Part shown: in pieces, positions 1 to 64,000 of the stretch
Numbering within the stretch: position 1 is the first letter of the stretch
Layout of the letters: each line of letters opens with the position of its first letter
Assembly: GCA_001821395.1 (NCBI GenBank)
Contig: MHLM01000001.1
Coordinates: forward strand, 64,001 to 128,000
Reading direction: 5' to 3'
DNA from: Candidatus Lloydbacteria bacterium RIFCSPHIGHO2_02_FULL_50_18
GTDB taxonomy: Bacteria > Patescibacteriota > Minisyncoccia > Phycocordibacterales > UBA6899
DNA: 64,000 nucleotides
Translations under genes and position numbers: made by a program
The notes under the pieces: generated by a model
The model's database searches: none
What the model was told of the DNA's origin: nothing
What the model saw: only the letters and a program-made list of their open reading frames with translations

Positions 1-463
1 ACATCGTGTGCCTGAGTTTCGGGGCGAGATCGCAAAGTGGATGATCAATAATTACTCAAAGAAAAAGGAGGGTATACCCGGGTATACGATGCTTGCCCCG
101 GGACTGCTATCGCTTATTCTTCCCTCACTCATCGGGAGATTCAACCTCGGGGGAGTTCTCTCAAAGCTCAACCATCTTTCCATTGCTTCTTCGTCAGGAG
201 TGATCATATTTTCCTCTAAAGACTCACCAAGCAGCTGGGTGCATGTGGGGATGCTATTTGCGAGAATGTCGCTTTCACTCAACGTCGAAAACATTCGCAC
301 CTCGGTCTATGTTGCCTCGATCGAAATGCCCGACATACGCAGTCGGTTAAAGGAGCTCTTGCCGACCGATGAAATGCCACAATTTGCTTGTGCGTTCGGT
401 TATCCGAAAGTTACCCTGCGCCAATCTCCTCGCCATGAACCTAAGGATCGTATGATACAATAG
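1..463 (+). CDS. Partial ORF, probably C-terminal part of a larger protein that begins upstream of the window; possible nitroreductase-fold (SagB/NfsB-like) C-terminus
   Basis: Open frame runs to position 1 with no in-window stop upstream (track start at a GTG, pos 8). Stop at 463 is 5 nt before the next gene. C-terminal 'FACAFGYPK' resembles the 'GYP' tail of nitroreductase-family proteins. The family assignment is weak. Confidence 0.3.
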   Translation, partial: HRVPEFRGEIAKWMINNYSKKKEGIPGYTMLAPGLLSLILPSLIGRFNLGGVLSKLNHLSIASSSGVIIFSSKDSPSSWVHVGMLFARMSLSLNVENIRTSVYVASIEMPDIRSRLKELLPTDEMPQFACAFGYPKVTLRQSPRHEPKDRMIQ

Positions 464-468
464 TTACG

Positions 469-1542
469 ATGAATTCACTCTCATTCGACAACCGGACATA
501 TACGCCGATCATCTTTTCAGGCATTGATGCAGGATCTGAATTTTTGCTGTTTCGCACGCAATGGGAAAAGGCGAATGGCGCCCTTATCATCGTTGATGAT
601 GAAAAAGAACAAGCAAAAGAATACGGATTGCTGAGAGATCCCTCACTACTTAAATCCGGCACCGAGCCGGAGAGCGACTCTACGCTCGAATTTATTTGGA
701 TCGTCATTCCTTGGAGAAAAACAGCAGTTCGGACACTCGCCAAAGATGCCTACCGATCACTTCGCTCCTCACGCAATCACGATCTGCTCACAAAGGATGA
801 GGCGAGTATTCTCTCAAAAAAAAGAATAGGCATTGCAGGACTCAACGTCGGCAACCCCGCGGCAATATGCCTTGCACAGGAGGGCATCGGTTCATATTTA
901 CGCATGGCGGACAATGACACACTTTCTCTTTCGAATCTTAATCGTTTTCGCGCGAGTATCGCAGATCTTGGTGTGAATAAGGCCGTACTTTCAGCTCGTC
1001 AGGCATACGAGATAGATCCTTTTCTCGAGATCGATGTTTGGGAGAACGGCGTAAGTCCTGAGAGCTTGTCCGAGTTCGTTAAGGGCATTGACCTCCTCAT
1101 TGAGGAGATGGACGCACCACCACTGAAGTTGGCGATACGGGAGGAAGCAAAGAGGCAACACGTCCCCACCATTATGATAACCGGCAATGGGCATGATATC
1201 ATCCTCGACATAGAACGTTTTGATACAGATCACGATCTACCACTTCTCTCGGGGAAGCTTACGAACGAAGTAAAGAGGCAGATAGCGCAGGGTCCAAAGA
1301 ACTTCAAAGAAAAGGTTGCGCTCGCTCAAGATTTTATGGGCAAAGAATATCTTTGCGAACGACTGAACTCCTCATTCCAGGAAGTAGGGGAGACGCTCAT
1401 CGGTATTCCCCAACTTGCGGAGGCTTCATTCCTACGCGGTGCCGTTCTCGCTCACGCATGTCGAGGCATCTTGCTCGGTGAGGAGGTCAAGAGCGGGAGG
1501 TATGCGTTCGGTTTGAGCGACCTTTATAATAAGCCCGTGTAA
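469..1542 (+). CDS. ThiF/MoeB/E1-like (ubiquitin-activating-like) adenylyltransferase-fold protein with ~115-aa N-terminal extension
   Basis: 'RIGIAGLNVGNPAAICLAQEGIG...MADNDTLSLSNLNRF' matches the E1/ThiF Rossmann motif plus downstream 'D.D.V..SNLNRQ' signature. 'IMITGNG' fits the ThiF core. 3 nt from the next gene. Confidence 0.6.
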   Translation: MNSLSFDNRTYTPIIFSGIDAGSEFLLFRTQWEKANGALIIVDDEKEQAKEYGLLRDPSLLKSGTEPESDSTLEFIWIVIPWRKTAVRTLAKDAYRSLRSSRNHDLLTKDEASILSKKRIGIAGLNVGNPAAICLAQEGIGSYLRMADNDTLSLSNLNRFRASIADLGVNKAVLSARQAYEIDPFLEIDVWENGVSPESLSEFVKGIDLLIEEMDAPPLKLAIREEAKRQHVPTIMITGNGHDIILDIERFDTDHDLPLLSGKLTNEVKRQIAQGPKNFKEKVALAQDFMGKEYLCERLNSSFQEVGETLIGIPQLAEASFLRGAVLAHACRGILLGEEVKSGRYAFGLSDLYNKPV

Positions 1543-1544
1543 AT

Positions 1545-3035
1545 ATGTCTGATTCTTTCAAGGATACTCTCTGTGCGCTTCATAATAGACCCGAGACTGA
1601 GTGGCAGCGACGTGGTGATGCGTTCATGCTGAAACTCTTTCGCGATACCGCAAAGAACGTTCCGGCATATAAAGCATTCTTACGATCACACGGCGTAACC
1701 CCTGGCTCCATCCGAGACATCGCCACATTCAAAAAAGAGATACCGCTCGTAAGTAAGGAGAATTATTTAAAGGTCTACCCGCTCAATGAACTGCTTCCCG
1801 CCGGCGATATCGCAGGTGCACAGATGATATCAACGAGTTCAGGGTCGTCCGGCATACCATTCTATTGGCCGCGCAGCACGCACAACATCGACGAGGCGGC
1901 GCTCATTCACGAACTATTTCTTGTCGACATATTTCACATCAACAAAAAGCGCACGCTTCTTGTGAACACCTTCGCGATGGGCATGTGGGTTGCCGGAACA
2001 ACGACATTTGAATCAGTTTCGCGCATTGCAGATAAATACCGCATAACCATGGTGACGCCGGGCATCGATATGGAGCAGATACTCACTACGATCAATGCAT
2101 TGGGAAAATATTACGAGCAGATCATCATTGCGGGCTATCCTCCCTTTGTAAAAGATATCATTGATATCGGCAAAGAACGCGGGATCAAATGGCAGAAACT
2201 TAATGTACGATTTCTTTTTGCCGCAGAATCATTTAGCGAAGATTGGCGCGAGCATATGCATAAACTGGTCGGCTGCAAGGATCCGTTATCGGGATCGATC
2301 AATATTTACGGCACCGCAGATGCTCTTTTGGTGGCGCACGAAACGCCGCTTTCAATACTCATTCGCAAGCTCGCAACAAAGAGCGGGCGTCTTCACAAGA
2401 AACTCTTCGGCCCCGATCTGCGTATTCCTACATTGGCGCAATGGAATCCCTCGATGCGCTATTTTGAAGAACTTCCGGACGCAAAGATCATTTTCTCCGC
2501 AAACAGCGGTATACCGCTCATTCGTTATGACATTGGGGATACAGGAAATATTCTACACATCAAGGAAACAGCTGACCTTCTTCGATCAGAAGGTGTCGAC
2601 TTAAAACACGAGGCGAAAGTTCACAATATTTCAAGGACGTTGTGGAATTTACCCATATTGACGATCTATGGTCGTGATCGCATGACCGCATCACTCTACG
2701 GTCTCAAAATCTATCCCGAGCACGTGCGTGGTGCACTCGAAGGCAAGACCGGAAGCAAGTATGCAACGGGGCGGTTCGTGATGACCACAAAACTTGATGC
2801 TGACCGGAACCAATACCTTGAGATACATATTGAGCTTCATTCAAAGATACAAAGCAATAAGAAGATCATCGAACATTTGCAGATGATCATGTTGAAACAA
2901 TTACGAGCCGTCAATAGCGAGTTTAAGCGGCTACACGAATCACTTGGTGAGCGTGCAGTACCCAAGATAGTCCTGCATCAAAATCAGACATCATCATTAT
3001 TCAGCCGCAAAGGGAAGCAGGTTTGGAAAGGCTAA
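1545..3035 (+). CDS. PaaK/CapK/coenzyme-F390-synthetase-like adenylate-forming enzyme
   Basis: 'ISTSSGSSGIPFYWP' is the P-loop-like SSGTTG(K)P adenylation motif of PaaK-type ligases. Length (496 aa) and overall layout fit that family. Operon-packed with neighbours. Confidence 0.55.
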   Translation: MSDSFKDTLCALHNRPETEWQRRGDAFMLKLFRDTAKNVPAYKAFLRSHGVTPGSIRDIATFKKEIPLVSKENYLKVYPLNELLPAGDIAGAQMISTSSGSSGIPFYWPRSTHNIDEAALIHELFLVDIFHINKKRTLLVNTFAMGMWVAGTTTFESVSRIADKYRITMVTPGIDMEQILTTINALGKYYEQIIIAGYPPFVKDIIDIGKERGIKWQKLNVRFLFAAESFSEDWREHMHKLVGCKDPLSGSINIYGTADALLVAHETPLSILIRKLATKSGRLHKKLFGPDLRIPTLAQWNPSMRYFEELPDAKIIFSANSGIPLIRYDIGDTGNILHIKETADLLRSEGVDLKHEAKVHNISRTLWNLPILTIYGRDRMTASLYGLKIYPEHVRGALEGKTGSKYATGRFVMTTKLDADRNQYLEIHIELHSKIQSNKKIIEHLQMIMLKQLRAVNSEFKRLHESLGERAVPKIVLHQNQTSSLFSRKGKQVWKG

Positions 3036-3044
3036 CGGCAATAC

Positions 3045-4670
3045 ATGTTATCTCTTACCATTGCCATCATCATATTGAACCTTTCTCTCGGACTAGCAAT
3101 TCTCGTCCAATCTAAGAGGGGTGTCGACGCGGGTGTTTTCTTTTTGATCACGCTGGCATTTTCCGCACTTACTATCGCAAATTATCTCTCACTTACCACC
3201 GATCCCAACGTCGCACTGTATTGGGTTCGCGCGGAGATGTTTATCGCCGCATGGCATACGTTCCTCTTCTTTGTCTTTGTCCACGCATTTGCAAAAAGTC
3301 ACTTTGAATATTCTCTCAAACACAGCCTCATCTTTACGGTACCATTCATCATCATCCTGGTGATCTCTGTCTCGCCCTACCTCTTTTCAGCCGTTGCCCT
3401 CAATAAGAACGGGCTCGTAGAGACGATCCCGGGGAATCTTTTCCCCGTCTTTGCCCTCTGGCTTCTGGGAACAATGTTCCTTTCAATGCGGCGTGTCGTC
3501 ATAAATTTCCGGTCAAGTACTGGTACATTGCGCTCGCAGTGGAAATATCTGCTCATTGGTTCGTGCTCGACCTACCTCTTGCTTATTATTTTCAACTTCA
3601 TTTTGGGGGGTTTTCTGCAAAACACAAGATTCCTTGCATACACTCCGATATTCTCCTTGCCTATTCTCTTTGCGACGGCATACGCGATCGTCAAACATAA
3701 CCTTTTTGATATTAAGGTTCTTGCGACTCAGGCATTCGTCACGATCATTTCGATCTTTTACCTCGTGAGAATCGTCGTTGCAACAACAATGACCGATCGC
3801 GTGATCGGCGGAGTGATCTTTGTCACAACGGTATTCTTTGGCTTCCTGCTCATTCGGAGTGTCAAAGAAGAGATTCGAGCGCGTGAAAAGATTGCACTTA
3901 TGGCGAAGAGCCTCACTGATACAAATTGGGAGTTGGCAAAATCGAACGAGCAGCTTCGCATCATCGACAAGCGCAAGAGCGAGTTTGTTTCCATCGTCTC
4001 ACATCAGTTGCGCACCCCGATCACTGCCATGAAGGGCTACTCATCGCTCCTTCTTGAGGATTCCTACGGACCCATCACCGATGCAGTTCGCGCTCCGATA
4101 GAAAAAATATTCGTGTCGTCAAAACGTCTCGCAGAGATGGTGACCGACTTCTTGAACATCTCGAAGATCGAACAAGGAACAATGACCTACACGTTGACCC
4201 CGGTTGATGTTGGTACAATGATCACGGATCTCACCGAAGAATTTATCCCCGTGGCGCGTCTCAAGAACATTAGACTGCAGGCTGATGTTCCGACCAGTGA
4301 GAAGTTCATCGTGAATGCTGACGATGGAAAACTTCGCCAAGTACTGTCAAATCTTATTGATAATTCGATCAAATATACACCGCAAGGCGGAGTAGACATT
4401 TCTGTTGAAACGTTGCTCGAGCGCGACCTTATCCTCATTAAGATCAAAGACACGGGTATCGGGCTTTCCCAAGAGGACATCCACCATCTCTTCGGTAAAT
4501 TTACCCGCGGTTCGGAAGGACAGCGGCACAACACTGATGGATCAGGGCTCGGTCTCTATGTAGCAAAGAAAATGCTCGAAGCACAAGGAGGAAATGTCTG
4601 GGTGGATTCAGAAGGCCCCGGCAAAGGTTCAACGTTCATCATTGAACTCCACAAGGAAGGAGAAAATTAA
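3045..4670 (+). CDS. Sensor histidine kinase with N-terminal multi-TM (7TM-type) sensor region
   Basis: About 7 hydrophobic segments in the N-terminal 290 aa. Canonical H-box 'VSHQLRTPITAMKGY'. HATPase_c G-boxes 'DTGIGL', 'GSGLGLYVAKKM', 'GGNVWVDSEGPGKGSTF'. Confidence 0.85.
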   Translation: MLSLTIAIIILNLSLGLAILVQSKRGVDAGVFFLITLAFSALTIANYLSLTTDPNVALYWVRAEMFIAAWHTFLFFVFVHAFAKSHFEYSLKHSLIFTVPFIIILVISVSPYLFSAVALNKNGLVETIPGNLFPVFALWLLGTMFLSMRRVVINFRSSTGTLRSQWKYLLIGSCSTYLLLIIFNFILGGFLQNTRFLAYTPIFSLPILFATAYAIVKHNLFDIKVLATQAFVTIISIFYLVRIVVATTMTDRVIGGVIFVTTVFFGFLLIRSVKEEIRAREKIALMAKSLTDTNWELAKSNEQLRIIDKRKSEFVSIVSHQLRTPITAMKGYSSLLLEDSYGPITDAVRAPIEKIFVSSKRLAEMVTDFLNISKIEQGTMTYTLTPVDVGTMITDLTEEFIPVARLKNIRLQADVPTSEKFIVNADDGKLRQVLSNLIDNSIKYTPQGGVDISVETLLERDLILIKIKDTGIGLSQEDIHHLFGKFTRGSEGQRHNTDGSGLGLYVAKKMLEAQGGNVWVDSEGPGKGSTFIIELHKEGEN

Positions 4671-4715
4671 TATGGGCTATTCCTATGCCTCTATTTCTGC
4701 TAAAATTGCCCCAAT

Positions 4716-5759
4716 ATGAGAAATACTGAGGATCGAGTACTGACGGGGGATAGACCGACCGGAAAGCTTCATTTGGGGCATTTTGCGGGCTCGATACAAA
4801 ATCGACTAAAGATCCAGAACGGTGAGCTCAAGTTCAAAAATCCAATTGAGCAAATTTTCTATATGGTGGCGGACGTGCAGGCACTCACTGACAATGCAGA
4901 CAACCCAGAAAAGGTGCGCTCATCGGTTCTTGAAGTGGCGCTCGACAATCTCGCATGCGGGATGAACCCCAAAAAAACAACGATGTTTATCCAGTCGCAG
5001 GTACCCGAGATTGCCGAACTCACTATTTTTTTTCTCAACCTAGTAACAGTATCTCGCCTCAAGCAAAATCCAACCGTAAAGACAGAGATCAAACAGAAGG
5101 GTTTTGGTGAGAACGTTCCGGCGGGATTTCTTGCATACCCAGTCTCTCAGGCGGCTGATATTCTTACCTTTAAAGCGAATCTCATCCCGGTAGGAGAAGA
5201 TCAGAAGCCAGTCATCGAGCAGGCTAATGAATTGGGTGCTAAATTTAACTCAATGTATGGAGAAACATTTTCTTATATCACCCCGCTGCTACCTCCAAAG
5301 AATTCACCGGAATCTCGCATGCCAGGGATCGATGGCAAGGCAAAGATGTCAAAATCATTGGGGAATGCGATCTTTCTCGCTGATTCGGAAAAAGAGATCG
5401 AACAGAAGGTCATGCAAATGTATACCGACCCGAGCCATATCCATCTCGCAGATCCGGGTGAGGTCAAAGGAAATGTTGTCTTCACCTATCTTGATGTATT
5501 CGATCCAAAGAAAAAGGAGGTTGCGGAGTTAAAAAAACAGTATAAAAAAGGAGGGCTTGGCGACGTCGTGCTGAAAAAACGCCTTGCGGCCGTACTGAAC
5601 GAGATGCTCATGCCCATCCGAGAACGACGTGAGGAGCTTGCACGCAATCCAAAGCATATTATGGACATCCTTGAGGCGGGAACAAAAGAAGCACGTCATA
5701 CCGCAAAAGCTACTCTCGCCGAAGTTCGCGAACATATGAAGATCGATTATTTCGGGTAG
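4716..5759 (+). CDS. trpS: Tryptophanyl-tRNA synthetase
   Basis: Class I motifs 'TGDRPTGKLHLGHF' (HIGH-type) and 'KMSKSLGN'. The 347-aa length fits TrpRS rather than TyrRS. Confidence 0.85.
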   Translation: MRNTEDRVLTGDRPTGKLHLGHFAGSIQNRLKIQNGELKFKNPIEQIFYMVADVQALTDNADNPEKVRSSVLEVALDNLACGMNPKKTTMFIQSQVPEIAELTIFFLNLVTVSRLKQNPTVKTEIKQKGFGENVPAGFLAYPVSQAADILTFKANLIPVGEDQKPVIEQANELGAKFNSMYGETFSYITPLLPPKNSPESRMPGIDGKAKMSKSLGNAIFLADSEKEIEQKVMQMYTDPSHIHLADPGEVKGNVVFTYLDVFDPKKKEVAELKKQYKKGGLGDVVLKKRLAAVLNEMLMPIRERREELARNPKHIMDILEAGTKEARHTAKATLAEVREHMKIDYFG

Positions 5760-5939
5760 CCGAAAATGATCTTGTTCAAAAATATAAAACCCCACATTGT
5801 GTGGAGATTTTTCGATTCATTTCGACAGATTTATCTGAAAAAATGCTACCATTGCGAATAGCAGTCATCCATGGGGTACCTGAGACGAATATCTGTGATG
5901 ACTTTGCATATAACCGATAATTCGCTACTATAGAACATT

Positions 5940-7334
5940 ATGACCACACGAACACTGATAGAAAATTTAAAGGATTCCATCGGGGAAACCGTCACCATTG
6001 CGGGATGGGTCGACATACGACGCGATCATGGCAAGCTCATTTTTATCGATATGCGCGATGCAACGGGAAAGGTGCAGGCAGTAGCGCTTCCGAACCATAT
6101 CGAGGCACATGAAGCTGCGAACATGCTTCGTCCCGAATGGGTAGTCGAGATAGAGGGAAAGGTGAATGCGCGACCTGAAAAAATGGTCAAAAAGGACGAA
6201 CTAAACGGAATGCTTGAAATCGAGATAGTTTCGGTCAAAGTGCTCAATAAGTCTGAGACACCGCCGATCGACGTACGCGGGGACGGCCGCGATATCGGAG
6301 AAGAGGTGCGACTCAAATATCGTTATCTCGACCTTCGTCGCCCCAGGCTCCAGCAGAATTTACGTTTGCGACACAAGATCGTACTGTTCATCCGAAATTT
6401 TCTTTCGAACAATGGATTCATTGAGATTGAAACCCCGCTTCTTTCTAAATCAACGCCGGAAGGATCACGCGACTTTCTTGTTCCCTCACGACTCGAGCAG
6501 GGGAAGTTTTACGCGTTACCCCAGTCACCGCAGCAATACAAGCAGCTCCTTATGGTTGCGGGATTTGAGAGGTATTTCCAATTTGCGCGTTGTATGCGCG
6601 ATGAAGATACACGAGGAGACCGCCAACCCGAATTTACTCAACTCGATATGGAGTTGAGCTTCGTCGATCGTGAGGATGTCATGGCCTTGAACGAACAACT
6701 ACTTATCGAGCTCGTGCAAAAGACTGCCCCCCACAAGAAGATCCAGCAGATCCCATTTCCTCGTATGACCTACGCCGAGGCGATGAAGAACTATGGGAAC
6801 GACAAGCCGGATATCCGTACCGACAAAAATGACCCCGACCTGCTCGCATTCTGTTGGGTAATTGATTTTCCTTTCTTCGAAAAAGCCGATAAGGGAGGAT
6901 GGACGTTCACACACAATCCATTCTCAGCCGCAAAAGAAGAACATCGCGAATGGTTAATGAACAAAGAACATATCGAGGAGATCTTAACGACGCAGTATGA
7001 TGTTGCCCTAAACGGTTTTGAGATCGGCGGAGGCAGTATCCGCAATCATGACCCCAAGGCGCTTAGTTGTGTATTTGAGATCATGGGGCATAAAGAAGAG
7101 GACATTAAAGCAAATTTCGGGCACATGCTTGACGCTTTTTCCTACGGAGCACCCCCACACGGCGGTATCGCATGGGGACTCGACCGTCTCATGGCAATCC
7201 TCCAGAATGAACCGAACATTCGCGAGGTGATCGCATTTGCCAAGACCGGAGAAGGGAAGGACCTCATGATGGCCGCACCGTCAGACGTTTCACCCGAACA
7301 GCTTGTCGAGTTAGGTATACATATTGTGAAGTGA
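5940..7334 (+). CDS. aspS: Aspartyl-tRNA synthetase (short form without GAD insertion; possibly non-discriminating)
   Basis: N-terminal OB fold. Class II motif 2 'FYALPQSPQQYKQLLMVAGFERYFQFARCMRDEDTRGDRQPEFTQLDMELSF'. Motif 3 'GGIAWGLDRLMAIL'. Confidence 0.85.
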   Translation: MTTRTLIENLKDSIGETVTIAGWVDIRRDHGKLIFIDMRDATGKVQAVALPNHIEAHEAANMLRPEWVVEIEGKVNARPEKMVKKDELNGMLEIEIVSVKVLNKSETPPIDVRGDGRDIGEEVRLKYRYLDLRRPRLQQNLRLRHKIVLFIRNFLSNNGFIEIETPLLSKSTPEGSRDFLVPSRLEQGKFYALPQSPQQYKQLLMVAGFERYFQFARCMRDEDTRGDRQPEFTQLDMELSFVDREDVMALNEQLLIELVQKTAPHKKIQQIPFPRMTYAEAMKNYGNDKPDIRTDKNDPDLLAFCWVIDFPFFEKADKGGWTFTHNPFSAAKEEHREWLMNKEHIEEILTTQYDVALNGFEIGGGSIRNHDPKALSCVFEIMGHKEEDIKANFGHMLDAFSYGAPPHGGIAWGLDRLMAILQNEPNIREVIAFAKTGEGKDLMMAAPSDVSPEQLVELGIHIVK

Positions 7335-7395
7335 TCAAGTTTGATCTTTCGGGAAACCCGAGAAAAATCTACTTGATTCGACCGCTAAAAGAATT

Positions 7396-7425
7396 AAAAA
7401 ACACCTCATAATGTGAGGTGTTTTT
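7396..7425. terminator. Bidirectional rho-independent terminator between aspS (+) and the DUF805 gene (-)
   Basis: Perfect hairpin 'cacctca-taatg-tgaggtg' flanked by A-run on the 5' side and T-run on the 3' side. Confidence 0.7.
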
Positions 7426-7442
7426 AATGCTCGATCATGCTT

Positions 7443-7895
7443 TTACGTATTAAGGATCGCATGGAACATTTCCCGTTTGGGGTCGGGAATAGGTCCATAA
7501 CCATTGGCGGACGTGTCTCCCAATTTCCAGCACAGATAGATGACCTCCAAAACCCCTACGAATGGGATGAGGAGCAAAAGAGACGCCCAGCCGGTTTGAT
7601 TAATGTCATGAAGACGACGTACGGTCATACCAAATTCGAGAAGTAAAAGCACGATGGCGACGAGCATTCCGATGAATGGGATGAACGCAAGTAGTAATGC
7701 GAGAGCGATAGACCCGACTGCCCCATAGAGATAGTTCTGTCGATCAATCCGTCCGTAAAAAAGACGTTTCCAGTGAAGATCTTTTGCCGCATTTTTGGCA
7801 TTCGCAAAAAGTCTATTAAGCTCATCTTGCACAGATTGCTCGGTGGTAGAAGTATTCTTTAAAACTTCGGGTACTTGTATTTGTGTATCGTTCAT
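7443..7895 (-). CDS. DUF805 (YhaH/YhaI-like) inner-membrane protein
   Basis: 'RLHDINQTGWASLLLLIPFVG' is the DUF805 signature. Three predicted TM helices. Confidence 0.6.
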   Translation of the reverse strand: MNDTQIQVPEVLKNTSTTEQSVQDELNRLFANAKNAAKDLHWKRLFYGRIDRQNYLYGAVGSIALALLLAFIPFIGMLVAIVLLLLEFGMTVRRLHDINQTGWASLLLLIPFVGVLEVIYLCWKLGDTSANGYGPIPDPKREMFHAILNT

Positions 7896-7995
7896 ATGTT
7901 CATTAATTCTACCGAACAGTAAAAATATGACAACGTGTCGCAGTTCGCACGATAGTACACTGGGTCAGTAATGACATTTGTGCTAATATCGTTGA

Positions 7996-8775
7996 ATGGA
8001 TGAAGCGCAGGCAGTGCTGGGCGAGTACAAGGTTGGCTATCACGTGAAAACGGAGCATTTTGAGGGTCCGCTTGATCTTTTGCTGACATTGATCGAAAAA
8101 CGAAAGCTTTTTATCAGTGATTTTTCGCTCTCCAAGGTTGCCGATGACTATATCGAACATATTCGCAGCTTCGAGACATTCCCGATGAATGACGTTGCAA
8201 ATTTTCTTCTTGTCGCATCGACACTCGTGCTCATCAAATCAAAGGCGCTCCTCCCAGACCTTGATCTCACCAAAGAGGAAGAAAGTGATATTGATGACCT
8301 GAAGCGCCGCTTGGCGATGTATGAACTTTTTCGGAATCTTTCGCTTCATATTAAATCCAACTTTGGAAAACGGCTGATCTTTGAGCGAAGCGGGCGACCG
8401 GGTGTACAGGTTGTGTTTGCTCCGGACGTGCATATTTCTGCAGCAGAAGTCGGACAGTCAATAAAGAATGTAGTCAATGCACTGCCAAAGAAGGTGACCA
8501 TCCCAAAGGCAACAGTAAAAAAGGTCATTTCATTAGAAGAGATGATGTCCAGGCTTTCGGACAGAGTCACGACGGCGCTGAAAACGAGTTTTACTCAATT
8601 TTCTCGATATAAAAAAGGGGAAGTCATGGAAAAAGAACATCGCGTCCTCATCATCGTATCTTTTCTGGCGATGCTTGAGCTTGTTAAGCAGGGCGTTGTA
8701 CACGTTACTCAACATGAAGAGTATGGAGACATCGACATCGAAACACATTCATTTCAAACACCGAATTATGAGTAG
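7996..8775 (+). CDS. scpA: Segregation and condensation protein A
   Basis: N-terminal 'HFEGPLDLLLTLIEKRKLFISDFSLSKVADDYIEHI' is the ScpA signature. Length matches. Confidence 0.8.
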   Translation: MDEAQAVLGEYKVGYHVKTEHFEGPLDLLLTLIEKRKLFISDFSLSKVADDYIEHIRSFETFPMNDVANFLLVASTLVLIKSKALLPDLDLTKEEESDIDDLKRRLAMYELFRNLSLHIKSNFGKRLIFERSGRPGVQVVFAPDVHISAAEVGQSIKNVVNALPKKVTIPKATVKKVISLEEMMSRLSDRVTTALKTSFTQFSRYKKGEVMEKEHRVLIIVSFLAMLELVKQGVVHVTQHEEYGDIDIETHSFQTPNYE

Positions 8776-8840
8776 CAGTATGCGGTGCGTGAGGCGGGCT
8801 TTCTTAAACGCCAATTTTTGTTAGACTATCAAACAACACC

Positions 8841-9578
8841 ATGGAACTCGCAAAAGCCATATCTGCCTTATTGTTTTATCAAGCTGAGCCGATCACGGTA
8901 AAAAGGCTTTCCGGACTGCTCAAGCGGTCAGAAGAAGAAATTCGTGATGCCATAGCATCTCTTCCGGAGCGATTTAAGGATACCGGTATCATGCTCGTCC
9001 AAAATGGGGATGAAATCACACTCGGTACTGCATCTGAAGCAAGTTCGCTCATTGAGAGCATCACGAAGGAAGAACTATCGAAGGACCTATCAAAATCGGC
9101 ACTTGAGACGCTTGCGATCGTGCTGTACAAAGGTCCAATCACGAGAAGTGAGATCGACTATATTCGCGGAGTGAATTCAACATTTATTCTTCGAAACCTG
9201 CTTATCCGTGGCCTCGTCGAAAAAGTAGACAATCCGAATGACCAGCGCAGCTTTCTGTATAAACCGACATTCCAGCTCCTTGAGTACATGGGTGTTCCTG
9301 ACGTCAAAGACTTGCCCGACTATCATGATACACTCGTACAACTTGGATCATTTGTTGCCATAAAACAAGAAGAGGAAAAAACAGAAGGAACGGCGGTTAG
9401 TGCACCTCTCGCGATCGTTCCAGATGATAGCACCGATATCGCAGATACCGCTCGTGCTATGGAATTGAGTGATGAGGAACTTATCGAGGAGGCGGATATT
9501 GCCGAGGAAGACGAGGCGGGCGGGGGGTACGATGACCCTGAACTTCGCGCACACACTGACGCCGATCGACCCGAGTAA
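8841..9578 (+). CDS. scpB: Segregation and condensation protein B
   Basis: Follows scpA. Tandem winged-helix pattern 'GPITRSEIDYIRGVNSTFILRNLLIRGLVEKV'. Acidic C-terminal tail. Confidence 0.75.
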   Translation: MELAKAISALLFYQAEPITVKRLSGLLKRSEEEIRDAIASLPERFKDTGIMLVQNGDEITLGTASEASSLIESITKEELSKDLSKSALETLAIVLYKGPITRSEIDYIRGVNSTFILRNLLIRGLVEKVDNPNDQRSFLYKPTFQLLEYMGVPDVKDLPDYHDTLVQLGSFVAIKQEEEKTEGTAVSAPLAIVPDDSTDIADTARAMELSDEELIEEADIAEEDEAGGGYDDPELRAHTDADRPE

Positions 9579-9583
9579 CCATT

Positions 9584-10588
9584 ATGACCACCGCACAGAA
9601 ACTCCAGATCTTCCTCCTTGTACTTATCCTCGGCTTCCTCACGGGACCTCGAGTGATGCTCGCATTGTCTCGCCTCACACCGAACGATAAGATCACTTCT
9701 CCCGACATCGCACAGGTGGACACAGCAAGTGAGGCCATCAATGTGGCCTCCGCGACCTCAACTGCAACGACCTCTCCGTACGTCAAACTTGATCTTGTCG
9801 GAAAAGGTATCTATGTCTGGGATATTTCTGCGGGAAAGAAACTCTATTCCAAAAATGAACATAACCAGATGCCGCTCGCTTCGGTGACCAAGATGATGAT
9901 GGCAGTTGTAGCAAAAGAATTGCTTCCGGATAACACAAAGATTGCTATCCGCCCCATCGACATTCTCACTGAGGGCAATGACGGATTGTTTGTCGGCGAA
10001 ACATGGAGCTTTGATAAGCTGCTGAACTTTACGCTCATCGCATCGTCTAATGACGGTGCAAGCGCAATCGCCGGAGTCGCAGGAGCAACACTGCCGCACG
10101 CATCCTCAACTGACCCCCTCACGAATAAGCGGCTTTTCATTGAGAAAATGAACGAGAAGGCGCAATCGCTCGGTCTCGGAAATACTCATTTTCGCAACGA
10201 GAGCGGGCTGGATATGGCAAGCCTCACGTCGGGAGCATACGGTTCTGCACGTGACATGGCAATGCTTTTCGAATATGTTTTCCGAAAACACCCGGAACTT
10301 TTCGCACCGACCACCTACGCGCACCTAGATCTCACTTCAGAGAACGACATCGTGCATCATGTCACCAATACCAATCAAGACGTATCACGCATTACCGGGA
10401 TCATAGGCTCAAAAACGGGGTATACCGATCTTGCCGGGGGGAATCTCGTTATCGTCGTTGATATCGGGATCGACCATCCGGTCGTGATTGCAGTACTCGG
10501 TTCAACCGTTGACGGTCGATTCACTGACGTTGAACAATTGATCGACGCAACGGTAACGGAAATAACAGGAAAAACGATTACCAGGTAG
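9584..10588 (+). CDS. D-alanyl-D-alanine carboxypeptidase (peptidase S11, PBP5-like)
   Basis: SxxK 'ASVTKMM', SxN 'SSND', KTG 'KTGYT' motifs in correct order and spacing. N-terminal signal/TM. Confidence 0.75.
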   Translation: MTTAQKLQIFLLVLILGFLTGPRVMLALSRLTPNDKITSPDIAQVDTASEAINVASATSTATTSPYVKLDLVGKGIYVWDISAGKKLYSKNEHNQMPLASVTKMMMAVVAKELLPDNTKIAIRPIDILTEGNDGLFVGETWSFDKLLNFTLIASSNDGASAIAGVAGATLPHASSTDPLTNKRLFIEKMNEKAQSLGLGNTHFRNESGLDMASLTSGAYGSARDMAMLFEYVFRKHPELFAPTTYAHLDLTSENDIVHHVTNTNQDVSRITGIIGSKTGYTDLAGGNLVIVVDIGIDHPVVIAVLGSTVDGRFTDVEQLIDATVTEITGKTITR

Positions 10589-10726
10589 GCATTGATTCGG
10601 TATTGAAATTTCGCATCGCTGTTTGTCAAAAAACATGAAATCCAAAGTGAATATTATGGGAATTAATCAGAATATCGCACAGCATTTTTGTATTACAATA
10701 AAGCAGTGTGAAATTCTACTATCGGC

Positions 10727-11779
10727 ATGATCACCGACGTCATTAAAATACTCGTTCCTGCAGCGCTCGCCTTTTTTATCGGCATCATCATGACGCCGTT
10801 TCTCGCAAATTTTTTATATAAGAACAAGATGTGGAAAAAATCGAGTGTGAAAAACACGATCGACGGCGCAGCTGCCACTATTACGGGAAAATTGCATAAT
10901 GATGAAGCGCGTAAAACTCCGCGCATGGGAGGAATCCTTATCTGGGGAAGTGTCGGTGTTACGATCGGAATACTCTGGCTCCTTTCTGTGTTTTTTCCAA
11001 ATGACATAACCGGGAAATTAAATTTCTTTTCCCGCAATCAAACATGGTTGCCTGTTTTTACGTTGATTGCTGGCGCACTCTGCGGCCTCATCGACGATTA
11101 TCTTGTTTGCCGTGATGCCGGGTCGTACAAAGGCGGGGGATTATCACTGAAAGCGCGATTATTCTTTGTTTTTCTGCTCGGTGTACTCGGTGCATGGTGG
11201 TTCTACTACAAACTCGATGTGAGCAGTATCTTTATTCCATTCTGGGGAGACCTGCACGTCGGTATATTGCTCATCCCGATATTCATCATTTTTACCATCG
11301 GCATGTACTCCGGTGGCATCATCGACGGTATCGACGGATTGGCCGGCGGAGTCTTTGCGTCGATCTATGCAGCTTACGCCGTCATTGCGTTCGCGAACGG
11401 ACAAGTCGACATCGCCGCTTATGCGTCTGTCGTCGTCGGAGGACTCTTGGCGTTTCTCTGGTTCAATATTCCTCCTGCGCGCTTTTTTTGCTCTGAAACG
11501 GGAACGATGGCGCTCACGACGTCACTCGTCGTCGTAGCATTTCTCACCAATGCAGTCGTCGTGCTGCTGATCATCGGGTTTTTGCTCGTAGCAACGAGTG
11601 CATCGAGCGTCATACAGATAGTGTCAAAAAAATATCGCGGTAAAAAAGTGTTCATCGTTGCGCCGTTGCACAATCATTTTCAAGCTCTTGGTTGGCCACA
11701 TTACAAGGTCACCATGCGTTACTGGGTCATCAGTTTGATACTCGCGGTCATCGGTGTCATCATTCAATTGATCGGATGA
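10727..11779 (+). CDS. mraY: Phospho-N-acetylmuramoyl-pentapeptide transferase
   Basis: Polytopic membrane protein with 'GLIDDY', 'IDGIDGLAGG' (MraY/WecA DDxxD-type and DGLDGL motifs). Located directly upstream of ftsW-murG. Confidence 0.75.
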   Translation: MITDVIKILVPAALAFFIGIIMTPFLANFLYKNKMWKKSSVKNTIDGAAATITGKLHNDEARKTPRMGGILIWGSVGVTIGILWLLSVFFPNDITGKLNFFSRNQTWLPVFTLIAGALCGLIDDYLVCRDAGSYKGGGLSLKARLFFVFLLGVLGAWWFYYKLDVSSIFIPFWGDLHVGILLIPIFIIFTIGMYSGGIIDGIDGLAGGVFASIYAAYAVIAFANGQVDIAAYASVVVGGLLAFLWFNIPPARFFCSETGTMALTTSLVVVAFLTNAVVVLLIIGFLLVATSASSVIQIVSKKYRGKKVFIVAPLHNHFQALGWPHYKVTMRYWVISLILAVIGVIIQLIG

Positions 11780-11822
11780 ACGTGATCTTTGGAGATCACA
11801 ACCCCTACTTCGACGGCAACTT

Positions 11823-12959
11823 GTGGACAAGCGAATCGGCGGCGTGCTGTATAATGATGTAATGCAGCAACATCGAGATGTCGATAAAATTTTTCTCGCG
11901 ATCGTGATCGTGCTCATTGGTCTTGGCTTCCTGATCTTTGTATCTGCTTCACTAGGCATATGGGCACAGAACGAGGTTAAATTCAGCAATGGCCTTCTGT
12001 CGCAGACGGTCTTCGGGCTGTGTGGAGGGGCTCTGTCTATGTATCTCGCGTCGAGGATCAGATATCAGGTCATTCGCAAACATGCATTTTGGATATTCAT
12101 TGCTGTTGTCATTCTGTCTATACTCGTATTCGTTCCCGGGCTCGGCATGGAACACGGGGGAGCGAAACGGTGGATCAATTTGGGCATCACCACATTTCAG
12201 CCCGGTGAATTATTGAAACTTGGAGTTATCGTCTATTTGGCGGCCTGGCTTACGCTTTTTAAACGAAAGATCCATTCGCCGCTTTTTGGGATCTACCCGT
12301 TACTCACGGTCTTGGGTATCGCATGCTTCATCTTCATGGCTCAAAGGGATACGGGGAGTTTCCTTGTCGCAGCTTTTGCCGGAACGGCAATGTACATTGC
12401 TGCAGGGGCGCGACTTCGTGACCTGGTCTTTCTCTTTTTGATCGCGATCGTTGGACTCGGACTTCTCGCTGTATGGCGTCCGTACGTACTCGATCGATTT
12501 ACCACACTCTGGCATCATGATGACTTTCAAGGCTCGGGGTACCAGCTTCGTCAATCGCTTATTGCGATCGGATCCGGCGGGCTTGTCGGTAAGGGGTTTG
12601 GGCAAAGTGTTCAAAAATTCAACTATCTACCTGAGGCGGACGGAGATTCTATTTTTGCAGTTGCGGGCGAAGAATTCGGTTTTGTCGGCACGACGCTACT
12701 GGTCATTCTCTATGTTCTTTTCGCACTGCGGGGACTTTGGATAGCCGCACACGCACCGGATGTCTTCAGTGGACTCTTTGCCGTTGGGCTTGTTATACTC
12801 ATTACATCGCAGTCATTCATTAATATCGCTTCCATGCTCGCGATAGCCCCGCTGACGGGAGTACCGCTCGTGTTCATCAGTCACGGCGGAACGGCACTAT
12901 TGGTTGCGATGGCTGAAGTTGGAATTCTCCTGAACATCTCTCGATATAGAAGTGCTTGA
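11823..12959 (+). CDS. ftsW: FtsW/RodA/SpoVE-family peptidoglycan glycosyltransferase (likely FtsW)
   Basis: SEDS signatures 'GAKRWINLG...FQPGELLKLG', 'GSGGLVGKGFGQSVQKFNYLPEADGDSIFAV'. Alternative start at internal Met (11862). Confidence 0.8.
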   Translation: MDKRIGGVLYNDVMQQHRDVDKIFLAIVIVLIGLGFLIFVSASLGIWAQNEVKFSNGLLSQTVFGLCGGALSMYLASRIRYQVIRKHAFWIFIAVVILSILVFVPGLGMEHGGAKRWINLGITTFQPGELLKLGVIVYLAAWLTLFKRKIHSPLFGIYPLLTVLGIACFIFMAQRDTGSFLVAAFAGTAMYIAAGARLRDLVFLFLIAIVGLGLLAVWRPYVLDRFTTLWHHDDFQGSGYQLRQSLIAIGSGGLVGKGFGQSVQKFNYLPEADGDSIFAVAGEEFGFVGTTLLVILYVLFALRGLWIAAHAPDVFSGLFAVGLVILITSQSFINIASMLAIAPLTGVPLVFISHGGTALLVAMAEVGILLNISRYRSA

Positions 12960-13013
12960 ATGTGCGTTATTATTCGTATCATTGCCCGATGAATTAACCC
13001 GTAAGTTCACAAC

Positions 13014-14141
13014 ATGAGAATACTTTTTGCAGGAGGAGGTACCGGCGGACATTTTTTCCCCATCATAGCGGTTGCTGAGGCGGTGAATGAACTCACGACT
13101 AAACAGCACCTTCTTGATATCGATCTTGTCTACATGTCCGATACGCCATTCGACCGCGACATGCTACAGAGGACGCATATGACATTCGTCGAGGTAATGG
13201 CCGGCAAGCGACGTAACTATTTTTCGATCAAAAACTTTGTCGATGTCTTCAAAACGGCGTTCGGCTGCACCGTTGCGGTGTTCAAGCTTTTTTCCCTTTA
13301 CCCTGACGTGGTCTTCGGAAAAGGAGGTTATGCAAGCTTTCCGGCGATGTTTGCCGCAAGATTATTGCATATTCCTGTCGTTATCCACGAATCAGATATC
13401 GTACCGGGAAAGGTCAATCGATGGATCGGGAATTACGCGTCCTATGTTGCGATCTCTTACCCTGAAGCATCGAAATACTTCAAAAACAAAGATCGTATCG
13501 CTTTGACCGGTCAACCAATCAGAAAAGGCATACTTGACGTTCCGGATGAAGATGCGTTTGCGGTGCTTGGTCTTGATCCTGCAATACCGGTGATTCTGGT
13601 CATTGGGGGCTCAATGGGTGCAGAGCGTATTAACGAGAATATCATCGATATACTTCCTCAACTTGTCACTAAATATCAGATCATCCATCAGACCGGTGAG
13701 AATAACATTGAATGGATGAAAAAACGTGCCGAGGGGATCCTTCCGAATGATCCGAATGCCCCTCATTATCATCCTTTTGCCTTTCTTTCGTCCCAACAGC
13801 TGCGTCTTGCGGCAAAGGCGGCAACACTGGTCATTTCACGCGCGGGCTCAGCTATTTTTGAGATTGCGACTTGGCAAAAACCGTCGATCCTTATTCCGCT
13901 TCCGCTTGCGCGGGACGATCATCAACGCGAAAATGCATTTAGTTATGCGCGAGCCGGTGCATGTACGGTCATCGAAGAAGCAAATCTCAGACCTCAGATC
14001 TTTCTTTCGGTGATCGAATCGATCTTTAATGACAAAAGTATGCAAGAGAAAATGATCGAGGGCAGCAAGGCGTTCACAAAGCCGGACGCTGCGGAAAAGA
14101 TCGCGCAGGCCTTGCTTTCGATCGCGACAAAACACACATAA
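13014..14141 (+). CDS. murG: UDP-N-acetylglucosamine--N-acetylmuramyl-(pentapeptide) pyrophosphoryl-undecaprenol N-acetylglucosamine transferase
   Basis: N-terminal 'MRILFAGGGTGGHFFPIIAVA' G-loop. GT28 C-terminal domain. dcw-cluster context. Confidence 0.85.
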   Translation: MRILFAGGGTGGHFFPIIAVAEAVNELTTKQHLLDIDLVYMSDTPFDRDMLQRTHMTFVEVMAGKRRNYFSIKNFVDVFKTAFGCTVAVFKLFSLYPDVVFGKGGYASFPAMFAARLLHIPVVIHESDIVPGKVNRWIGNYASYVAISYPEASKYFKNKDRIALTGQPIRKGILDVPDEDAFAVLGLDPAIPVILVIGGSMGAERINENIIDILPQLVTKYQIIHQTGENNIEWMKKRAEGILPNDPNAPHYHPFAFLSSQQLRLAAKAATLVISRAGSAIFEIATWQKPSILIPLPLARDDHQRENAFSYARAGACTVIEEANLRPQIFLSVIESIFNDKSMQEKMIEGSKAFTKPDAAEKIAQALLSIATKHT

Positions 14142-14151
14142 GCATCTTCAT

Positions 14152-15525
14152 ATGTCTGAACAAACATTATCTACAAAAAAAGTTGTCACGCGTTTTGCGC
14201 CAAGCCCGACGGGCAAATTTCATGTCGGCGGATTGCGCTCGGCACTCTATAATTATCTTTATGCGCGAAAGCATGGCGGTACGTATATTCTTCGCTGTGA
14301 AGACACTGACCCAATTCGATCAAAGAAGGAATATGAAGACTATTTTCTTGAGCTCTTCAAATGGCTTGGAATAGAGCACGATGCCTACTATCGCCAATCA
14401 GAGCGCACCGAGATATATCGTTCATATCTCAATAAAATGATCGCGGAAGGGCATGCTTATGTTTCAAAAGAACAGCCCAAAGAAGAGGGCGGGAGAACGG
14501 AGGTTATTCGCTTCAAGAATCCGAACGGCGTCGTCACATTCCATGATGACGTACTCGGCAATATCTCCTTCAACACGGCAGAGCTCGGCGATTTCATTAT
14601 TGCGCGAGATTTTGACAGTCCGCTCTACCATCTCACGGTCGTCATAGACGATTTTGAAATGGGCGTGACCCACATCATTCGCGGACAAGAACATGTGTCG
14701 AATACGCCAAGACAGATACTCATCCAGGAGGCGATCGGTGCCCCTCGCCCTACTTATGCCCACGCATCGATCATTTTGAATAATGAACGCGCGAAGCTTT
14801 CAAAGCGCGACCCACTTGTACGTCCGGCACTTGAATACCGCGATGAGGGTTATGTCCCGGAAGCATTGCTCAACTTTATGGCACTGCTTGGCTGGAATCC
14901 CGGCACAGAGCAAGAAATATTTTCGATGCCGGAACTCATTCAAGCATTCTCGATTGAGCGCATGCAAAAGCAAGGAGCGGTTTTCAATCCGGAAAAACTA
15001 GAGTGGATCAACAAAGAATACATAAAGAAGATGCACCCCAAAAGACAAATGGCCATGCTCGATGAGTTTATGCCGGAAGCAATCAGGACGCTTCCCGATT
15101 ACAAAGAAAAACGTGAACATCTTGCACCGATACTGCTCGAGCGCATCGGTCATTTTGGCGAGATAAAAGAGATGGTAGCGCAAGGCGAACTCGCGTACTA
15201 TTTCATCCAGCCGGAATATGAAAAGGAAAAACTTTTTTGGAAAGACGAAAGAGACAGCGCAAAATTGATTGAACGACTGGTGCGAGTGAGCGACACACTC
15301 TCCGCCCTCCCTTCTGAAGTGTTTACCCGAGAAGGGATAAAGGAAGCACTGTGGCCGTATGCTGAAAGTGAGGGGAGGGGACAGATACTCTGGCCGATGC
15401 GCTATGCGCTTTCCGGAAGGGACAAATCACCGGATCCGTTTCAGTTGGCATCATTACTTGGAAAAAAAGAGACCCTTGAACGCTTAGCATTTGCGATTGC
15501 GCTCTATCATGATCAGCATGAGTAG
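14152..15525 (+). CDS. gltX: Glutamyl-tRNA synthetase
   Basis: 'RFAPSPTGKFHVGGLRSALYNYL...ILRCEDTD' and 'KLSKRD' (class I HIGH/KMSKS equivalents of GluRS). Confidence 0.85.
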   Translation: MSEQTLSTKKVVTRFAPSPTGKFHVGGLRSALYNYLYARKHGGTYILRCEDTDPIRSKKEYEDYFLELFKWLGIEHDAYYRQSERTEIYRSYLNKMIAEGHAYVSKEQPKEEGGRTEVIRFKNPNGVVTFHDDVLGNISFNTAELGDFIIARDFDSPLYHLTVVIDDFEMGVTHIIRGQEHVSNTPRQILIQEAIGAPRPTYAHASIILNNERAKLSKRDPLVRPALEYRDEGYVPEALLNFMALLGWNPGTEQEIFSMPELIQAFSIERMQKQGAVFNPEKLEWINKEYIKKMHPKRQMAMLDEFMPEAIRTLPDYKEKREHLAPILLERIGHFGEIKEMVAQGELAYYFIQPEYEKEKLFWKDERDSAKLIERLVRVSDTLSALPSEVFTREGIKEALWPYAESEGRGQILWPMRYALSGRDKSPDPFQLASLLGKKETLERLAFAIALYHDQHE

Positions 15526-16810
15526 TTACTTACGAGGATCGCTACTTTTCTCCGTCGCGCTATCGCTCATTATCGTCGCCTCGACGATAACCTTCTCCAC
15601 CGCACTCGCTCAAACGACGCACCTCGACGAACTCAAACAAAATATCTCAACGCGCGAGGATACCATCAAGCAGCTCGAGCAAGAAATCGCTGACTTTAAA
15701 CAGCGATTATCCAATGTTGATAGTCAGAAAAAAACGCTTCAAGGAGCATTGCAGACGCTCGATCTTTCACGTGCAAAACTGAGCAAAGATATCAGACTGA
15801 CGCAGATGAAGATCGAGAGAACAAATGATCTTATCTCCGAACTGAACGGAAGCATCTCTCAGAAGCAACTCAAGATCGAAAAAAATAAGACGGCGATATC
15901 GGATATTATTATAAAGATCGACAGAATTGATGCGAATACGCTCGTTGAGGCGCTCTTGTCGAACGATACTATCTCTTCTTTTCTTGAAGATGTCGACAAT
16001 ATGGAGAAACTCCAAGCCTCTATTCGGGATAACATCAAGAGTTTGGAACGCCTAAAATCAGAACTTGGCGGAACAAAGACATCCTACCAGTCGGAACGAA
16101 AGAAATTAACCGGACTCAGCGCGCAACTTTCAGACCAGAAGGAGATATCAGACAGTGAACGCAAGCAACAGTCTGCGCTTCTTCTTGTGACGAAGAATCA
16201 GGAATCAAACTACAAAAAACTTCTGGCAGACCGTGAAGCCCGAAAAAAGCAATTTGAACAGGAGATCAACGACTTTGAAGCGCAGCTACGCGCAGAGATC
16301 GATCCAAATAGTTTTCCCACACCCGGCACAAAGGTCTTCGCATATCCGCTCGATGAACATTTCATCACACAAAAATTCGGGAAAACAGTCGACGCGCAAC
16401 GACTATATGTATCCGGAACGCACAATGGAACCGACTTTCGTGCAACGCCGGGTACGATCATTAAGTCAGTCGCAAACGGAACGGTGACGGCGACCGGGGA
16501 TACGGATAAAACGTGCCCAAATGCATCATACGGCCGCTGGGTGCTCATAAAGCACCGAAATGGCCTTTCGACCCTTTATGGGCATTTAGAGCTCATTAAG
16601 GTTCGTGCAGGACAGGAATTGGAGCAAGGAGATACGATCGGCTACAGTGGAAATACGGGGTATTCTACCGGGCCACACCTACACCTCACTGTCTATGTCT
16701 CAAGCGCTGTCCAGGTCACCCAACTTCCGAGCAAATCATGCAGGGGCGCGATCTTTACTATCCCGGTTGCCCCTCAAAATGCATATCTTGACCCACTGGC
16801 ATATCTTTAA
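15509..16810 (+). CDS. Coiled-coil M23 (LytM-domain) peptidase, EnvC-like
   Basis: N-terminal signal/TM, ~230 aa of heptad-rich coiled coil, C-terminal 'HNGTDFRA...GTVTATGD...YGHLELIKV...GNTGYSTGPHLHL' M23 zinc-binding motifs. Track ORF starts at 15491 overlapping gltX. Internal Met at 15509/15515 more likely. Confidence 0.75.
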   Translation: MISMSSYLRGSLLFSVALSLIIVASTITFSTALAQTTHLDELKQNISTREDTIKQLEQEIADFKQRLSNVDSQKKTLQGALQTLDLSRAKLSKDIRLTQMKIERTNDLISELNGSISQKQLKIEKNKTAISDIIIKIDRIDANTLVEALLSNDTISSFLEDVDNMEKLQASIRDNIKSLERLKSELGGTKTSYQSERKKLTGLSAQLSDQKEISDSERKQQSALLLVTKNQESNYKKLLADREARKKQFEQEINDFEAQLRAEIDPNSFPTPGTKVFAYPLDEHFITQKFGKTVDAQRLYVSGTHNGTDFRATPGTIIKSVANGTVTATGDTDKTCPNASYGRWVLIKHRNGLSTLYGHLELIKVRAGQELEQGDTIGYSGNTGYSTGPHLHLTVYVSSAVQVTQLPSKSCRGAIFTIPVAPQNAYLDPLAYL

Positions 16811-16836
16811 TCATTTCGAGCGAATATAATATAAGC

Positions 16837-16995
16837 ATATGATAAAGCTCTTAATCACATTCGTCATTTTTGCAGGAGTGATCTATTACTTTAATTTAGA
16901 CCTTATCGCACTCGTTAACCGTAGCGGAATACCGGTTTGGCTCGTAGAGCATGGCTATAGCATTCATAAAGAGGTGGCGACGAGCACATTGCCGT
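16837..16995 (+). CDS. Possible 52-aa hydrophobic small protein (single TM)
   Basis: ATG...TAA ORF 'MIKLLITFVIFAGVIYYFNLDLIALVNRSG...' in an otherwise empty 570-bp gap. No clear RBS. Below the track's 60-aa cutoff. Confidence 0.2.
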
Positions 16996-17354
16996 AATTT
17001 CGCCTCTAAAGGTAATTTTGAGCTCGATAAATAAGCCTTAAATATTGTGCGACACGAAGAGTTGAAAAAATACCTGTGAATATTCTCGGTATAGATATCT
17101 TTGAATGGACCCGTGACTATGCGGCGGGTGATGACACCGTCTCCGGTTCAAGATAACAGTTGTATAATGGTGGGATTGTTTCTTTCAAGAGAATTTGAAG
17201 GATGAATATGAAGGCACGGGATATCAAAGGTAATCGAGACGAAACCTGTGGCCGTACCGAGCCGTTCTCAATACAGCATTACGTCGCAAAAGATATATTG
17301 TGCGACGTGATGGCGTAAACAGGAAGAACCCAAGAGACGCCCACTTTCCACTCA

Positions 17355-17397
17355 CCTTCTTTATGTGGGTCTCTGACCTTCTTTATGTGGGTCTCTG
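17355..17397. repeat. Perfect 21-bp tandem direct repeat (2 copies, 1-nt spacer) 'ccttctttatgtgggtctctg'
   Basis: Read directly: copy 1 at 17355-17375, copy 2 at 17377-17397. Abuts/overlaps the stop of the NUDIX gene (-). Confidence 0.8.
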
Positions 17398-17880
17398 TTT
17401 GTTCCGCAAATAAAGTGTCTCTACTTCAACAATTTTCTGTTCGAGCACAATGTCGTCTTTTCCGAAGAGAAATGCTGCTTTGAATTTTTTACGACCCAGT
17501 AAAAGCGGGAACCAGTAGATATCGTCCGGCCACATATCAGCAAAAGGGATCGCATCGACGTGAAACCATTCCGGTAGCATCTCCTCGCTTTCTTCAGGCT
17601 CGCCAACAAAATTATCAGTACGATACACATGCACCTCAAGGAGAACGGGGTCTCCCTCAAATGCAAAATCGATGATCCCAACTTTCTCAAGATCTTTAAC
17701 GAGGATTCCCGCCTCTTCACGCATTTCTCGTATGGCACCTTCCTCGATAGTTTCTCCGGGTTCAACCTTTCCGCCAAACCCATTCCATCTCCCCTTTCCG
17801 AATCCCCGCTTTTTCATTCCTAGCAACACACGCGGATGCTGATGGAGAATGCATAGCGTTAATACTTTTTTTTGATCCAT
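17383..17880 (-). CDS. NUDIX hydrolase (MutT-like)
   Basis: Nudix box 'GGKVEPGETIEEGAIREMREEAGI' (GX5EX7REUXEEXGU). Confidence 0.8.
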   Translation of the reverse strand: MDQKKVLTLCILHQHPRVLLGMKKRGFGKGRWNGFGGKVEPGETIEEGAIREMREEAGILVKDLEKVGIIDFAFEGDPVLLEVHVYRTDNFVGEPEESEEMLPEWFHVDAIPFADMWPDDIYWFPLLLGRKKFKAAFLFGKDDIVLEQKIVEVETLYLRNKQRPT

Positions 17881-17882
17881 TG

Positions 17883-17953
17883 TCGGGCTAGGCAGAATCG
17901 AACTGCCGCCACATGCACCCCATGCATGTAGACTACCACTATCCGATAGCCCG
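17883..17953 (-). tRNA. tRNA-Pro (anticodon GGG), CCA not encoded
   Basis: Hand-folded cloverleaf (minus strand): acceptor CGGGCUA/UAGCCCG 7/7. D-loop AGUGGUA. Anticodon stem CAUGC/GCAUG 5/5 with loop AU-GGG-GU (U33, G37). 4-nt variable loop. T-arm GGCAG-UUCGAUU-CUGCC. Discriminator A. Confidence 0.6.
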
Positions 17954-17959
17954 ATTATT

Positions 17960-18400
17960 TACTTGTTATTGTACACTGAAATCTCAAACTGGTGCATGCA
18001 CACTATCCCGATATTGCATGTAGACGAGCACTGATACAATAGCCCGAAACTTATTACGTTATTTTACACTCATCACGAACCTCGTGCATGCACACTATCC
18101 CGATATTGCATGTAGACGAGCACTGATACAATAGCCCGATGTTTACTCTTCTACTTCAATTCTCCACTTGATGCACCCCATGCATGTAAGCATCCTCGCG
18201 CAAAGCCGCGAGACCATGGGATGCTTTCTCGATACAGAACGAGCCACCGGCTCGCGCTCTGCACAACTCGCTTTCTCCGCAAAGCCTCCGAAATCGATCT
18301 CGAGTAGACGAGCACTGATACGATAGCCCGAACTTACTTTGTTATTTTACACTCATCGCGAACCTCGTTGCGTGCACACTCTATCCCAAAATGCACTAAA
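17960..18400. repeat. Tandem array of ~90-bp degenerate repeats built from tRNA-Pro sequence blocks (at least 3 units plus fragments)
   Basis: Identical 55-bp cores 'tgcatgcacactatcccgatattgcatgtagacgagcactgatacaatagcccga' at 17994-18048 and 18086-18140 (period 92). Diverged unit 18333-18390. Partial core 18303-18330. Exact 18-nt copy of the tRNA anticodon stem-loop 'atgcaccccatgcatgta' at 18172-18189. Cores end in the tRNA 5' block 'atagcccga'. Confidence 0.7.
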
Positions 18401-18435
18401 AATCAAAACTCATTCGGCAAACCGAATGAGTTTTG
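18393..18435 (-). terminator. Rho-independent terminator downstream of the HxlR-family gene
   Basis: 14-bp perfect stem 'caaaactcattcgg/ccgaatgagttttg' with 4-nt loop, followed on the minus strand by 'auuuuuag'. Confidence 0.65.
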
Positions 18436-18493
18436 AGTATATCAGAATTGAAGAAATTTGCGACGGACACGAACGAATGTCGATCTCCACACA

Positions 18494-18823
18494 TCAGGCA
18501 TTCTTTTTTGTAAACGATGCTCCCCAATTGTGCATCACCTTGAGTATGGGCTCGAGTGATCGTCCGAGCGCAGTAAGCTTATATTCAACTCGAGGTGGAA
18601 TTTCCGGATATACCTTTCGGTCAACTATCCCATTTTTCTCGAGGTTTCCCAGTCTCATGGAAAGAGTTCTGGGAGAAATACCAATAAGTGACCGTTCAAG
18701 CTCACTAAAGCGCCGAACACTGCCAACAAGTTCACGTAAAACAAGAACCGTCCATTTACTTCCAATGACCTGAAGCGTTGCTTCTACCGGGGAATGCACT
18801 ACTTTTTTTGAGTATTTTTTCAA
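18494..18823 (-). CDS. HxlR-family (MarR-like winged helix) transcriptional regulator
   Basis: 'LQVIGSKWTVLVLRELVGSVRRFSELERSLIGISPRTLSMRLGNLEKNGIVDRKVYPEIPPRVEYKLTALGRSL' is the HxlR-type HTH pattern. Confidence 0.8.
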   Translation of the reverse strand: MKKYSKKVVHSPVEATLQVIGSKWTVLVLRELVGSVRRFSELERSLIGISPRTLSMRLGNLEKNGIVDRKVYPEIPPRVEYKLTALGRSLEPILKVMHNWGASFTKKNA

Positions 18824-18970
18824 GTTGAATTTCGAGAACTTCTCTTATGAAATTTTATAATATGGGAAGCATATGACTTAACGCTTTCGGTGTCAAGAAA
18901 ACCCATCTTTTTTGAGTTTCGATGTAATCCTTATTACGCAAATGTAAAAAGCAGTATGAAGGAGAAGGAG

Positions 18971-19189
18971 TCACTCTACTCCATGGTTCGACTGTTCAAT
19001 CACGCTTTCGGTGTCTGCCCCAGTAAAGACCTGTATTTTCCCGCATTTTCTACATTTTACCTCTACACGACTCGCTGCATCAGTAAGTATCCCCTTTCCA
19101 AGAAGCTTATTACAGACAGTACATTTCAAATCATTAAGACATTTATCATCCATGGAACCAAATTTATTGTTTTGAACAAAAAAACTCAC
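18971..19189 (-). CDS. Small zinc-ribbon protein (two CxxC pairs), Mu Com-like
   Basis: 'CLNDLKCTVCNKLLGK...VEVKCRKCGKIQVF' has the 4-Cys spacing and 'KLL' pattern reminiscent of the Com translational-regulator Zn finger. This is pattern-level resemblance only. Confidence 0.4.
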   Translation of the reverse strand: MSFFVQNNKFGSMDDKCLNDLKCTVCNKLLGKGILTDAASRVEVKCRKCGKIQVFTGADTESVIEQSNHGVE

Positions 19190-19235
19190 TCGCGTGAGCC
19201 TCTTGGGCTTCCTTGATATTTACCCGCCAATGGTT

Positions 19236-19463
19236 TTAGCAAATAGTTATCCACGATGTGCTTCGGCCGCACCCTTTGTTGACGCTTTGGTCTTCATAAG
19301 ACTCTCGATCTGAGAACTTATTTCTGAGTTCAGATAAATCGAGCTTTGTGCGGTACATACAATCTTCGATAAATCTTACCACTAATGATACGACCTTAGG
19401 GGCATACCTGTCAATCAATTCAATAGATGCACCCCTCAAACTTCCCACCTCGCGCCCAATCAT
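19236..19463 (-). CDS. Possible 75-aa small protein between the Com-like and Ada-like genes
   Basis: Fills an otherwise 288-bp gap on the same strand. No recognisable RBS or motif. Confidence 0.2.
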   Translation of the reverse strand: MIGREVGSLRGASIELIDRYAPKVVSLVVRFIEDCMYRTKLDLSELRNKFSDRESYEDQSVNKGCGRSTSWITIC

Positions 19464-19477
19464 TCGATAAAGCGGGG

Positions 19478-19927
19478 TCAGATCCCCTTGCAGCCGATCG
19501 AAGGTTTATAGCCCCTCGCCAGTGCATCGTCTTTTGATGAGAACCAGATCTTATTTTCTTCCTTGATCCGTTTAACCCCGGCGCACCAAGGGAGATAGTA
19601 GGTCTTTCCAGACCTTGAACCGACGTACATTCCGAAGCTATTTGACTCACCACCTCCCAGAGACAACGCACTATTCTGGGATAGCGAAAGAGGTTCCCTC
19701 GTAGATGAATTATCTACAGTGTCAAAATTTGCAATCGCCGCAGCTTTTCCTGTGGTATCAATGATCCGCAGGCCCTCTGCCTTCGTTGCGCCAATCATGG
19801 AAGAGCGGCCGATGGAAAAAGACCCGATCGCGACCAATATAAGCAGCAAGAACACAAAGGTGTCCTTTGTGAGATCGGGATAATGCTTGATTTTTTGAAT
19901 GGTTTCTGTTAGTCTCATGACACACAA
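19478..19927 (-). CDS. Membrane-anchored protein with C-terminal Ada-like metal-binding (Zn) domain
   Basis: N-terminal TM 'FVFLLLILVAIGSF'. C-terminal 'YYLPWCAGVKRIKEENKIWFSSKDDALARGYKPSIGCKG' matches the Ada N-terminal Zn-domain pattern (F/Y-x-x-x-C...I...N..F.S...A...GYxPC). Confidence 0.5.
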   Translation of the reverse strand: MCVMRLTETIQKIKHYPDLTKDTFVFLLLILVAIGSFSIGRSSMIGATKAEGLRIIDTTGKAAAIANFDTVDNSSTREPLSLSQNSALSLGGGESNSFGMYVGSRSGKTYYLPWCAGVKRIKEENKIWFSSKDDALARGYKPSIGCKGI

Positions 19928-19957
19928 TTAATCAGATATTAGGCAGAAGACCTCACT

Positions 19958-20230
19958 ATGTCAACCAAAAAATCAGGCGGTTCAAGTAAAAATCTCCGCG
20001 ACTCAAACCCGAAGTACCTCGGCATGAAGCTTCACGATGGGCAGGTCGCTGCGGTGGGAAATATTCTCGTTCGTCAGCGCGGTACGCGCGTGGTTCCGGG
20101 AAAGAATGTGAAGGTTGGCAAAGATCACACACTCTACTCAATGGTAGGAGGAAAGGTAACCTACAAAACGGTTCGAAAGACTCGCTTTGACGGCAAGATA
20201 TTGTCAAAGAAGATGGTTTCCGTTAATTAG
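19958..20230 (+). CDS. rpmA: 50S ribosomal protein L27
   Basis: '[23 protein letters not shown]...[35 protein letters not shown]' is the near-universal L27 sequence. Confidence 0.9.
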
Positions 20231-20244
20231 CAAACAGCAGAACA

Positions 20245-20272
20245 AAAAACCTCGCAAATGCGAGGTTTTTTG
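20245..20272. terminator. Bidirectional terminator between rpmA (+) and rplI (-)
   Basis: 'aaaaaa-cctcgca-aa-tgcgagg-ttttttg' perfect 7-bp GC stem with flanking A/T runs. Confidence 0.7.
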
Positions 20273-20299
20273 TTGCACGATGTTCTTTTTTATTCTGCC

Positions 20300-20758
20300 T
20301 TATTCTGCTTCTGCTGTTAGCGCTTCGATCTTAAGAGCAAATTCAGCCTTCTTAGCCCCAACGATAACGACGATTGTATGCTCTCCGACATCCTTGATCG
20401 GCTTCTCAAGCTCAATATTATCCGCTGTATATGCAACGTTCACGAGCTTACCGAGCTCAAATGCAAGCTCTTCTTTGGTAACCCCGGCATAAAGGTGTCC
20501 TTCCTCATTCGCATTGCGAGCAAGTGTCATCACGACGCCCTTCAATGATGCAAGCGACTTATCAAGATGGTCATCCTGCTTCTTCTTCTCAACTTCACGC
20601 TTCTTGGTGAGCTCGGCAACGCGCTTACCGTTCGTACGAGTCACCGCCTCTGCGAGTCCACGCGCCAAAAGAAAGTTGCGTGCGTATCCCGGCGCAACTT
20701 CAACGATCGCGTACTTTTTACCGACCTTAGGCACATCCGACAATAAGATAACTTTCAT
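20300..20758 (-). CDS. rplI: 50S ribosomal protein L9
   Basis: 'MKVILLSDVPKVGKKYAIVEVAPGYARNFLLARGLAEAVT' matches the L9 N-domain. Length 152 aa. Confidence 0.85.
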   Translation of the reverse strand: MKVILLSDVPKVGKKYAIVEVAPGYARNFLLARGLAEAVTRTNGKRVAELTKKREVEKKKQDDHLDKSLASLKGVVMTLARNANEEGHLYAGVTKEELAFELGKLVNVAYTADNIELEKPIKDVGEHTIVVIVGAKKAEFALKIEALTAEAE

Positions 20759-20879
20759 ATAAATACGTATTTAGTTCGTATAAGACATCCTCGCGAACGA
20801 AGGGTTCACGACAGGTTAAAAGATGTGATGCTGATTATACGTTTCTTTCACTCAATTGCAAGCATTCACTCACGCCTGC

Positions 20880-22271
20880 TTACTTCGTGGTATTTCCTCG
20901 CACAATCTCGATCGCCTTATCTAATTGAGGGTCTTCGCCTTTTTCCGCCTGCTCTTTTGTGAACTCCACCTTCACGTCGGGATCGATCCCCCCCGCAGAG
21001 AGATTAGTCCCGTCTGGAGTGACCCAGCGAGCGATCGTTATCTTGAGTGATGTTTCGGGAGTGATGGGAATAAGCTCTTGAACCGACCCCTTTCCAAATG
21101 AGGTTGTGCCCACCAGCGTCGCAACGCCCTGCTGAGAGAGTGCACCGGCAAGAATTTCAGCGGCTGATGCGGAACCTCCGTCGATCAAGATGACAAAATG
21201 GAATTTATCTCCGAATACATTGTACCCCCTACTGCGATAGACCTGTCCCGCTCCGCCCTTTTCTTCCTCACGCACAACGACCTTTCCTTCAGGAAGGAAC
21301 CAGCTTGCCATATCAACCGCAACCTCAAGATAGCCCCCCGGATTTCCGCGGAGGTCGAGTACGAGTTTGTCCGCACCGGAATCAGCGAATTCTTTCAGTG
21401 CTTTCCTGAACAGATCGGCACCGGTAGCAGGAAAACTGTAGAGACGAATGATGAAGACATCGCCGCGCTTCTCGGTATCGATAGTAGGAACCTGAATGAC
21501 CTGTCGCACGATGCTGATCTCAATCGGGTCCTCCACGCCCGATCGCAAGAGTGTAAGCGAAACGGCTTTGCCTATTTCACCGCGAATGAGGTATAGCGCC
21601 TTGTCTATGGTCATCTCCGTTGTCGTTGCAGTGTCGATGCGATAGACCTTATCACCCTTTAATACCCCCGCGGCTTCAGCCGGTGAACCTTTCAGCGGCG
21701 CGATCACGGTGACAAGACCGTCTTTCATACCTATTTGCATACCCACTCCGCCAAAGGAACCCGAGACGTCCTGCTCAAAGAGTGTTTTTTCTTGCGGAGG
21801 TAAAAAGTATGTATACGGGTCACCGAGTGAATTTGCCAAGCCGGCGATTGCTCCCCATACTTTATCCTGATTTGATACCGCCGCATGCTTTGTTGGAACA
21901 TATTTCTCGTTGATCACATTCCACACTTTCCAAAATTGCGAGAAATCCGCGGGGAGATCACTTTTGGTCGATATTTCAGTCCGATCAATGAGACATGGGA
22001 CCTCGGCACCCTTTGCATCAATGCACATTTTGACCTCCGCCAATGCAGGAGAATTTGATGCATCAGCCGGCAAGGGTTCCGCCACATTGATGACCCCTGC
22101 GACGAGCCCGTCAAATGATGATGCCGTCTTGTGAGTCCCAAGCATATACCCCCCCGCAAAAAGTAATGTTCCCAGAATTACCGAAATTCCAATGCGCGCA
22201 TAACGATGAGTAGGTTGTAACATGGCTGTCATTATCCCAGAGACGACGCTCGTGGTCAAACACGTCCTCAC
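20880..22271 (-). CDS. Carboxyl-terminal processing protease (peptidase S41, Ctp/Prc-like) with PDZ domain
   Basis: PDZ 'GMQIGMKDGLVTVIAPLKGSPAEAAGVLKGDKV'. S41 core 'LVLDLRGNPGGYLEVAVDM', 'ILIDGGSASAAEILAGAL', 'GTTSFGKGSVQ'. N-terminal TM anchor. Confidence 0.85.
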   Translation of the reverse strand: MRTCLTTSVVSGIMTAMLQPTHRYARIGISVILGTLLFAGGYMLGTHKTASSFDGLVAGVINVAEPLPADASNSPALAEVKMCIDAKGAEVPCLIDRTEISTKSDLPADFSQFWKVWNVINEKYVPTKHAAVSNQDKVWGAIAGLANSLGDPYTYFLPPQEKTLFEQDVSGSFGGVGMQIGMKDGLVTVIAPLKGSPAEAAGVLKGDKVYRIDTATTTEMTIDKALYLIRGEIGKAVSLTLLRSGVEDPIEISIVRQVIQVPTIDTEKRGDVFIIRLYSFPATGADLFRKALKEFADSGADKLVLDLRGNPGGYLEVAVDMASWFLPEGKVVVREEEKGGAGQVYRSRGYNVFGDKFHFVILIDGGSASAAEILAGALSQQGVATLVGTTSFGKGSVQELIPITPETSLKITIARWVTPDGTNLSAGGIDPDVKVEFTKEQAEKGEDPQLDKAIEIVRGNTTK

Positions 22272-22325
22272 CTATTGAACATCACACACTTGGTCAAAAA
22301 AAGTGTGTCACGTATAATGAAACGC

Positions 22326-23237
22326 ATGATATCGAGATACAAATACCACACGCTCACATGGATCGACATGGAGTCGCCGACCAATGAAGAAGTTCGCGAG
22401 ATAATGGAAGAGTTTGATATTCACCCCATTGCCGCCGACGAACTGCTCGGGCCTTCACTTCGACCCAAAGTCGATCACTATGCGAATTTTATTTACCTCA
22501 TCCTCCACTTCCCTGCGATCCGCCACTCTCATCAGACAAAGTCTCAGGAAGTCGACTTCATCATTGGGAAGAAGTTCCTCATCACCGTACGGTATGAGCT
22601 GCTCGACCCACTGCATAAATTCTCCAAAGTATTTGAAGTAAATTCAATTCTCGACAAAAGCGACATCGGAGACCATGCCGGATACTTATTCTTTTATATG
22701 ATCCGCAAGATCTATGCGTCGCTCGGTCACGAACTTTCAATCATTGGTGACACACTGAAGTCGGTTGAGGATAGGATCTTTCATGGGGAAGAACGGGAAA
22801 TGGTCGCCGAGCTTTCGGTCATCCATCGCGATCTTCTTGAATTTCATCGCGCACTGCGTATGCATCGCGGGGTACTCCAGTCCCTTTCCGTCGCTTCTGA
22901 AGAATTCTTTGGCAAAGAGTTCGTTCATTACACCGAGAACATCATTGGTGAATTTTTGAAAGTGGAAGAAATGTTGCAAGACCAGAAAGAAGTGCTCAAT
23001 GACCTCAGGGCGACCAACGATTCTCTGCTCACAACAAAAACCAACGAGATCATGAAATTGCTTACTGCGACGACATTCTTGATGCTCCCTGCAAACTTGA
23101 TCGGAGCGCTCTTTGGAATGAACACCCACGATACCCCGATCATAGGGCGGGATTACGATTTCTGGATCGTCGCAGGAATCATGTTTGCCGTTGCTTTCAC
23201 AACGTTCATTTTCTTCAAATTTAAAAAGTGGATCTGA
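22326..23237 (+). CDS. corA: CorA-family Mg2+/Co2+ transporter
   Basis: C-terminal two TM helices with 'GALFGMN' signature. Track ORF starts at 22275. Internal Met at 22326 or 22318 more likely (a TATAAT immediately upstream). Confidence 0.8.
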   Translation: MISRYKYHTLTWIDMESPTNEEVREIMEEFDIHPIAADELLGPSLRPKVDHYANFIYLILHFPAIRHSHQTKSQEVDFIIGKKFLITVRYELLDPLHKFSKVFEVNSILDKSDIGDHAGYLFFYMIRKIYASLGHELSIIGDTLKSVEDRIFHGEEREMVAELSVIHRDLLEFHRALRMHRGVLQSLSVASEEFFGKEFVHYTENIIGEFLKVEEMLQDQKEVLNDLRATNDSLLTTKTNEIMKLLTATTFLMLPANLIGALFGMNTHDTPIIGRDYDFWIVAGIMFAVAFTTFIFFKFKKWI

Positions 23238-24640
23238 TCATGGGACTGCATCTTTACAATACCGCCACGCGAACACTTGAGGAGTTCTCTCCGCTGCATC
23301 CTCCGCAGGTTACCATGTATAATTGCGGCCCCACGGTCTACAATTATCAGCACATAGGCAATATGCGCTCATTTGTATTTGCGGACATTCTCAGGCGTAC
23401 GCTCGAATGGAATACGTACCAAGTGATGCAGATTGTGAACATCACCGATGTCGGACATTTGGTTTCCGATGGTGATGAAGGCGAGGACAAGATGACCATT
23501 GGTGCACGACGTGATAATAAAAGTGTCGAAGAAATCATCACGAAATACTCTGACGCGTTCCTCGCTGACCTTGAAGTACTCAATATAAAAAGGGCTGCAA
23601 GTTATCCTCGTGCGACAAAATATATTGACGAGCAAAAACAACTTATAACGATGCTTGCCAAAAAAGAATATACCTACGTCACCACAGACGGCATTTATTT
23701 TGACACAAGCAAATTCCCTCGCTATCCCGACTTTGCAAAACTTGATGTAAAAGGACTGGAAGCGGGCACGCGCGTCTCTCTTGGCGAGAAAAAAAATATC
23801 ACTGACTTCGCACTTTGGAAATTCTCTCCGAAAGACGGAGCGCAACGTGAGCAAGAATGGGATTCCCCTCTTGGTTATGAGCAAAGGGGTTTCCCGGGGT
23901 GGCATCTCGAATGCTCGGCAATCGCAATGAAATTTCTTGGTAATACACTTGATATTCACACCGGTGGCGTTGACCATATTCCTGTACATCATACGAATGA
24001 GATCGCACAAAGCGAGAGCGCGACGGGAGAAACCTTCGCACGATACTGGCTTCACAATGCGCACGTCCTTATTGATGGAGAAAAAATGTCAAAATCGCTC
24101 GGAAACACATATCGACTTGTTGACCTACATGAGCGTGGTATTCCACCGCTAGCCTACCGTTATTGGCTGCTCACTGCGCACTATCGTACGCAGGTCAATT
24201 TCACTTGGGAGGCACTTGCGGGCGCACAATCCGCATACAATAGACTGACAAATTACGTACTCAGTCTCAACATAAGCTTGGAGGGAATTCCAATCACCGC
24301 GTATATCAATAAATTTACCACTTTCATCAACGACGACCTCAACACCGCGGGCGCGATTGCCCTCATCTGGAAACTCACCAAAGACACGAGTGCATCCGAT
24401 GCGGACAAACTCGCGACGATCTTGAAGATCGACGAAGTACTTGGTCTCGGCCTTTCAGTGATTCAAACACATGCGGAACAAGAAAAGATCCCTAAAGCCG
24501 TCACGGAACTTCTCAGCAAACGCAAAATAGTGAGAGAGCAAAAAAACTTTGCTGAATCCGACCGCCTCCGTGATGAAATAAAAAAACATGGCTACGAAGT
24601 CAAAGACACTTCGGATGGACAAAAACTCGAACAAATTTAA
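23228..24640 (+). CDS. cysS: Cysteinyl-tRNA synthetase
   Basis: 'MYNCGPTVYNYQHIGNMRSFVFADILRR' (HIGH region) and 'KMSKSLGN'. Overlaps corA stop by 10 nt. Confidence 0.85.
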   Translation: MDLIMGLHLYNTATRTLEEFSPLHPPQVTMYNCGPTVYNYQHIGNMRSFVFADILRRTLEWNTYQVMQIVNITDVGHLVSDGDEGEDKMTIGARRDNKSVEEIITKYSDAFLADLEVLNIKRAASYPRATKYIDEQKQLITMLAKKEYTYVTTDGIYFDTSKFPRYPDFAKLDVKGLEAGTRVSLGEKKNITDFALWKFSPKDGAQREQEWDSPLGYEQRGFPGWHLECSAIAMKFLGNTLDIHTGGVDHIPVHHTNEIAQSESATGETFARYWLHNAHVLIDGEKMSKSLGNTYRLVDLHERGIPPLAYRYWLLTAHYRTQVNFTWEALAGAQSAYNRLTNYVLSLNISLEGIPITAYINKFTTFINDDLNTAGAIALIWKLTKDTSASDADKLATILKIDEVLGLGLSVIQTHAEQEKIPKAVTELLSKRKIVREQKNFAESDRLRDEIKKHGYEVKDTSDGQKLEQI

Positions 24641-24729
24641 TGCGATGGTATTTCCTCTCAAGCGAGGGTTTTCTCAGTCTAAAAAAGCCCAGCGAGATCT
24701 GCCCGCCAACCTGAGAGTGAGGTATTGCT

Positions 24730-24811
24730 TTTTGAGGGGCTACGGAGCTCGACGGAGCGGAGTCTGAGCAAAAATTCAGCAGAATTTTATGCGTGCCCTC
24801 AAAAAGCAATG
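24730..24811. promoter_or_regulatory. Long inverted repeat (15-17-bp arms, ~46-bp spacer) upstream of the marR-efflux operon
   Basis: Left arm 'gtattgctttttgagggg' (24730-24747), right arm 'gccctcaaaaagcaatgc' (24794-24811). 15 contiguous perfectly complementary positions. Confidence 0.5.
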
Positions 24812-24822
24812 CCGAACGGATG

Positions 24823-24852
24823 CTTGACATCACAACACTTGTCATGCTAAGT
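24823..24852 (+). promoter_or_regulatory. Sigma70-like promoter for marR operon (TTGACA-N18-TAAGTT)
   Basis: Consensus -35 'ttgaca' at 24823-24828. -10-like 'taagtt' at 24847-24852. 10 nt upstream of the marR ATG region. Confidence 0.35.
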
Positions 24853-24862
24853 TTCCACCAAT

Positions 24863-25315
24863 ATGAAAACAACATGCCCCGACTTGGACTGGTCGAAGAG
24901 CTTCATGTATTCAATTCACCGGACCTATTTTTTGATCGAAAAACGTCTTGAGCATAAATTGCACGAATCAAAAGGTATCTCATTTTCACAATTCCTCATT
25001 CTCCTGGCACTACACTGCAATGAACGGACCTCACAAAGTGCCATTGCGGATTTTCTCCACATTACGGAAGCAACCGTCTCACGCCACATTGCGCAACTCG
25101 AAAAAGCAAAATACCTGACACACAAAGAAGACCCGATCAACCGCCGAAAACATATTCTTACAATGACTGCACTCGGTACTCGTGCCTTCACAAATGCACA
25201 TACGATCATCGAACGAGAGCTGAAAGACGTCTTTGAAGTCATCCCCGTCGCAGATCGATCACTCATCACAAAAGCATTTGATGGTGTCATCGCCAAATTA
25301 CACGATCGTTCCTGA
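24863..25315 (+). CDS. MarR-family transcriptional regulator
   Basis: 'FSQFLILLALHCNERTSQSAIADFLHITEATVSRHIAQLEKAKYLTHKEDPINRRKHILTMTALG' is a winged-HTH MarR pattern. Confidence 0.8.
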   Translation: MKTTCPDLDWSKSFMYSIHRTYFLIEKRLEHKLHESKGISFSQFLILLALHCNERTSQSAIADFLHITEATVSRHIAQLEKAKYLTHKEDPINRRKHILTMTALGTRAFTNAHTIIERELKDVFEVIPVADRSLITKAFDGVIAKLHDRS

Positions 25316-25324
25316 TCTATTCAT

Positions 25325-26920
25325 ATGAAAATTCTCATCCAGACAATCGGAAAGCACATAAAGAAATACGCGGAAGGATTTTGGGCGTTATCGAAGACCA
25401 TGCGTACGATCATTCTTGTCGTAATCGTTCTTGCGTGCGCGTTCTCCATTCGATTCCTCGGGCAAAAAGAAGTCGTGAATGATACCGCCTTTCTCGGTCG
25501 TACGGTTTCCGTTGCACGCGTTCTAGACCTTTCGGTAAACGCCATCCCCCTTCCCCTTCTTGGTACGGTCACCTCACGAAGCGAGGCGACGATCCGTGCC
25601 GAAATCGGAGGAAAGATCATCGCGGTATACCAAAAACTTGGCGACTATGTAGGGGCTGGAACGGTCATCGCTGAATTCGAGAATGCCGGAGAGCGCGCTT
25701 CTGTGCTTCAGGCAGAAGGAGCATATGAGGCTGCGAATGCGGGGAAAGCCATCGCCGAGATCAGCAGAGGATCGTCAGACAACTCTCTCGATGAAGCAAA
25801 GACCCAAGCGCAGAACGTCATTGCTTCGACCTATACAGTGCTTGATGACGCGATACGCACAAAAACGGATACCGCATGGAAGAATCCACAAACCCGCGAA
25901 GCAAAACTGCCCGTTACTATTCCGGATGCAAAACTTGTCATCGAGATTGAAAATGAACGAATCACTATTGAAACGATGTTGCGTACTCGGGATGAAAAAA
26001 ATAAACTCCTCACCTCAAACAGTGACCTCATCAAAGAACTCGATCTTGTAGAAGCGGAAGCAAATATCGTCAAAGATTACCTTGATGATCTTTCGTTCGC
26101 CTTCAATCATGCGCTTCCCGACGGAAACGCATCACAGGCGGCGATCGACGGATTTAAGGCGGTCACCGGCGGTGCGCGCACAAGCGTCAATGGAGCACTG
26201 TCAACGATTGCAAACACAAGAAACACACTGAACGGAAGCCTTGCGGCAAGCAGGATCGCGGAACAAAATTCTTCAACAAGCGGTGTGGACTCCGGTAGCT
26301 CGTCAGATGCGCAGGTCAAATCGGCGCTTGGAAATCTTCGTGCCGCACAGGCACGTCTGGAGAAAACGATCATTCGCAGCCCCATCAGCGGAACGATCAA
26401 CTCGATTTCGATCAATACAGGAGATTTCATCTCACCGTACACCGAGGTTGCCGTAGTCTCAAATAACGGTGCATTAGAGGTGGTGGCGTACGTCACCGAG
26501 GATGACGCGAGAGAACTCGTTATCGGCGGAAGTACCACGATAGAAGGTGGCGGAATGGGAACGATCACACGTATCGCCCCCGCGCTCGATCCAAACACAA
26601 AAAAGATCGAAGTACGTATCGGGATAACCAGGGGTATCGAGACACTTATGAACGGTGCTTCCGTTCGCCTCGAGGCAAAGCGCACAACCAAGAAAATCGT
26701 GGGCACTGATCTCAAAATACCTCTTGCTGCGCTCAAAATCACCCCGGAGGGCGCCATTGTATTCTCAGTATCCGCATCAAGCTCGCTCGTAGCACACGAG
26801 GTCTCGATGGGGACGCTTATGGGAGACCAGGTCGTCATTCCCGTCGGACTGACGCCTGACATGGTCATTGTCACTGATGCCAGAGGACTTCAGGGTGGCA
26901 TGCCGGTATCGCTTAAATAA
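25325..26920 (+). CDS. Efflux RND periplasmic adaptor (HlyD/membrane-fusion family)
   Basis: N-terminal TM, long coiled-coil hairpin, 'IIRSPISGTINSISINTGDFISP' lipoyl/beta-barrel motif typical of MFPs. Immediately upstream of an RND pump. Confidence 0.75.
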   Translation: MKILIQTIGKHIKKYAEGFWALSKTMRTIILVVIVLACAFSIRFLGQKEVVNDTAFLGRTVSVARVLDLSVNAIPLPLLGTVTSRSEATIRAEIGGKIIAVYQKLGDYVGAGTVIAEFENAGERASVLQAEGAYEAANAGKAIAEISRGSSDNSLDEAKTQAQNVIASTYTVLDDAIRTKTDTAWKNPQTREAKLPVTIPDAKLVIEIENERITIETMLRTRDEKNKLLTSNSDLIKELDLVEAEANIVKDYLDDLSFAFNHALPDGNASQAAIDGFKAVTGGARTSVNGALSTIANTRNTLNGSLAASRIAEQNSSTSGVDSGSSSDAQVKSALGNLRAAQARLEKTIIRSPISGTINSISINTGDFISPYTEVAVVSNNGALEVVAYVTEDDARELVIGGSTTIEGGGMGTITRIAPALDPNTKKIEVRIGITRGIETLMNGASVRLEAKRTTKKIVGTDLKIPLAALKITPEGAIVFSVSASSSLVAHEVSMGTLMGDQVVIPVGLTPDMVIVTDARGLQGGMPVSLK

Positions 26921-26923
26921 CAT

Positions 26924-29900
26924 ATGCATAATCTTTGGATATTTTTTTTAAAAAAGCGCGCTTTCACTTACATGCTGATGGCTGCACTTACAATAGGCGG
27001 GGTCTTCTCGCTTTCCGCGATACCGAAGGAATCAGCGCCTGAAGTCGTTATCCCGATTGGGATCGTCTCCACCACACTTCGCGGTGCGAGTGCGGAAGAT
27101 ATGGAAAAACTCGTCACAAACAAACTCGAAGATGAGATCGCAAATATAGAGAATATCGATACGGTCACCTCTTCATCGCGCGAAGGACTTTCGATCGTCA
27201 CCGCACAATTCAACGCAAAGGCTGATCTCGACAAATCGATCCAAGACCTCAAGGATGCCGTTGAGCGTGCAAAAACAGCCCTGCCAAACGATGCGGATAC
27301 ACCATCGGTTACCAGGGTGAATTTTTCAGACCAACCGATCCTTATCGTTTCAGCATCGACCGACATTCCTCAAATGGCGCTCACGCAGCTTGCACTTGAT
27401 CTGAAAAGTGAGCTGAAAAAGATCGGCGGCGTCTCAAAGGTCGAGATCTCAGGAACACGAAAACGAGAGGTCGGCATAGTGCTCCGGAAGCAACTGCTTG
27501 AAAAATACAACGTCAGCATCGATCAGGTCATGGGGGCGATCGGAGGCGCAAATGCGTCATTTCCCATCGGAAATATCACCGTCGCGGACATAGACTACCC
27601 CGTGAAATTCGCCGGATCGATCAATGAACCGAATGAGCTTCCCGATATCACCATCGCTTCGAAGAATGGGGTCCCCGTCTATCTCCGCGACATTGCATTC
27701 ATCGCAGACGGATTGGAGTCTCCGAAAACATTTTCCAGAGCTTCTGTCGGAGACGCTCCGTCCTCACAAGCGATCACGCTCTCTGTGTATAAAAAATCCG
27801 GAGGTGACGTAACGGTGATCGCGAGGGACGTGAACGCAAGGATACAAGAACTAAGCAAAACAATGCTTGAGGGCGCAGAGGTTGTTGTGTCGTTCGACCG
27901 AGGTGCACTTGTCCAAAAAGATCTTCGCGAGCTGACGCGCGTCGGGCTTGAAACCGTATCACTGGTGATGCTCATGCTCTTTCTCACGATCGGATGGCGT
28001 GAATCCATCGTTGCGGCACTTTCGATTCCGCTCTCTTTCGTGATCGGTTTTATCGGTCTGTATATATCGGGAAATACGATCAATTTTCTTTCACTATTCT
28101 CACTGATCCTTGCGATCGGTATCCTTGTTGACTCCGGTATCGTCATTACCGAGGCAATTCATACAAGATATAAACGCTATACAACTCCCGAGGAGGCTGC
28201 GATCGCATCGATCAAAGAATACGCATGGCCGCTCATCGCAGGTACGATGGCGACAGTGGCATTCTTTGCTCCGCTTTTTTTCCTGTCGGGCATTGTCGGT
28301 AAGTTCATCGCCTCGATCCCCTTCACGCTCATCTTTGTGCTCATTGCGTCACTCGCTGTCGCACTCGGCATGGTTCCGCTTTTAGCGATGGCGATAACGC
28401 GAGAACATAAAAATGCATTCGAGCAAGCGCAGGAAGAGTACTCGGCCAAGATCCAGGACTGGTACAAATCATTCCTTGGCCGCATCCTTGATGACCGTAA
28501 ACTGCAAGATCGCTTTCTATTCCTGATGGGTATCCTTTTTTTCATATCCATCTCACTTCCGATCATTGGGATAGTGAAAGTCTCATTTTTTCCCCAAGAT
28601 GATCAGGACTTCATCTATGTATCGATAGAAAAACCTCAGGGTACCCCGCTTACCGTTACCGATCTTTCAGCACGAGAGGTTGAAGAGTTTCTCTATGATT
28701 ATCCCTATGCCGAATCGTTCGTCACCACGGTCGGCGCAGGCTCTACTTTCAGCGGAAGCGGAGGAGGAAATACAACAAAACTCGCGAATATTACCGTGCT
28801 GCTTAAAAAAGATCGTACAAAGAATTCGACGGAAATAGTTGATGACCTGCGAATCAGACTTGCTCCAATCTCGAGCGCGGACGTTAAGGTCGAGCAGGGT
28901 AAGAACGGTCCTCCGTCAGGCAATCCCGTCGTAATAAAATTTCGCGGTGATGACCTGAATGCACTTACCATGGCTGCCACAAAAGCGGAAAAACAGCTCA
29001 GTGAAACACCGGGGGCGCTCGACGTGGAGACATCACTTCGAGACGACGGTACCCAGTTCACCATCACAATCGACCGCACAAAGGCCGCAGAGGTCGGGCT
29101 CACCGCCGCACGCATCGCTCAAATACTTCGCACTGCAGTATCAGGTGTAACTGCAACCACGATCACAAAACAAGAGAACGATATCAGCGTGCTCGTAAAA
29201 CTCGATCTCAATAGTGCCTTTGTTAATCCAGAGGACACCAATAAGACAACCGTCGACAGCATCAGACAGATACCAATTTCGACACCGAGGGGTACGGTGA
29301 TCATGGGATCATTGATCTCGATCAATGTCGAACAAAGTCATGCGGTCATCAGTCACGACGGGAGAAAACGCATTGTAACGGTTTCTGCTAATCTTAAAAC
29401 GGGAGCAACGGCACTTGAGGTCACGAGCGCCTTCGGTAAAAAGATGGATTTACTGGAGTTGCCAAAGGGGGTTGCGGTCGATTTCGGAGGTGAAAATGCT
29501 GACGTCAATAAAACATTCAAGGAAATGGGGTTCGCACTTCTTGCGGGGATACTGCTCGCACTGGCGATCCTCGTGCTTGAATTCAATTCATTCCGCTTTA
29601 CGCTTTACCTGATTCTGATCATCCCCCTTTCATTCATCGGCGTCCTCCTTGGTTTGGCGCTCTCCCAACAAGCACTATCGTTCTCTTCGATGCTCGGTGT
29701 GATCGCGCTTGCGGGAGTGATCATCAACCATGCGATCATTCTGCTCGATTCGGTGCTGCAGACACTAAGGGGAGAAAAAGGGCTTTCTCTGCGTGAAGCG
29801 GTCGTTACCGCTTCTGCGGTTCGCTTGCGACCCATCTTTCTGACTACGGTCACAACGGTCATTGGGATGATTCCACTCACTGCAGCGTCCGCACTATGGG

Positions 29901-30016
29901 GACCGCTCGCGTTCACCATCATGTTCGGTCTTGCATTTGCGATGGTCCTCACGCTCGTCTTCATTCCCGTCCTCTTCTATCGCTGGCCCGGAAACGAATT
30001 CTCACCGAAAAAGTAA
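26924..30016 (+). CDS. RND efflux transporter permease (AcrB/HAE1-like, 1030 aa)
   Basis: 12-TM topology with two large periplasmic loops. Conserved TM4 region 'ALSIPLSFVIGFIGLY...SLILAIGILVDSGIVITE' and duplicated C-terminal half. Confidence 0.85.
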   Translation: MHNLWIFFLKKRAFTYMLMAALTIGGVFSLSAIPKESAPEVVIPIGIVSTTLRGASAEDMEKLVTNKLEDEIANIENIDTVTSSSREGLSIVTAQFNAKADLDKSIQDLKDAVERAKTALPNDADTPSVTRVNFSDQPILIVSASTDIPQMALTQLALDLKSELKKIGGVSKVEISGTRKREVGIVLRKQLLEKYNVSIDQVMGAIGGANASFPIGNITVADIDYPVKFAGSINEPNELPDITIASKNGVPVYLRDIAFIADGLESPKTFSRASVGDAPSSQAITLSVYKKSGGDVTVIARDVNARIQELSKTMLEGAEVVVSFDRGALVQKDLRELTRVGLETVSLVMLMLFLTIGWRESIVAALSIPLSFVIGFIGLYISGNTINFLSLFSLILAIGILVDSGIVITEAIHTRYKRYTTPEEAAIASIKEYAWPLIAGTMATVAFFAPLFFLSGIVGKFIASIPFTLIFVLIASLAVALGMVPLLAMAITREHKNAFEQAQEEYSAKIQDWYKSFLGRILDDRKLQDRFLFLMGILFFISISLPIIGIVKVSFFPQDDQDFIYVSIEKPQGTPLTVTDLSAREVEEFLYDYPYAESFVTTVGAGSTFSGSGGGNTTKLANITVLLKKDRTKNSTEIVDDLRIRLAPISSADVKVEQGKNGPPSGNPVVIKFRGDDLNALTMAATKAEKQLSETPGALDVETSLRDDGTQFTITIDRTKAAEVGLTAARIAQILRTAVSGVTATTITKQENDISVLVKLDLNSAFVNPEDTNKTTVDSIRQIPISTPRGTVIMGSLISINVEQSHAVISHDGRKRIVTVSANLKTGATALEVTSAFGKKMDLLELPKGVAVDFGGENADVNKTFKEMGFALLAGILLALAILVLEFNSFRFTLYLILIIPLSFIGVLLGLALSQQALSFSSMLGVIALAGVIINHAIILLDSVLQTLRGEKGLSLREAVVTASAVRLRPIFLTTVTTVIGMIPLTAASALWGPLAFTIMFGLAFAMVLTLVFIPVLFYRWPGNEFSPKK

Positions 30017-30128
30017 ACAACAAAAATGCAAAATGATGCATGCGGAAACTTAAACCAAATGCAGCACGACTGATGACGAAAGTGATCATCCACTACTGAT
30101 GAAAGTAATTTGATCATTCAATCATCGA

Positions 30129-30179
30129 AATTTCAATTATGTAAATTGTATCGATAGCTTAAAATTACATAATTGAAAT
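30129..30179. repeat. AT-rich inverted repeat, 15-bp perfect arms 'atttcaattatgtaa'/'ttacataattgaaat', 21-bp loop
   Basis: Read directly. Lies between convergent RND operon end and a small membrane-protein gene. Confidence 0.6.
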
Positions 30180-30182
30180 AAT

Positions 30183-30205
30183 AAAAAACCGATGCGATGC
30201 ATCGG
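30183..30205 (-). terminator. Rho-independent terminator for the small membrane-protein gene (-)
   Basis: Hairpin 'ccgatgc-gat-gcatcgg' followed on the minus strand by UUUUUUAU. Confidence 0.6.
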
Positions 30206-30215
30206 TTCGTTCGTT

Positions 30216-30551
30216 CTACTTCTTCGGTCGCTTGAACAAATTGTCCATTTGTTCGGGAGTGGCAGCTTCCCCGGGCAAGTGGAGCGGTCTGTTCGTAATT
30301 TCAGGCAGACCAGCTTCCTGCTTACGCACAAGTGCTTCGAGCAGACGGATTACGTATAAAAATAATGCAAGAACGACCCCAGCAAATTGAAGCAATACCG
30401 CTACGGTCATCGCTTCCGGAAACATTGGCAACACAAACATAAACATCACGATAGCAGCGACTAACAGCCAAGTCACAAATCTTGGTAGGATAACTGAACG
30501 CGATTTCTTTGTATCCACAAATTTCTCCTTAAACAAAACTTCCACCTCCAT
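30216..30551 (-). CDS. Small two-TM membrane protein (~111 aa from internal Met)
   Basis: Hydrophobic segments 'VTWLLVAAIVMFMFVLPMF' and 'VAVLLQFAGVVLALFLYVI'. Track ORF extends to 30683 but the N-terminal 44 aa look non-coding. Palindromic operator-like site just upstream. Confidence 0.4.
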   Translation of the reverse strand: MEVEVLFKEKFVDTKKSRSVILPRFVTWLLVAAIVMFMFVLPMFPEAMTVAVLLQFAGVVLALFLYVIRLLEALVRKQEAGLPEITNRPLHLPGEAATPEQMDNLFKRPKK

Positions 30552-30599
30552 CACGCTACCCCATAAATCGCATAAGTCAAGAAAACACCCTTTGCGCCA

Positions 30600-30630
30600 T
30601 TTTTTGTCAAGGTTAAACCTTGACAAAAAA
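30600..30630. promoter_or_regulatory. Perfect 14-bp-arm palindrome 'tttttgtcaaggtt-a-aaccttgacaaaaa' containing two opposed TTGACA hexamers
   Basis: Read directly. Located 50-80 bp upstream of the small membrane-protein gene start and downstream of the 395-aa gene stop. Confidence 0.55.
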
Positions 30631-30761
30631 CATCGAAAATATGGCTTATTACCGTAAACACACTCGAGCCGGCCGTACTTCATTAGCTTTATCCGCCGTA
30701 TTTAATTAGCCTTGTAAATTATCAAATGACAATATTTCATTGCTTCTTATGAGCGGTCCTA

Positions 30762-31949
30762 CTAGCCTTCCGAGTGTAACCCTGCGGTGATCTTCGCAAG
30801 CAGTTCTTGTTTCTCTTCGTCAGTGATGTATTGCTCGGGGCCACCGGGGGGCATTCCTTCATCGAGCCATTGCGCATAGCGTTCGGATGCCTTGAGCCCC
30901 AAATTCACCAGTACGATGTCGTTGACCGGTCTTTTGATATACTTCTTTGCATCTTCATCCTTAAGCCTGTCGCGCGCAATTTTAAGCTGACCTTCTTTCT
31001 TGTCGAGAATATAACGCGCATTGCTGATGGTGAACTGAACGCCAACGCTTCTTTTTCCTGCCACGTACTCCTCGCGCTCCATACCTTCGGGGACGGTCGC
31101 GACTCCACGCGTCACCGTAGGCAGTACTATCTTGAAATCATATTTCAGCTCCGCGTCTTCACGGGCATTTGAATTTTCTATCTTAAAGTTTTCACCTGAA
31201 TCCTGTCGCCCTAACGCATAAAGAGTGTTCTTTGCCATTCGCTCTCCGATGATCCCGGCAATGCTCCCATTCGTGGGATTAAAGTGCTCAGCGAGCCACT
31301 CTCCGCTGATCGATGTGGTGGGCAAACTCAAACCCTCAACGCTGGCAATTTCGCGATTGATCACCTCGTCAATGTCACGTCGAGCTTCCGCGATATCCAT
31401 GTGTTTGCGGATACTTCTCCAGAGATGCTTAGGCACATCCGGAGAGGGTCGATACATCACCCCCCAATCGATATCGGTCGCAGGATTATCGAGGTGAAAC
31501 GGATGTACGGTGCCGTCTTCACCCACCGTATACAACGAGTCCCTCTCGGCATCATACGAAACAGTAGAGCGATGCGATTGCTCAGCCTCAGGATAGTCGA
31601 TACGCTGATCGATCTCGGCGAGACGTGAGGAGAACTTACGCATGATGCTTGTACGTTCCTCCAGAAATCGATCTGACTCAAGCTGCTCCTGTGCTTTTTT
31701 TTGGATCAACACGTTGCGATTCGCACGCGTCATGCGTGACTTCCCGGGAATATCTTCAATGTCTTCCCTCAGCCGTTCCTCCCAATAGTCCAGCCATCCT
31801 CTTCGCGTTGTCGGATGACCGAGATCTTCCGCAACATCTTCGGGGAGATCATATGTCGCCTCGCGATGAGATTCATCGCGCTCGACGGCCTCATACGACC
31901 TAACAAGGTCGATCGTTTGCTCATCTTCTCCGACATCAAATTTTTCCAT
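30762..31949 (-). CDS. Hypothetical highly charged soluble protein (395 aa), no recognisable domain
   Basis: Long uninterrupted ORF directly downstream (11 nt) of the nucleotidyltransferase gene on the same strand. Rich in D/E/R/K, no TM segments. Confidence 0.5.
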   Translation of the reverse strand: MEKFDVGEDEQTIDLVRSYEAVERDESHREATYDLPEDVAEDLGHPTTRRGWLDYWEERLREDIEDIPGKSRMTRANRNVLIQKKAQEQLESDRFLEERTSIMRKFSSRLAEIDQRIDYPEAEQSHRSTVSYDAERDSLYTVGEDGTVHPFHLDNPATDIDWGVMYRPSPDVPKHLWRSIRKHMDIAEARRDIDEVINREIASVEGLSLPTTSISGEWLAEHFNPTNGSIAGIIGERMAKNTLYALGRQDSGENFKIENSNAREDAELKYDFKIVLPTVTRGVATVPEGMEREEYVAGKRSVGVQFTISNARYILDKKEGQLKIARDRLKDEDAKKYIKRPVNDIVLVNLGLKASERYAQWLDEGMPPGGPEQYITDEEKQELLAKITAGLHSEG

Positions 31950-31959
31950 AATGTAAATT

Positions 31960-32658
31960 CTATCTTAAAAAATACTTTTGCGCTCGAATGAGATCATCCG
32001 GACCCGTGATCTGCATCCAATGTTCCGTTATGACAAGCGGAACGGGAATATGTTTTGCGATTACCGCAAGCGTGTGTGGTAAACCGAATTCTCCGGACGT
32101 TCCCCCGATCGGAACGGGAGGGATATCGAGTATCTCATGTCCCAACACATAGAGACCGGTATTCACTAAGCCGTCTGAGACCAAATGCTTTTCCTCTCTT
32201 ATGCCGACGAAATTCCCCTTATCGTCAACAAGCATTTCGCCCCCCATTGCTTTGTTGTGAACACGAGAAACACAAACACCCCACGGAAGTGCAATAAGCC
32301 TTCTAATGTCCTCTTTGGCATATAAGTCGTCACCCATCATCACCAAAAAACGTTCTCCAAGGAGCGGTTTTGCGGAAAGCAACGCGCCGGCAGTACCATT
32401 CAGATCTTCCTGCACGGCGTAACGTATCGTCCTGCCGCCCCAGGAATCTCCTAAATAGTCCTTGATTTGATTCCCCTGATGCCCTATGACCAAAATGACG
32501 TCCTTCACCTCACTCGGAAGTACTGCGAGCTTCCATTCAATAAGCGTTTTTCCATTCACCATCTGTAATGACTTTGGAGTGTCCTTGGTGAGCGGGTACA
32601 TCCTTGTTCCCCTTCCCGCTGCAAGAATAACCGCCTGAATGTTTTTTTCGTCTCCCAT
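31960..32658 (-). CDS. Sugar-phosphate nucleotidyltransferase (NTP_transferase fold)
   Basis: 'AVILAAGRGTRMYPLTKDTPKSLQMVNGKTLIEW' is the G-x-G-T-R-x(n)-PK signature of RmlA/GlmU-N/ManC-type enzymes. Confidence 0.75.
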   Translation of the reverse strand: MGDEKNIQAVILAAGRGTRMYPLTKDTPKSLQMVNGKTLIEWKLAVLPSEVKDVILVIGHQGNQIKDYLGDSWGGRTIRYAVQEDLNGTAGALLSAKPLLGERFLVMMGDDLYAKEDIRRLIALPWGVCVSRVHNKAMGGEMLVDDKGNFVGIREEKHLVSDGLVNTGLYVLGHEILDIPPVPIGGTSGEFGLPHTLAVIAKHIPVPLVITEHWMQITGPDDLIRAQKYFLR

Positions 32659-32838
32659 ACAACACAGTATATCATTACTTGTAAATACCAGTTTTGAGGG
32701 ATAAGTAGAACAATCGGTGTCGAAATCCTGATATGTTCATATACATATATTCACCGTTCGTCCAACACCATCTTCTCCACTCGATTTCCCCTGTTTGCTG
32801 TTTGTGAAAATTTTCGTCTCGCATGCTAAAATGTCGAC

Positions 32839-34230
32839 ATGAAAAGCCCGTACATCTCAACCTCGCCCACAGGGCTTCGCCTCCCCCCTCAGCATATCGA
32901 ATCTGAACAAGCACTCCTAGGTGCGATCCTCATTCGTACCGATTCGCTCTATGAGATATCTGACGCACTGCAATCGGAAATGTTCTACGCAGAAAAGCAT
33001 CGCATCATCTACGAGGCAATGCTCGATCTCCATCGAAAGCACGAGCCGATCGACCTCCTTACGCTCGCAGCAAGACTGGAAGAGCGCTCACACCTCGACC
33101 CTATCGGCGGTCGAGCATATCTCGTCGAGCTCGCCGGTATGGTTCCCTCATCAGCAAACGCAAAGTACTACGCCGAAACAGTGCACAAGAAGCATGTCTT
33201 ACGAAACTTGATCCATACGGCAGATCAAGTGTCCGAACTTGGATACAAAGAAGAACTACCACTAGAGGAAATACTCGATGAAGCAGAGAGCAAGATCTAT
33301 TCCGTCACCAACATCTCCTCAGGAAAAGGTATTCAAAACATCAAGGACGCCCTTGTGGAAGCGTGGGCACGCATCGAGAAGATTCACGAAGAAAAGGACG
33401 GGCTTCGCGGAGTACCAACGGGATTCCCAAGTCTCGACAAGATGCTCTCAGGTCTTCAGAAGTCAGACCTTATCATTCTTGCGGCGCGTCCATCAGTCGG
33501 TAAGACGACGCTCGCCCTCGACATCGCACGGCGTGCAGCCGTCGATCACAATATTCCCGTTGGCATCTTCTCTTTGGAAATGAGCTCGCAGCAGTTGATC
33601 GACCGCATGCTTGCGGCTGAAAGTTCGATCGACGCATGGAAACTTCGCACGGGAAAACTTTCGAAAGATCATGAGTTCGCATATCTGCGCGAAGGACTCG
33701 ATCGTCTTTCAAAAGCCCCGATCTTCATCAACGACCAAGCCGGTATCAACATCATGAACATGCGCTCCGCGGTTCGCCGCATGAAGAGCGAGCATAACCT
33801 CGGACTCGTCATCGTCGACTACCTTCAGCTGATGACTCCGCTCCACTCAACGGACTCGATGGTGCAGCAGGTCACGGAAATTTCTCGGTCTCTCAAGGGC
33901 CTCGCTAAAGACCTCGACGTGCCAGTACTAGCCCTCTCGCAGCTCTCACGTGCCGTTGAGGCGCGCGGAGGACGCCCAAGGCTATCCGACCTTCGCGACT
34001 CAGGTTCGATCGAGCAAGACGCCGACGTCGTCATGTTCATTCATCGTGAGGACAAGGCAAACAAAGACAAGGTGTCAGAAAAGCCGAATATCGCCGAGAT
34101 CATGATCGAAAAACATCGTAACGGACCCACGGGAATGGTCGAACTCTTCTTTGACGAGAAGCACACTACGTTCCGCGAAATAGACAAAAGCCACGGGGGT
34201 GGCGCTGAGTCTTTTGACGACGTCTTTTAG
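32839..34230 (+). CDS. dnaB: Replicative DNA helicase DnaB
   Basis: N-terminal 'PQHIESEQALLGAIL' DnaB N-domain. Walker A 'ARPSVGKTTLALDIA', Walker B 'LVIVDYLQLM', arginine finger region. 463 aa. Confidence 0.9.
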   Translation: MKSPYISTSPTGLRLPPQHIESEQALLGAILIRTDSLYEISDALQSEMFYAEKHRIIYEAMLDLHRKHEPIDLLTLAARLEERSHLDPIGGRAYLVELAGMVPSSANAKYYAETVHKKHVLRNLIHTADQVSELGYKEELPLEEILDEAESKIYSVTNISSGKGIQNIKDALVEAWARIEKIHEEKDGLRGVPTGFPSLDKMLSGLQKSDLIILAARPSVGKTTLALDIARRAAVDHNIPVGIFSLEMSSQQLIDRMLAAESSIDAWKLRTGKLSKDHEFAYLREGLDRLSKAPIFINDQAGINIMNMRSAVRRMKSEHNLGLVIVDYLQLMTPLHSTDSMVQQVTEISRSLKGLAKDLDVPVLALSQLSRAVEARGGRPRLSDLRDSGSIEQDADVVMFIHREDKANKDKVSEKPNIAEIMIEKHRNGPTGMVELFFDEKHTTFREIDKSHGGGAESFDDVF

Positions 34231-34256
34231 GGGATAAATGTGCTAATCTACAGCCT

Positions 34257-34874
34257 ATGGATCCGATCAATAGATTAGCGGCACTTTTTGCTGAATTCCC
34301 CGGAATCGGAGGAAGACAGTCTAAGCGCTTCGTTTTTCACCTCATCAAGAGGGATAAGGCCTATATCAATGAGCTAGTGAAGCTCATCCAATCGCTTCAG
34401 AGTTCGGTGTTCGAATGCACCCGCTGTCATCGCTACTTTATGAAAAAGTATCCGGATGCTCCGGAGGAATGTTTCATTTGCATCGACACGAGCCGTGATC
34501 ATCACACGCTGATGGTTGTCGAAAAAGATTCTGATCTAGAGGCAGTGGAGCGTAGCGGGACATATAAAGGTCTCTACTTCGTACTTGGCGGTACCCTCAC
34601 TATCCTTGAAAAAGACCCGAGTAGAAAGCTGCGGTTCAATGCCCTCCTTGATCTTGTGTCTCAAGAAAAAGATACGATCGAAGAAGTGATCATCGCCTGT
34701 GCGGTAACTCCGGAAAGTGAGCATACGTCCGAATACGTGGAGAGCATGCTTCTCCCCCTCATCCATGAGACCAATACCAAGATCACTCATCTTGGGCGCG
34801 GACTCTCGACCGGCACCGAGCTTGAATACTCCGATGCCGACACGCTTCGCTACGCACTGGAAGGAAGGAAATGA
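34257..34874 (+). CDS. recR: Recombination protein RecR
   Basis: HhH 'FPGIGGRQSKRFVFHL', C4 zinc finger 'CTRCHRYF...CFIC', Toprim domain. 205 aa. Confidence 0.85.
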   Translation: MDPINRLAALFAEFPGIGGRQSKRFVFHLIKRDKAYINELVKLIQSLQSSVFECTRCHRYFMKKYPDAPEECFICIDTSRDHHTLMVVEKDSDLEAVERSGTYKGLYFVLGGTLTILEKDPSRKLRFNALLDLVSQEKDTIEEVIIACAVTPESEHTSEYVESMLLPLIHETNTKITHLGRGLSTGTELEYSDADTLRYALEGRK

Positions 34875-34913
34875 ACCTCCCCAGGGCTTATGCCGCAGAA
34901 GATTTGTGGGGGC

Positions 34914-34946
34914 GAACAAAAAACACGCCCTTATAATGGGCGTGCT
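34914..34946 (-). terminator. Rho-independent terminator for the zinc-ribbon gene (-)
   Basis: Hairpin 'cacgccc-ttataat-gggcgtg'. On the minus strand it is followed by UUUUUUGUU. Confidence 0.65.
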
Positions 34947-34954
34947 AACGTGAC

Positions 34955-35188
34955 TCAATGCACAAGTTTCTCGGGCGGACGAAGCGATCCATTACAGAGG
35001 ACCTTGATCGTGACGCCGGTTGTTTGCGCAACTATCTTCGTCGTTTTGTGTCCGTCGACCGCCCCGTGCGGTGCACAAAGGTAGGAGGGTTCACTCTTCG
35101 CATTCTTTTTGATCCCACTTTCCGGAGAGCAAGTGAGTTTTGCGAGCAAGGTAGGCTCTCCACATTCAGGACAAATTCCTTTTTGCAT
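34955..35188 (-). CDS. Small zinc-ribbon protein (77 aa, 'CPECG...C...CAPHG')
   Basis: Strong RBS 'aaggag' 7 nt upstream of ATG. Own terminator downstream. Occupies the position downstream of rplU where rpmA normally sits. Confidence 0.45.
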   Translation of the reverse strand: MQKGICPECGEPTLLAKLTCSPESGIKKNAKSEPSYLCAPHGAVDGHKTTKIVAQTTGVTIKVLCNGSLRPPEKLVH

Positions 35189-35244
35189 ACTAACTCCTTA
35201 ACGTTGAGGATGATCATCTGTACAAAAGCTAGCACTCACAAGAT

Positions 35245-35280
35245 AAAAAACAAGTCCTCGCAAGAGGACTTTTGTTTTTT
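35245..35280. terminator. Bidirectional terminator abutting rplU stop
   Basis: 'aaaaaac-aagtcctc-gcaa-gaggactt-ttgtttttt'. Confidence 0.7.
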
Positions 35281-35623
35281 AGCCGATCGATTCGATCTTC
35301 ACCTCAGTGAAGGGCTGACGATGACCGTTCTTCTTGTAGTAACGACTCTTTGCACGATACTTAACGACCATCACCTTCTTGTGGCGTCCGTCGCCCACAA
35401 CCGATGCTGAGACCTTTGCTCCCGGGATATAAGGTGCTCCAACTGTTGTAGCCCCCTCACTGTCCATTAAAAGCACCTGATCAAAGACGATCTTGGTTCC
35501 AACCTCGTTAACCAAGGCTGGTTCGTTAGGCTTTGCCTCTTGAGATAATTTCTCAATTTTGAGGACATCGCCCACTTCAACCTTATACTGCTTTCCCCCT
35601 GTTTGTATTACTGCGAATGACAT
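35279..35623 (-). CDS. rplU: 50S ribosomal protein L21
   Basis: 'MSFAVIQTGGKQYKVEVGDVLKIEKL' is the L21 N-terminus. 114 aa. Confidence 0.9.
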   Translation of the reverse strand: MSFAVIQTGGKQYKVEVGDVLKIEKLSQEAKPNEPALVNEVGTKIVFDQVLLMDSEGATTVGAPYIPGAKVSASVVGDGRHKKVMVVKYRAKSRYYKKNGHRQPFTEVKIESIG

Positions 35624-35759
35624 AGTGGAGCCATTCTACATGCTTTTTTATATATTGCAAATAGCCGGTACTTGACATAATAATATAAGATGGCATTATT
35701 TGCCCGCTCGTGAGCGCACACTGCAGAAGAGCGAAAGGATGTACCCGTCAAAAATCCAT

Positions 35760-36854
35760 TTACGCATCCTCCATCCTTGGCTTCTCAAGAAGAGTGGGTT
35801 CAAGTCCCGGGGTATTCCCAGTTATACGTGTGACATCTTTGTCGAGTTTCCCCATTTCCTTATAAGCGGCGTTATAGTGGTTCACTGTCGTACTAAGCGC
35901 ATTTCCAAGCTTTCCCATATAGTCCTCATAAGCCTTAAGATGCTTTCCCAGCTCATCGACGCGCTTAATGATGTCTTTAGCAGATTCCTCGATCTTGAAG
36001 GCCTTAAAGCCGTACAAGACCGACTGGAGATAGGCCGCGAAGGTCGTCGGGGAAACAATGATGACCTTCTTTTCATTATAGGCATAGTCAATGAGATTCC
36101 TAGTATTCACCTTGATCGCCCCCACTTCATTCACCAAGAGGTCGTAATATATGCCCTCCGCGGGAATAAACATGAACGCAAACGGGAGCGTCCCCTCTTC
36201 AGGGCGAATATATTTTGAGGTTTCATCGATACGTTTCTTAAGATCGTTTTTGAATTCTTTTTCAAGCTCTTCACGCTGCTTGTCGTCGACCGCCATCGTC
36301 ACACGATTATAGTTATCAAGTGAAAACTTTGCGTCGACGGGAATGAAGCCATCTTTAGTGATGATGACCGCATCGACGGCGTCGTTGTTGAGAAAACGAT
36401 GCTGCATCTTATATGCACCGGGTGGCAGAATATTCGAGAGAATAAGCTCAAGCGATGCTTCGCCCAGGTTGCCGCGTTGTTTCTGGTGTTTGAGTACTTT
36501 TTCAAGATTCGCAAGCTGTTCTGCGATCGCCATGAATCGCGTCGTTGATTCGTTGGTCTTGGTCTGCTCGCGCGCTACTTCAACGAGACTCTTATTCATC
36601 TGCTCGTTTATCTCGCGAAGCAGTTTTTGTGATTCAGAGAATTGTGTCCGCACTGCCTCCGTCATGTCGCGGCGAGATTCCCCCATCTTTGAATCGATGG
36701 TCTTTGCGAGTTCCGCCATCTGCTGTTGAAGCATCAAAAGCGCCTGTGCATTGGCACTCTCTTTCGGAGTCACCTCAGTGCGCAACTTCAAATAGACCAG
36801 GGCGACGATTACTCCCACTAAACAACCAATGACAATGAAGATAAGGTTATCCAT
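35760..36854 (-). CDS. rmuC: DNA recombination protein RmuC
   Basis: N-terminal TM, extended coiled coils, C-terminal RmuC nuclease-like domain 'PFAFMFIPAEGIYYDLL'. Confidence 0.8.
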   Translation of the reverse strand: MDNLIFIVIGCLVGVIVALVYLKLRTEVTPKESANAQALLMLQQQMAELAKTIDSKMGESRRDMTEAVRTQFSESQKLLREINEQMNKSLVEVAREQTKTNESTTRFMAIAEQLANLEKVLKHQKQRGNLGEASLELILSNILPPGAYKMQHRFLNNDAVDAVIITKDGFIPVDAKFSLDNYNRVTMAVDDKQREELEKEFKNDLKKRIDETSKYIRPEEGTLPFAFMFIPAEGIYYDLLVNEVGAIKVNTRNLIDYAYNEKKVIIVSPTTFAAYLQSVLYGFKAFKIEESAKDIIKRVDELGKHLKAYEDYMGKLGNALSTTVNHYNAAYKEMGKLDKDVTRITGNTPGLEPTLLEKPRMEDA

Positions 36855-36872
36855 ATTCGATATCGTATCATG

Positions 36873-39587
36873 CTAGCGGCGACGCTCAAACAGGAAATAC
36901 TTAGCGACCTCAACGGCAAAAAGATTGGCAATGATTGCAATTAGAAGCGGGAGTAGGTGTGGGGTAATGGCCATGTCGCTCAAGCGAAGCAGGTGACGAA
37001 CTAATTCAATCTTCAGCGCAAGAACGAGGCCGAAAATTGCAAAAGCGAAGGCTCCGAGTAAATATCGATTTGTCCAAAATTTTATCCTGTGCAATGGTGC
37101 CCGCAGGTCTTTAAGAGAGAAAGCAATGAGTATCGTGCCGAGCGTCAAAAAGAGGAATGCGAGGGTGCGAGCGTCGGAAATAGGGAGCATGCGGACCTTT
37201 AAGAGATAGGCATAGAACAAAAGAATCGTTACTCCACCGGAAATTCCTACCGCAACGATGAATCTCGTTAATTGGGGGGAGAGCATATTGCGCGCGCCTG
37301 CAACCCTCGGGTCGCGGCGCATAAGATCTCCTTCCTTGGGCTCAAACGCAAACGCAAAATTCATAAATCCCTCCGTAAGCATGTTGGTCCATAGTATCTG
37401 GGCGGGCAATATGGGAATGGGGATCCCGAATGCAAGTGCACCGCCTACCGCAATGATCTCAGTAAATGATGTCGACAAAAGATATGCGACGATCTTTCGG
37501 AGATTGTCCACGATACGGCGACCCTCCTCTATCGCGGCAACGATGATCGCGAAACTGTTATTGAGCAGGACAAGATCTGATGCTTCTTTTGCCACTTCTG
37601 TTCCTGAGCCTAGTGCAACTCCGATGTTTGCAGCCCGCAATGCGGGAGCATCATTTACCCCGTCGCCGGTCATTGCAACGATCTCACCGGAAGCTGAAAG
37701 CACGCGAGTTAAACGAAGTTTATGCTCAGGTAGCATGCGCGCAAAAACAGTTGTCGTATGAAGCATCTTCACGAGATCCTCATCAGTTGCACTTTCAACG
37801 TCAGTCCCCATCGCGACATCGTCACCGTTTTTCCAAATACCGCACTCCCTTGCTATCGTCCTCGCAGTCTCAGGATTATCCCCTGTTGCCATAATAACGC
37901 GCGAGCCCGCAAGCTGTGCGATGCGGATCGCATCTTTGACATCATCACGAAGCGGATCATGCAGTACGATAAAACCGGCAAAAACAAGCCGCTCAGTGAT
38001 CTTTGCCCTTATTTGCGCAGTGTTTTCTTCAAATGACTCAACCGAGGTGTCTTGATATGCTACGCCGATCAATCGAAAGCCGTCACTGGTATATTGCTTA
38101 AGCTCTCGTTCAAGGCGTTCCTTGATCTCCTTAGCATTAATGTGCGTTTTCCCCTGCACATATACCTCGGTAGCATGCTCCAAAATATATTCCGGTGCCC
38201 CCGTAACATAAATACGATTATGCTTTAGTCCGCGCACATGATGCAGTGAAACCGCAACGCGGTATTTAGATTCGAACGGAAAAATATCGATGCGGGGATA
38301 ATTCTTCAAAAGCTCCGTTTGATTCAATCCCGATGCAAGGGCAGCAAGAACAACTGCGCGTTCGACAGGTCTCCCTCGTACGACCTGTTCAGAAAGTGAG
38401 TCCTCTGCGCCACCCTTACGCTCGATGAATGCATCCGAACACAGTGCGGCAAACTCGAGCACGTCTCGCTCGTCCCCGTGCACCTCGTGATCCTTATGCT
38501 CATCGACGCGATCGGCTACCGCAAGAATACCACCATACGTCACGACTTTCGCAACCACCATTTCTGCACGTGTCAGTGTTCCCGTTTTATCGGTGAGAAT
38601 AACCGTCGTAGATCCGAGTGTTTCTGCGGCCAAAAGATTTCGTACCAGACCACCCCGCTTCAGTATCGCCTCCATTCCCACCGCAAGCACGACCGTCACC
38701 GCCGCAGGTAGCCCCTCGGGAATAGCCGCAACGGCAATAGCGATCGAGATGAGCAATAGTTCCGTGAGTGGTTCGCCGCGCATGACTCCAAGCATAAAGA
38801 TGCCGAAAAGTGCAAAGAGTACTATATAGGACATGAGTCGGGCGACACGAGTAATATTTTCCTGGAGCGGAGTAAGCAGATCGCCACCCTCACCGAGTGA
38901 TACGGCGATTGCTCCTATGCGTGTCGCATTTCCTATGGCAACAACGACCCCCATACCTGAACCACCCGTTACGAGTGTGCCCATGAAAACCATGTTTTTC
39001 TGTTCCACAAAAGGTACGACGGTATCATACGCTTCGGTGCGCTTGTGCACATCGATCCACTCTCCGGTGAGCGGAGATTCATTCACATCAAGGTTATTCG
39101 CAGAAATAATCCGTATATCAGCCGGGACATTCACTCCGGTCTCAAGCACAACGAGATCTCCGGTGGTTAGGTCTTCAGCAGAAATGCGCTCCTTCATTCC
39201 GTTGCGCACCACTGTGGCAAATTTTTCTTGTGATTCACGCAAGCGCTCAAATGCGCTCGACGCACGACCTTCCTGATAGAGACTGATCGCAATATTGATG
39301 ATAAGGGCCAAAAAAATAACAGTAGAATCTACATACTGTCCAAGAAGCGTTGTCACGATTCCAGCACACAAGAGAATGAACGTCAGAGGATTTTTGAGCT
39401 CGCCGACAATTCGGTCGATCGGTGTTATCCTTTTTTCTTCCCTGAACGCATTTGGCCCAACCTCAGCGAGGCGCGAAAGTGCAGCCTTCGTTGTGAGTCC
39501 ATCCTTAAGGTCCGTGTGTAATATTTTTGCTACGGCTTCGCCATTCATGCGATACCATTCGTGTCCATCCGATTTTGTTTCATGCAT
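36873..39587 (-). CDS. P-type cation-transporting ATPase (P2-type, Ca2+/Mg2+-like)
   Basis: Phosphorylation site 'DKTGTLT'. Hinge 'MTGDGVNDAPALRAANIGVA'. 'TGES'-type actuator region. 10 TM helices. Start assigned to the Met (39587) preceding the conserved 'WYRMNGEAVAKIL...DGLT' N-terminus, downstream of a TATAAT. Track start 39662 would overlap the GGDEF gene and its terminator. Confidence 0.85.
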   Translation of the reverse strand: MHETKSDGHEWYRMNGEAVAKILHTDLKDGLTTKAALSRLAEVGPNAFREEKRITPIDRIVGELKNPLTFILLCAGIVTTLLGQYVDSTVIFLALIINIAISLYQEGRASSAFERLRESQEKFATVVRNGMKERISAEDLTTGDLVVLETGVNVPADIRIISANNLDVNESPLTGEWIDVHKRTEAYDTVVPFVEQKNMVFMGTLVTGGSGMGVVVAIGNATRIGAIAVSLGEGGDLLTPLQENITRVARLMSYIVLFALFGIFMLGVMRGEPLTELLLISIAIAVAAIPEGLPAAVTVVLAVGMEAILKRGGLVRNLLAAETLGSTTVILTDKTGTLTRAEMVVAKVVTYGGILAVADRVDEHKDHEVHGDERDVLEFAALCSDAFIERKGGAEDSLSEQVVRGRPVERAVVLAALASGLNQTELLKNYPRIDIFPFESKYRVAVSLHHVRGLKHNRIYVTGAPEYILEHATEVYVQGKTHINAKEIKERLERELKQYTSDGFRLIGVAYQDTSVESFEENTAQIRAKITERLVFAGFIVLHDPLRDDVKDAIRIAQLAGSRVIMATGDNPETARTIARECGIWKNGDDVAMGTDVESATDEDLVKMLHTTTVFARMLPEHKLRLTRVLSASGEIVAMTGDGVNDAPALRAANIGVALGSGTEVAKEASDLVLLNNSFAIIVAAIEEGRRIVDNLRKIVAYLLSTSFTEIIAVGGALAFGIPIPILPAQILWTNMLTEGFMNFAFAFEPKEGDLMRRDPRVAGARNMLSPQLTRFIVAVGISGGVTILLFYAYLLKVRMLPISDARTLAFLFLTLGTILIAFSLKDLRAPLHRIKFWTNRYLLGAFAFAIFGLVLALKIELVRHLLRLSDMAITPHLLPLLIAIIANLFAVEVAKYFLFERRR

Positions 39588-39600
39588 CGTATTATTATAC

Positions 39601-39627
39601 CAAAAAAAAGAGGCCCGTATGGGCCTC
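39601..39627 (-). terminator. Rho-independent terminator after the GGDEF gene
   Basis: 'gaggccc-atac-gggcctc' followed on the minus strand by UUUUUUUUG. Confidence 0.7.
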
Positions 39628-39642
39628 AGTGGGAGAACAAGT

Positions 39643-40320
39643 TTATGTTTTTTTTGCGTCACGCTCGCGCTTCATACGAAATACGGCACGGTCTGCGGCG
39701 AGGATCAGATCAAGGATCTTCTCGGGATCATTGATCGTGATCACCTTGAACGAAAAGGACATGAGCACTTCAGAAGTTTCATCGTTGATCCGATCAAGAC
39801 TCCACGGATACCGGCCAAACGACCGCTTGAGCTCATTCATGCGCATCTCGATGTATTCCGAAGAGATGCCCTCAGCGATGACGATAAACTCATCACCTCC
39901 GACGCGTCCCGCCATGTCATAATCGCGAAAATGATCATTGATCAAACGCCCAAAGACCCGCAGCACTTCATCACCGCCGGCATGACCAAAAGCAGTATTG
40001 ATGCTTTTGAACCGGTCGAGATCGAGCACCACAAGCGATCCGTAGGTTTCTCCATTCTTCAGCGTGCGCCTACGCATGCGCGGAAGTATGATCTTCTCAA
40101 TAAGCATAAAGAATGCATCCCGAGTGAACAGACCCGTTAGCTTATCCGTAATGAGTTGCTTGTGAGTACGCGCCAGGAAAATCGTAAGCGCATCCCACCC
40201 ACCGCGTTCAAACGACGACCTTGCCTCGACAAGAAAGCGCTGAAAAAGACTTATGGACGGCGTACGTTGCTTTTCGAAAACCTGAACTTCAGGCGGGACG
40301 ACCGATTTTAAAGCTGACAT
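39643..40320 (-). CDS. GGDEF-domain protein (diguanylate cyclase), no sensor domain
   Basis: 'RVGGDEFIVIA' active-site motif with upstream 'LTGLFTRDAF' and 'VLDLDRFKSIN'. RBS 'aaagga' before the Met at 40320 (track start 40371 further upstream). Confidence 0.75.
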   Translation of the reverse strand: MSALKSVVPPEVQVFEKQRTPSISLFQRFLVEARSSFERGGWDALTIFLARTHKQLITDKLTGLFTRDAFFMLIEKIILPRMRRRTLKNGETYGSLVVLDLDRFKSINTAFGHAGGDEVLRVFGRLINDHFRDYDMAGRVGGDEFIVIAEGISSEYIEMRMNELKRSFGRYPWSLDRINDETSEVLMSFSFKVITINDPEKILDLILAADRAVFRMKRERDAKKT

Positions 40321-40458
40321 TTTGATTCCTTTCGGTGTTCGTAAACTATTGAAAAACAGAACTCTGCGCAAACCATAGCACTGTTATCAATATTAGTCAA
40401 ATACTCGAATGACTATTTTGACGTTATACTCCCCTATATATTTGCTAATCCAACCACC

Positions 40459-40911
40459 ATGCTCCACCAACAAATTCGCGAAGAGATAAAAAACGCCATG
40501 CGTGCAAAAGAGACACTCAGACTTGAGGTCCTTCGCTCCATCCTAACCGGATTTATCAATGAATTGGTCGCAACGCGTCGAACACCGCAAGAGATACTTG
40601 AAGACGCCGGCTGTATCACGGTGATCAAACGCCAAGTAAAACAGCGCAAAGATTCCTACGAACAATTCATGGCGGGCGGACGCCCGGAGCTTGCACAGAA
40701 AGAGAAGGACGAGCTCGTTATCCTTGAGGCGTTCCTCCCTCAAATGATGGGGCGTGAAGAGATCAAGAAGATCGCAGAAAAAACAAAGGCCGAACTCGGA
40801 GTGACCGACAAAAGTGGAATGGGTAAATTCATCGGTGCAGTCATGAAAGCATGCGGCGGAAATGCGGATGGTAACGACGTGAAGGCCGTTGTCGAAGAAC
40901 TCCTCTCCTAG
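40459..40911 (+). CDS. GatB/YqeY-domain protein
   Basis: 'IREEIKNAMRAKETLRLEVLRSIL...ELAQKEKDELVILEAFLP' is a typical YqeY pattern. 150 aa. Confidence 0.8.
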   Translation: MLHQQIREEIKNAMRAKETLRLEVLRSILTGFINELVATRRTPQEILEDAGCITVIKRQVKQRKDSYEQFMAGGRPELAQKEKDELVILEAFLPQMMGREEIKKIAEKTKAELGVTDKSGMGKFIGAVMKACGGNADGNDVKAVVEELLS

Positions 40912-40935
40912 CAAAAACAGGGATCATGTCACTCA

Positions 40936-40962
40936 AGCTACATAGGGTACCCCTATGTAGCT
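40936..40962. promoter_or_regulatory. Perfect palindrome 'agctacataggg-tac-ccctatgtagct' (12-bp arms)
   Basis: Read directly. 25 nt downstream of yqeY stop, ~80 nt upstream of the next ORF. No T-run, so an operator role is as plausible as terminator. Confidence 0.5.
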
Positions 40963-41043
40963 TTGCCATTGCGTAGATGCAATATTTATGATATAATGAA
41001 CCTAGCAAATTTAAGTACTTTTCATCATTTTCAGGAGATAAAA

Positions 41044-41733
41044 ATGCTCGATAAAATCATTCTCGCGGATGAGGTATCTCACCTCATCAAGACTACCTAT
41101 CGAGATACGCCGAAGGGCATGCTTCCGTTCAACCTCGCTTTCACCGACGTGATGAATAAACACGGCGTCACCGGAAGTGCCCGCGGTGGGCTCAAGTCTG
41201 AAATTGGTCGTATTCTTGCGACTCGTCCACGTACGACAAGAACGACGGGGATCAGCAAAAAGAGACCGACGACACCTTCTGTGAAAACGCAGGAATTCTC
41301 GGTGACCGAGAAGACACATAACCGAGTCATACTGGTTCATCTTTCAACTGGGTGCGAAATCACCTATGTCCACAGCACGGAGGGGCTGGTGGTCTGTAGC
41401 TCGCATAGGGGTTATCCGACACTTCAAGTGATAAGGCAAGGAGCAATTATTGCGGCATCATATTTTGTCGGCATGGACCAAGGGGTTATCGAGCAGTCAT
41501 CAATCACACTTGGCGAGCGTTCGGATGATATAGCGACCCTCACGATCGCAGGCAAATGGAAAATGATCGCCTGTCGAGGAGCAAAAGGCTCGATTGTGGC
41601 TCAAGTGAGTGATAGCAGGTCGGGCAAACCAGTCAAACAAAAAGACTTACCGGGGATGCTTCTTCAAGAGGCACGGGCTATTGTGTCCCGATATTTCATG
41701 GACACGCGCACCGGTGACTTTTTCACAAAATGA
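41044..41733 (+). CDS. Hypothetical protein (229 aa) with basic Thr/Arg-rich low-complexity linker
   Basis: RBS 'caggaga' 6 nt before ATG at 41044 (track ORF begins earlier at 40963). Linker 'RPRTTRTTGISKKRPTTPSVKT'. No recognisable domain. Confidence 0.45.
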   Translation: MLDKIILADEVSHLIKTTYRDTPKGMLPFNLAFTDVMNKHGVTGSARGGLKSEIGRILATRPRTTRTTGISKKRPTTPSVKTQEFSVTEKTHNRVILVHLSTGCEITYVHSTEGLVVCSSHRGYPTLQVIRQGAIIAASYFVGMDQGVIEQSSITLGERSDDIATLTIAGKWKMIACRGAKGSIVAQVSDSRSGKPVKQKDLPGMLLQEARAIVSRYFMDTRTGDFFTK

Positions 41734-41820
41734 GCTTTTTTCCACAGATGCAACCCAAAAGGTTGCATCTTTTTTATTACAAAATGATATACTTTCTATA
41801 TTAACAATAACGCTGACATT

Positions 41821-42015
41821 ATGCAGAGCAATCATGCATACAATCTGATGAAGCAATATGTCCAGGAGCACAAGAGCCTCTGGCGTATCAAGCGAGATTA
41901 CATCAAGGATGCAAAAGGGCATCCGGATGCGATCGCTTTCTGGAAGAAAATGCAGGTCGAGAAAGAGAAGCATTTAGCGGAGCTACAGAAACTCGTCGCG
42001 AAATACACCAAATAA
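41821..42015 (+). CDS. Hypothetical 64-aa helical protein
   Basis: Isolated ORF bracketed by its own terminator. Charged, predicted two helices. No recognisable family. Confidence 0.3.
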   Translation: MQSNHAYNLMKQYVQEHKSLWRIKRDYIKDAKGHPDAIAFWKKMQVEKEKHLAELQKLVAKYTK

Positions 42016-42043
42016 TTATTTCCTTATTTGTCTGTAAACAATC

Positions 42044-42075
42044 CCCCGTGTCCGCAAGCACGCGGGTTTTGTTTT
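42044..42075 (+). terminator. GC-rich hairpin plus T-run after the 64-aa ORF
   Basis: 'cccccgtgtccgcaagcacgcggg' then 'ttttgttttat'. Confidence 0.5.
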
Positions 42076-42105
42076 ATATAAAGCAAAAACGAAAACTTCA
42101 ACTTG

Positions 42106-42136
42106 TACTCAAATGAAAAAACTTGCACAAAAGTGC
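42106..42136. terminator. Bidirectional terminator downstream of LOG gene (-)
   Basis: 'aaaaaa-cttgcac-aaaa-gtgcaag-ttttta'. Confidence 0.65.
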
Positions 42137-42166
42137 AAGTTTTTATATATGCTGCATTACGCGTAA

Positions 42167-42907
42167 CTAGAAGTTCGGCTCATGAAAATACTTCTTATAG
42201 AATTTATTGATGATCGCAACCGCCTCCTCGGGCGTATCGACAACATGAAAGAGTTCGAGATCTTCCTTGCTGATATTTCTTTCATCCAACATTTCTTTCC
42301 TGAACCACTCAGCCAAACCTCCCCAATAATCAGTACCAACGAGCACAATAGGAAAACGGGCGATCTTCTCCGTCTGAATAAGCGTCAGCGCTTCCGATAG
42401 TTCGTCAATCGTGCCATACCCTCCGGGAAGCACAACAAAACCTTGCGCATAGCGCATGAACATGACCTTACGTACAAAAAAATACTTAAAATTAAAGATC
42501 TTATCAGTATCAATAAACACATTATGATGCTGCTCGAATGGGAGCTGAATATTGAGTCCAACAGACCTTCCTCCTGCGCGTTGTGCACCCTTATTCGCCG
42601 CCTCCATAATACCCCCGCCGCCGCCCGAGATGATCCCATAACCGCACGTCGTGAGCTGGAAGGCGATCTCCTCTCCAAGCTTATAATACTTATTATTCGG
42701 ATCAGTGCGGGCGGAGCCAAAAATGGATACGCATGGGCCGATCTTGTTCAGACGCTCAAAGCCATCCACGAATTCAGCCATTACTTTAAAGATGTGCCAC
42801 GAGTCATTTCCCTTTAGTCCGCCGCCTTTCCATGTACGCTCCGTAACAGCGGCAAACGCTTTCTTAATGCGAGCTTCGCCACTTTTGGTGATTTCTTTCT
42901 TAGCCAT
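42167..42907 (-). CDS. LOG-family protein (cytokinin riboside 5'-monophosphate phosphoribohydrolase-like / TIGR00730 Rossmann protein)
   Basis: 'VSIFGSARTDPNNKYY', 'GYGIISGGGGGIMEAANKGA', 'PGGYGTIDELSEALTLIQTEK' are the LOG motifs (GGGxGxMxA, PGGxGTxEE). Confidence 0.85.
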   Translation of the reverse strand: MAKKEITKSGEARIKKAFAAVTERTWKGGGLKGNDSWHIFKVMAEFVDGFERLNKIGPCVSIFGSARTDPNNKYYKLGEEIAFQLTTCGYGIISGGGGGIMEAANKGAQRAGGRSVGLNIQLPFEQHHNVFIDTDKIFNFKYFFVRKVMFMRYAQGFVVLPGGYGTIDELSEALTLIQTEKIARFPIVLVGTDYWGGLAEWFRKEMLDERNISKEDLELFHVVDTPEEAVAIINKFYKKYFHEPNF

Positions 42908-42976
42908 ATCATCTTAGAGTAGAGGTATGCCAAAAAAATGCAAGCCAGTTGTGCATCGAAGTAAAATAAGGGGCTG

Positions 42977-43549
42977 CTAAAGAATGCTTTCCAGTTGAGC
43001 GAGATCAACCACCACCTGATCCGGCGCTAAGAGTGCATCATGGAGCATTCCCTGCGCTAAGGGAACACGGTCAATGCGAATACAACGAATATCCGGATTT
43101 TTTCGCTTCACTTCATCGATATTCTGCGGTGAATCATCGACGAATGTATGTTCCCAGCCCGGGTCTCCGACACGTGATAAATATTTACTCGCCTCTTCAC
43201 CCTTACCGGTCAAATTGTCCGTACTACCCTGCGTAATAATGACATCATCAACAAGGGGGATGATCCCCGAACCGCGAAGCTTTTTTCGCTGCAGAACGAC
43301 ATTGACCGCATACGTGAGAATAACAATGCGATGAGTTAAGCGCACTCGCTTCAAAAAATTGACGGTATCCGGATAAAGATAACTCGCAAAATCCGGCGGG
43401 GCTATCTCGCCGGACGTCAATGCGAGGATCCGTTCAAAACGATTCGGACCGATCCACGCATACAGCTGATCGGTATCAAAAATGGTTCGGTCGAAATCGA
43501 GGAATACTATGGGCTTCATGTATTCACTATACCAGAAGCAGAAAGGCAA
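42977..43549 (-). CDS. HAD-superfamily hydrolase
   Basis: Motif I 'VFLDFDRTIFDTD' (DxD). C-terminal 'VDDSPQN' motif IV-like. Confidence 0.7.
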   Translation of the reverse strand: MPFCFWYSEYMKPIVFLDFDRTIFDTDQLYAWIGPNRFERILALTSGEIAPPDFASYLYPDTVNFLKRVRLTHRIVILTYAVNVVLQRKKLRGSGIIPLVDDVIITQGSTDNLTGKGEEASKYLSRVGDPGWEHTFVDDSPQNIDEVKRKNPDIRCIRIDRVPLAQGMLHDALLAPDQVVVDLAQLESIL

Positions 43550-43555
43550 TGGTGC

Positions 43556-44029
43556 CTACTTCGGCGTATCTGTTGCTGTTCCTGTCTGAAGCGAGAGATT
43601 TGCGAGTCCGTGCTGCAAAAATTCCTTATCATACATGTCGGCCCTTTCTTCAAGCAGATTCTCATAATTCTCTTCAGACATTTTTTCCTTAACGTCTTTC
43701 CCGTGCATCGCTTCGACATCACGCTCGGCAAGTTTCTCCGACAAGAGTTCAACCATGACATGGAGATCGTATTCATCCATCAACTTGTTCACTTCGGGGT
43801 CGTTCTCAAATACGCGCGAAGGATGATGATGCTCTTCACCCGCCAGCTTGTGTCGTGAAGTAGCCGCTGGATACCCGGCATCTTTTGCACGCGAAAAGAC
43901 GTACTGCTCAAGATCATCATACGCTACCTCAAAATCAATATCGCGATGACCGTTCGCGACCGTATTCGCTATATAGACCATCCGTAAAAGGGTCTTGAAT
44001 TGTTCGGGGGTGAATGCAAGTCCTATCAT
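43556..44029 (-). CDS. Hypothetical protein (157 aa), acidic, no recognisable domain
   Basis: ORF packed 6 nt upstream of the HAD gene on the same strand. Confidence 0.45.
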   Translation of the reverse strand: MIGLAFTPEQFKTLLRMVYIANTVANGHRDIDFEVAYDDLEQYVFSRAKDAGYPAATSRHKLAGEEHHHPSRVFENDPEVNKLMDEYDLHVMVELLSEKLAERDVEAMHGKDVKEKMSEENYENLLEERADMYDKEFLQHGLANLSLQTGTATDTPK

Positions 44030-44063
44030 AGAAAATGACTATAACACAACACCGGATGCGACA

Positions 44064-44324
44064 CTATTCGAAGAGCGCAGCGTTCGTTTCCGCATTGCGC
44101 TCATTCAATTTCTTCTGCACAACCTTTGCGGCATCGACATCCGCATGTGCTCGCTCAAACCCAGTCCTCGCGGGCGTTCCGCTTGCAGAAAGTGGCTGAA
44201 ACGAATCGGTCGCCGGAGGCAGTTGCGGCGTGAAATATATCTTTGTATACAATAGTCCGATGATCGCGACGATGACCATAAGTGCGATGAGTGGAAGATA
44301 GCCGCCTTCGCTGTTCTTTTGCAT
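44064..44324 (-). CDS. Small membrane-anchored protein (~87 aa from internal Met)
   Basis: N-terminal TM 'LPLIALMVIVAIIGLLY'. Track ORF extends to 44465 but that part overlaps the YgjP gene in another frame. Confidence 0.3.
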   Translation of the reverse strand: MQKNSEGGYLPLIALMVIVAIIGLLYTKIYFTPQLPPATDSFQPLSASGTPARTGFERAHADVDAAKVVQKKLNERNAETNAALFE

Positions 44325-44391
44325 AAACAAATAGTAGCGATATTTAAGCAATGAGACAATATCAGGGCGCTCCCCAAAATAATAAAAATGT

Positions 44392-44823
44392 TCAATGGCC
44401 ACCTTTTGCGAACACCGTAAGCGCACGTCTCCGCACGAGGTGATCAGGTACGGTTTGCGCAACAAGAGCCCAGAATTCTTTGGAATGATCGAACATCACG
44501 AGATGACAGAGTTCGTGCACGATAATGTAATCCTGGAGCGGTTCGGGCAGTGTCAGGATCCGATAGTTAAAATTAAGATTCCCCTTCTTTGAACAGCTCC
44601 CCCAACGTGAGCGCTGATCCCTGATCGCGACCCTGTTGTACGCCAAATTGTAATGCCGATTCCACTCTGAGAGTTTGCGATGCACCAATATACGCGCTTC
44701 TTCTTTCTGTGCCGTATACGCCCGTTTTGAGCCCGTGAGACCGCCTATCCGACGTCGTTTGGTATAAATACGGTAGCGGACCGGGAATAGACCGAAGAGC
44801 CTTTTGAGGATGATGCGTGGCAT
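44392..44823 (-). CDS. YgjP/DUF45-family metal-dependent hydrolase (SprT/WLM-like HExxH)
   Basis: 'AIRDQRSRWGSCSKKGNLNFNYRIL' and 'YIIVHELCHLVMFDHSKEFWALV' match the YgjP family pattern. Confidence 0.75.
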   Translation of the reverse strand: MPRIILKRLFGLFPVRYRIYTKRRRIGGLTGSKRAYTAQKEEARILVHRKLSEWNRHYNLAYNRVAIRDQRSRWGSCSKKGNLNFNYRILTLPEPLQDYIIVHELCHLVMFDHSKEFWALVAQTVPDHLVRRRALTVFAKGGH

Positions 44824-44879
44824 ATATAGGCAGTATTATCGCATGATACCTCTACCTCGGCACGTTTGACCTGTTCCCG

Positions 44880-45050
44880 ATAATTTACATGAAATGAAAC
44901 GGACCGCCATCGCGTCATAAGCAACAGCATGAGCCGGTGAACTATTTCAGCAATTGCCTTTTCGGCAGAAAGACGACCGTCGGGTTGTTTTTCCGGAAAC
45001 AGATCCAATTTTCGCATAGATCGCATCGACATCTTTTTTATTCATTTTTA
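44880..45050 (-). pseudogene. Remnant of a PAS-protein paralog (start codon plus 10 codons joined out of frame to an internal fragment)
   Basis: Minus-strand 'MNKKDVDAIYAK' at ~45041 matches 'MNTNKKNVDAIYRE' of the 47350-47919 PAS protein. Downstream DNA 'aaagacgaccgtcgggttgtttttccgga' repeats the 47660-47700 segment (EKQPDGRLS). Reading frame broken by a large internal deletion. Confidence 0.45.
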
Positions 45051-45104
45051 TGTAGGCCTATTGATTTGATGGATGATGTGACACAAGGTCAATTATCCGC
45101 ACCA

Positions 45105-46925
45105 CTAAACGACAGGCAAACAAACAGTGATGGTCGTACCCTCAATGGGCCTGGACTCAACAGAAACAATTCCTCCATTTTTTTCTATGGCATCCTTTAT
45201 GAATACTTGATTTGCCGTTGCCGCGCCCTTCTCCTTATCACTCATACGGCCTGACGTGGGTATGGAGATTTTTAATAGGTCATCCTTCGAACTATCGAAT
45301 TCGGTACTGACAATGATTGTTTTAAGATATTTTTCAGTAGTTTCGTGCGAAATATGTATTGCCCCACCCTTTTTACCATGCTTGATCACATGATCCAGTA
45401 TGCCGAATATTGCATTTTCAATGACTGTCGGATTATCAACAAGGACGTTCAGAGATTCATCGGACGAGTCGTAATGCAAGCTGACCTCTTTTCGAAAAAG
45501 CAGTGGCATAAGAGCTATGTGTAACCGGTGTATCGTGGATATCATATCAAGCCCGATTTTTGATCGAATATTCATACGCTCAACCTCCTCGAGCAAATTA
45601 TCTATAATTTGAGTTATTTTCTGCGACTCATTTGCCAAAAGACTGATTCCTATCGACATGTCTGGGATAAGTTTTGTTATGCTCTCACGAGCATCGTTGA
45701 ACTGCTTAGCTACGGAATTAATGAGAGCCATTGGCACCTTCAGTTCCTGAACTTTATGCTGCAACACGATGAACATATCACCCAAACTGACTGTCATAGA
45801 ATTCATGCTTTCAGCAAGCTCGCTAAATTCGTCTCCCGTCTCTACCTCAATACGTTGAGAGAAATCGCCTGTTTTGATCGCTTCTGAGAGCGATTGAAAT
45901 TTCGACATTGGACTAATAAAAATGATGATTGTGCGATAAGCAAAAACAGAAACCAATAAAATACCTATCAGGAAAATAATAATACTCCTTACCACGATCG
46001 AGAGGACCGTATCCTCAACGCTCTGCATTCCTGTCTCTGTTACCAAGAAAAATGGGAGGTCTTCAAATTTAATCACCGAAATATTTTCGTTTTCTTTATC
46101 TTCCGCATCATAAATTTTTATCGTTACCATCTTCGTATAGGTATCGATGATTGTTTGCACCTCATTGTATTGTAACGGTACAACCTCCTTACCAAGCAAT
46201 TTACTCGTCTGTGTGATAAGTGCGATATTTTTAGACGAAAGTGTGCCAACACTTTTCAGAAAACGTTCGGATCGATTGGAAACTAAAATGATACCGAAAC
46301 TATCGGTAAGCATAACCGTACTTGTGTTTAACAGGTGACTGCGGAGGATCGAATCATCGATCTCGGTACTGTTTGTCTTGACCACCAAAACACCAACGAC
46401 ACTGCCGTCAGCGCTCTTTACTGGGTAAGAATAATAGTAGCCAAATTGATGGCTCGTGCTACCAATTGCAACATCAATATATGCATTACCACTCAATGCT
46501 TGTTTAAAATAATCCCGAAAACTATAGTCCTCTCCGATAAAACGCGCATCTGTTGAAACAAGGCCAATACCATGAGTATCCAAAAGGTAGATGGCCAAAT
46601 ATTTGACGTTTTCCTTTGTATATTCTGAAAAAATATCCAAAAGTACTTTTTTCTTCGCTTCGTCTGGGTGAATGGAAAAATCTCGCACTAAGGAGTTAGT
46701 CCCGAGCATTTTTGCAAATAGCTGATTAGTCTTTATCACCTGAGCAGTATGATGGACCTGCTCGGTCGCTATAACATTGATGTTGTTGATATTCCCCTCG
46801 ACAAGCGCAAAATTTACATAAAACGATATGACGAACGCCGTTAAAATACATAAAACAACAGATGATAAAACAAAAAGAATCGTTATTTTCGTTCGGACTG
46901 AAAAATTTCGGATATGAGATAGCAT
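45105..46925 (-). CDS. Membrane sensor, Cache-like extracellular domain + HAMP + degenerate histidine-kinase-like C-terminus (H-box His replaced by Gln)
   Basis: TM1 then ~280-aa periplasmic domain, TM2, then HAMP 'SPMSKFQSLSEAIKTGDFSQRIEV...DEFSELAESMNSMTVSL'. DHp-like 'VQELKVPMALINSVAKQF'. C-terminal 'GGIVSVESRPIEGTTITVCLP' ATPase-lid-like tail with weak G1/G2 boxes. Confidence 0.75.
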   Translation of the reverse strand: MLSHIRNFSVRTKITILFVLSSVVLCILTAFVISFYVNFALVEGNINNINVIATEQVHHTAQVIKTNQLFAKMLGTNSLVRDFSIHPDEAKKKVLLDIFSEYTKENVKYLAIYLLDTHGIGLVSTDARFIGEDYSFRDYFKQALSGNAYIDVAIGSTSHQFGYYYSYPVKSADGSVVGVLVVKTNSTEIDDSILRSHLLNTSTVMLTDSFGIILVSNRSERFLKSVGTLSSKNIALITQTSKLLGKEVVPLQYNEVQTIIDTYTKMVTIKIYDAEDKENENISVIKFEDLPFFLVTETGMQSVEDTVLSIVVRSIIIFLIGILLVSVFAYRTIIIFISPMSKFQSLSEAIKTGDFSQRIEVETGDEFSELAESMNSMTVSLGDMFIVLQHKVQELKVPMALINSVAKQFNDARESITKLIPDMSIGISLLANESQKITQIIDNLLEEVERMNIRSKIGLDMISTIHRLHIALMPLLFRKEVSLHYDSSDESLNVLVDNPTVIENAIFGILDHVIKHGKKGGAIHISHETTEKYLKTIIVSTEFDSSKDDLLKISIPTSGRMSDKEKGAATANQVFIKDAIEKNGGIVSVESRPIEGTTITVCLPVV

Positions 46926-47349
46926 AGAGATTTTTCTTAACCGGTAACTCGATCATTTGCCATCACCATGACACGGTGCACTCTCGGTCAATAATTTATT
47001 CCTAAAAAGACGGGTCCATTGCAAGAACATTGTTTGATACTCGCAGCAAGCGTTCTTTGTCCATTTTTATTAACAAGAGAATGCATTTTTCATCGTCGCG
47101 GGGCAAACACTTAACTCCATCAGTATACTATGTATTACAATAGGAAACCATATAATTTCTCACTGGAACATATCTTACCCGTATTGCTTCGGCGTTATCA
47201 TTGAGATCATTCTTGCGTCCCAAGATGACGCTCTTCGACAACGGTACACATGACGAAAGATTAGTGAAGTGCCTTTGTGAACCTTGCGAAAAGCAGAAAA
47301 AACGAAAAATATTCCACGACGACTAGGGCGGCAAGGATGGGGGCTTGTG

Positions 47350-47919
47350 CTATTTCTGCAATTTTCTCCGGATCTCTTCTATTTCGCTCCGTAGTTCGTT
47401 CTTTTCTATTTCATGCTTTTTCATCAACCGATTCATCTTTTCAACTTCCTCACTTTTCTCTTTTATGAGCAAGTGGTCTGCGATCTTCTCTTTTGTAACA
47501 TCTCTTACGGTGGCCTCAATGATCGACTGATCGCAAAGATCAATACGTGCAAGCAGTACTGTTGCAGGGAACTCTTCGCCATTCAGCCTGCGGTGTGTCC
47601 ATTCGAAAAAATGTGAGCCGTCATGCATCGCCGCGTTGATCATCTCCTTGGCCTTTTCGTGCGAAAGACGGCCGTCGGGTTGTTTTTCCGGAGAGAGATT
47701 CCAAGGTCCATTCGCAGTAAATTCTGTCTTATCTTTTGCTCCAAACATTTTTAATGCGGCGGCATTTCCATCGGTGAAACTCCATGCAGGAGGTTCAAGC
47801 GTCATAAGTGCGTCCGCAGAACTTTCAAAAAGCGCGCGGTAGCGCAATTCATCACCTTTTAAGACCTCTTCTAGCGTCTCACGATAGATTGCATCGACAT
47901 TTTTTTTATTAGTGTTCAT
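47350..47919 (-). CDS. Stand-alone PAS-domain protein with C-terminal coiled coil
   Basis: 'YRALFESSADALMTLEPPAWSFTDGNAAALKMFGAK...GRLSHEKAKEMINAAMHDGSHFFEWTHRRLNGEEFPATVLLARI' PAS fold pattern. Heptad-rich tail. Confidence 0.65.
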   Translation of the reverse strand: MNTNKKNVDAIYRETLEEVLKGDELRYRALFESSADALMTLEPPAWSFTDGNAAALKMFGAKDKTEFTANGPWNLSPEKQPDGRLSHEKAKEMINAAMHDGSHFFEWTHRRLNGEEFPATVLLARIDLCDQSIIEATVRDVTKEKIADHLLIKEKSEEVEKMNRLMKKHEIEKNELRSEIEEIRRKLQK

Positions 47920-47974
47920 GTGGGTTTATTAATTGATGAATAATGCATTTAAAATGACTGATCATGCCTCAAAC

Positions 47975-50023
47975 TCAAACGAATGGTAAGTACACCGACA
48001 CGGTCGTCCCTGCTCCCAATTCGGATTCAATAGTGATGATTCCACTGTTTTCTTCTATGTTATTCTTGATGGTCAGCAGACCTAATTGGGGCACTTTTGC
48101 GTATTCGACACTTATTGATTTCGGGGTAGGAGCATATATTTTTAACATATCCTCCTTAGAAATTCCGAGCCCGTTATCTCTAATGATCGTTTTGAAATAT
48201 TTTCCCGCAGCATCATGTTCAATAAATATATCTCCGCCGCGCTTACTGAATTTGATTGCGTTATCCAGCAGACCTGCAAATGATCGTTCGATCAATTCCG
48301 GATCATCGACCAGAACGTGAACGAAGGTTTCGGGCGGTTCATAGTGGATAGCCACCTCCGACAGAGAAGCAGAGGGGACCAGACGGGCCTGCAGACTCTT
48401 GAGCATCGTTACGAGGTCAAATATCATTTTATGTCTAATGTTCGCACCCTCGATCTCATCAAGGAGGCCGTCTACCATTTGCGTTATTTCTTGCGAAGCA
48501 TCAACAATAAGGCTGATCCCCATCGACATGTCCGGAATGAGCGCCGTGATCTTCTGTCGCGCATCATTGAATTGCTTAGCTACGGAATTGATGATGATAA
48601 GAGGGGGCTTCAATTCCTGAATGACACTTGCAATCAAGTCTGTTTTTCTCTTTTCTAACAATAATTCTTCTGTTGTGTTTCTTAAAGTTACGATGCATCC
48701 GGTCACGACATTATTGTCATTCTTTATCGGCGCGGCGCTGCTCACGACCGATACTTCATTTCCTCCTTTGTCGACGATCACAGTATGATCTTCCGAAGAT
48801 CTTTTTTCTCCACCAAGCATCGCCTCTTCAATGAACAATATGTTCGCTTTTTTATCACCCACTCTCACCAGTTTCACAATATCCTTAAAATTCTGACCCA
48901 TCGCCTCCTCGTCCGTGATATCGGTAAAATCTTCCATTACATTATTCCAAAGCGCTATCTTCCAATTTCTATCTATTACCAACATGCCGTCACTGATACT
49001 ATTAAGATAGACCTTCTCCCTACGGCGCAATTCGCTCGAGACGGAAAATATTTTCAAGACTAGCAGCGTAAGCAACAATAGAAATAATCCGACTATAATG
49101 TCCACAAAAGCCACGTGCGTCAAACTGGAATAATAGTCCGCAAAAGCAAACTGTGTCGGACGTTGAACGACAACGCCCCATTTGTACTCGGGAATTTGCC
49201 CGTACGCAGAAAGCGCCTCCTCGCCCCCCATTTCATCATAGGTAATCTCTACGAAGCTTTTGCCACTCAATACTTCTTTTACCGCACTGACCTGCGAATA
49301 ATTAACAAACCCATTATTGAGATCAAAATACGGATGCACGAGCAGGTTGCCATTCTTATCTATAAGATAGGTAAAACCGCCGGGTCCAACATCAACATTA
49401 CGGATCCACGCGGCAATTTTATCCAGTGAAGTTTGAACAAGAAGATATCCGACAACAACGTTCTTTTCGTCACGCACCGGCGCGGCGACGACAGTAACAT
49501 ACACTTCTGGGTGGATTCCCCTTTTGAACACCCCGCTAATTTCTAGCTTTCCCGTAACCGTAATATTTTTGTACCATTCACGATCAGCACGACTTTGTCC
49601 GATGATCGACGGATCGGCAGGATACACATCAATAAGTATGCCGGCTGGATCGAGCAGTGCAACGCCAACAACATCAGAATTACCCATGGCGATATTCCCT
49701 AACAAAAGACTGTTTTTATCCCATTTTGCCTCCTTTGTGTAGTTTACGATATTTGCCTTCGACGCATGCGTAATGACAAGATCCTCAAGAAGATCCAACC
49801 TTGGGGTTACAATGCTCTTCGTATGTTCAACAAGTGCAGCACTGCGCTCATACACGTCAGTTCTCAATACATTCCGATAGGTGACAAAATCATATCCGGT
49901 TGCCAAAATATATGGAACCATTACTGCGAGAATGATCAACAGCCTACTTCTCCAGGAGGTTGGTTCTACAAAGGAAACACTATTGGACACTCGTTTCAGA
50001 ACCTCTTTGACCATATTTAGCAA
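47975..50023 (-). CDS. Membrane sensor, Cache-like domain + PAS + histidine-kinase-like module with canonical HATPase_c but Gln at the H-box position
   Basis: TM-bounded ~270-aa extracellular domain. PAS 'ISDGMLVIDRNWKIALWNN...'. DHp 'SVIQELKPPLIIINSVAKQF'. ATPase N/G1/G2 'LLDNAIKFSKRGG', 'DNGLGI', 'GAGTTVSVYLP'. C-terminal ~180 aa paralogous to 45105-46925. Confidence 0.75.
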   Translation of the reverse strand: MLNMVKEVLKRVSNSVSFVEPTSWRSRLLIILAVMVPYILATGYDFVTYRNVLRTDVYERSAALVEHTKSIVTPRLDLLEDLVITHASKANIVNYTKEAKWDKNSLLLGNIAMGNSDVVGVALLDPAGILIDVYPADPSIIGQSRADREWYKNITVTGKLEISGVFKRGIHPEVYVTVVAAPVRDEKNVVVGYLLVQTSLDKIAAWIRNVDVGPGGFTYLIDKNGNLLVHPYFDLNNGFVNYSQVSAVKEVLSGKSFVEITYDEMGGEEALSAYGQIPEYKWGVVVQRPTQFAFADYYSSLTHVAFVDIIVGLFLLLLTLLVLKIFSVSSELRRREKVYLNSISDGMLVIDRNWKIALWNNVMEDFTDITDEEAMGQNFKDIVKLVRVGDKKANILFIEEAMLGGEKRSSEDHTVIVDKGGNEVSVVSSAAPIKNDNNVVTGCIVTLRNTTEELLLEKRKTDLIASVIQELKPPLIIINSVAKQFNDARQKITALIPDMSMGISLIVDASQEITQMVDGLLDEIEGANIRHKMIFDLVTMLKSLQARLVPSASLSEVAIHYEPPETFVHVLVDDPELIERSFAGLLDNAIKFSKRGGDIFIEHDAAGKYFKTIIRDNGLGISKEDMLKIYAPTPKSISVEYAKVPQLGLLTIKNNIEENSGIITIESELGAGTTVSVYLPFV

Positions 50024-50182
50024 AATTTTTTTGTTGTTCGTAAAAAATTCGAACGTAAGACCACGTCAGTATACTACAAATTATAGTAAGGGACCATGAA
50101 GTTACTCAATAGTAACACGTTCTGAGTACGTCCTTCCGTATTTTTTAGAACCTGCACTTCCATATCTCATTTGCAATCGCCC

Positions 50183-53100
50183 CTAATCCAGCTTTTTAGT
50201 CCCTCGTTTTGCGATCATTCCGGAAAGCGGGAACAAACAAGCAAATACCGTGTCCTCACCGACCTTTGATGTGAACCAGATCTTCCCGCCCGCATTTTCG
50301 ACGATCTGCTTCACAACATACAGCCCGAGCCCTGTACCATCCACGTCCTGTTTTTGGGCATTACTTGCCCGAAACATCTTCTGAAATATCTGTGACTGTT
50401 CACCTTCGGGGATCGGCTCTCCGTTGTTTGACACACTAAAGATGACGTTGCCGCCGTCAGCATGAAGCACTACCGTGATTCTCCCATTATCCTGGGTGTA
50501 CTTAACCGCATTCGAAATAAAATTCTGAAACACCACACGCAGCAGCTTCGCATCGGCAGGGATGATCGGTAATTGCGCGTCGAAGTGCGTGATCATCTGA
50601 TGACCTTTTTGTGCGATACGTCCCTCCATTTCCTTGAGTACCTCATTGCACACTGCGACGAAATCAGTCGGCGTCGGCTCAACGATGAAGACGCCCATCT
50701 CAATACGAGAAACATTGAGGAGTGCGTGGATCAATTCGTTGATACGCGTATTCAGAGAGTAAGTCTCACGCAATATCTCCTTCTGATTATCGGGCATTTC
50801 ACCGTAATCACCATCCAAGAGCATCTCAAGATTCCACTGTATCGCGCCGACTGGAGTCTTTAATTGGTGCGAAGCGAGTGAGACAAATTCGGTTTTTTCC
50901 CTATCGACGATCGATTCTTTCGTGATGTCCCAATTCACACCAACCATCTTGATTGCCTTTCCGTCACCGTCACGCTCGACGAGCGCATGGTCTTGAATAT
51001 AATGCGTTTCCCCACTTGGCCATATGATACGAAATTGCATATTGAACTCCTTTTCACCTCTTAGTGCCGCCTGGATAGCATCGTCTCTCAATTTTTTGTC
51101 ATCAGGGTGCAGTCTTTTTTGCCACGCCTCGAACGTTCTCTCGGACTCTTCTTTCGACATTGCGTACAGCGCGTACATTTGATCATTCCATGAGATCTTG
51201 TCTTTTGTGATATCCCATTCCCACACACCGATCTGTGCCGACTCGGTTGCAAGAGCCAGTCTCCGCGATACTTTTGCAAGATTCTCTTTTTCGCTTTCAA
51301 CGTCATCTAAAATATTAAGCACTGCTTTTTTGGTATTTTCCAGTTCGGCAATATTTGTCACGAGGTCACTGTTCGCATTTTCCGCATACGCGATCGCCTG
51401 TTTTTTTGACCGTGCAGTCACATATATCACACCAAAAAGCGCAAAGCTCATTAACAGGCCGACCACGACAATGAGGTAGCGCAACACGGCATAGGTACGG
51501 CCATTCGGAAGTAATGGCGCATTAGTAAATTCGATCGTCCATGGGTGATCAGCCACATACATCGTTACCGTAGTTCTGAACGTAAGATCCGACGCCCACC
51601 CCTCTACGCCCTCGCTCGCATCGAACATTAATCGTTCGGGAAGCATTCGCAGTCCGTCATAGATGCGGAATGTGATGTCCGCGCTTTTGAAAGCCTGACT
51701 TCCGCGTACAAGTTCGGCGGCATCGATCACGCTGAACACATAACCGAAGACGCTTTCTGGCTGCCGGGAAACACTGCCAGACGCAACATCGCCCCAATGT
51801 ACGGGGGCGTACGCGACGAAACCCGCCTTCATGCCTGCCCCCTCCTGTTGCATCAACATCACTCGGCCGGAGATAGAGGCCTCACCAGAGGCGCTTGCCG
51901 ACGCCATCGCACTGCGCCTCGTCTTCTCCGTAGACATATCAAAACCTATGGACCGACGATCCATTTCCGTAGGGGGCTCCACATAAAGAATGGGTGTATA
52001 TGCACTTCTCTCGCCTTCGGGTGTGATAACAAAATCAGGAAGCCCCTCTTTGCGCATAGAAGCAATGAATGCATCTTTTTCATCGGATGAAACGATCTGT
52101 GCAAATCCCAAACCCTGTATGCCGGGATAATTCTTGAACACTTTGATCGCCGTAAGATATGCACGCCATTCATCTCTGCTTACGGTTTGACTCGCAGCAA
52201 AGAGGCCTCCGGTTCCTCGGAGCGTATTGACGTAGATCTCCATCTGCTTTTGAATGTTAGCGCTGATCTCAGCGACCTCAGTAGCGAAATGAGACTGCTT
52301 TTCCTTCTCAGCATTTGCTTCAAATAAATAATACACGACAAACGTGATCGCGATGCTCACAATAAATATGATCAGAGCGATCCAATTTTCCCTCCAGAAA
52401 TTTTTGACCATTGTTACTTGTCGAATGTACATTAACATGAACAAAACGAGAAGAAGGAGCAAGAATGGGACTCCGAACTGAAAGAAAATGATCTTATTTC
52501 GCTCTTGTTCCGCCATTTGTACGTGCGCCCGGACACTTTCATCTGTATATGTATTTAAAAATTGGTTATATGGCAGCGATCTTTCACCGGTCTTTATGTC
52601 AAAATAAAAATAATCTATTGAAAAATCTTCCATTTTCACGACGTGACCAGAGATCGGTTCGATCCACATAAAAAGATCGCTTGAGAGCTTTACCCCGCGG
52701 GTCTCCGGTACCCCGGGAAGGAATCCCATGAGCTCCGTTTGGTCGGTCGGCTCAATATTGCTTTTTTGGTACTTGAATACTTTTAACCCGTACAAGGTCT
52801 CCTCACCTACGTACTTCATCTGTGAAGGAGTGTTGTTGCTTGCATGCCAGTACGTGAAAGAACTACCCCCCTTGAGCCATCTGGGCGCAAAAAGATACCC
52901 GTCCCTATCTCTATCTCCGGCACCCCTTACGTGTTGCCCGTTCAGCGCATTTATCCCATAGAGTGGCTCTGCGCGAAAGATGGTCTTTCCGTCCAGTGAT
53001 GCGACGTGAAATATATTTTTTATCGTGAAGATGAATCCCGCATACGAAACGACCTCATAAGAAAAATCCGTTTTGGAGTATTGTTCAGCACCAAATTCAC

Positions 53101-53290
53101 CAATGGATGCATCATAAAAATTATCAACAGACACCATGTCCGCCTTGTACGTAAAATCGCTCGGTATCATCAATAGATACGGGGCGACAAGAAAATACCA
53201 TAACGGGACAAATAGCAAGACTGCAAAAGAAAATATGTTCCTGCGCACATATTGAATAAAGGCTGTGATCGTATGTTTTATCTTATCCAT
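50183..53290 (-). CDS. Large multi-domain sensor histidine kinase: extracellular domain, CHASE domain, PAS, HisKA, HATPase_c (1035 aa)
   Basis: CHASE pattern 'RDEWRAYLTAIKVFKNYPGIQGLGFAQIV...ILYVEPPTEMDRRSIGFDMSTEKTRRSAMASASASGEASISGRVMLMQQ'. PAS_3 'WEWDITKDKISWNDQMYALY'. Canonical H-box 'LASHQLKTPVGAI'. 'GTGLGLYVVKQIVENAGGKIWFTSKVGEDTVF'. Confidence 0.8.
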   Translation of the reverse strand: MDKIKHTITAFIQYVRRNIFSFAVLLFVPLWYFLVAPYLLMIPSDFTYKADMVSVDNFYDASIGEFGAEQYSKTDFSYEVVSYAGFIFTIKNIFHVASLDGKTIFRAEPLYGINALNGQHVRGAGDRDRDGYLFAPRWLKGGSSFTYWHASNNTPSQMKYVGEETLYGLKVFKYQKSNIEPTDQTELMGFLPGVPETRGVKLSSDLFMWIEPISGHVVKMEDFSIDYFYFDIKTGERSLPYNQFLNTYTDESVRAHVQMAEQERNKIIFFQFGVPFLLLLLVLFMLMYIRQVTMVKNFWRENWIALIIFIVSIAITFVVYYLFEANAEKEKQSHFATEVAEISANIQKQMEIYVNTLRGTGGLFAASQTVSRDEWRAYLTAIKVFKNYPGIQGLGFAQIVSSDEKDAFIASMRKEGLPDFVITPEGERSAYTPILYVEPPTEMDRRSIGFDMSTEKTRRSAMASASASGEASISGRVMLMQQEGAGMKAGFVAYAPVHWGDVASGSVSRQPESVFGYVFSVIDAAELVRGSQAFKSADITFRIYDGLRMLPERLMFDASEGVEGWASDLTFRTTVTMYVADHPWTIEFTNAPLLPNGRTYAVLRYLIVVVGLLMSFALFGVIYVTARSKKQAIAYAENANSDLVTNIAELENTKKAVLNILDDVESEKENLAKVSRRLALATESAQIGVWEWDITKDKISWNDQMYALYAMSKEESERTFEAWQKRLHPDDKKLRDDAIQAALRGEKEFNMQFRIIWPSGETHYIQDHALVERDGDGKAIKMVGVNWDITKESIVDREKTEFVSLASHQLKTPVGAIQWNLEMLLDGDYGEMPDNQKEILRETYSLNTRINELIHALLNVSRIEMGVFIVEPTPTDFVAVCNEVLKEMEGRIAQKGHQMITHFDAQLPIIPADAKLLRVVFQNFISNAVKYTQDNGRITVVLHADGGNVIFSVSNNGEPIPEGEQSQIFQKMFRASNAQKQDVDGTGLGLYVVKQIVENAGGKIWFTSKVGEDTVFACLFPLSGMIAKRGTKKLD

Positions 53291-53473
53291 ATATGATGCT
53301 CCGGTATTTATACAGAAAATTCATCATTACCCAGAATATTTTTCTATGACTCCATAAAGTATAGCAAATAAAATGTTTGAACCATATGGACGCGTTTATA
53401 CATGAGACAAAGTCCTTAGATCGGCGTTCGCGCAAAAAAACTCGGTGGAAAAAGTTTGTACCGATAATTCCCT

Positions 53474-53872
53474 CTACCGTTCTTGCCATAAAGAAACGAC
53501 AAGCGGGTTAAGGGAGCCGGTAGTAATGTGAACATTACGGACGATATCACTCACGGAACCAACAACGGCGATCGCACGTGATGTTCCACCGGTATTGCTC
53601 ACCGTATATGTACAAGTGCTCTCGTTAAGCATTACGTTCCCCGTGCCGGTGTATGAATTATTTTCACGTAGTGTTTCTAGCGCAACCTCCGCACAAGCAT
53701 TCACAAGAGCCTTGGCGTGAACTCCATTTCTTGTGTTAATACTCCCCCTGATCGACCACATACTGCTTGTTGCGAGTGCAAGAGTGAGGGAAAGCGCAGT
53801 ACCGCCGAGAACGATGACGATGAAAAGCGTCGAGAATCCTTTTTGAACTTTTTTGTGGAAAAGATATTTCAT
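53474..53872 (-). CDS. Pseudopilin-like minor pilin (atypical, no Glu5)
   Basis: From internal Met: 'MKYLFHKKVQKGFSTLFIVIVLGG' is a prepilin-like leader then hydrophobic helix. Last gene of the pilus operon. Track ORF extends to 53947 overlapping the next gene. Confidence 0.5.
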   Translation of the reverse strand: MKYLFHKKVQKGFSTLFIVIVLGGTALSLTLALATSSMWSIRGSINTRNGVHAKALVNACAEVALETLRENNSYTGTGNVMLNESTCTYTVSNTGGTSRAIAVVGSVSDIVRNVHITTGSLNPLVVSLWQER

Positions 53873-53873
53873 A

Positions 53874-54386
53874 TCATTTACGTAATGCTCCGCTACCGTC
53901 AAAACGCACCACGTACGGAATGCCGGCACCGGCATTTGTCGTTGCACTCGTCAGTACAAAGCTGACTTGGACGATGTTAGGCGTACCCGGTTGAGAAAAG
54001 TTCGAGAAGATAAGATCGCTTATGATAACTTTGTTATTAGTGAGCTCAATCGGAGCACCGACACCTTCAGTGACATAGAGCACCCCGCCGCTTGCAGAGA
54101 ACGTCGTAGGACTCGTAGCGGGCGTTTCAGTGATCACACTCAGAAGTCCACCGAGCGCACCGACGGCGGGACTATTGACCTGACTGGCATTACGGAGCGT
54201 TTGCGTTATTGTTTTTATTGCACGCGAGCCCTGAGCGTTCACCTCAAACACGCTTTGACTGTGCAAACGCGCGGAGATGAGGCCAGCGGAAAAACTCATC
54301 AGCCCGATCACGAACACGCCGAATATCGCCACGTAGACGATCATTTCTATAAGTGAGAAGCCTTTTTGCATATCATATATTTTCAT
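53874..54386 (-). CDS. Type IV pilin/pseudopilin with canonical prepilin leader
   Basis: 'MKIYDMQKG|FSLIEMIVYVAIFGV' shows Gly-1, Phe+1, Glu+5. Confidence 0.7.
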   Translation of the reverse strand: MKIYDMQKGFSLIEMIVYVAIFGVFVIGLMSFSAGLISARLHSQSVFEVNAQGSRAIKTITQTLRNASQVNSPAVGALGGLLSVITETPATSPTTFSASGGVLYVTEGVGAPIELTNNKVIISDLIFSNFSQPGTPNIVQVSFVLTSATTNAGAGIPYVVRFDGSGALRK

Positions 54387-54387
54387 A

Positions 54388-56091
54388 TCATAAGGGCGTC
54401 AGACCGACACTAAAGACATGTTTCACCGTGGAGCCAGACGTCCCAATGCTATCGATAACCCCCGTTACTCCCGGTGCAACAATGAACCTGCGATAACTGG
54501 CCCTCGAGAAATCTGATGTGTTTGCACCGCGATCGTAATCTTCGGTCCACCCGCCCCCCTGCGTGAGCGGATTGGCAAACGTGCGCACGGTGGTAGTGTA
54601 CATGCTTGCAAAGACGAGCACTGTTGTGTTGGCGGTTGGAATCGTCATTGATGCGGCACGATAGGTCGTATTACTGACCACGTATTTCGTATTTGAAAAT
54701 ACAGAAATGGGATTTAAGACATCAAAGCAACCACGATATGCGGATAGCGTTACTGCGATCTTTGAGGCGGCGCTAAATCCAAATGTATAATTTGCCCCCT
54801 CAGCCGCTCCTGCGATCTTGTAATAGAGTGCCTGATTGTAGTTACCATTCCTGTGACGGCCGACAAGATTCCATCCAGCGGGTATCACCGACAATCTATC
54901 GATATTTGCGGCAGGATTATGAAGGATGTGAGCAAAAAGAATATCCCCCGCGGCGACTCCGGTTGGCTTCGTTACAACCGCTGAAGCAGATGACGCAGAA
55001 TCGTACACGGTTGGAATACCGACCGGTGCTGAGGCAACAACGCAAGTAGCTGCACCCGTCGTAAATGTTCCATCAGCTGAATAGCCCGTTCCCGTGGTGT
55101 TTATCGCATAGCCACGATAGTAGTACGTCGTTGCTGCAGTGAATCCCGTACGTGCCTGGGTAAATATGCCAAGCGTCGTTCCTCCTTCCGCGACACAATT
55201 TGTCGTAGGTGCGGGTGTTGTTCCCCAACATATTCCGCGCTCTCCGATCGAGGCCGGAATACCGAGTGACGTGACGTTTGCTCCAAGTGTCGCGGTCGTC
55301 TCGGTAATAAGGGCTGCGGTTGGAGTAGTAACCGTGGGGATCACATATTCTTCATACGTAATAGTGCATAATTTTGTGTCGCCATTGGCAAGCATAATGC
55401 TATTTCCAAGGCAATCAGCAGAAAGTGTCAGAGCGTAATTGGGGTCGATCGTTGTCAAAAAAGTGTACACACCGGGACCGAGCGTCATCGTGAACGGTGA
55501 ATAAACGATCGGAATATTCACGGTATTCTGCACGGGTGGTTCTACGGAATTATCCCACGCCAACGTCTGAAGACTATTGGGAAGGAAGTCGCCGAGGACT
55601 TTTGTACCACCATGATTCACTACCGTCTTGTTCACCGTGAGCCCAATATTGAGCGGTGCACGCCAATTCGTAAGATACGTATCCATGGCAACCGTGTGAA
55701 TTCCTAGAACCTGGTCTTCCCACGAAACGACCGTATGTATCCTCTTTTGATCGCTATTGACGGTCGAGAGCGTGACCGTTCGCGAGAAAATACCCTGCAC
55801 ATCGAATGAACCGGATAGGGCCCAAACATTAGCGAGATTGGCGAGACCATAAGTGCCGTCGGGCAAATTTACGAAATCATACTGCGCATCGCGCAGATTT
55901 CTTATTATCTCAAAAGATGCTTCGGCAAGAAAAGCGGCTCTCTCACTGTTCGCGACATGTCGCGCATTACGTGCAACGGTTGTTGTGGCACCTATTGTAG
56001 CAACAACAAAAACCATAAACACTGATAATGCGATCAGTATCTCGATCAAAGAAGATCCGCGACTATTAATATGTGATGGTACCTTTTGCAT
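54388..56091 (-). CDS. Large (567 aa) prepilin-domain protein, probable tip/adhesin minor pilin
   Basis: 'INSRG|SSLIEILIALSVFMVFVV' has Glu+5. Long Thr/Gly/Ala-rich C-terminal region with Cys pairs. Confidence 0.6.
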   Translation of the reverse strand: MQKVPSHINSRGSSLIEILIALSVFMVFVVATIGATTTVARNARHVANSERAAFLAEASFEIIRNLRDAQYDFVNLPDGTYGLANLANVWALSGSFDVQGIFSRTVTLSTVNSDQKRIHTVVSWEDQVLGIHTVAMDTYLTNWRAPLNIGLTVNKTVVNHGGTKVLGDFLPNSLQTLAWDNSVEPPVQNTVNIPIVYSPFTMTLGPGVYTFLTTIDPNYALTLSADCLGNSIMLANGDTKLCTITYEEYVIPTVTTPTAALITETTATLGANVTSLGIPASIGERGICWGTTPAPTTNCVAEGGTTLGIFTQARTGFTAATTYYYRGYAINTTGTGYSADGTFTTGAATCVVASAPVGIPTVYDSASSASAVVTKPTGVAAGDILFAHILHNPAANIDRLSVIPAGWNLVGRHRNGNYNQALYYKIAGAAEGANYTFGFSAASKIAVTLSAYRGCFDVLNPISVFSNTKYVVSNTTYRAASMTIPTANTTVLVFASMYTTTVRTFANPLTQGGGWTEDYDRGANTSDFSRASYRRFIVAPGVTGVIDSIGTSGSTVKHVFSVGLTPL

Positions 56092-56554
56092 TGATGATAA
56101 TATTCCTTACACCAAAACTATTCGTGAGCGTTACCGAACCTGCCCCACCCGTGTTTCCCGTAACTTTCTCGAAGACGATCTCGGAAAGCCCTCCTGCGAA
56201 TACGCCACTCGGCAGGTCGAGCTTCTGGTCTGCTGAGATATCTCTTAGGGCATAGACCCCACCCTTAAAGACGACCACGGAACTCGTAAGTAATGCTACC
56301 CCCCATGGTGAGTCGGCTTTCCCCGACTCCGCATTCGCCTGTGCGTGACGGAGCGCCCCGACGACTCCCATCGTCGCGATCTCGAGATTTTCATGAGCCT
56401 TGAAACTGCCGTAGACTGTTATGGAGACCGCAGTAAGCAACATTATAATGCCAACGACCACGATCAACTCGACGAGTGTGATCCCACGGTGTGATGATCC
56501 TTTAATTGATCTGACTTGATAGTCCATATAGTGGTCCCATGATAGCGAGCACAA
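56066..56554 (-). CDS. Type IV pilin (major-pilin-sized, ~150 aa)
   Basis: 'SSHRG|ITLVELIVVVGIIMLLTAV' has Glu+5. Overlaps downstream gene by 26 nt. Likely start at internal Met 56527. Confidence 0.65.
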   Translation of the reverse strand: MCSLSWDHYMDYQVRSIKGSSHRGITLVELIVVVGIIMLLTAVSITVYGSFKAHENLEIATMGVVGALRHAQANAESGKADSPWGVALLTSSVVVFKGGVYALRDISADQKLDLPSGVFAGGLSEIVFEKVTGNTGGAGSVTLTNSFGVRNIIINAKGTITY

Positions 56555-57638
56555 TAAAGCCGACGATCAGACCCACCACGATCAAAACGATCGGTTCTAA
56601 TATGGTGGCAAGATCACGCGACATTGCGTCTGTTTTTTCTTCAAAAATAATACCGATGCGGATGAATGTTTCCGACAACTTCCCGGACTTTTCGGCGGAG
56701 ATAATAAGCTGCTGTATCGGAATGGGAATGAATCGATCTATGTTCAGTAGACTGCCAAATGCTTCTCTGAACGATTCCCCGCGGAGCACGCTTGATTGCA
56801 GGTGCTCATAAAACCTTGCGTATGAGTCATATGATGTCCCTCTTTTGACCGAATCAAGCGCGTCAGCAACCGGGAATCCGGCTTGCAAAAGCACGCCGAA
56901 GATATACCCGAAACGCGCAACCTCGACCCCCTGCACGAGATCTTTTATCCCTGGTATGTGAAAAAGAATTACATCGCCGATGAATTTGGTTCTTTTATAA
57001 AAAAAACATGTATATACCAGAAGACCGATAGCGATGACGGATATAGGCACCGCAAAAGCACCATACTGCTCAAAGAAAGAGCCCATAGAGACCAATATTC
57101 TCGTCGCAAGAGGAAGCTCTCCCTTTGTTTCTGAAAAAATAGCGACAATCTTCGGTAGCACGAGCCACGCACTTCCCAGTGCGATGATAAGAGCGAGAAA
57201 AAAGACGATGCCCGGATACAACAATGCGGACCGGAGTCGTGAGTGGAACATCTTCTCTTTGTGCTGCTGAACGGTGACAAGATTCAAATGATCTGACAGC
57301 CTTCCCGCCTCCTCACCCGAACGAATGAGCGAGATGATGCGTTCTGAAAAAAGTTTTGTCTCCGAAAACGACCTCCAAAGCGGCATTCCCGAATTCACCA
57401 TCGACTCGATCGCAGCGGTAATCTTCTTCATCTTGCGTGTCTTGACCGAAAGACTGAGTGCTGCAAGGGCTGCGGATATCCCCATACCGGAAGAAATGAG
57501 CAGGCTCAAGTTTTCGATGAAATAGTCACGCTCATCACCGAAACCAACACTGAGGTACGGCCAGTCGGGGCGATATTCGAATGGGACTTCTTTAAAACCC
57601 TCATGTTCACGCGATTTTCGAAATTTTATTTGTTGCAT
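56502..57638 (-). CDS. pilC: Type IV pilus/T2SS platform protein (GspF/PilC family)
   Basis: Duplicated T2SSF domains, 3 TM segments, 378 aa. Between pilB and pilins. Confidence 0.8.
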   Translation of the reverse strand: MQQIKFRKSREHEGFKEVPFEYRPDWPYLSVGFGDERDYFIENLSLLISSGMGISAALAALSLSVKTRKMKKITAAIESMVNSGMPLWRSFSETKLFSERIISLIRSGEEAGRLSDHLNLVTVQQHKEKMFHSRLRSALLYPGIVFFLALIIALGSAWLVLPKIVAIFSETKGELPLATRILVSMGSFFEQYGAFAVPISVIAIGLLVYTCFFYKRTKFIGDVILFHIPGIKDLVQGVEVARFGYIFGVLLQAGFPVADALDSVKRGTSYDSYARFYEHLQSSVLRGESFREAFGSLLNIDRFIPIPIQQLIISAEKSGKLSETFIRIGIIFEEKTDAMSRDLATILEPIVLIVVGLIVGFIVLAIMGPLYGLSSQIN

Positions 57639-57647
57639 GGTCGTTTA

Positions 57648-59294
57648 TTAAGAACCGACAACACGAAGCACTTCTTCGATGGTTGTCATACCAGCTTTTA
57701 CTTTTTCGATGCCATCCTCAAACATGGAGACGAATCCCTGGCTCTTGATGAGCGCCATCACGTCTTTGGTCGACGGGCTCTTTGCAATAAGATTTTGTAG
57801 CTCAGGAGAGGTGCTTAAAAACTCAAATACTCCGATACGCCCCTTATACCCAGTATGCGAACAAACCTCACAGCCGTTTCCCTTATAAAGGGTCGCCCCA
57901 TCCTTAAAATGTCGGGCAACCTCCGAGCCAAACGACTCGAGCTCAGCGACCTTGTTTATGCGAAAACTTACCTTACACGAATCACAAATTTTGCGTACGA
58001 GCCTTTGACCAACGATCAACTCGAGCGTCGAGCCGACCAAAAATGGCTCAACGCCCATATCGATGAAACGTGGGATTGCTGTTGCCGCATTATTGGCGTG
58101 AAAGGTCGAAAGCATTAGATGCCCCGTCAACGCTGCGTTGACCGCGATATCAGCCGTTTCAAGATCGCGGATTTCTCCGACAAAGATGGTGTTCGGGTCT
58201 TGACGCATGATCGCGCGAAGTCCGTTTCCGAACGTCAGATTCGTCTGAGTATTGACCTGGATCTGATTTATTCCGTGGATCTTATATTCGACCGGATCTT
58301 CGATCGTCGTGATGTTCGTGCCCCTCGTATTGATGATCTTGATGATCGAGTAGAGCGTTGTTGTCTTACCGCTCCCCGTAGGACCAGTTACTAGGATCAT
58401 GCCGAACGGCTTCTTTGCGCTTTTAATGATCTGTTCCTGTAATGCGAGAGATAATCCAATGTCACTCAGACCGAGATCACGGACGGATGAAGAAAGAATG
58501 CGGATAGCGACCTTTTCCCCGTCGAGCGTAGGAACTATCGACACCCGGAGGTCGACCATCTCTGTGTGACTCGGAGATGCGTAGCGAATGACCCCGTCCT
58601 GTGCACTGAAATGCTCATCGATACGTAACTTGGACTGGACCTTCAAACGATTGACGATATTCTCATAGTATTCTTTCGGCATTTCGCCGACATCATGAAG
58701 TACGCCGTCTATCCTGAAGCGGATGACAACGCGATGCTCTTCGGGTTCACAATGAATATCGGACACCTTGAGCAGTAACGCCTCCTCAAATATCTGATTG
58801 ATGATCTCCGGAGCTGCACGCCCCTTGCTATCGATGATCTTCGCGAAGATCGCCCCTAATCCCAGATGGTAGTTCGCAAAGATAGCATCAATTTCATCAG
58901 GGATTGCGAGAGTGATCGTCAGTTTTTTATCGGGAAATAGCGGCTGCAGATTCGCCAAGAGTTCTTCCTGTGTGGGGTCATCAGTTGCGATGACTACGTC
59001 TGAACCTTTTTGTGAATAAACTACCGTACGATATTTTTTGGCAAGCTCCTCGGGAATAAGAAAAACCTGTTCTTTTCTGGGGCTGTGCGCTTCGAGATCG
59101 GAATAAGAAACCCCGAAAGACTCTGCGAATGCCTGACCGATGATTGCCCTCGAAAGCAAGCCCTGACCGAGCAAATAATCAACGAATGAACCGCGATGTT
59201 CTTTCGCGTATTCTTCCGCGATTGCAATATCTTTTTCTTCGATATAATTCCCGGCAAGAAGAACTTTTTTGATCGCTTCGTCATTAAAATTCAT
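57648..59294 (-). CDS. pilB: Type IV pilus assembly ATPase (GspE/PilB family)
   Basis: N-terminal T2SSE_N region. Walker A 'VTGPTGSGKTTTLYS'. Asp box/Walker B 'MRQDPNTIFVGEIRD'. His box. Tetracysteine 'CDSC...CEVCSHTGYKGR'. Confidence 0.85.
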   Translation of the reverse strand: MNFNDEAIKKVLLAGNYIEEKDIAIAEEYAKEHRGSFVDYLLGQGLLSRAIIGQAFAESFGVSYSDLEAHSPRKEQVFLIPEELAKKYRTVVYSQKGSDVVIATDDPTQEELLANLQPLFPDKKLTITLAIPDEIDAIFANYHLGLGAIFAKIIDSKGRAAPEIINQIFEEALLLKVSDIHCEPEEHRVVIRFRIDGVLHDVGEMPKEYYENIVNRLKVQSKLRIDEHFSAQDGVIRYASPSHTEMVDLRVSIVPTLDGEKVAIRILSSSVRDLGLSDIGLSLALQEQIIKSAKKPFGMILVTGPTGSGKTTTLYSIIKIINTRGTNITTIEDPVEYKIHGINQIQVNTQTNLTFGNGLRAIMRQDPNTIFVGEIRDLETADIAVNAALTGHLMLSTFHANNAATAIPRFIDMGVEPFLVGSTLELIVGQRLVRKICDSCKVSFRINKVAELESFGSEVARHFKDGATLYKGNGCEVCSHTGYKGRIGVFEFLSTSPELQNLIAKSPSTKDVMALIKSQGFVSMFEDGIEKVKAGMTTIEEVLRVVGS

Positions 59295-59306
59295 AAAAAT
59301 TACTCG

Positions 59307-59711
59307 TTATTTTTTTTGAAATAATTGTTCGACCCTTCTAATAACCTCGGCGATCGGCGTATCGGATTTGGAAATAAAGTCTGTAGCCCCCAGTGAGCGC
59401 GCCTTCTTCTCGTCTTCTTCCTGACTAAGATTCGACAAAACGAGAATGGGTATCTTGTTGTTTTTTTTCTGTAATCGTTCAAGGACCTCAAAGCCGTTCA
59501 CGATAGGCATGATGAGGTCGCACACGAGAAGATCAAAATGAGAGCGTTCAATCAAGGAGAGCGCCTCTTCTCCGTTCGGCACACTCTCCGCATAAAAACC
59601 CGAATTTTGGAGTTTTAAAACAAGCGCACGTGAATACGCCCTTTCATCCTCAGCAATAAGAATCCTCTTCTTACTTTTCTCACTTGGCGGCATCAATAAA
59701 GTGTAACACAA
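59307..59711 (-). CDS. Stand-alone CheY-like response-regulator receiver (PilH-like)
   Basis: 'KRILIAEDE', phospho-acceptor 'LLVCDLIMP', 'VLSNL...K' Lys. No output domain. First gene of the pilus operon. Confidence 0.8.
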   Translation of the reverse strand: MCYTLLMPPSEKSKKRILIAEDERAYSRALVLKLQNSGFYAESVPNGEEALSLIERSHFDLLVCDLIMPIVNGFEVLERLQKKNNKIPILVLSNLSQEEDEKKARSLGATDFISKSDTPIAEVIRRVEQLFQKK

Positions 59712-59859
59712 TTTTTATAGAAGCTTTAATTTATTGCATACGTGAATATGCCAACAAGCGATAGTTTCCGTACGAACGATTTACCAAATTCTCATCTGGT
59801 AGACATCGCAACCATGGCAATGGGGCTTAGCGCTCAGTCAACCGCGCATGACCGATGGT

Positions 59860-61320
59860 TTATGATCCTTTATGCGATGCCTCCTCGAGCTTCTCCTTAA
59901 GATCGGCTATCTCTTTTTTTAATTCGGTCATCTTCAACTCCCGTCCGATCATGAATTTATTCATCTGCTCGGTTTCTTTCATCATTTTTTTCAGATCGTC
60001 CGTTCGCACGGCCACTTTCACTTCAAGACTCTTGTCTTTTTCCTCGAGTGATCGCTTGAATTCTTCCGTCCTGTCTAAGACTTCTTTTTCAAGATATTTA
60101 CTTTTTTCTTCCATCACTTTTTCCAATTCTTTCGTGCGTTCACGCACCTTGTTCTCAAGGGCCGTAAAGGTATCCCCCAAGCTAGTAGTCATAGCATTCA
60201 TCGTTTCAGCGAGTTCGCCGAATTCATCGTCCGTCTTGACCTCTACCCGCTGGGAAAAATCTCCCCTCTTGATCGCCTCCGACAGTGACCGTAATTTTGA
60301 AAGCGGGCTAATAAAAATGATTATTGCACGATACGTCAAAAAGGAGACGAGCAAGATACCTAACAAAAAAATCGCGATGATCTTCATGACAATCGACAGT
60401 ACGGTGTCTTCAACACCTTGCATCCCGATCTCTGAGACCAGGTAGAATGGGAGGTCGTCAAATTTGATCACTGAAATATTCTCGTTTTCGTTATCTTTCG
60501 GATCAAAATAGTTTATTGTGACACTCCCGGTGTAGGTATCTATGATCTTTTGCACCTCGTTATATTGAAGCGGTACCACCTCTTTGCCAAGCAACTTATT
60601 CGTCTCTGCGATTAATGCGGAATTCTCAGGAGAAAGAGCGCCGATGCTTTTTAAAAAACGATCCGGGCGGTTTGAGACCAAAATGATGCCAAAACCATCA
60701 GTAAGCATTACGGAACTTGTGTTTGACAGCTCACTGCGCAAGATCGAATTGTCGATCTCAGTATTACTAGCCTTGACCACCACAATTCCGATCACAGTAC
60801 CACCGTCATCTTTTACTGGATAAGAAAAATAATAACCAAATTGATTACTTACGCTGCCGATCGCGTTATCAATATACGCTTCGCCGCGCATTGCAAATTT
60901 ATAATAATCGCGAAAACTATAATTCTGACCGACGAAACGCACATCTGTTGAAACAACACCTGAGCCGTGAGTATCCAAGAGGTAAATGGCAAGATACTTG
61001 CTGTTTTCCTTTGTGTAACCTGAAAAAACATCTAAAAGTTCTTTCCCTTTCGTCTCGTTCGGATTGAGGAAATACTCTCTCACCAGGGAATTCGTCCCAA
61101 GCATTTTTGAAAAAAGCTGATCGGTCTTAATGATCTGAGCGGTATAGTGGACCTGTTCGATCGCTATCTTGTTGATGTTGCTGATGTTCCCTTCAATGAG
61201 CGCGATATTGACGTAGAAATAGGTGACGAGCGTCGTAAGCGCGCATAAAAAAATAGACAATAAAACAAATAGGATCGTGATCTTTGCTCGTACTGAAGAA
61301 ATTCGGATCTTGGGTAACAT
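59860..61320 (-). CDS. Membrane sensor paralog: Cache-like extracellular domain + HAMP + long coiled coil, no kinase/output domain
   Basis: N-terminal ~400 aa closely paralogous to 45105-46925 (same TM/HAMP 'SPLSKLRSLSEAIKRGDFSQRVEV'). C-terminus is ~100 aa of heptad repeats ending the ORF. Confidence 0.7.
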   Translation of the reverse strand: MLPKIRISSVRAKITILFVLLSIFLCALTTLVTYFYVNIALIEGNISNINKIAIEQVHYTAQIIKTDQLFSKMLGTNSLVREYFLNPNETKGKELLDVFSGYTKENSKYLAIYLLDTHGSGVVSTDVRFVGQNYSFRDYYKFAMRGEAYIDNAIGSVSNQFGYYFSYPVKDDGGTVIGIVVVKASNTEIDNSILRSELSNTSSVMLTDGFGIILVSNRPDRFLKSIGALSPENSALIAETNKLLGKEVVPLQYNEVQKIIDTYTGSVTINYFDPKDNENENISVIKFDDLPFYLVSEIGMQGVEDTVLSIVMKIIAIFLLGILLVSFLTYRAIIIFISPLSKLRSLSEAIKRGDFSQRVEVKTDDEFGELAETMNAMTTSLGDTFTALENKVRERTKELEKVMEEKSKYLEKEVLDRTEEFKRSLEEKDKSLEVKVAVRTDDLKKMMKETEQMNKFMIGRELKMTELKKEIADLKEKLEEASHKGS

Positions 61321-61432
61321 AGAGGTCTTTCTTATGAAAAAACGTCACACGTGTCGTTGCTATAATGATAGCACCAATGGCCATTGAACAAAAATAACTG
61401 GGGCACGAAGTTCCCCGTATATGATCAGGGCG

Positions 61433-61825
61433 CTACGCACCGTAGGGATTGCTGCCATTCGCCCAACTTGATTCGAGATAGACCGCAGGACTGTCGGGGA
61501 GGAGTTTTCCCGTTTGCATATTTTGGATATGTACAAGCGGAGTTGCTCCGCCATTGCGCGCGATGATGACCCAGCTTAGTTCCGGATGTTGCTCTGCTAC
61601 TTCGCCATACATGAATCCACGAAATGCGTCAGTTCCGGAATCAATCACCATTGCCTCGGGGAAATTGTGAGCGATGTTTCTCGCCACTGCACTTTCAGCC
61701 AAGATCGGCAGATCGCGAAATTCCAGATGGGTTCCTTTTATTTTTTTTTGCAGCCAAACTGCGCGATAAGCGGACGGACCGCCTTCATAGTGTTCATTCT
61801 GGTTGATCTGTTCAAAATTATTCAT
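61433..61825 (-). CDS. Hypothetical soluble protein (130 aa)
   Basis: Isolated ORF, no recognisable motif. Confidence 0.4.
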   Translation of the reverse strand: MNNFEQINQNEHYEGGPSAYRAVWLQKKIKGTHLEFRDLPILAESAVARNIAHNFPEAMVIDSGTDAFRGFMYGEVAEQHPELSWVIIARNGGATPLVHIQNMQTGKLLPDSPAVYLESSWANGSNPYGA

Positions 61826-62250
61826 AGTCTCTGTAATTATACAATACGTGAGCCCTTGGATTCAATTATATCTTTATTATATACGTCTCCCCCATGCAGC
61901 ACACCTCTTAAATATTAGCGCTGAGACTGTTCAAAGTGCTGCGGGGCTTGGAGTCACCCACATGTCCTGACAAAAAGATATTCACTACAATCTTTTTGCT
62001 GAATGAATCGGTCTCGGAAAAATCATACCAACCACAGTGGGGATATACCACCCCTTCTACTCTCGTAACTAGGCGTCTCGGTCACTATTTCATTCATAAC
62101 GCCGGCGGCGCCACTGTCTCTCTCAAATTTTCTGGACAAAATGCTCGCACGACCAACAAGGGGTTTGTCTACTCACCAGAAAAGTACAGAATATAGGTAT
62201 CCCCCTGCCAACTTGGGAGTATGCACAGAAATAAAATCAATACCCGCTGG

Positions 62251-62913
62251 CTAATCCTCTTTTTCTATGAGACCGTCTTTCAACCAAATCACTCGGTCCA
62301 TATACTTTCTATCCTCCGGCTCGTGGGTGATCATAATGATGGTCTGATTGAGCTCCTTGTTCAGCTTCTGAAAAAGCCGATACACCACCTCCGATGAAAC
62401 CGTGTCGAGATTTGCAGTTGCTTCATCTGCAAAGAGTATTTTGGGGCTATTAATGAGGGCCCGCGCAATCGCAACGCGCTGTTGTTCACCGCCTGACATC
62501 TCTCCAGGGTAATGATGCAGTCTCTCTTCTAATCCCACAAGCTTCAAGAGTTCTGAAGCTCGTTCCTCGTTATGCGTACCACCAAGGGCCATTCCGGGAA
62601 AATAAACATTCTCAAGTGCAGTAAATTCAGCAATAAGCGCATACTCCTGAAATACATACCCCAAATGATTAAGACGAAATGAGGTGCGCTCAGCATCAGA
62701 AAGGGCAAGAATATCAACATTATCGATGAGCACTGTGCCGGATGTCGGAATATCAAGAAGTCCCAATTGATGCAAGAGTGTTGATTTACCGGATCCACTT
62801 CTCCCCATGAGCGCGACAAACTCGCCCTTCTTTATTTCAAACGAAACCCCCCTCAACGCTCGAGTTGGAACTTCTCCGGGATATGTCTTTGTAAGATTGT
62901 TTACCTTGATCAT
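62251..62913 (-). CDS. ABC transporter ATP-binding protein (MacB/LolD/FtsE-like)
   Basis: Walker A 'GRSGSGKSTLL', Q-loop, signature 'LSGGEQQRVAIARAL', Walker B 'ILFADEAT', H-loop 'MITHE'. Confidence 0.85.
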   Translation of the reverse strand: MIKVNNLTKTYPGEVPTRALRGVSFEIKKGEFVALMGRSGSGKSTLLHQLGLLDIPTSGTVLIDNVDILALSDAERTSFRLNHLGYVFQEYALIAEFTALENVYFPGMALGGTHNEERASELLKLVGLEERLHHYPGEMSGGEQQRVAIARALINSPKILFADEATANLDTVSSEVVYRLFQKLNKELNQTIIMITHEPEDRKYMDRVIWLKDGLIEKED

Positions 62914-62924
62914 AATGAATGTGT

Positions 62925-64000
62925 TTAACCCCAGATTGATCTTAAGATATTCTGCCTCGCTACCATTTTTGCAGGAATAAATCCCGCAAAGATTCCCGAA
63001 ATAGTAAGACTGATAATGTTGATAAAAATCTCAATGGGAGTGTACACCAAACTTGCGCTCCCAAACGGCATCGGAATTGGCCGCATTTGCAACAGTGGGA
63101 CCACAAGGGAAAAAACAATCAAAAGCCCCAGCATGGTTCCAAGAGTGACATAGAAAAGGGACTGGAGAACATACGATACCTCGATGATACTTTCCTTGAT
63201 GCCGATTGCTTTTAATATGCCAATTTGTCTGCGCTTGTTCACTGCGTTCACATAAATCATCACAAAGATTGTGATTGCGGCAACAATAATACTAATGACT
63301 GTGACAATAACCGCGATAATATCGAATGCATCAACAAGAATACCGACGGTACTAAGGCGATTCGTGTATTTTTCGATCTTTAAGTTTGGCGCTATCGCTC
63401 CAATCTGCTCGGCGTACTCATCGAGTGTTCCTCGGCCAAGATCCATTCGTACCATGATCTCTGAAGCATTGTCATAAACCGACAATATGGACTCCGCCTC
63501 CTCTGCTGAAATGAATGCAGTGCCTCCAACCGACCCACCCATGCTGATCTTAAATATTCCCCTTATCGTATACGTTCGGGTGATGCCATTGGAATAGGTC
63601 ACCTGGACTTCATCTCCGACAATGGCGCCACCAAGGTCTGATGTTTGCTTTGTCCCAAATCCGCCGGAGAGATTTGCTCCGAGTACGATCTCGTCATTTT
63701 TCAGATCATCTGGGAATTCACCAGAAACGATATTTTTATAGACCGTGAGGATCTTTTTTTCCTCCGATTGAGTCACGCCAACTACTGGTGCAGAGACTCG
63801 CTTGAATTCACCCATCTTTTCCTTGTCATACGCGAACGAACCACCCAACTGATAGTGTCGAGCCGTTCCAATAACTCCAGGAATTGTTCCGATCTGCGCA
63901 CGCACCTTCTCTTGGTTCAAGATAAATTCCTTGACCGTCGGTTCCTCTTGCGGCATGACAATAATATGCGCAGTCGAATTGTCTATCATTGACCGCATGA
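62925..64000 (-). CDS. ABC transporter permease, FtsX/MacB-like (5' end probably beyond window)
   Basis: C-terminal 4-TM FtsX domain with large periplasmic domain. Called Met at 63998 lacks the expected N-terminal TM1, so the gene likely continues past 64000. Confidence 0.7.
   Translation of the reverse strand, partial: MRSMIDNSTAHIIVMPQEEPTVKEFILNQEKVRAQIGTIPGVIGTARHYQLGGSFAYDKEKMGEFKRVSAPVVGVTQSEEKKILTVYKNIVSGEFPDDLKNDEIVLGANLSGGFGTKQTSDLGGAIVGDEVQVTYSNGITRTYTIRGIFKISMGGSVGGTAFISAEEAESILSVYDNASEIMVRMDLGRGTLDEYAEQIGAIAPNLKIEKYTNRLSTVGILVDAFDIIAVIVTVISIIVAAITIFVMIYVNAVNKRRQIGILKAIGIKESIIEVSYVLQSLFYVTLGTMLGLLIVFSLVVPLLQMRPIPMPFGSASLVYTPIEIFINIISLTISGIFAGFIPAKMVARQNILRSIWG

Follow-up and report, generated by a model that had tools for sequence, protein, structure and literature searches.

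A predicted oxazolone-synthetase-like gene pair in a conserved five-gene cassette of CPR bacteria

What would an ultrasmall groundwater bacterium, Candidatus Lloydbacteria (Parcubacteria/CPR), do with a flavin oxidase (FDO), a ThiF-like adenylating enzyme, a PaaK-fold ligase of the adenylate-forming (ANL) type and a 7TM histidine kinase, all encoded by four packed plus-strand genes? These genes occupy positions 1-4670 of the 64,000-nucleotide stretch of its genome analysed here (the window). The original prediction regarded them as a single unit, an under-characterised system that merited a conservation survey, and proposed for it either azol(in)e RiPP (TOMM) maturation or conjugation of a ubiquitin-like (Ubl) or carrier protein.

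The cassette and its spread through Patescibacteria

The start of the window falls inside a cassette of five genes, in the order dehydrogenase, FDO, ThiF-like enzyme, ANL ligase and 7TM histidine kinase. Extension of the contig to about 20 kb of context (L001, with 10 kb upstream and 10 kb downstream) supplied the complete FDO gene (ORF1), which encodes 337 aa at L001:8982-9995 and starts 551 nt 5' of the window, its last 153 codons lying at window positions 1-463 (plus strand). Lying 16 nt 5' of ORF1 is a gene for a Leu/Trp-type amino-acid dehydrogenase, closest to LeuDH (E 1.5e-60), then to TrpDH and PheDH. The spacers from ORF1 through ORF2 and ORF3 to the kinase gene are 5, 2 and 9 nt, essentially as had been predicted (3-6 and 10 nt). 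Just upstream of the window a YcaO, a Ubl or a precursor peptide had been expected, but what lies there is the dehydrogenase and, further upstream, dnaJ, dnaK, grpE and genes for ribosomal proteins; the upstream intergenic gaps of 3-16 nt (2-16 nt across the cassette) leave no space for a precursor gene or other small ORFs. That the genes are real, and not chance ORFs, follows from the occurrence of identical proteins on 14-18 independent contigs and from their hundreds of homologues.

The ANL family is encoded in at least 556 species genomes, and the best 80 of its homologue loci, ranked by score, were surveyed. About three quarters of these 80 bear a Patescibacteria-lineage name, and 70 of them have the CPR-type arrangement of a ThiF gene beside the ANL gene. 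Neighbour counts were taken from the 41 related loci with full flanks, nearly all from Patescibacteria, and there the gene most often found with ANL was ThiF (40 of 41), followed by a homologous 7TM kinase (36), the FDO (31), a dehydrogenase or aminotransferase (29) and an alpha/beta hydrolase (9). The dehydrogenase was present in 19 loci and the aminotransferase in 11, with both in a single locus (Fisher p = 0.004), i.e., the aminotransferase takes the dehydrogenase's place in other lineages. Gene order is shuffled (at least eight orders), and fusions are numerous: ThiF-FDO (in six related loci), dehydrogenase-FDO, ThiF-hydrolase and FDO-hydrolase, as well as ANL-ThiF, ThiF-ANL, dehydrogenase-ANL and dehydrogenase-ANL-ThiF. 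The cassette has therefore been kept across many Patescibacteria lineages despite shuffled order and multiple fusions, so that the call for a conservation survey was well placed and the grouping of the genes with the kinase as one unit held.

The ThiF-like enzyme and its flavin partner

ORF2 (positions 469-1542, plus strand, 357 aa) was assigned correctly to the ThiF family, with a PF00899 match (E 5.9e-16) that covers residues 106-235 and leaves an N-terminal extension of about 105 residues. The extension had been described as unusual; it is indeed present, but is a hallmark that ORF2 shares with the Rv1355c (TrzS) family. The PRK07877 model ("Rv1355c family"), which is 722 positions long, aligned with ORF2 from position 33 to 337 at 271 bits, as against 68 bits for the next best ThiF-type model in NCBIfam (among MoeB, ThiF, TcdA and related models), and a Rv1355c-family protein of Rhodococcus qingshengii is 40% identical to ORF2 over 287 aa (E 1e-55), the alignment beginning at residue 59. 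The EExD motif of ORF2 also occurs in this Rhodococcus protein. Judged against E. coli ThiF, the adenylation site appears intact, D215 being aligned with the catalytic Asp and the Arg of the SNLNR motif and the Lys also being kept; in TrzS the catalytic Asp is D217 (PMC12856293). On these comparisons ORF2 belongs to the Rv1355c (TrzS) clade. The fit has its limits, in that no CPR protein reaches the 476 bits that the equivalog NF005901 ("Rv1355c family protein") requires: ORF2 stops at 271 bits, and even the fused CPR ThiF-FDO proteins, which have the TrzS architecture, attain 377-382 bits against the Rv1355c model. Substrate and product may therefore differ from those of the Rv1355c family, and the CPR proteins form a related but distinct subfamily.

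The tail of ORF1 that lies in the window was already matched by the Acg-family FMN oxidoreductase model NF047509 (E 4.8e-18), and the full-length protein reached 189.6 bits (E 9.6e-56; model cut-off 199). ORF1 also aligns with the Rv1355c model at positions 381-552, in its FDO half, and with the Acg structure in PDB 2YMV (E 7.9e-5), and has a weak match to the FDO domain of the Rhodococcus Rv1355c-family protein (22% identity, E 2e-7). Its model matches were limited to Acg, PRK07877 and PRK14851, and the full-length profile search gave no match to the SagB model TIGR03605 at E <= 0.1. Of the expected nitroreductase/SagB-type identity, the superfamily assignment was thus sound and the SagB part was not: ORF1 is a nitroreductase-superfamily protein of the Acg/FDO type.

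TrzS, TyzBC and OxzB each combine a ThiF cyclase with an Acg-like FDO that has a single flavin site with a lid, and convert N-acyl amino acids to oxazolones (PMC12856293, PMC10404671, PMC12596934). The characteristic product of such systems is an N-acyl 4-alkylidene/arylidene-oxazol-5-one. In TrzS the two are fused, and N-acyl-Trp undergoes ATP-dependent cyclisation and then O2-dependent desaturation (PMC12856293); TyzB/TyzC and OxzB carry out the same cyclisation and desaturation on N-acyl-Tyr (PMC10404671; review PMC12596934). Profile and pairwise comparisons showed the FDO and ThiF-like proteins to be a split, order-swapped homologue of TrzS (Rv1355c), TyzB/TyzC and OxzB, and ORF2 would be the predicted cyclase of this oxazolone-synthetase pair. 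The likeness to TrzA/TrzS (Rv1356c/Rv1355c of Mycobacterium and Rhodococcus; PMC12856293) is close, in that both have a ThiF-like ATP-dependent cyclase with an Acg-like FDO, ORF2 has the family's N-terminal extension, G-loop variant and catalytic Asp, and some CPR relatives are themselves ThiF-FDO fusions. Unlike the TrzS fusion, however, the two Lloydbacteria domains are encoded separately, FDO first and ThiF second, the conserved partners are an ANL ligase, a dehydrogenase or aminotransferase and a 7TM kinase instead of a TrzA-type acyltransferase, and the host is a CPR bacterium and not an actinomycete. In the Tyz system (TyzA/TyzB/TyzC, Rv2336-Rv2338c; PMC10404671) a stand-alone ThiF homologue likewise adjoins a stand-alone FDO of about 340-370 aa, but the AHL-synthase-like acyltransferase TyzA, which works with lauroyl-CoA (PMC10404671), is absent from the CPR cassette, and the tyz genes have no linked kinase or dehydrogenase. 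OxzA/OxzB of Pseudoalteromonas rubra (de Rond et al., bioRxiv 10.1101/2020.06.11.147165; PMC12596934) was the first known case of ThiF and nitroreductase-superfamily enzymes acting together on a small N-acyl amino acid, and differs from the CPR cassette in its fused OxzB, its N-acyltransferase OxzA, its proteobacterial host and its fatty-acyl tyrazolone products. An acyl-CoA N-acyltransferase of the OxzA/TyzA/TrzA type was sought among all genes from dnaJ to trpS, by phmmer throughout the 64-kb window (with a putative TrzA-position neighbour and a Streptomyces GNAT neighbour as queries) and as a recurrent gene family in the best 80 related loci, and was found in none of them.

The ligase, the kinase and a possible pathway

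With no acyltransferase of the known type beside the pair, ORF3 (positions 1545-3035, plus strand, 496 aa) is the candidate to take its place. Its prediction as a PaaK-type adenylate-forming enzyme was borne out more by structure than by the PaaK model TIGR02155, to which the match was weak (E 1.3e-8, 33.8 bits; cut-off 646). An AlphaFold (AF2) model (pLDDT 88.8) submitted to Foldseek retrieved 4r1l, 2y27 and 2y4o, i.e., PaaK and BT_0428 structures, at E of about 2e-22 (TM 0.63-0.72). The nearest solved structures are phenylacetate-CoA and acyl-CoA ligases; the structural neighbours also include ClxA, HCL and McbA, of which ClxA and McbA are CoA-independent condensing enzymes. The motifs SSGSSG, YGTAD and RYxIGD are invariant, and the C-terminal Lys491 near-invariant, in 30 homologues. 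The model and motifs together show an ANL fold with P-loop, hinge and C-terminal Lys. ORF3 thus shares the two-domain adenylate-forming fold and core motifs of PaaK, BT_0428 and ClxA; it differs from PaaK in its low identity (14-17%), in having no paa operon context and in belonging to a separate family that lacks a Pfam model, occurs mainly in Patescibacteria and numbers at least 554 representatives at 50% identity. We infer that the ligase provides an ATP-dependent acylating step in place of the acyl-CoA N-acyltransferase of known oxazolone clusters, although it could alternatively be a CoA ligase.

The kinase (positions 3045-4670, plus strand, 541 aa) has HisKA (PF00512, E 2.5e-15), HATPase_c (PF02518, E 5.3e-27) and HisKA_7TM (PF16927, E 1.6e-9) domains, and its residues 1-270 consist of hydrophobic segments joined by short loops, with no sizeable extracytoplasmic domain. 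In related loci 61 of 68 neighbouring kinase matches align from the 7TM N-terminus, which indicates that the neighbouring kinases are orthologous through the 7TM sensor, and the co-inheritance spans Parcubacteria, Microgenomates and Saccharibacteria lineages. No response regulator adjoins the cassette in the window, the nearest and only receiver ORF being a minus-strand one at 59307-59711; in 19 of the 41 full-flank loci a CheY-like receiver is encoded close to the cassette.

From these sequences we predict, with confidence a little better than even, that the cassette carries out an oxazolone-type synthesis made CoA-free by the ANL ligase and coupled to the 7TM kinase. In such a pathway the dehydrogenase or aminotransferase would convert a hydrophobic amino acid to the corresponding 2-oxo acid, or the reverse. 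This step would provide one of the building blocks, the acyl donor being the most economical choice, in organisms without fatty-acyl-CoA pools. The ANL ligase would adenylate a carboxylic acid and join it to an amino acid, with no CoA, to give an N-acyl amino acid, whose alpha-carboxylate would be adenylated in turn by the ThiF-like enzyme, allowing the amide oxygen to close an oxazol-5(4H)-one ring. The FDO would then desaturate the C-alpha to C-beta bond. The product would be a lipophilic, reactive oxazolone-type molecule functionally coupled to the co-inherited intramembrane-sensing kinase, which might either sense the product or control its synthesis; adjacency of the kinase alone does not establish product sensing. 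The FDO chemistry of the known systems depends on O2, which sits uneasily with the anaerobic, fermentative life ascribed to many CPR bacteria and counts against the oxazolone reading.

Other readings of the cassette, and its possible meaning

The alternative that survives best, though we consider it improbable, is amino-acid catabolism or salvage, in which a 2-oxo acid made by the dehydrogenase or aminotransferase would be oxidatively decarboxylated by the flavoenzyme to an aryl- or alkyl-acetate and converted by the PaaK-like enzyme to a CoA thioester, with the kinase as regulator and ThiF as an accessory. The ligase structures closest to ORF3 would suit it, as would the existence of a dehydrogenase-FDO fusion and the fact that dehydrogenase and aminotransferase are classic catabolic entry steps. 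Such a scheme, however, leaves unexplained why ThiF is so constant (40 of 41 loci) and is fused to ANL in both orders, no paa-type or beta-oxidation genes recur downstream in related loci, and the ligase falls far short of the PaaK cut-off (33.8 against 646 bits).

Rather less probable again is modification of a macromolecule or of an envelope component, for example of a tRNA nucleoside (TcdA-like), a peptide C-terminus (MccB- or PaaA-like) or a lipid head group, with no free small molecule as product. ThiF-like enzymes do act mostly on proteins, peptides or tRNA (PMC12596934), and the best sequence match of ORF2 to a solved structure is TcdA, the ct6A-forming tRNA enzyme (E 2e-8). That likeness is generic to the Rossmann core, however, whereas ORF2 matches the Rv1355c family with an E-value about 47 orders of magnitude better, and does so through the family-specific N- and C-terminal regions; substrates of the TrzS family are small N-acyl amino acids and not peptides or proteins (PMC12856293). 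In addition, the conserved amino-acid dehydrogenase or aminotransferase indicates free amino or oxo acids as substrates.

Activation of a Ubl or sulfur carrier, as by MoeB, ThiF, Cap2 or Bil enzymes, with conjugation or thiocarboxylation as the next step, is one of the two identities originally offered and is very improbable. The E1 Rossmann fold is present in ORF2, as are generic matches to ThiF, MoeB and Cap2, but these matches are weak (at most 68 bits in NCBIfam and 41.7 bits in PADLOC, against 271 for Rv1355c; 26-62 bits on ThiF and MoeB models whose cut-offs are 152-647), and no ThiS, MoaD, Ubl, E2 or JAB gene lies in the 20 kb or recurs in related loci. The earlier view that this is not housekeeping thiamin or molybdopterin synthesis was right. 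The other identity, TOMM maturation, in which a SagB-type dehydrogenase and an E1-like protein for docking would act with a YcaO and a precursor peptide encoded upstream, has a negligible chance of being correct: an E1-like protein beside one of the nitroreductase superfamily does bear a superficial likeness to it, but ORF1 is of the Acg/FDO type, ORF2 falls within a small-molecule clade, and the lack of a YcaO (10 kb on each side), of SagB and of precursor space effectively refutes it at this locus. The locus L064, from an unrelated genome, does have an ANL homologue next to a YcaO gene and a genuine SagB-type nitroreductase; this was the only YcaO among the best 80 related loci, in which no other YcaO-sized family was conserved.

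The oxazolone-type pathway invites a further and decidedly more tentative reading, a widely conserved, self-contained CPR signalling circuit running from dehydrogenase or aminotransferase through ANL ligase, ThiF cyclase and FDO to the kinase, in which a CoA-free oxazolone-type autoinducer would be read by the dedicated 7TM kinase and might serve CPR-CPR or epibiont-host communication. In CqsA/CqsS and LuxM/LuxN a biosynthetic enzyme gene lies beside that of a polytopic membrane kinase with no large periplasmic domain; the gene layout of the cassette is similar, there is no sequence relationship, and product sensing here is conjecture. A signalling role for oxazolones is a speculation of the authors of the TrzAS study as well (PMC12856293). 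If true, such a circuit would give biological oxazolones their first physiological role.

CPR bacteria account for a large share of bacterial diversity, with tiny genomes and an unexplained dependence on host cells, and to our knowledge have almost no known specialised metabolism, while oxazolone synthetases were discovered in 2021-2025. The oxazolone papers and key CPR papers that were searchable make no mention of a link between oxazolone synthetases and a CPR cassette. The present cassette places an oxazolone-synthetase-like pair in CPR bacteria, in a new arrangement with an ATP-dependent ligase and either an amino-acid dehydrogenase or an aminotransferase, and it is a concrete candidate for a small-molecule pathway in these organisms. 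At least 554 representative ANL proteins without a Pfam model gain a context, and co-inheritance with one orthologous kinase is a natural experiment that may tie oxazolones to signal transduction. The cassette suggests that CPR bacteria produce a small molecule derived from an amino acid and may also sense it.

The cassette and its upstream context

The window begins within a gene, and its first four plus-strand ORFs are separated by spacers of 5, 2 and 9 nt: the 3' part of a gene for a nitroreductase-superfamily flavin-dependent oxidase (FDO) (ORF1, window 1..463, its 5' end lying outside), a ThiF-family gene (ORF2, 469-1542, 357 aa; PF00899, E 5.9e-16, residues 106-235), a gene for a PaaK-fold adenylate-forming (ANL) ligase (ORF3, 1545-3035, 496 aa; weak PaaK similarity, TIGR02155 E 1.3e-8) and a histidine kinase gene (3045-4670, 541 aa; HisKA_7TM, HisKA and HATPase_c). 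The ORF calls and these matches, together with an Acg model match for ORF1, bore out the gene families and packed layout of the original prediction. In Pfam and NCBIfam scans, the ORF1 tail matched the “Acg family FMN-binding oxidoreductase” model in that model's C-terminal half (E 4.8e-18). An exact-sequence look-up with ORF2 and ORF3 showed that 14-18 public contigs, from metagenomes of the Rifle aquifer and other groundwater, carry identical DNA; one of these, the 190 kb contig L001, places window position 1 at its position 9533. By its top protein match, the sequence is assigned to Candidatus Lloydbacteria, within Parcubacteria/CPR. Full-length ORF1 (L001:8982-9995, 337 aa) scored 189.6 bits (E 9.6e-56) against the Acg-family model and also matched the “Rv1355c family” model over its C-terminal half, as well as PDB 2YMV (Acg); it had no SagB match, and the SagB-type dehydrogenase first suggested for it is instead an Acg-type protein.

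Only 16 nt 5' of ORF1, L001 carries a gene of the Glu/Leu/Phe/Val dehydrogenase family, whose nearest solved relatives are leucine (E 1.5e-60), tryptophan (2e-51) and phenylalanine (2e-40) dehydrogenases, i.e., a dehydrogenase of hydrophobic amino acids. Farther 5' are dnaJ, dnaK, grpE and ribosomal protein genes, where a YcaO, precursor peptide or ubiquitin-like (Ubl) partner had been expected; none of these, nor ThiS or MoaD, was found in this part of L001, and its intergenic gaps are too small for any of them. Promoter and terminator scans gave counts no higher than in shuffled sequence. A promoter-like site, TTGAAG-18-TATAAT (10/12, L001:7843-7872), is present at the extreme dnaJ end, directly before the dehydrogenase gene. 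If this site serves as a promoter, an ATG ~30 nt downstream from the start called here is probably where the dehydrogenase begins. The kinase gene is followed by trpS (window 4716-5759) and aspS (window 5940-7334); the TrpRS gene is also 3' of the cassette in the closest relative, locus L011, and is absent there in other lineages, and it therefore appears to be a matter of local synteny rather than function.

Relationship to oxazolone synthetases

ORF2 matched NCBIfam PRK07877, “Rv1355c family protein”, at 271 bits (model positions 33-337 of 722), and the MoeB, ThiF, TcdA and related ThiF-family models all gave 68 bits or less. It shares 40% identity (E 1e-55) with the ThiF half of a protein from Rhodococcus qingshengii annotated in RefSeq as Rv1355c family, and in alignment with E. 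coli ThiF it keeps the catalytic Asp (D215) as well as the arginine of SNLNR and the lysine. Since the Rhodococcus alignment begins at ORF2 residue 59, the N-terminal extension that had been singled out as unusual is a trait common to the clade. The similarity of ORF1 to the Rhodococcus FDO domain is weak (22%, E 2e-7), making the flavoenzyme the more divergent half of the pair.

In Mycobacterium, TrzS (Rv1355c), a ThiF cyclase fused to an FDO, converts N-acyl-tryptophan to N-acyl tryptazolone by ATP-dependent cyclisation and then O2-dependent desaturation, its acyl-tryptophan substrate being supplied by the acyl-CoA N-acyltransferase TrzA (PMC12856293). The same chemistry is carried out on N-acyl-tyrosine by TyzA/TyzB/TyzC (PMC10404671) and by OxzA/OxzB (preprint 10.1101/2020.06.11.147165; review PMC12596934). 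Based on this literature and the Rv1355c-clade match, ORF1 and ORF2 are, as judged from sequence, the split homologue of an oxazolone synthetase, encoded by two genes with the domain order swapped. A TrzS-like Rv1355c-family gene is also borne on the Rhodococcus qingshengii plasmid pLP1 (L090:1713-6037), beside a GGDEF-domain gene and a divergent gene for a 260-aa hypothetical protein without a Pfam match; the GGDEF neighbour echoes the linkage of c-di-GMP genes with trzAS in M. tuberculosis (PMC12856293).

The cassette is homologous to, and would work like, OxzAB, TyzACB and TrzAS, but its proteins fall below the Rv1355c-family equivalog cut-off, and it lacks the acyl-CoA N-acyltransferase that is a defining part of those systems. 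No acyltransferase was recurrent among 80 related loci, and none was found among the window ORFs by phmmer with a putative TrzA-position neighbour and a GNAT neighbour, a search of low sensitivity. Conversely, it has three conserved components that have not been reported for the known systems: the ANL ligase, an amino-acid dehydrogenase or aminotransferase, and the kinase with its 7TM sensor. The oxazolone papers make no mention of CPR bacteria, ligases or kinases, two key CPR papers are silent on ThiF, nitroreductase, histidine kinases and quorum sensing, and literature searches, broader ones included, returned nothing relevant that linked oxazolones or this gene set with CPR bacteria. Oxazolone chemistry by ThiF and FDO is already known, and what appears to be new here is the set of these three accompanying components.

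The ligase and its genomic neighbours

ORF3 has an adenylation-competent ANL fold. Its AlphaFold2 model, built from 30 homologues, was confident (pLDDT 88.8, pTM 0.88). In Foldseek it matched PaaK1, PaaK2 and BT_0428, an acyl-CoA ligase of Bacteroides (E about 2e-22, TM <=0.72); 2-hydroxyisobutyryl-CoA ligase came next, and after it ClxA and McbA, which are condensing enzymes. A P-loop of sequence SSGSSG, the motifs YGTAD and RYxIGD, and a C-terminal lysine are kept across its homologues, which we take as signs of an intact ANL adenylation site. The family, which has no Pfam model, comprises at least 554 representatives at 50% identity (E <= 1e-30).

When one genome per species was scanned, ORF3 relatives were present in at least 556 genomes, and the 80 best loci were kept. 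Approximately three quarters of these bear a Patescibacteria-lineage name (among them Lloyd-, Yanofsky-, Magasanik-, Andersen-, Doudna-, Nealson-, Roizman-, Gottesman-, Woese-, Uhr-, Adler- and Liptonbacteria, and Saccharimonadales), the remainder being labelled “bacterium”, “uncultured Gammaproteobacteria” (third-party assemblies), Actinomycetota or Chloroflexia. ThiF was beside the ANL gene in 70 of the best 80. Neighbours were counted in those 41 loci whose flanks reached at least 4 kb upstream and at least 5 kb downstream, all among the best-scoring ANL homologues, by searching their ORFs with the window proteins and profiles of recurrent neighbours; the simple, greedy ORF calling missed a few genes, e.g., the FDO in L010. 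The ANL gene was accompanied by ThiF in 40/41, a homologous kinase in 36/41, FDO in 31/41, an amino-acid dehydrogenase in 19/41, a class I/II aminotransferase in 11/41, a CheY-like receiver in 19/41 and an alpha/beta hydrolase in 9/41. The dehydrogenase and aminotransferase occurred together in one of the 41 loci (one-sided Fisher p = 0.004, phylogeny ignored), a pattern suggestive of non-orthologous displacement at one step, the interconversion of amino acid and 2-oxo acid. MurD-, MurI-, FolD-, TrpRS-, ArgRS-, bactofilin- and lipid-kinase-like neighbours were judged from their sequences to reflect housekeeping synteny confined to particular lineages rather than membership of the cassette.

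The linkage, which includes the kinase, persists through at least eight gene arrangements across lineages, and the enzyme genes are also fused to one another. ThiF~FDO fusions reproduce the TrzS architecture (377-382 bits on the Rv1355c model), and there are dehydrogenase~FDO, ANL~ThiF, ThiF~ANL, dehydrogenase~ANL, ThiF~hydrolase and FDO~hydrolase fusions, as well as a 1242-aa dehydrogenase~ANL~ThiF protein. In some lineages the alpha/beta-fold hydrolase, about 290-320 aa and missing from the window cassette, separates ThiF or FDO from the kinase (e.g., L042:11227-12108; hydrolase-bearing loci L020, L022, L029, L042, L047, L062, L066, L071 and L075), and in L025, L043, L056 and L070 it forms a fusion with ThiF or FDO.

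Non-CPR ANL homologues of ~40% identity in Actinomycetota (L068, L078, L087) and Chloroflexia (L086) had no ThiF, FDO or kinase neighbours and offered no substrate clue; genes near the actinomycete homologues, identified by eye, encode an ArsR-like regulator or a beta-lactamase-like secreted protein. In one MAG (L064:5751-11443), a 542-aa ANL homologue is directly 3' of genes for a SagB-type nitroreductase (PF00881), a YcaO (PF02624) and a DUF2268 protease-like protein, a genuine TOMM-like context, unlike the other 79 loci.

Among the neighbouring kinases, 61/68 align from the N-terminus and are, on that alignment, orthologous through the 7TM sensor; longer variants carry an inserted GAF domain. 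Residues 1-270 of the window kinase have hydrophobic segments throughout and short loops, which suggests intramembrane sensing. A CheY-like single-domain receiver far from the cassette (window 59307-59711, minus strand; PF00072, E 2.5e-23) is the sole candidate partner of the kinase seen within the window, where two more distant histidine-kinase-like ORFs also occur (47975-50023 and 50183-53290, both minus strand). In the related Lloydbacteria locus L010 (11496-14149), the kinase 3' of the cassette is represented by three ORFs of 274, 244 and 321 aa, suggesting a frameshift, pseudogene or assembly error, plus a second kinase.

Alternatives and a proposed pathway

Catabolism, with a CoA thioester formed by the PaaK-like enzyme, is an unlikely role, as it leaves the near-obligate ThiF partner and the ThiF fusions unexplained. 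Modification of a macromolecule is more doubtful still, its one basis being a generic similarity to TcdA. Activation of a Ubl or sulfur carrier is very improbable, given the missing carrier gene, the weak MoeB/ThiF scores and the Rv1355c clade assignment; for an anti-phage E1-E2 system (Cap2-like), the PADLOC matches were to the generic Rossmann domain (<=41.7 bits), with no E2 part. A TOMM cassette is scarcely credible, since the upstream extension yielded no YcaO, precursor peptide or SagB match and the clade assignment opposes it.

Somewhat better than evenly balanced, in our estimation, is that the cassette makes an oxazolone-type product through the dehydrogenase or aminotransferase, ANL ligase, ThiF and FDO, with the kinase coupled to it. 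The dehydrogenase or aminotransferase would provide a 2-oxo acid (or amino acid); the ligase would join a carboxylic acid and an amino acid with ATP, replacing the acyl-CoA N-acyltransferase of the known pathways; ThiF would adenylate the product carboxylate, with ring closure to the oxazolone; and the FDO would desaturate it. The order of the dehydrogenase~ANL~ThiF fusion fits consecutive steps. A speculative role for the alpha/beta hydrolase present in some lineages is the opening or transfer of the reactive azlactone. The kinase would either sense the lipophilic product or control the pathway, and a full synthase-receptor signalling circuit, the stronger claim, is a possibility that we rate as less likely than not. 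The organisms that carry the cassette are generally regarded as lacking fatty-acid synthesis, and a CoA-free ligase step would suit them.

Follow-up and report, generated by a model that had tools for sequence, protein, structure and literature searches.

In the tyrT operon of Escherichia coli, 178-bp tandem repeats (rtT RNA, RF00391) lie downstream of a tRNA gene and carry the last ~19 nt of that tRNA; the repeats form part of the tRNA transcript and are freed by its processing. Partial tRNA copies also arise in another way. tRNA genes are classic integration targets, with the anticodon stem-loop as a known crossover site, and Williams is said to have described, in 2002, tRNA sublocations used as attachment sites by integrative elements. 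Such attachment-site repeats have identical cores, usually restore the 3' part of the tRNA and flank kilobases of element DNA containing an integrase. In Nanoarchaeum and Caldivirga, split and tri-split tRNA genes exist as separate halves, which end in the anticodon loop, bear complementary joining sequences and have no intact counterpart.

Partial tRNA copies near tRNA genes are usually written off as integration scars or junk. Here we describe a locus from the window, the whole 64,000-nt stretch of Candidatus Lloydbacteria DNA under analysis, which is set apart from such cases by one derived design shared across many species with very small genomes, by a block-specific conservation that is hard to account for without selection, and by its position in the probable transcribed leader of a tRNA-NUDIX operon, where it also hosts an unannotated RNA. 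We are highly confident that the region holds an array of 'pseudo-5'-half' modules, which stem from the tRNA-Pro(GGG) gene, vary in copy number and stand ahead of a tRNA-Pro-NUDIX transcription unit. That these modules have a cis-acting RNA function is a tentative proposal drawn from their sequence, and for description and function blended into one reading we would put the probability at roughly 0.5. Among reports on comparable tRNA-linked repeats we found nothing describing this element, and the design of the array is apparently new to the literature.

The array and its tRNA gene

The features of the locus are collected in Table 1. The original prediction contained a tRNA-Pro folded by hand. 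This tRNA is real: ARAGORN calls a single gene, tRNA-Pro(GGG) at 17882-17953 on the minus strand, and the Rfam tRNA model RF00005 matches the tabulated interval with 53.9 bits (E = 3e-10), well above the gathering score of 29. The tRNA-Pro of the related locus L006 is 100% identical to it. Starting 3 nt past the tRNA 3' end, the NUDIX gene has no space for a promoter or Shine-Dalgarno sequence of its own, and a NUDIX gene begins 3-10 nt after tRNA-Pro also in L006, L025/L030 and L029. On the other side, the HxlR gene is a syntenic neighbour of the array in several relatives. The genes up to about 4 kb away on each side of the array include no integrase and no cas genes.

Table 1. Positions of the features at the tRNA-Pro(GGG) locus, numbered from the first nucleotide of the window
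Feature	Position	Strand	Description
NUDIX hydrolase gene	17383..17880	-	ATG 3 nt past tRNA 3' end
Functional tRNA-Pro(GGG)	17883..17953	-	ARAGORN and Rfam RF00005
Unit 3	17955..18047	-	adjoins tRNA; core 17992-18047, tail 17955-17991
Unit 2	18048..18139	-	core 18084-18139, tail 18048-18083
Unit 1	18140..18331	-	older, interrupted; 192 nt, 117-nt insert inside
E-RNA	18188..18304	-	within unit 1; 117 nt, GC 58%
Remnant of fourth unit	18332..18397	-	decayed loop, palindrome GTGTGCACGC, tail with TAAAAT; 5' half lost
Intrinsic-terminator-like hairpin	18403..18436	-	15 bp, then TTTTT; downstream of HxlR; starts at last base of the -10-like motif
Extended -10-like motif of the lineage (TGnTATACT), TGATATACT	18436..18444	-	upstream of array
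HxlR-family regulator gene	18494..18823	-	directly upstream of array

The core of unit 3 consists, in this order, of T plus CGGGCTA, a variant D region, CTACATGC, the loop AATATCGGGATAGT and the palindrome GTGCATGCAC, and is followed by an AT-rich tail of 37 nt. Units 2 and 3 start 92 nt apart, are identical over their first 56 nt (the cores) and match in 83 of 97 aligned columns overall; the 36-nt tail of unit 2 and that of the fourth-unit remnant share 89% identity. In unit 1, a tRNA-like 5' part (18305-18331, 27 nt) is followed by the 117-nt insert, then by 18 nt that copy the anticodon stem-loop exactly (18171-18188) and a spacer (18140-18170, 31 nt). The same architecture is present in L006, the closest relative, whose counterpart of the remnant is 70% identical to that of the window. 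With a covariance model of the unit (R2), units 3 and 2 score 65.2 and 63.2 bits, while unit 1 gives a partial match of 20.7 bits at 18302-18331. Segments TCGGGCTA and GCATGCACC also lie within the repeat units.

The array is hardly an assembly artefact or a chance arrangement of letters: the locus is 100% identical across 1451 nt in two independent assemblies (L001 and L003), and two core patterns occur three times and twice in the window, with 0.00 occurrences expected from 100 shuffles. A further contig, L002, ends inside unit 2. The identical locus is also present in JGI 3300002502/3300002529 and ENA ERZ27254752. Tandem Repeats Finder did not report the array, since no more than two copies are complete and these have diverged in their tails.

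The original prediction of a pseudo-tRNA array, or serial duplication at a tRNA locus, is thus borne out by the real tRNA and by the anatomy of the units, with some corrections. It had counted at least three units of ~92 bp; two have this length and the third measures 192 nt, being split by the insert. The identical cores span 56 nt, not 55 bp, and the stem-loop copy does exist, starting at 18171 instead of 18172. The unit described as diverged is in fact interrupted by a conserved structured RNA, which had escaped recognition. None of the units is itself a tRNA: RF00005 finds no match over 17954-18400 at E up to 10, and without T arm, 3' acceptor strand and anticodon loop they qualify neither as tRNAs nor as tRNA pseudogenes.

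Units in related genomes

Relatives were surveyed using one tRNA sequence as the anchor. Units of the same design are present upstream of tRNA-Pro in 11 of the 14 species-representative Parcubacteria genomes with this tRNA body. They also occur in further metagenome contigs (L032, L035 and L041/L042); a metagenome scan with the unit pattern yielded six stretches, three of them GC-rich chance matches (L031, L033, L034). Each unit comprises tRNA nt 0-31 (acceptor 5' strand, variable D region and 5' strand of the anticodon stem), a new loop, GTGCATGCAC(C) and a tail. The loop, which stands in place of the anticodon loop, is 10-16 nt and at most 30 nt long and resembles tRNA nt 5-17; the tail measures 35-44 nt and its sequence is not conserved. 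Occurrence of the units before the same tRNA in so many related genomes marks them as a lineage-wide element and not a local accident. Since all units follow one derived design, a single ancestral origin with subsequent vertical persistence in the Parcubacteria clade explains them best.

In 233 kb from about 25 genomes, R2 matched at tRNA-Pro loci only; full-length units scored 53-82 bits, compared with 42-52 bits where the model matched the 5' part of the tRNA itself, and the unit with the 30-nt loop (L042:1691-1762) reached 40.9 bits. Genome-wide repeats of REP/BIME type, a finding that would have spoken against the original prediction, are therefore not what we see; dispersed repeats of REP, BIME or MITE type are rejected also because the core patterns occur at this locus only in the 64-kb window. 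Short ATG-initiated frames within the units are not conserved between species and were dismissed as genes.

Comparison of orthologous loci for copy-number variation, as originally proposed, revealed from 0 to at least 3 units. Three genomes (L015, L020, L023) have an identical tRNA and no units, so the modules are dispensable. Copies inside one genome are identical or nearly so, and between species they differ; D stems of the units are frequently broken. Additional partial copies of the tRNA 5' part (L029, L040) and 3' part (L013, L016, L020, L035) are present at the same locus, indicating a strong mutational process which could run without any function. All these traits would also be expected of a neutral by-product, that is, an ancestral 5'-half duplication persisting as junk, reshaped by unequal crossing-over and having its 5' parts refreshed from the tRNA ('birth and death with a master copy'). 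The self-complementary anticodon stem, yielding direct and inverted repeats that favour slippage, fits such a history as well.

The neutral reading nevertheless leaves several features unexplained. Block identity over 15 genomes is 0.95 in the acceptor 5' strand, 0.53 in the D region, 0.91 in CTACATGC, 0.39 in the loop, 0.90 in the palindrome and 0.31 in the tail. Three short blocks are thus near-invariant (0.90-0.95), with divergence in D region, loop and tail (about 0.3-0.5). This mosaic conservation argues for selection over decay. Refreshing from the tRNA does not account for a mid-tract D region at 0.53 between 8-nt blocks at 0.91-0.95, and the remaining homologous stretches are too short for ordinary gene conversion. 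Nor does it account for the unit-specific CAC(C) following the unit stem, which is absent from the tRNA altogether, or for the palindrome being kept where the opposite strand has mutated (L018). The fixed length of the tails (35-39 nt in 19 of 21 distinct tails, without sequence conservation) and the small size of the genomes, which have little non-coding DNA, likewise speak against a merely tolerated repeat. Taken together, we regard neutrality as a possible but rather unlikely account.

The conserved blocks might alternatively work as DNA. Every tail could contain a promoter serving the next unit or the tRNA, with the invariant 10-bp palindrome GTGCATGCAC a putative site for a dimeric regulator (e.g. 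HxlR), the array as a whole tuning expression of tRNA-Pro and NUDIX. The palindrome precedes the start of the next unit by a fixed 46-54 nt, tail length is constrained, the HxlR gene recurs as a neighbour, and hexamers resembling a -10 box show a mild excess at 4-16 nt ahead of the next unit (3.71 versus 3.01, p about 0.02). The extended motif TGnTATACT was counted up to 650 nt upstream at loci extending past the first unit. It occurs exactly once per locus in 19 of 20 related loci (21 with L030, a copy of L025), L015 having none; where units exist, the first of them invariably lies downstream of the motif, and at loci without units the motif stands 17-18 nt before the tRNA. In the window and in L006 it is directly followed by the conserved terminator-like hairpin, which would make internal promoters necessary. 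However, the strong motif is never duplicated in the tails, so promoter duplication as their source was rejected; a consensus scan found no sigma-70-type promoter inside the array, and the last bases of the palindrome make a poor -35 hexamer. Moreover, L029 (GTGCATGCGC) and L024 (GTGCATGTAC) have lost the palindrome at the DNA level and retain RNA pairing through G-U. We consider promoter or operator multiplication improbable. Since the array always lies between TGnTATACT and the tRNA, it is probably a transcribed leader, although its transcription may instead rely on the weak -10-like sites in the tails.

As to folding of the units, a 5' hairpin between acceptor 5' strand and D region is predicted in most of them (mean z -1.4, 20 units) and is missing in about a third; in the window the D-region variant GCUCG is able to pair with CGGGC. 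The ancestral tRNA sequence already offers this pairing potential. The anticodon-like stem pairs in 99% of cells and, because it never varies, gives no covariation signal in support of an RNA structure. When units 2 and 3 are folded together with the tRNA, the acceptor strand of a unit captures the 3' strand of the tRNA in the minimum-energy structure, and the two palindromes pair together; this sequence folds no better than shuffled sequence (z -1.3).

The structured RNA inside unit 1

The 117-nt insert of unit 1, which we call E-RNA, follows tRNA nt 26/27 and separates the tRNA-like 5' part from the anticodon stem-loop copy. Its predicted fold is a three-way junction (P2 loop GAGGCUUUGCG, P3 loop GGUG) with a 3' hairpin (loop GCUUUG). 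Homologues are present in L006 and, free-standing, at L017:3405-3540 on the minus strand. E-RNA differs from its L006 homologue in four positions (96.6% identity), whereas the flanks are only ~70% identical, and 12 of the 40 predicted pairs carry compensatory changes, both sides differing between window/L006 and L017, which lends the fold strong covariation support. By these comparisons, which cover two independent lineages and a small sample, E-RNA qualifies as a conserved structured non-coding RNA in the generic sense. It matches no Rfam family: with six related loci and two stretches of this part of the window, of 2.5 kb and 216 nt, as queries at E up to 5-10, only true tRNAs and chance matches were returned.

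Several identities of this insert were rejected. Small ORFs overlap it, but a 1-nt indel relative to L006 breaks any frame, which argues against coding. A group I intron is contradicted by its position and by the lack of an Intron_gpI match (E up to 10, 216-nt query). No 3' exon, i.e. T arm and acceptor strand, follows E-RNA, and unit 1 is accordingly not a split tRNA either, there being no model match and the position being wrong as well.

In relatives, fragments of the tRNA 3' part lie downstream of tRNA-Pro with elements of 130-165 nt between, and D-loop inserts are present at the tRNA-Pro loci of L017 and L029. E-RNA, these inserts and the downstream elements do not form one family, as BLAST and covariance model R1 find the window, L006 and the free-standing L017 copy only. 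They share just short motifs, GAGGCUUUGC and UGUAA hairpin loops. A pairing between the loops of the units and the insertion found in 3'-half pseudo-units was inspected by eye and dropped, the matches being partial and inconsistent.

Small structured inserts within tRNA-derived sequence, together with the downstream fragments and the intervening elements, are what might be left behind by repeated site-specific integration and excision at the tRNA-Pro gene, all the more so as tRNA genes and their anticodon stem-loops serve as integration sites. Scars of this kind had been suggested in the original prediction. The copies in the window, however, are 5' halves and not 3' ends, their loop is altered and enlarged where attachment sites would have identical cores, they are only 35-44 nt apart and no integrase is nearby. 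The unit design shared across species fits descent better than repeated independent integration. Viral contigs were scanned for the unit core, tRNA 5' and 3' parts, the downstream-element motif and the insert motif, with no result other than chance matches in coding regions, and a phage or attachment-site origin was therefore dropped; we consider it extremely improbable.

The distribution of inserts raises yet another alternative. All four inserts in 5' tRNA-Pro sequence (window, L006, L017, L029) interrupt an upstream pseudo-unit and none interrupts the functional tRNA, as if the pseudo-halves were decoys or landing pads, absorbing structured inserts or nucleases aimed at tRNA-Pro and sparing the essential gene. 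Yet selection alone would leave the same distribution, an insertion into the real tRNA being lethal. Inserts are lacking in most units, and that of the window, of which L017 has a free-standing homologue, behaves like a conserved RNA gene rather than a multi-copy mobile element. A decoy role thus appears highly unlikely.

Possible function and comparison with known systems

Returning to the modules as a cis-acting leader, we propose the following course of events. Copies would be gained and lost via unequal recombination or slippage between the tRNA-derived blocks, a process probably promoted by the self-complementary anticodon stem (CATGCA/TGCATG). Array and tRNA would share one transcript, from which RNase P cleavage would remove the array. 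Two hairpins may form in each module, one of acceptor 5' strand and D region, the other being the anticodon-like stem. The conserved blocks appear to be exactly the segments able to pair with the 3' half of the tRNA, the acceptor 5' strand with nt 66-73 and GCAUGCACC with nt 36-44, and we infer that they have been kept for this ability. The modules could then influence in cis how the pre-tRNA folds and matures, hence also the release of the near-leaderless NUDIX mRNA, and might additionally serve as a carrier for the embedded RNA.

In its widest form, this proposal makes the modules a selected, previously undescribed class of cis-acting leaders that would compete or pair with the 3' half of the nascent tRNA-Pro and in this way gate RNase P maturation and NUDIX mRNA release. 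Together with the 3'-fragment-terminated structured RNAs downstream, the 3'-half pseudo-units and the 117-nt RNA, they would constitute a Parcubacteria-specific RNA system framed by tRNA fragments. We consider this extension doubtful.

Should the modules influence how pre-tRNA folds or is processed, they would add a new kind of leader regulation to bacterial tRNA genes. Should they be neutral, the array is still a clear case of concerted turnover of tRNA-derived repeats, the locus breaks short-read assemblies of CPR genomes, and it marks at least two structured RNA families missing from Rfam 15.

Among known systems, CRISPR arrays resemble the locus in that spacers of uniform length (35-39 nt), differing between species, separate copies of a constant repeat, here the 56-nt core. 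Unlike in CRISPR, the repeat is derived from a tRNA, there are 2-3 copies, tails within the array are related or identical, and the array always abuts tRNA-Pro. Low copy number, related tails and the lack of cas genes within about 4 kb lead us to reject a CRISPR array, as the original prediction had done.

Group I introns of the same phylum share with unit 1 a structured RNA interrupting tRNA sequence, with the consequence that tRNA predictors miss the interrupted copies. Those introns are self-splicing, are detected by covariance models and reside in the anticodon loop of complete tRNA-Asn/Asp genes, whereas the 117-nt insert lies at the junction of D arm and anticodon stem, in a copy without a 3' half, has a free-standing homologue and matches no group I model. 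Split tRNA genes are similar in having separate 5' halves, and several 5' pieces could in principle join one 3' piece. The window units differ from them, being followed by an intact tRNA and containing both strands of the anticodon stem but no anticodon; neither joining sequences nor a splicing endonuclease context could be found for them.

With attachment-site duplications the array has in common partial tRNA copies beside an intact gene and the involvement of the anticodon stem-loop. Its 5' halves, replaced loop, spacers of 35-44 nt and lack of an integrase set it apart from that class. The tyrT repeats offer an analogy only, as the units have no Rfam match to rtT (RF00391). Both are tandem repeats beside a tRNA, each with a fragment of that neighbouring tRNA; unlike the tyrT repeats, the window units lie upstream, contain the 5' half together with both anticodon-stem strands, and are hosted by a CPR bacterium.

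Units upstream of tRNA-Pro(GGG)

The tRNA-Pro named in the original prediction was called by ARAGORN, as the sole tRNA of the 64 kb window, and by the Rfam tRNA model. The tandem units with identical cores also described there were recovered as partial copies of the tRNA 5' half: units 2 and 3 are identical over their initial 56 nt (TCGGGCTATTGTATCAGTGCTCGTCTACATGCAATATCGGGATAGTGTGCATGCAC), carry diverged AT-rich tails of 36-37 nt and match overall at 83 of 97 columns. The predicted diverged unit exists as unit 1, but it is interrupted by a GC-rich insert of 117 nt; the claimed exact copy of the anticodon stem-loop lies within it. These repeats are far above chance (0.00 matches expected in shuffled sequence). 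They are not an assembly artefact: two independent assemblies agree exactly over the locus, and a third contig breaks off within unit 2.

Features of the tRNA-Pro locus in the window and of elements at related loci (L-handles)
Feature	Position	Strand	Basis or remark
tRNA-Pro(GGG)	17882-17953	minus	ARAGORN
tRNA-Pro(GGG)	17883-17953	minus	Rfam tRNA model, 53.9 bits
Unit 3, adjoining tRNA	17955-18047	minus	sequence, repeat analysis
Unit 2	18048-18139	minus	sequence, repeat analysis
Unit 1	18140-18331	minus	5' part, insert, anticodon stem-loop copy, spacer
tRNA-like 5' part of unit 1	18305-18331	minus	as in units 2 and 3
Insert in unit 1	18188-18304	minus	117 nt
Anticodon stem-loop copy	18171-18188	minus	exact, 18 nt
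Spacer of unit 1	after anticodon stem-loop copy	minus	31 nt
Remnant of further unit	18332-18397	minus	loop, palindrome, tail; 5' half missing
Terminator-like hairpin	18403-18436	minus	15 bp, then TTTTT
-10-like motif TGATATACT	18436-18444	minus	
HxlR gene	18494-18823	minus	upstream of TGATATACT
tRNA-NUDIX junction	17880-17883; L006:2194-2198		
Tandem duplication, ACCTTCTTTATGTGGGTCTCTG x2	17354-17397		perfect, 22 bp, across NUDIX stop codon
Insert homologue	L017:3405-3540	minus	BLAST
Free-standing RNA	L017:3336-3565	minus	about 215 nt
D-loop insert	L017:788-914		
D-loop insert	L029:4727-4851	minus	
Short 5' copy	L029:4930-5000	minus	
Short 5' copy	L040:455-516		
Units with grown loops	L042:1594-1762	minus	
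Type A element	L022:2176-2307	minus	
Type B element	L032:763-921		
3'-half pseudo-unit	L013:2014-2075	minus	

A scan of one genome per species with the tRNA anticodon-arm/T-loop pattern gave 18 loci. Fourteen genomes have the tRNA-Pro body of the window, and 11 of these, in a comparison set built around a single tRNA sequence and a single gene neighbourhood, bear upstream units of the same design. The copy-number variation to be looked for at orthologous loci was found, from no units (L015, L020, L023) to three or more; L012 and L021, with a different tRNA-Pro body, have no upstream units either. Scanning metagenomes with a unit-specific pattern yielded in addition L030 (identical in sequence to L025), L032 and L035, and HxlR homologues led to L041/L042, with two units of expanded loops, and to L040, where only a short stretch, tRNA nt 1-17, is copied. 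Units start 88-102 nt apart in all species. The covariance model of the unit core, searched against 233 kb, matched tRNA-Pro loci only, contrary to the possibility of genome-wide repeats unrelated to tRNA; full-length units scored 53-82 bits, an L042 unit with a 30-nt loop 40.9 bits and the tRNA's own 5' part 42-52 bits, E-values of this model and of that built for the insert being rough.

In L042 the loops have grown to 21 and 30 nt through internal CATG(A/G)CTAT repeats, and therefore by slippage inside the loop. L029 and L040 carry another type of short 5' copy, downstream of the promoter and ahead of the first unit or the tRNA, consisting of acceptor-like CGGGCTACC, a small hairpin (GAGATATCAGAATATCTC) and a duplicate of tRNA nt 1-17. 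HxlR homologues lie on several contigs that stop right past that gene, at the expected array start, which repeat-induced assembly breaks would explain; contigs of L002, L037, L038, L039 and L041 end at or just before the array in independent short-read assemblies, and assembly gaps recur at this locus across these genomes. The nearest NUDIX and HxlR homologues belong to Parcubacteria/Paceibacteria metagenome-assembled genomes (Wildermuthbacteria, Lloydbacteria, Sungbacteria and others), and the host is a CPR bacterium.

The closest relative, L006, has the same gene order and a NUDIX protein 92% identical to that of the window. Its locus runs from the promoter motif through the terminator hairpin and the remnant to unit 1, which bears the same insert, and then on through the anticodon copy and the spacer to the tRNA. 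Units 2 and 3 are absent from it, and were therefore gained or retained in the window lineage after the split. Identity between the two loci is 100% in the tRNA, 96.6% in the insert (4 differences over 117-118 nt), 90% in HxlR coding DNA, 70% in the remnant and 69% in the spacer.

Promoter motif and probable leader

Among 20 related loci reaching beyond the first unit (21 with L030, the copy of L025), 19 have exactly one TGnTATA(C/T)T motif in the upstream sequence searched (up to 650 nt per locus); L015 has none there. The motif always lies upstream of the first unit, at -17 or -18 from the tRNA where units are missing, about -109 to -149 with one unit, about -201 to -244 with two and -490 in the window. 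The array has therefore been built between the putative promoter and the tRNA, and is most simply regarded as a transcribed 5' leader. Both the window and L006 have the terminator-like hairpin beginning on the last base of the -10 motif, so that internal starts in the tails may be used; -10-like hexamers are only mildly enriched in the tails, and a simple promoter scan found no internal promoter in them. The hairpin, which at both loci stands in place of the first unit's 5' half, may (18403-18444 in the window) stop read-through from HxlR, act as an attenuator of the tRNA promoter, or do both.

Three blocks of the unit are conserved, exactly those complementary to the tRNA 3' half; the acceptor 5' strand is complementary to tRNA nt 66-73, and GCAUGCACC is antisense of nt 36-44. 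In L029 (GCGCC) and L024 (GUACC) pairing with nt 36-44 is kept through G-U while the DNA palindrome is broken. A DNA-level operator or promoter role is a live alternative to a cis function of the RNA, and the two are not mutually exclusive. An anticodon-like stem can form in 99% of unit sequences, its invariance leaving no covariation evidence. For most units folding predicts a 5' hairpin that joins the acceptor 5' strand to the D region's 3' part, and about a third lack it; several D-region variants keep or improve it (window GCUCG against CGGGC; L017, L026, L042), with a mean z of -1.4 against shuffled D regions (20 units). When units 2 and 3 are folded together with the tRNA, the minimum-energy structure has a unit acceptor strand capturing the tRNA 3' strand and both palindromes pairing together; this fold is no better than that of shuffled sequence (z -1.3) and thus illustrates potential only.

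Structured elements around the tRNA

The insert aligns end to end with two homologues found by BLAST, one within unit 1 of L006, the other in L017, about 2.8 kb from tRNA-Pro and followed by its own terminator; its covariance model found these three copies only in the sequence searched, and Rfam 15 holds no match. In the consensus fold, 12 of 40 pairs have changed on both sides yet remain paired, a comparison of two independent lineages. One such stem, enclosing a conserved GGUG loop, is CGAGCC/GGCUCG against AUCCGC/GCGGAU; another, with loop GCUUUG, is CUCGCG/CGCGAG against GCCACG/CGUGGC. The insert has 58% GC (window 47%), and is likely non-coding, since a 1-nt indel against L006 speaks against coding. 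It is a separate structured RNA. The free-standing L017 version has additional helices at its 5' and 3' ends and an intrinsic terminator of its own; lying about 0.6 kb from a tRNA-Leu gene, it is probably a small RNA gene in its own right. L017 and L029 each have an upstream pseudo-unit whose D loop holds a different structured insert of about 125 nt (the two copies 83% identical, hairpins kept across indels), ending in a UGUAA-loop hairpin like that of the type A element.

This type A element, conserved and structured, occupies 130-140 nt directly after tRNA-Pro in L013, L017, L019, L022, L023 and L007/L008. It starts with ..AAGGAGG.GCTGAGAAAG and finishes with a further copy of the tRNA 3' end (GATTCTGCCTAGCCCGACC), with which GGCAGAAUC forms the closing helix; compensatory changes occur in 9 of 39 predicted pairs. 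Rfam contains no match for the element, and the window lacks it. A second downstream element, type B (150-165 nt following tRNA-Pro; L012, L020, L032, L040), also terminates in a tRNA 3' fragment. An antisense segment inside it covaries with the T stem, reading GGCAGAATCGAA against TTCGATTCTGCC in the tRNA, and in L012 GAGGGAATCGAA against TTCGATTCCCTC. Type B has motif GAGGCTTTGCG in common with the window insert. In L013, L016, L020 and L035, 3'-half pseudo-units some 30-95 nt downstream of the tRNA mirror the 5'-half units, with anticodon loop ATGGGGTG, conserved TCTATATTCATT.CTGGGAC in place of the stem 3' strand, T arm and 3' acceptor strand.

The NUDIX gene starts 3-10 nt past the tRNA-Pro 3' end in the window (ATG at 3 nt), L006, L025/L030 and L029, a conserved linkage, and lacks a Shine-Dalgarno sequence at these loci; its mRNA would be nearly leaderless and released via tRNA 3' processing.

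Evidence for constraint on the units and competing explanations

In every unit the anticodon loop is replaced by a segment of 10-16 nt (up to 30 nt) similar to tRNA nt 5-17, and the stem 3' strand runs on as GTGCATGCAC(C), a state absent from the tRNA. This derived state, common to all units, argues for their single origin. The unusual window D-region variant CAGTGCTCGTCTAC, also present in units 2 and 3, is closer to the 5' flank of the L017 insert homologue (CAGGAGTCTCGGCTAT) than to the tRNA; units 2 and 3 therefore derive from the 5' part of unit 1 and not directly from the tRNA.

Mean pairwise identity across 15 genomes is 0.95 for T plus acceptor 5' strand, 0.53 for the D region, 0.91 for CTACATGC, 0.39 for the loop, 0.90 for the palindrome and 0.31 for the tail. 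Tail sequences are unrelated, and 19 of 21 distinct tails measure 35-39 nt. Such a mosaic is hard to obtain by homogenisation from the selected tRNA, because the diverged D region sits in the middle of the homologous tract and CAC(C) is absent from the tRNA. We read the mosaic as evidence that the units themselves are constrained.

Two explanations mainly compete: a functional leader module, and an array that arose from a single ancient partial duplication and has since evolved neutrally by birth and death. Neutrality would suit the rapid turnover, the many other partial copies at the same locus and the three genomes that dispense with units; function would suit the conservation confined to blocks, the invariant CAC(C) that only units have, the fixed length of the tails and the persistence of units in small genomes. 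We favour, with low to moderate confidence, a unit that would act in cis at the RNA level. Scars of integration or excision at tRNA-Pro, suggested originally, are unlikely: the copies are 5' halves with an altered loop, neither an integrase within about 4 kb on either side nor a match among viral contigs was found, and several species share the unit design.

The only directly relevant work found in the literature, on group I introns in Patescibacteria tRNA-Asn/Asp genes, covers neither tRNA-Pro nor tRNA pseudogenes. Compared with known systems, the array fails a defining feature of each: CRISPR, as originally judged, and likewise dispersed repeats, group I introns and split tRNAs.

What the first reader, a model, noticed from the sequence alone, without database searches (positions are those of the whole stretch)
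45105..50023. Two paralogous kinase-like sensors carry Gln where the phospho-accepting His should be
In both 45105-46925 and 47975-50023 the DHp segment that aligns with the HisKA H-box (S-H-E-L-R-T-P-L) reads 'VQELKVPM' and 'IQELKPPL'. The catalytic His is replaced by Gln in both. The other two kinases in the window (3045, 50183) have the canonical 'SHQL[RK]TP'. The second paralog keeps a canonical ATPase domain, while the first has a degenerate one. Conservation of the Gln in both copies argues against sequencing error. These may be pseudo-kinases acting as phosphatases, scaffolds or ATP-dependent regulators rather than phosphodonors, next to a stand-alone PAS protein and a CheY-like receiver.
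Basis: partly seen in the sequence, partly recalled or inferred. Interest (0 to 1): 0.6.

Follow-up and report, generated by a model that had tools for sequence, protein, structure and literature searches.

The report
Two histidine-less sensor pseudo-kinases (His→Gln)
Two membrane sensor proteins in a groundwater Candidatus Lloydbacteria genome have the full fold of a bacterial histidine kinase, but a glutamine replaces the histidine that should take the phosphate, so they are most likely non-phosphorylating "pseudo-kinases", a kind of protein already known from DivL and PsmA.

Summary
ORF A (45105-46925, minus strand) and ORF B (47975-50023, minus strand) are transmembrane dCache sensors with a DHp helical hairpin and a CA (ATPase-like) domain. 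Gln393 (A) and Gln469 (B), both codon CAG, sit where the phospho-accepting His should be. B aligns without gaps to HK853 and SrrB. It also aligns end to end with a 684-aa dCache-PAS-HisKA kinase (P0132) that has His at that column. All 13 nearest relatives have His.

The canonical phosphatase residue at H+4 (Thr/Asn) is also gone: Pro in B, Val in A. B keeps the main N-box Asn and the G1 box, but has lost the F box and part of the G2 box. A has lost all nucleotide-binding boxes.

The genes are intact, identical across independent assemblies, and old duplicates under purifying selection. The DHp is their best-conserved part, yet it is unlike any canonical DHp.

A is a mosaic. Its sensor and HAMP are 71% identical to a third gene, C (59860-61320). 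Its DHp-CA comes from a B-like gene. The Gln is therefore one inherited event, not two.

The "adjacent CheY" is 9 kb away. No orthologues were found outside this population.

Verdict: new members of the known pseudo-histidine-kinase kind. Modest interest.

The parts
45105..46925 (-). ORF A (606 aa; GenBank OGZ05185.1): TM - dCache_1 - TM - HAMP - DHp with Gln393 - degenerate CA. It is a mosaic: residues 1-394 are C-like and residues 392-606 are B-like.
46248..46739 (-). A: extracytoplasmic dCache_1 domain (aa 63-226)
   Evidence: Pfam PF02743, 62.1 bits against a cut-off of 45
45783..45917 (-). A: HAMP domain (aa 337-381)
   Evidence: Pfam PF00672, 35.9 bits against a cut-off of 25
45573..45785 (-). 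A: DHp-like helical hairpin (aa about 381-451). No Pfam HisKA hit. 67% identical to B's DHp.
   Evidence: AF2 helices at fragment residues 16-51 and 56-86
45747..45749 (-). A: codon CAG for Gln393, at the phospho-acceptor position
   Evidence: His390, three residues upstream, lies in the C-derived linker.
45108..45557 (-). A: CA-like domain with the N, G1, F and G2 boxes all lost (H512, S540/E542/D544, S554/T557, T570/N572/Q573)
   Evidence: HATPase_c 17.5 bits, below the cut-off of 26.4. Motif table. AF2 and Foldseek still give a histidine-kinase fold.
47975..50023 (-). ORF B (682 aa from TTG, or 679 aa from Met4 at 50014; GenBank OGZ05187.1): TM - dCache_1 - TM - PAS - DHp with Gln469 - partly degenerate CA
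49166..49720 (-). B: dCache_1 domain (aa 102-286)
   Evidence: Pfam, 75.4 bits
48665..49006 (-). B: PAS domain (aa 340-453)
   Evidence: Pfam PAS_9 46.2 bits and PAS 39 bits
48443..48676 (-). B: DHp-like helical hairpin (aa about 450-527)
   Evidence: AF2 helices at fragment residues 11-53 and 58-88. Ungapped alignment to the HK853 DHp.
48617..48619 (-). B: codon CAG for Gln469, at the phospho-acceptor position (equivalent to HK853 His260)
47978..48427 (-). B: CA domain. It keeps N588, K591 and the G1 box D616/G618/G620. It has lost the first N-box Asn (G584), the F box (Y630, T633) and the first G2 Gly (Q646).
   Evidence: HATPase_c 45.8 bits; AF2 pLDDT above 90 in the core with a disordered lid
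47350..47919 (-). Stand-alone PAS protein with a C-terminal coiled coil, encoded between B and A
46926..47349 (.). 424-bp non-coding spacer upstream of A. It contains no receiver gene.
50183..53290 (-). Bona fide CHASE-PAS-HisKA-HATPase_c kinase directly upstream of B (H-box 'SHQLKTP'). Candidate partner kinase.
59860..61320 (-). ORF C (486 aa; GenBank OGZ05196.1): dCache_1 - HAMP - coiled coil, with no kinase module. 71% identical to A residues 1-394, so it is the paralogue of A's sensor half.
59307..59711 (-). The only receiver in the window: a stand-alone CheY-like domain. It lies after C and before PilB. Candidate docking partner.
   Evidence: Pfam Response_reg 82.8 bits; phmmer scan of all ORFs; sequence
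53474..59294 (-). Type IV pilus gene block (PilB-like ATPase, PilC-like platform protein, pilin-like proteins). It lies on the same strand between the receiver and the CHASE kinase.

Best explanation
A and B are transmembrane pseudo-histidine kinases. Each keeps an extracytoplasmic dCache ligand-binding domain, a signal-transmitting module (HAMP in A, PAS in B), a DHp helical hairpin and a CA-fold domain. The phospho-acceptor His is Gln, the H+4 phosphatase residue is gone, and the ATP-binding boxes are partly (B) or wholly (A) lost. They therefore cannot run the His-to-Asp phosphotransfer.

The most likely mode of action is conformational. Ligand binding outside the cell changes the DHp/CA conformation. 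That change is read through protein-protein contacts made by the repurposed DHp surface. The favoured partner is a receiver domain, docked without being modified, as in DivL. The alternative partner is another DHp, either an A-B heterodimer or a true kinase. Either way these sensors would feed extra inputs into the small multi-sensor network encoded around the type IV pilus genes.

**Shown:** the Gln at the acceptor position, the loss of motifs, the fold, the purifying selection, and the mosaic origin of A.

**Inferred:** the absence of autophosphorylation, the partner, and the output.

The confidence of 0.6 is for the whole statement. That A and B are not phosphorylated on a canonical H-box His is about 0.9. 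The specific receiver-docking output is about 0.4.
For: **Gln at the acceptor position.** Ungapped alignments to HK853/SrrB, to the full-length homologue P0132, and to 13 relatives that all carry His.

**Fold.** No Pfam HisKA hit. AF2 models (pLDDT 79.5 for B, 76.0 for A) have a helical hairpin plus an alpha/beta domain. Foldseek matches ZraS, HK853, WalK, DivL and RetS at E from 1e-15 to 1e-9.

**Motif loss.**. H+4 is Pro in B and Val in A.

**Not pseudogenes.**
- The ORFs are intact and identical on 14 contigs.
- A versus B: pN 0.21 (DHp) and 0.39 (CA), against saturated pS of 0.68-0.73.

**The DHp is the conserved functional core.**
- It is 67% identical between A and B, against 39% for the CA and 24% for the one local sensor-domain match BLASTP reports (156 residues).
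- It is only 16-22% identical to any canonical DHp. Canonical DHps share 30-38% with one another.
- The invariant run INSVAKQFNDAR covers H+9 to H+20. This overlaps the alpha-1 positions +8, +11 and +15, which were rewired to change HK853-RR468 specificity (titles of PDB entries 4jas/4jau). At those positions A reads L,S,Q and B reads I,S,Q. The neighbouring true kinases read A,W,M and A,G,L.

**Link to a receiver.** P0132/P0277, the closest full-length relative with His, sits immediately after a stand-alone receiver.

**Precedents.** DivL has Tyr for His and senses DivK~P through its DHp-CA without kinase activity (PMC4211667). PsmA has the His replaced, by Gln in one species, lacks D/ExxT/N and shows no autokinase activity (PMC12963549).
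Against: - No biochemical data exist.
- No orthologues are available, so neither conservation of Gln across species nor co-evolution with a partner can be assessed.
- The only receiver in the window is 9 kb away and is not adjacent to A or B.
- B retains the Mg-binding Asn and the G1 Asp/Gly residues, so some nucleotide-dependent activity is not excluded.
- Two alignment programs place A's His390 in the His column by opening a 3-residue insertion: phmmer against ZraS and MAFFT in A2.
- The specificity-residue argument rests on positions defined in HK853, not in this family.
Confidence: 0.6

Rival explanations
1. Dedicated phosphatases. A and B no longer autophosphorylate but still dock a phosphorylated receiver and catalyse its dephosphorylation, as His-mutant HisKA kinases can.
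For: Glu at H+1 and Pro at H+5 are retained. The DHp docking region is highly conserved between A and B. From general knowledge, phosphatase activity of HisKA kinases does not strictly need the His.
Against: The residue critical for HisKA phosphatase activity, Thr/Asn at H+4 of the E/DxxT/N motif, is Pro in B and Val in A, and it differs between the two. The same argument was used for PsmA (PMC12963549). The PDB entry 6azr, 'T264A HK853cp-BeF3-RR468', concerns this same position.
Confidence: 0.12
2. RetS-like inhibitors. A or B forms a DHp-DHp heterodimer with a true kinase, for example the adjacent CHASE kinase at 50183-53290, and blocks or tunes its autophosphorylation.
For: B lies 160 bp downstream of the CHASE kinase on the same strand. 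RetS blocks GacS through a heterodimeric DHp interface (PMC8498467). The RetS kinase region is among the Foldseek matches.
Against: The A and B DHps are only 16-19% identical to the DHps of both true kinases in the window, lower than unrelated canonical pairs at 30-38%. In RetS-GacS the heterodimer interface closely resembles the homodimer one. This is weak evidence, because interface compatibility cannot be computed here.
Confidence: 0.15
3. Still kinases, using another acceptor. Options are His390 of A one helical turn upstream, possibly phosphorylated in trans by B's CA in an A-B heterodimer, or a Ser/Thr/Tyr substrate as in some histidine-kinase-fold protein kinases.
For: B keeps N588, K591 and the G1 box DNGLGI. 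A has His390, and the strain variant P0112 has His389-His390. Two alignments placed His390 in the His column. A and B share 67% DHp identity, so heterodimers are conceivable.
Against: His390 lies in the segment homologous to C, which has Asn there. B has no His in alpha-1, and the only DHp His of B (His531) is Ser in A. B has lost the F box and the first G2 Gly, and A has lost every box. The AF2 model of A shows one continuous helix with no 3-residue bulge. The alignment restricted to close relatives puts Gln393 in the His column, not His390.
Confidence: 0.08
4. Non-functional relics. They are decaying kinase genes that have not yet been disrupted.
For: No orthologues were found in any collection. 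Catalytic motifs are eroded. A's CA domain evolves about 1.8 times faster than B's relative to 13 outgroups.
Against: The ORFs of 606 and 682 aa are intact although synonymous sites between them are saturated. pN/pS is about 0.3-0.5 and dN/dS about 0.14-0.19. The sensor, HAMP and PAS domains all pass Pfam thresholds. The DHp is strongly conserved. CPR genomes are generally small (general knowledge).
Confidence: 0.05

Closest known systems
DivL of Caulobacter crescentus (pseudo-histidine kinase; PDB 4q20; PMC4211667)
   Same: It has a histidine-kinase DHp-CA fold with the phospho-acceptor His replaced. It functions without kinase activity. Its DHp-CA is repurposed as a docking and sensing surface for a single-domain response regulator. 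PAS domains lie upstream. DivL appears among the sequence and fold matches of A and B.
   Different: DivL has Tyr rather than Gln and retains all of the H, N, G1, F and G2 boxes apart from the His (PMC4211667). It has no dCache sensor. It belongs to Alphaproteobacteria and is not an orthologue (B against DivL, E = 4.8e-6, generic similarity). The partner of A and B is unknown.
PsmA of Streptomyces (histidine pseudokinase; PMC12963549)
   Same: The H-box His is replaced, by Gln in the S. avermitilis orthologue. The D/ExxT/N phosphatase motif is lost. It is therefore inferred to be neither kinase nor phosphatase, and acts through protein-protein interaction.
   Different: PsmA is a cytoplasmic hybrid-kinase-like protein that binds DivIVA at hyphal tips. 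The residue at the His position varies among its orthologues. There is no homology to A or B beyond the shared fold.
RetS-GacS multikinase network of Pseudomonas aeruginosa (PMC8498467)
   Same: A sensor-kinase-fold protein regulates signalling through contacts of its kinase region rather than by its own autophosphorylation. Several sensors converge on one pathway.
   Different: RetS is a hybrid kinase-like protein that acts partly through dephosphorylating mechanisms. Its DHp interface with GacS mimics a homodimer. The A and B DHps are very unlike the neighbouring kinases' DHps.
dCache-PAS-HisKA-HATPase_c kinases from metagenomes (P0132/P0277, P0122; uncharacterised)
   Same: Same domain order and length as B (684 against 682 aa), 31% identity end to end. 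The PAS motif 'FIEEAML.G' and CA motifs such as 'LKT.I.D.G.GIS' are shared.
   Different: These relatives keep His ('HDLR[AS]P'), the N-box Asn, the F box and the G2 box 'GTGLGL'. They pass or approach Pfam HisKA. P0132 is encoded next to a stand-alone receiver.

Membership tests
Functional class I (HisKA-type) sensor histidine kinase | Phospho-accepting His in the H-box of DHp helix 1 | tested here: not met
   Gln393 (A) and Gln469 (B) occupy the His column. Neither protein hits Pfam HisKA at E<=1.
Functional class I (HisKA-type) sensor histidine kinase | DHp helical hairpin followed by a Bergerat-fold CA domain | tested here: met
   AF2 models. Foldseek top hits are ZraS, HK853, WalK and CpxA, probability 1.00.
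Functional class I (HisKA-type) sensor histidine kinase | Intact N, G1, F and G2 nucleotide-binding boxes, and HATPase_c above the Pfam threshold | tested here: not met
   A scores 17.5 bits (cut-off 26.4) and has lost all boxes. B scores 45.8 bits. It keeps N588/K591 and G1 but has lost the first N-box Asn, the F-box Phe residues and the first G2 Gly.
Functional class I (HisKA-type) sensor histidine kinase | ATP-dependent autophosphorylation and transfer to a receiver Asp | not testable with these tools
   Requires biochemistry.
HisKA bifunctional kinase/phosphatase | E/D-x-x-T/N motif directly after the His position | tested here: not met
   B reads Q-E-L-K-P and A reads Q-E-L-K-V. Motif definition as cited in PMC12963549.
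Pseudo-histidine kinase (functional class exemplified by DivL and PsmA) | Histidine-kinase fold that lacks the phosphorylatable His | tested here: met
Pseudo-histidine kinase (functional class exemplified by DivL and PsmA) | Maintained by selection, so not a decaying pseudogene | tested here: met
   pN 0.21-0.39 against saturated pS 0.68-0.73 between A and B. ORFs are intact and identical in 14 contigs. Only paralogue comparison was possible, because no orthologues exist.
Pseudo-histidine kinase (functional class exemplified by DivL and PsmA) | No autokinase activity; acts by binding a response regulator, kinase or other partner | not testable with these tools
   Inferred only. Structure prediction of complexes was not available.
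DivL orthologue group | Orthology to alphaproteobacterial DivL (Tyr at the His position, multi-PAS N-terminus, DivK/CckA partners) | tested here: not met
   Similarity to DivL is only generic (E = 4.8e-6 for B, 2.3e-3 for A). The architecture and taxon differ.
dCache-PAS-HK subfamily (P0132-like) | TM - dCache_1 - TM - PAS - DHp - CA architecture with end-to-end homology | tested here: met
   For B: 31% identity over 664 residues. A shares only the DHp-CA half, and its sensor and HAMP come from a C-like gene.

The most novel reading that the evidence does not exclude
A and B form a ligand-gated pseudo-kinase pair, possibly an A-B heterodimer given the 67% identical but otherwise unique DHp. 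The pair would read the phosphorylation state of the stand-alone receiver, or scaffold it, and so couple two extracellular dCache inputs to the type IV pilus machinery of a CPR bacterium without any phosphotransfer of its own. That would be a DivL-style 'reversed' signalling module that arose independently in Patescibacteria. In this reading, domain shuffling exactly at the H-box (A = C-like sensor + B-like DHp-CA) is the way new inputs are plugged into the pseudo-kinase output.
Probability: 0.12. Interest if true: 0.6.

Novelty: new member of a known kind. Interest (0 to 1): 0.3.

Why it matters
Automated annotation calls these proteins "histidine kinase" (UniRef) or "hypothetical protein" (GenBank). 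Anyone counting two-component systems in this streamlined CPR genome would therefore overcount kinases. Of the four kinase-fold genes in the window, only two can phosphorylate on the canonical His, and only one receiver is present. If the pseudo-kinases are functional, as selection suggests, a small-genome episymbiont-type lineage invests in non-catalytic signalling proteins placed next to its type IV pilus genes. The mosaic origin of A also shows that sensor modules can be swapped onto a pseudo-kinase core at the HAMP/DHp junction. The concept itself, a histidine-less pseudo-kinase, is already established by DivL, PsmA and others. The family is so far confined to one population, which limits its generality.

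Tried and rejected
**1. Orthologue searches, to test whether Gln is conserved.**
- The word-indexed search of 5.8 billion proteins gave a best hit of 30% identity, all generic kinases.
- Exhaustive HMMER over 1.84 billion representatives found only A and B above 103 bits.
- Degenerate-pattern scans of genome contigs and metagenome contigs using the INSVAKQF, IPDMSxGI and FNDARxxI signatures returned only generic kinases.
- Cross-species conservation therefore could not be assessed.

**2. A CheY gene in the 424-bp gap 46926-47349.** There is no ORF, no tblastn remnant and no Rfam family.

**3. His390 of A as the true acceptor.** Two alignments suggested it. I rejected it on homology to C (Asn390), its absence in B, the continuous helix in the AF2 model, and the close-relative alignment.

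**4. Promoter and terminator scans of 44800-53600.** Counts did not exceed the shuffled controls, so the operon structure is not resolved.

**5. Genomic context of relatives.** P0114 and P0119 are orphan kinases with no adjacent receiver. Only P0132/P0277 sits next to a receiver, so the context evidence is thin.

**6. Complex or dimer structure prediction.** Not available. Only monomer models were made.

**7. Exact look-up of B from the TTG start.** It failed. The Met4 version is the one on record.

Full report
**1. What is there**

The region holds two long minus-strand ORFs: A (45105-46925, 606 aa) and B (47975-50023, 682 aa, or 679 aa from Met4).

Pfam domains:
- A has dCache_1 (62 bits), HAMP (36 bits) and a sub-threshold HATPase_c (17.5 bits, cut-off 26.4).
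- B has dCache_1 (75 bits), PAS (46 bits) and HATPase_c (45.8 bits).
- Neither hits HisKA at E<=1.
- The two other kinases in the window (3045-4670 and 50183-53290) hit HisKA (57 and 45 bits) and HATPase_c (95 and 92 bits). Their H-boxes read SHQLRTP and SHQLKTP.

Exact-sequence look-up identifies the source as Candidatus Lloydbacteria bacterium RIFCSPHIGHO2_01_FULL_49_22. By general knowledge this is a member of the CPR/Parcubacteria. A is OGZ05185.1 and B is OGZ05187.1, annotated as hypothetical protein or histidine kinase.

**2. Is Gln really at the phospho-acceptor position?**

For B the answer is unambiguous.
- phmmer against all PDB chains aligns B 450-680 to SrrB and HK853 (E about 1e-12). 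There are no gaps around 'asviQELKPPL' / 'aniSHELRTPL', so Gln469 corresponds to His260 of HK853.
- P0132 is a 684-aa dCache-PAS-HisKA-HATPase_c kinase. It aligns with B over 664 residues at 31% identity and has His opposite Gln469.

For A the evidence needs more care.
- A 392-606 aligns without gaps to B 468-682 at 47% identity, with Gln393 opposite Gln469.
- An alignment of A, B and 13 close relatives puts both Gln in a column that is His in all 13.
- Two other alignments moved A's His390 into the His column by inserting three residues: phmmer against ZraS and MAFFT alignment A2.

I reject the His390 placement for four reasons:
- His390 lies in the part of A that is homologous to ORF C, which has Asn there.
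- B has no His in that helix.
- The AF2 model of A has a continuous helix over residues 381-416.
- No other DHp His is shared by A and B.

Both Gln codons are CAG, one transversion away from a His codon.

Sequencing error is excluded. The 679-aa B protein sequence occurs on 14 contigs from several samples, and the fetched loci are 99.97-100% identical to the window.

**3. State of the other catalytic motifs**

| Motif | B | A |
|---|---|---|
| H+1 Glu, H+5 Pro | kept | kept |
| H+4 (phosphatase Thr/Asn) | Pro473 | Val397 |
| First N-box Asn | Gly584 | Gly508 |
| Mg-binding N-box Asn | Asn588 kept | His512 |
| G1 box (DxGxG) | D616/G618/G620 kept | S540/E542/D544 |
| F-box Phe residues | Tyr630, Thr633 | Ser554, Thr557 |
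| G2 box | Q-L-G-L-L in place of G-x-G-L-G-L | T-A-N-Q |

The losses shared by A and B (His, the first N-box Asn, the F box) indicate that their common ancestor was already a pseudo-kinase. A's CA domain has since evolved faster. Against outgroup P0114 it has 24 unique changes to B's 7. Summed over 13 outgroups the counts are 266 and 148.

Both AF2 models keep the histidine-kinase fold (pLDDT 79.5 and 76.0), and the ATP-lid segment is disordered. Foldseek's best PDB matches are ZraS, HK853, WalK, CpxA, DivL and RetS.

**4. Evolutionary anatomy**

A is a mosaic.
- Residues 1-394 (TM, dCache, TM, HAMP and linker) are 71% identical to ORF C (59860-61320). C is a dCache-HAMP protein that ends in a coiled coil and has no kinase module.
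- Residues 392-606 descend from a B-like DHp-CA.
- The junction is at 'KV|QE', exactly at the former H-box.
- The two Gln therefore reflect a single ancestral substitution, not two independent ones.

Synonymous sites are saturated in both comparisons (pS 0.68-0.73), while non-synonymous divergence is much lower:

| Comparison | pN |
|---|---|
| A/B DHp | 0.21 |
| A/B CA | 0.39 |
| A/C sensor | 0.16 |

These are old duplicates kept under purifying selection (nominal dN/dS 0.10-0.19), not fresh pseudogenes.

The DHp is the most conserved part of A and B, at 67% identity with an invariant run INSVAKQFNDAR. It is nevertheless only 16-22% identical to any canonical DHp, including both true kinases in the window. 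Canonical DHps share 30-38% with one another. This pattern, strongly derived and then conserved, is what a repurposed interaction surface would look like.

**5. Distribution**

No orthologues were found.
- The word-indexed search gave only generic kinases at 30% identity or less.
- Exhaustive HMMER over 1.84 billion representatives gave only A (as strain variant P0112, which reads 'LHHKVQELK') and B above 103 bits.
- Pattern scans of genome and metagenome contigs found nothing closer.

One unrelated protein in the hit list, P0196, also has Gln in an otherwise perfect H-box ('STSQELRTPL'). It is a Pseudomonadota 7TMR-DISM protein with two kinase modules. His-to-Gln substitutions therefore arise sporadically elsewhere.

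**6. Context**

All of the following genes lie on the minus strand, listed in order of transcription:

1. C, dCache-HAMP-coiled coil (61320-59860)
2. Stand-alone receiver (59711-59307)
3. PilB-like ATPase, PilC-like platform protein and pilin-like genes (59294-53474)
4. CHASE-PAS kinase (53290-50183)
5. B
6. PAS-coiled-coil protein (47919-47350)
7. 424-bp spacer
8. A

The receiver is the only one in the 64-kb window. By reading its sequence against the canonical receiver positions, it has the acidic pocket, the phospho-Asp, Ser and Lys. It is not adjacent to A or B, and the spacer holds no receiver remnant.

The closest full-length relative with His, P0132/P0277, is encoded directly after a stand-alone receiver and a HisKA_7TM kinase. 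Two other relatives are orphan kinases.

**7. Mechanism**

The best explanation is that A and B are ligand-sensing pseudo-histidine kinases that signal by conformation-dependent protein-protein contacts through the DHp.

- Receiver docking, as in DivL, is favoured. The conserved block covers the alpha-1 positions that set receiver specificity in HK853: +8, +11 and +15 relative to the His, taken from the titles of entries 4jas/4jau. A and B carry nearly the same residues there (L/I, S, Q), and these are unlike the residues in the neighbouring kinases.
- A phosphatase role is disfavoured by the lost H+4 residue.
- RetS-like heterodimerisation with the neighbouring kinases is disfavoured, weakly, by the very low DHp similarity.
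- An alternative acceptor is disfavoured by the absence of any shared His and the eroded ATP site.
- Decay is disfavoured by the selection signal.

All functional steps are inferred. None is demonstrated.

**8. Comparison with what is known, and novelty**

Pseudo-histidine kinases are an established kind.
- DivL has Tyr for His. It senses DivK~P through its DHp-CA and needs no kinase activity (PMC4211667).
- PsmA has the His replaced by Glu, Asp, Gln, Val or Tyr depending on the species. It lacks D/ExxT/N and shows no autokinase activity (PMC12963549).
- A laboratory-evolved ChrS pseudokinase is also described (PMC9491836).
- RetS acts on GacS through its kinase region (PMC8498467).

A and B are not orthologues of any of these. 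They are new members of the class, with three distinctive features:
- They occur as a pair of transmembrane dCache sensors in a CPR genome.
- They share a unique DHp.
- One of them was built by domain shuffling at the H-box.

Interest is modest. The family is confined to one population, and no mechanism can be tested computationally.

Noticed in passing
window 59860-61320 (-): ORF C has dCache_1 and HAMP, followed by about 100 aa of coiled coil with three 'V..RT.EL'-type repeats and a terminal 'MNKFMIGRELKMTELKKEI' motif. It has no output domain. It is 71% identical to the N-terminal 394 residues of A. It sits directly upstream of the only receiver and the type IV pilus genes.
   Followed up: partly
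window 47350-47919 (-): The stand-alone PAS protein between B and A ends in a coiled coil ('EKMNRLMKKHEIEKNELRSEIEEI'). This resembles the C-terminal tail of ORF C (34% identity over 38 aa). The evidence is weak because both are coiled-coil sequence.
   Followed up: partly
window 46926-47349: A 424-bp spacer upstream of A has no ORF of 40 aa or more on the coding strand, no Rfam family, no receiver remnant and no repeat elsewhere in the window. It is unusually long for this tightly packed gene cluster.
   Followed up: partly
window 50183-53290 (-): The bona fide CHASE-PAS kinase has a non-standard G1 box, 'SNNGEPIP', instead of DxGxG, yet its HATPase_c score is high (91.6 bits). Both true kinases in the window have Gln at H+1 (H-Q-L-[RK]-T-P) rather than the usual Glu/Asp.
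   Followed up: no
P0196 (metagenomic protein, Pseudomonadota; not in the window): This 1229-aa protein has a 7TMR-DISM domain, two kinase modules, a receiver and a PAS domain. Its first H-box reads 'STSQELRTPL', an independent His-to-Gln substitution in an otherwise canonical H-box.
   Followed up: partly
L013 1059-3524; L014 624-5229: P0132/P0277 is the closest full-length relative of B that keeps His. It is encoded immediately after a 132-aa stand-alone receiver and a HisKA_7TM kinase. The window also carries a HisKA_7TM kinase (3045-4670), but with no receiver next to it.
   Followed up: partly
window 53474-59294 (-): A type IV pilus block (PilB-like ATPase 57648-59294, PilC-like 56502-57638, and four proteins with or near an N-terminal methylation motif) is flanked on both sides by sensor proteins. 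It may be one long co-oriented signalling and pilus cluster.
   Followed up: no
window 39643-40371 (-) and 17882-17953 (-): A small stand-alone GGDEF protein (242 aa) lies a few kb downstream of the cluster. The only RNA gene found in the window is a single tRNA-Pro (GGG).
   Followed up: no
P0112 (strain variant of A, SRR3989344): A read-derived variant of A differs at about 7 residues, including Gln389 to His, which gives 'LHHKVQELK'. The Gln at the acceptor position is unchanged.
   Followed up: no
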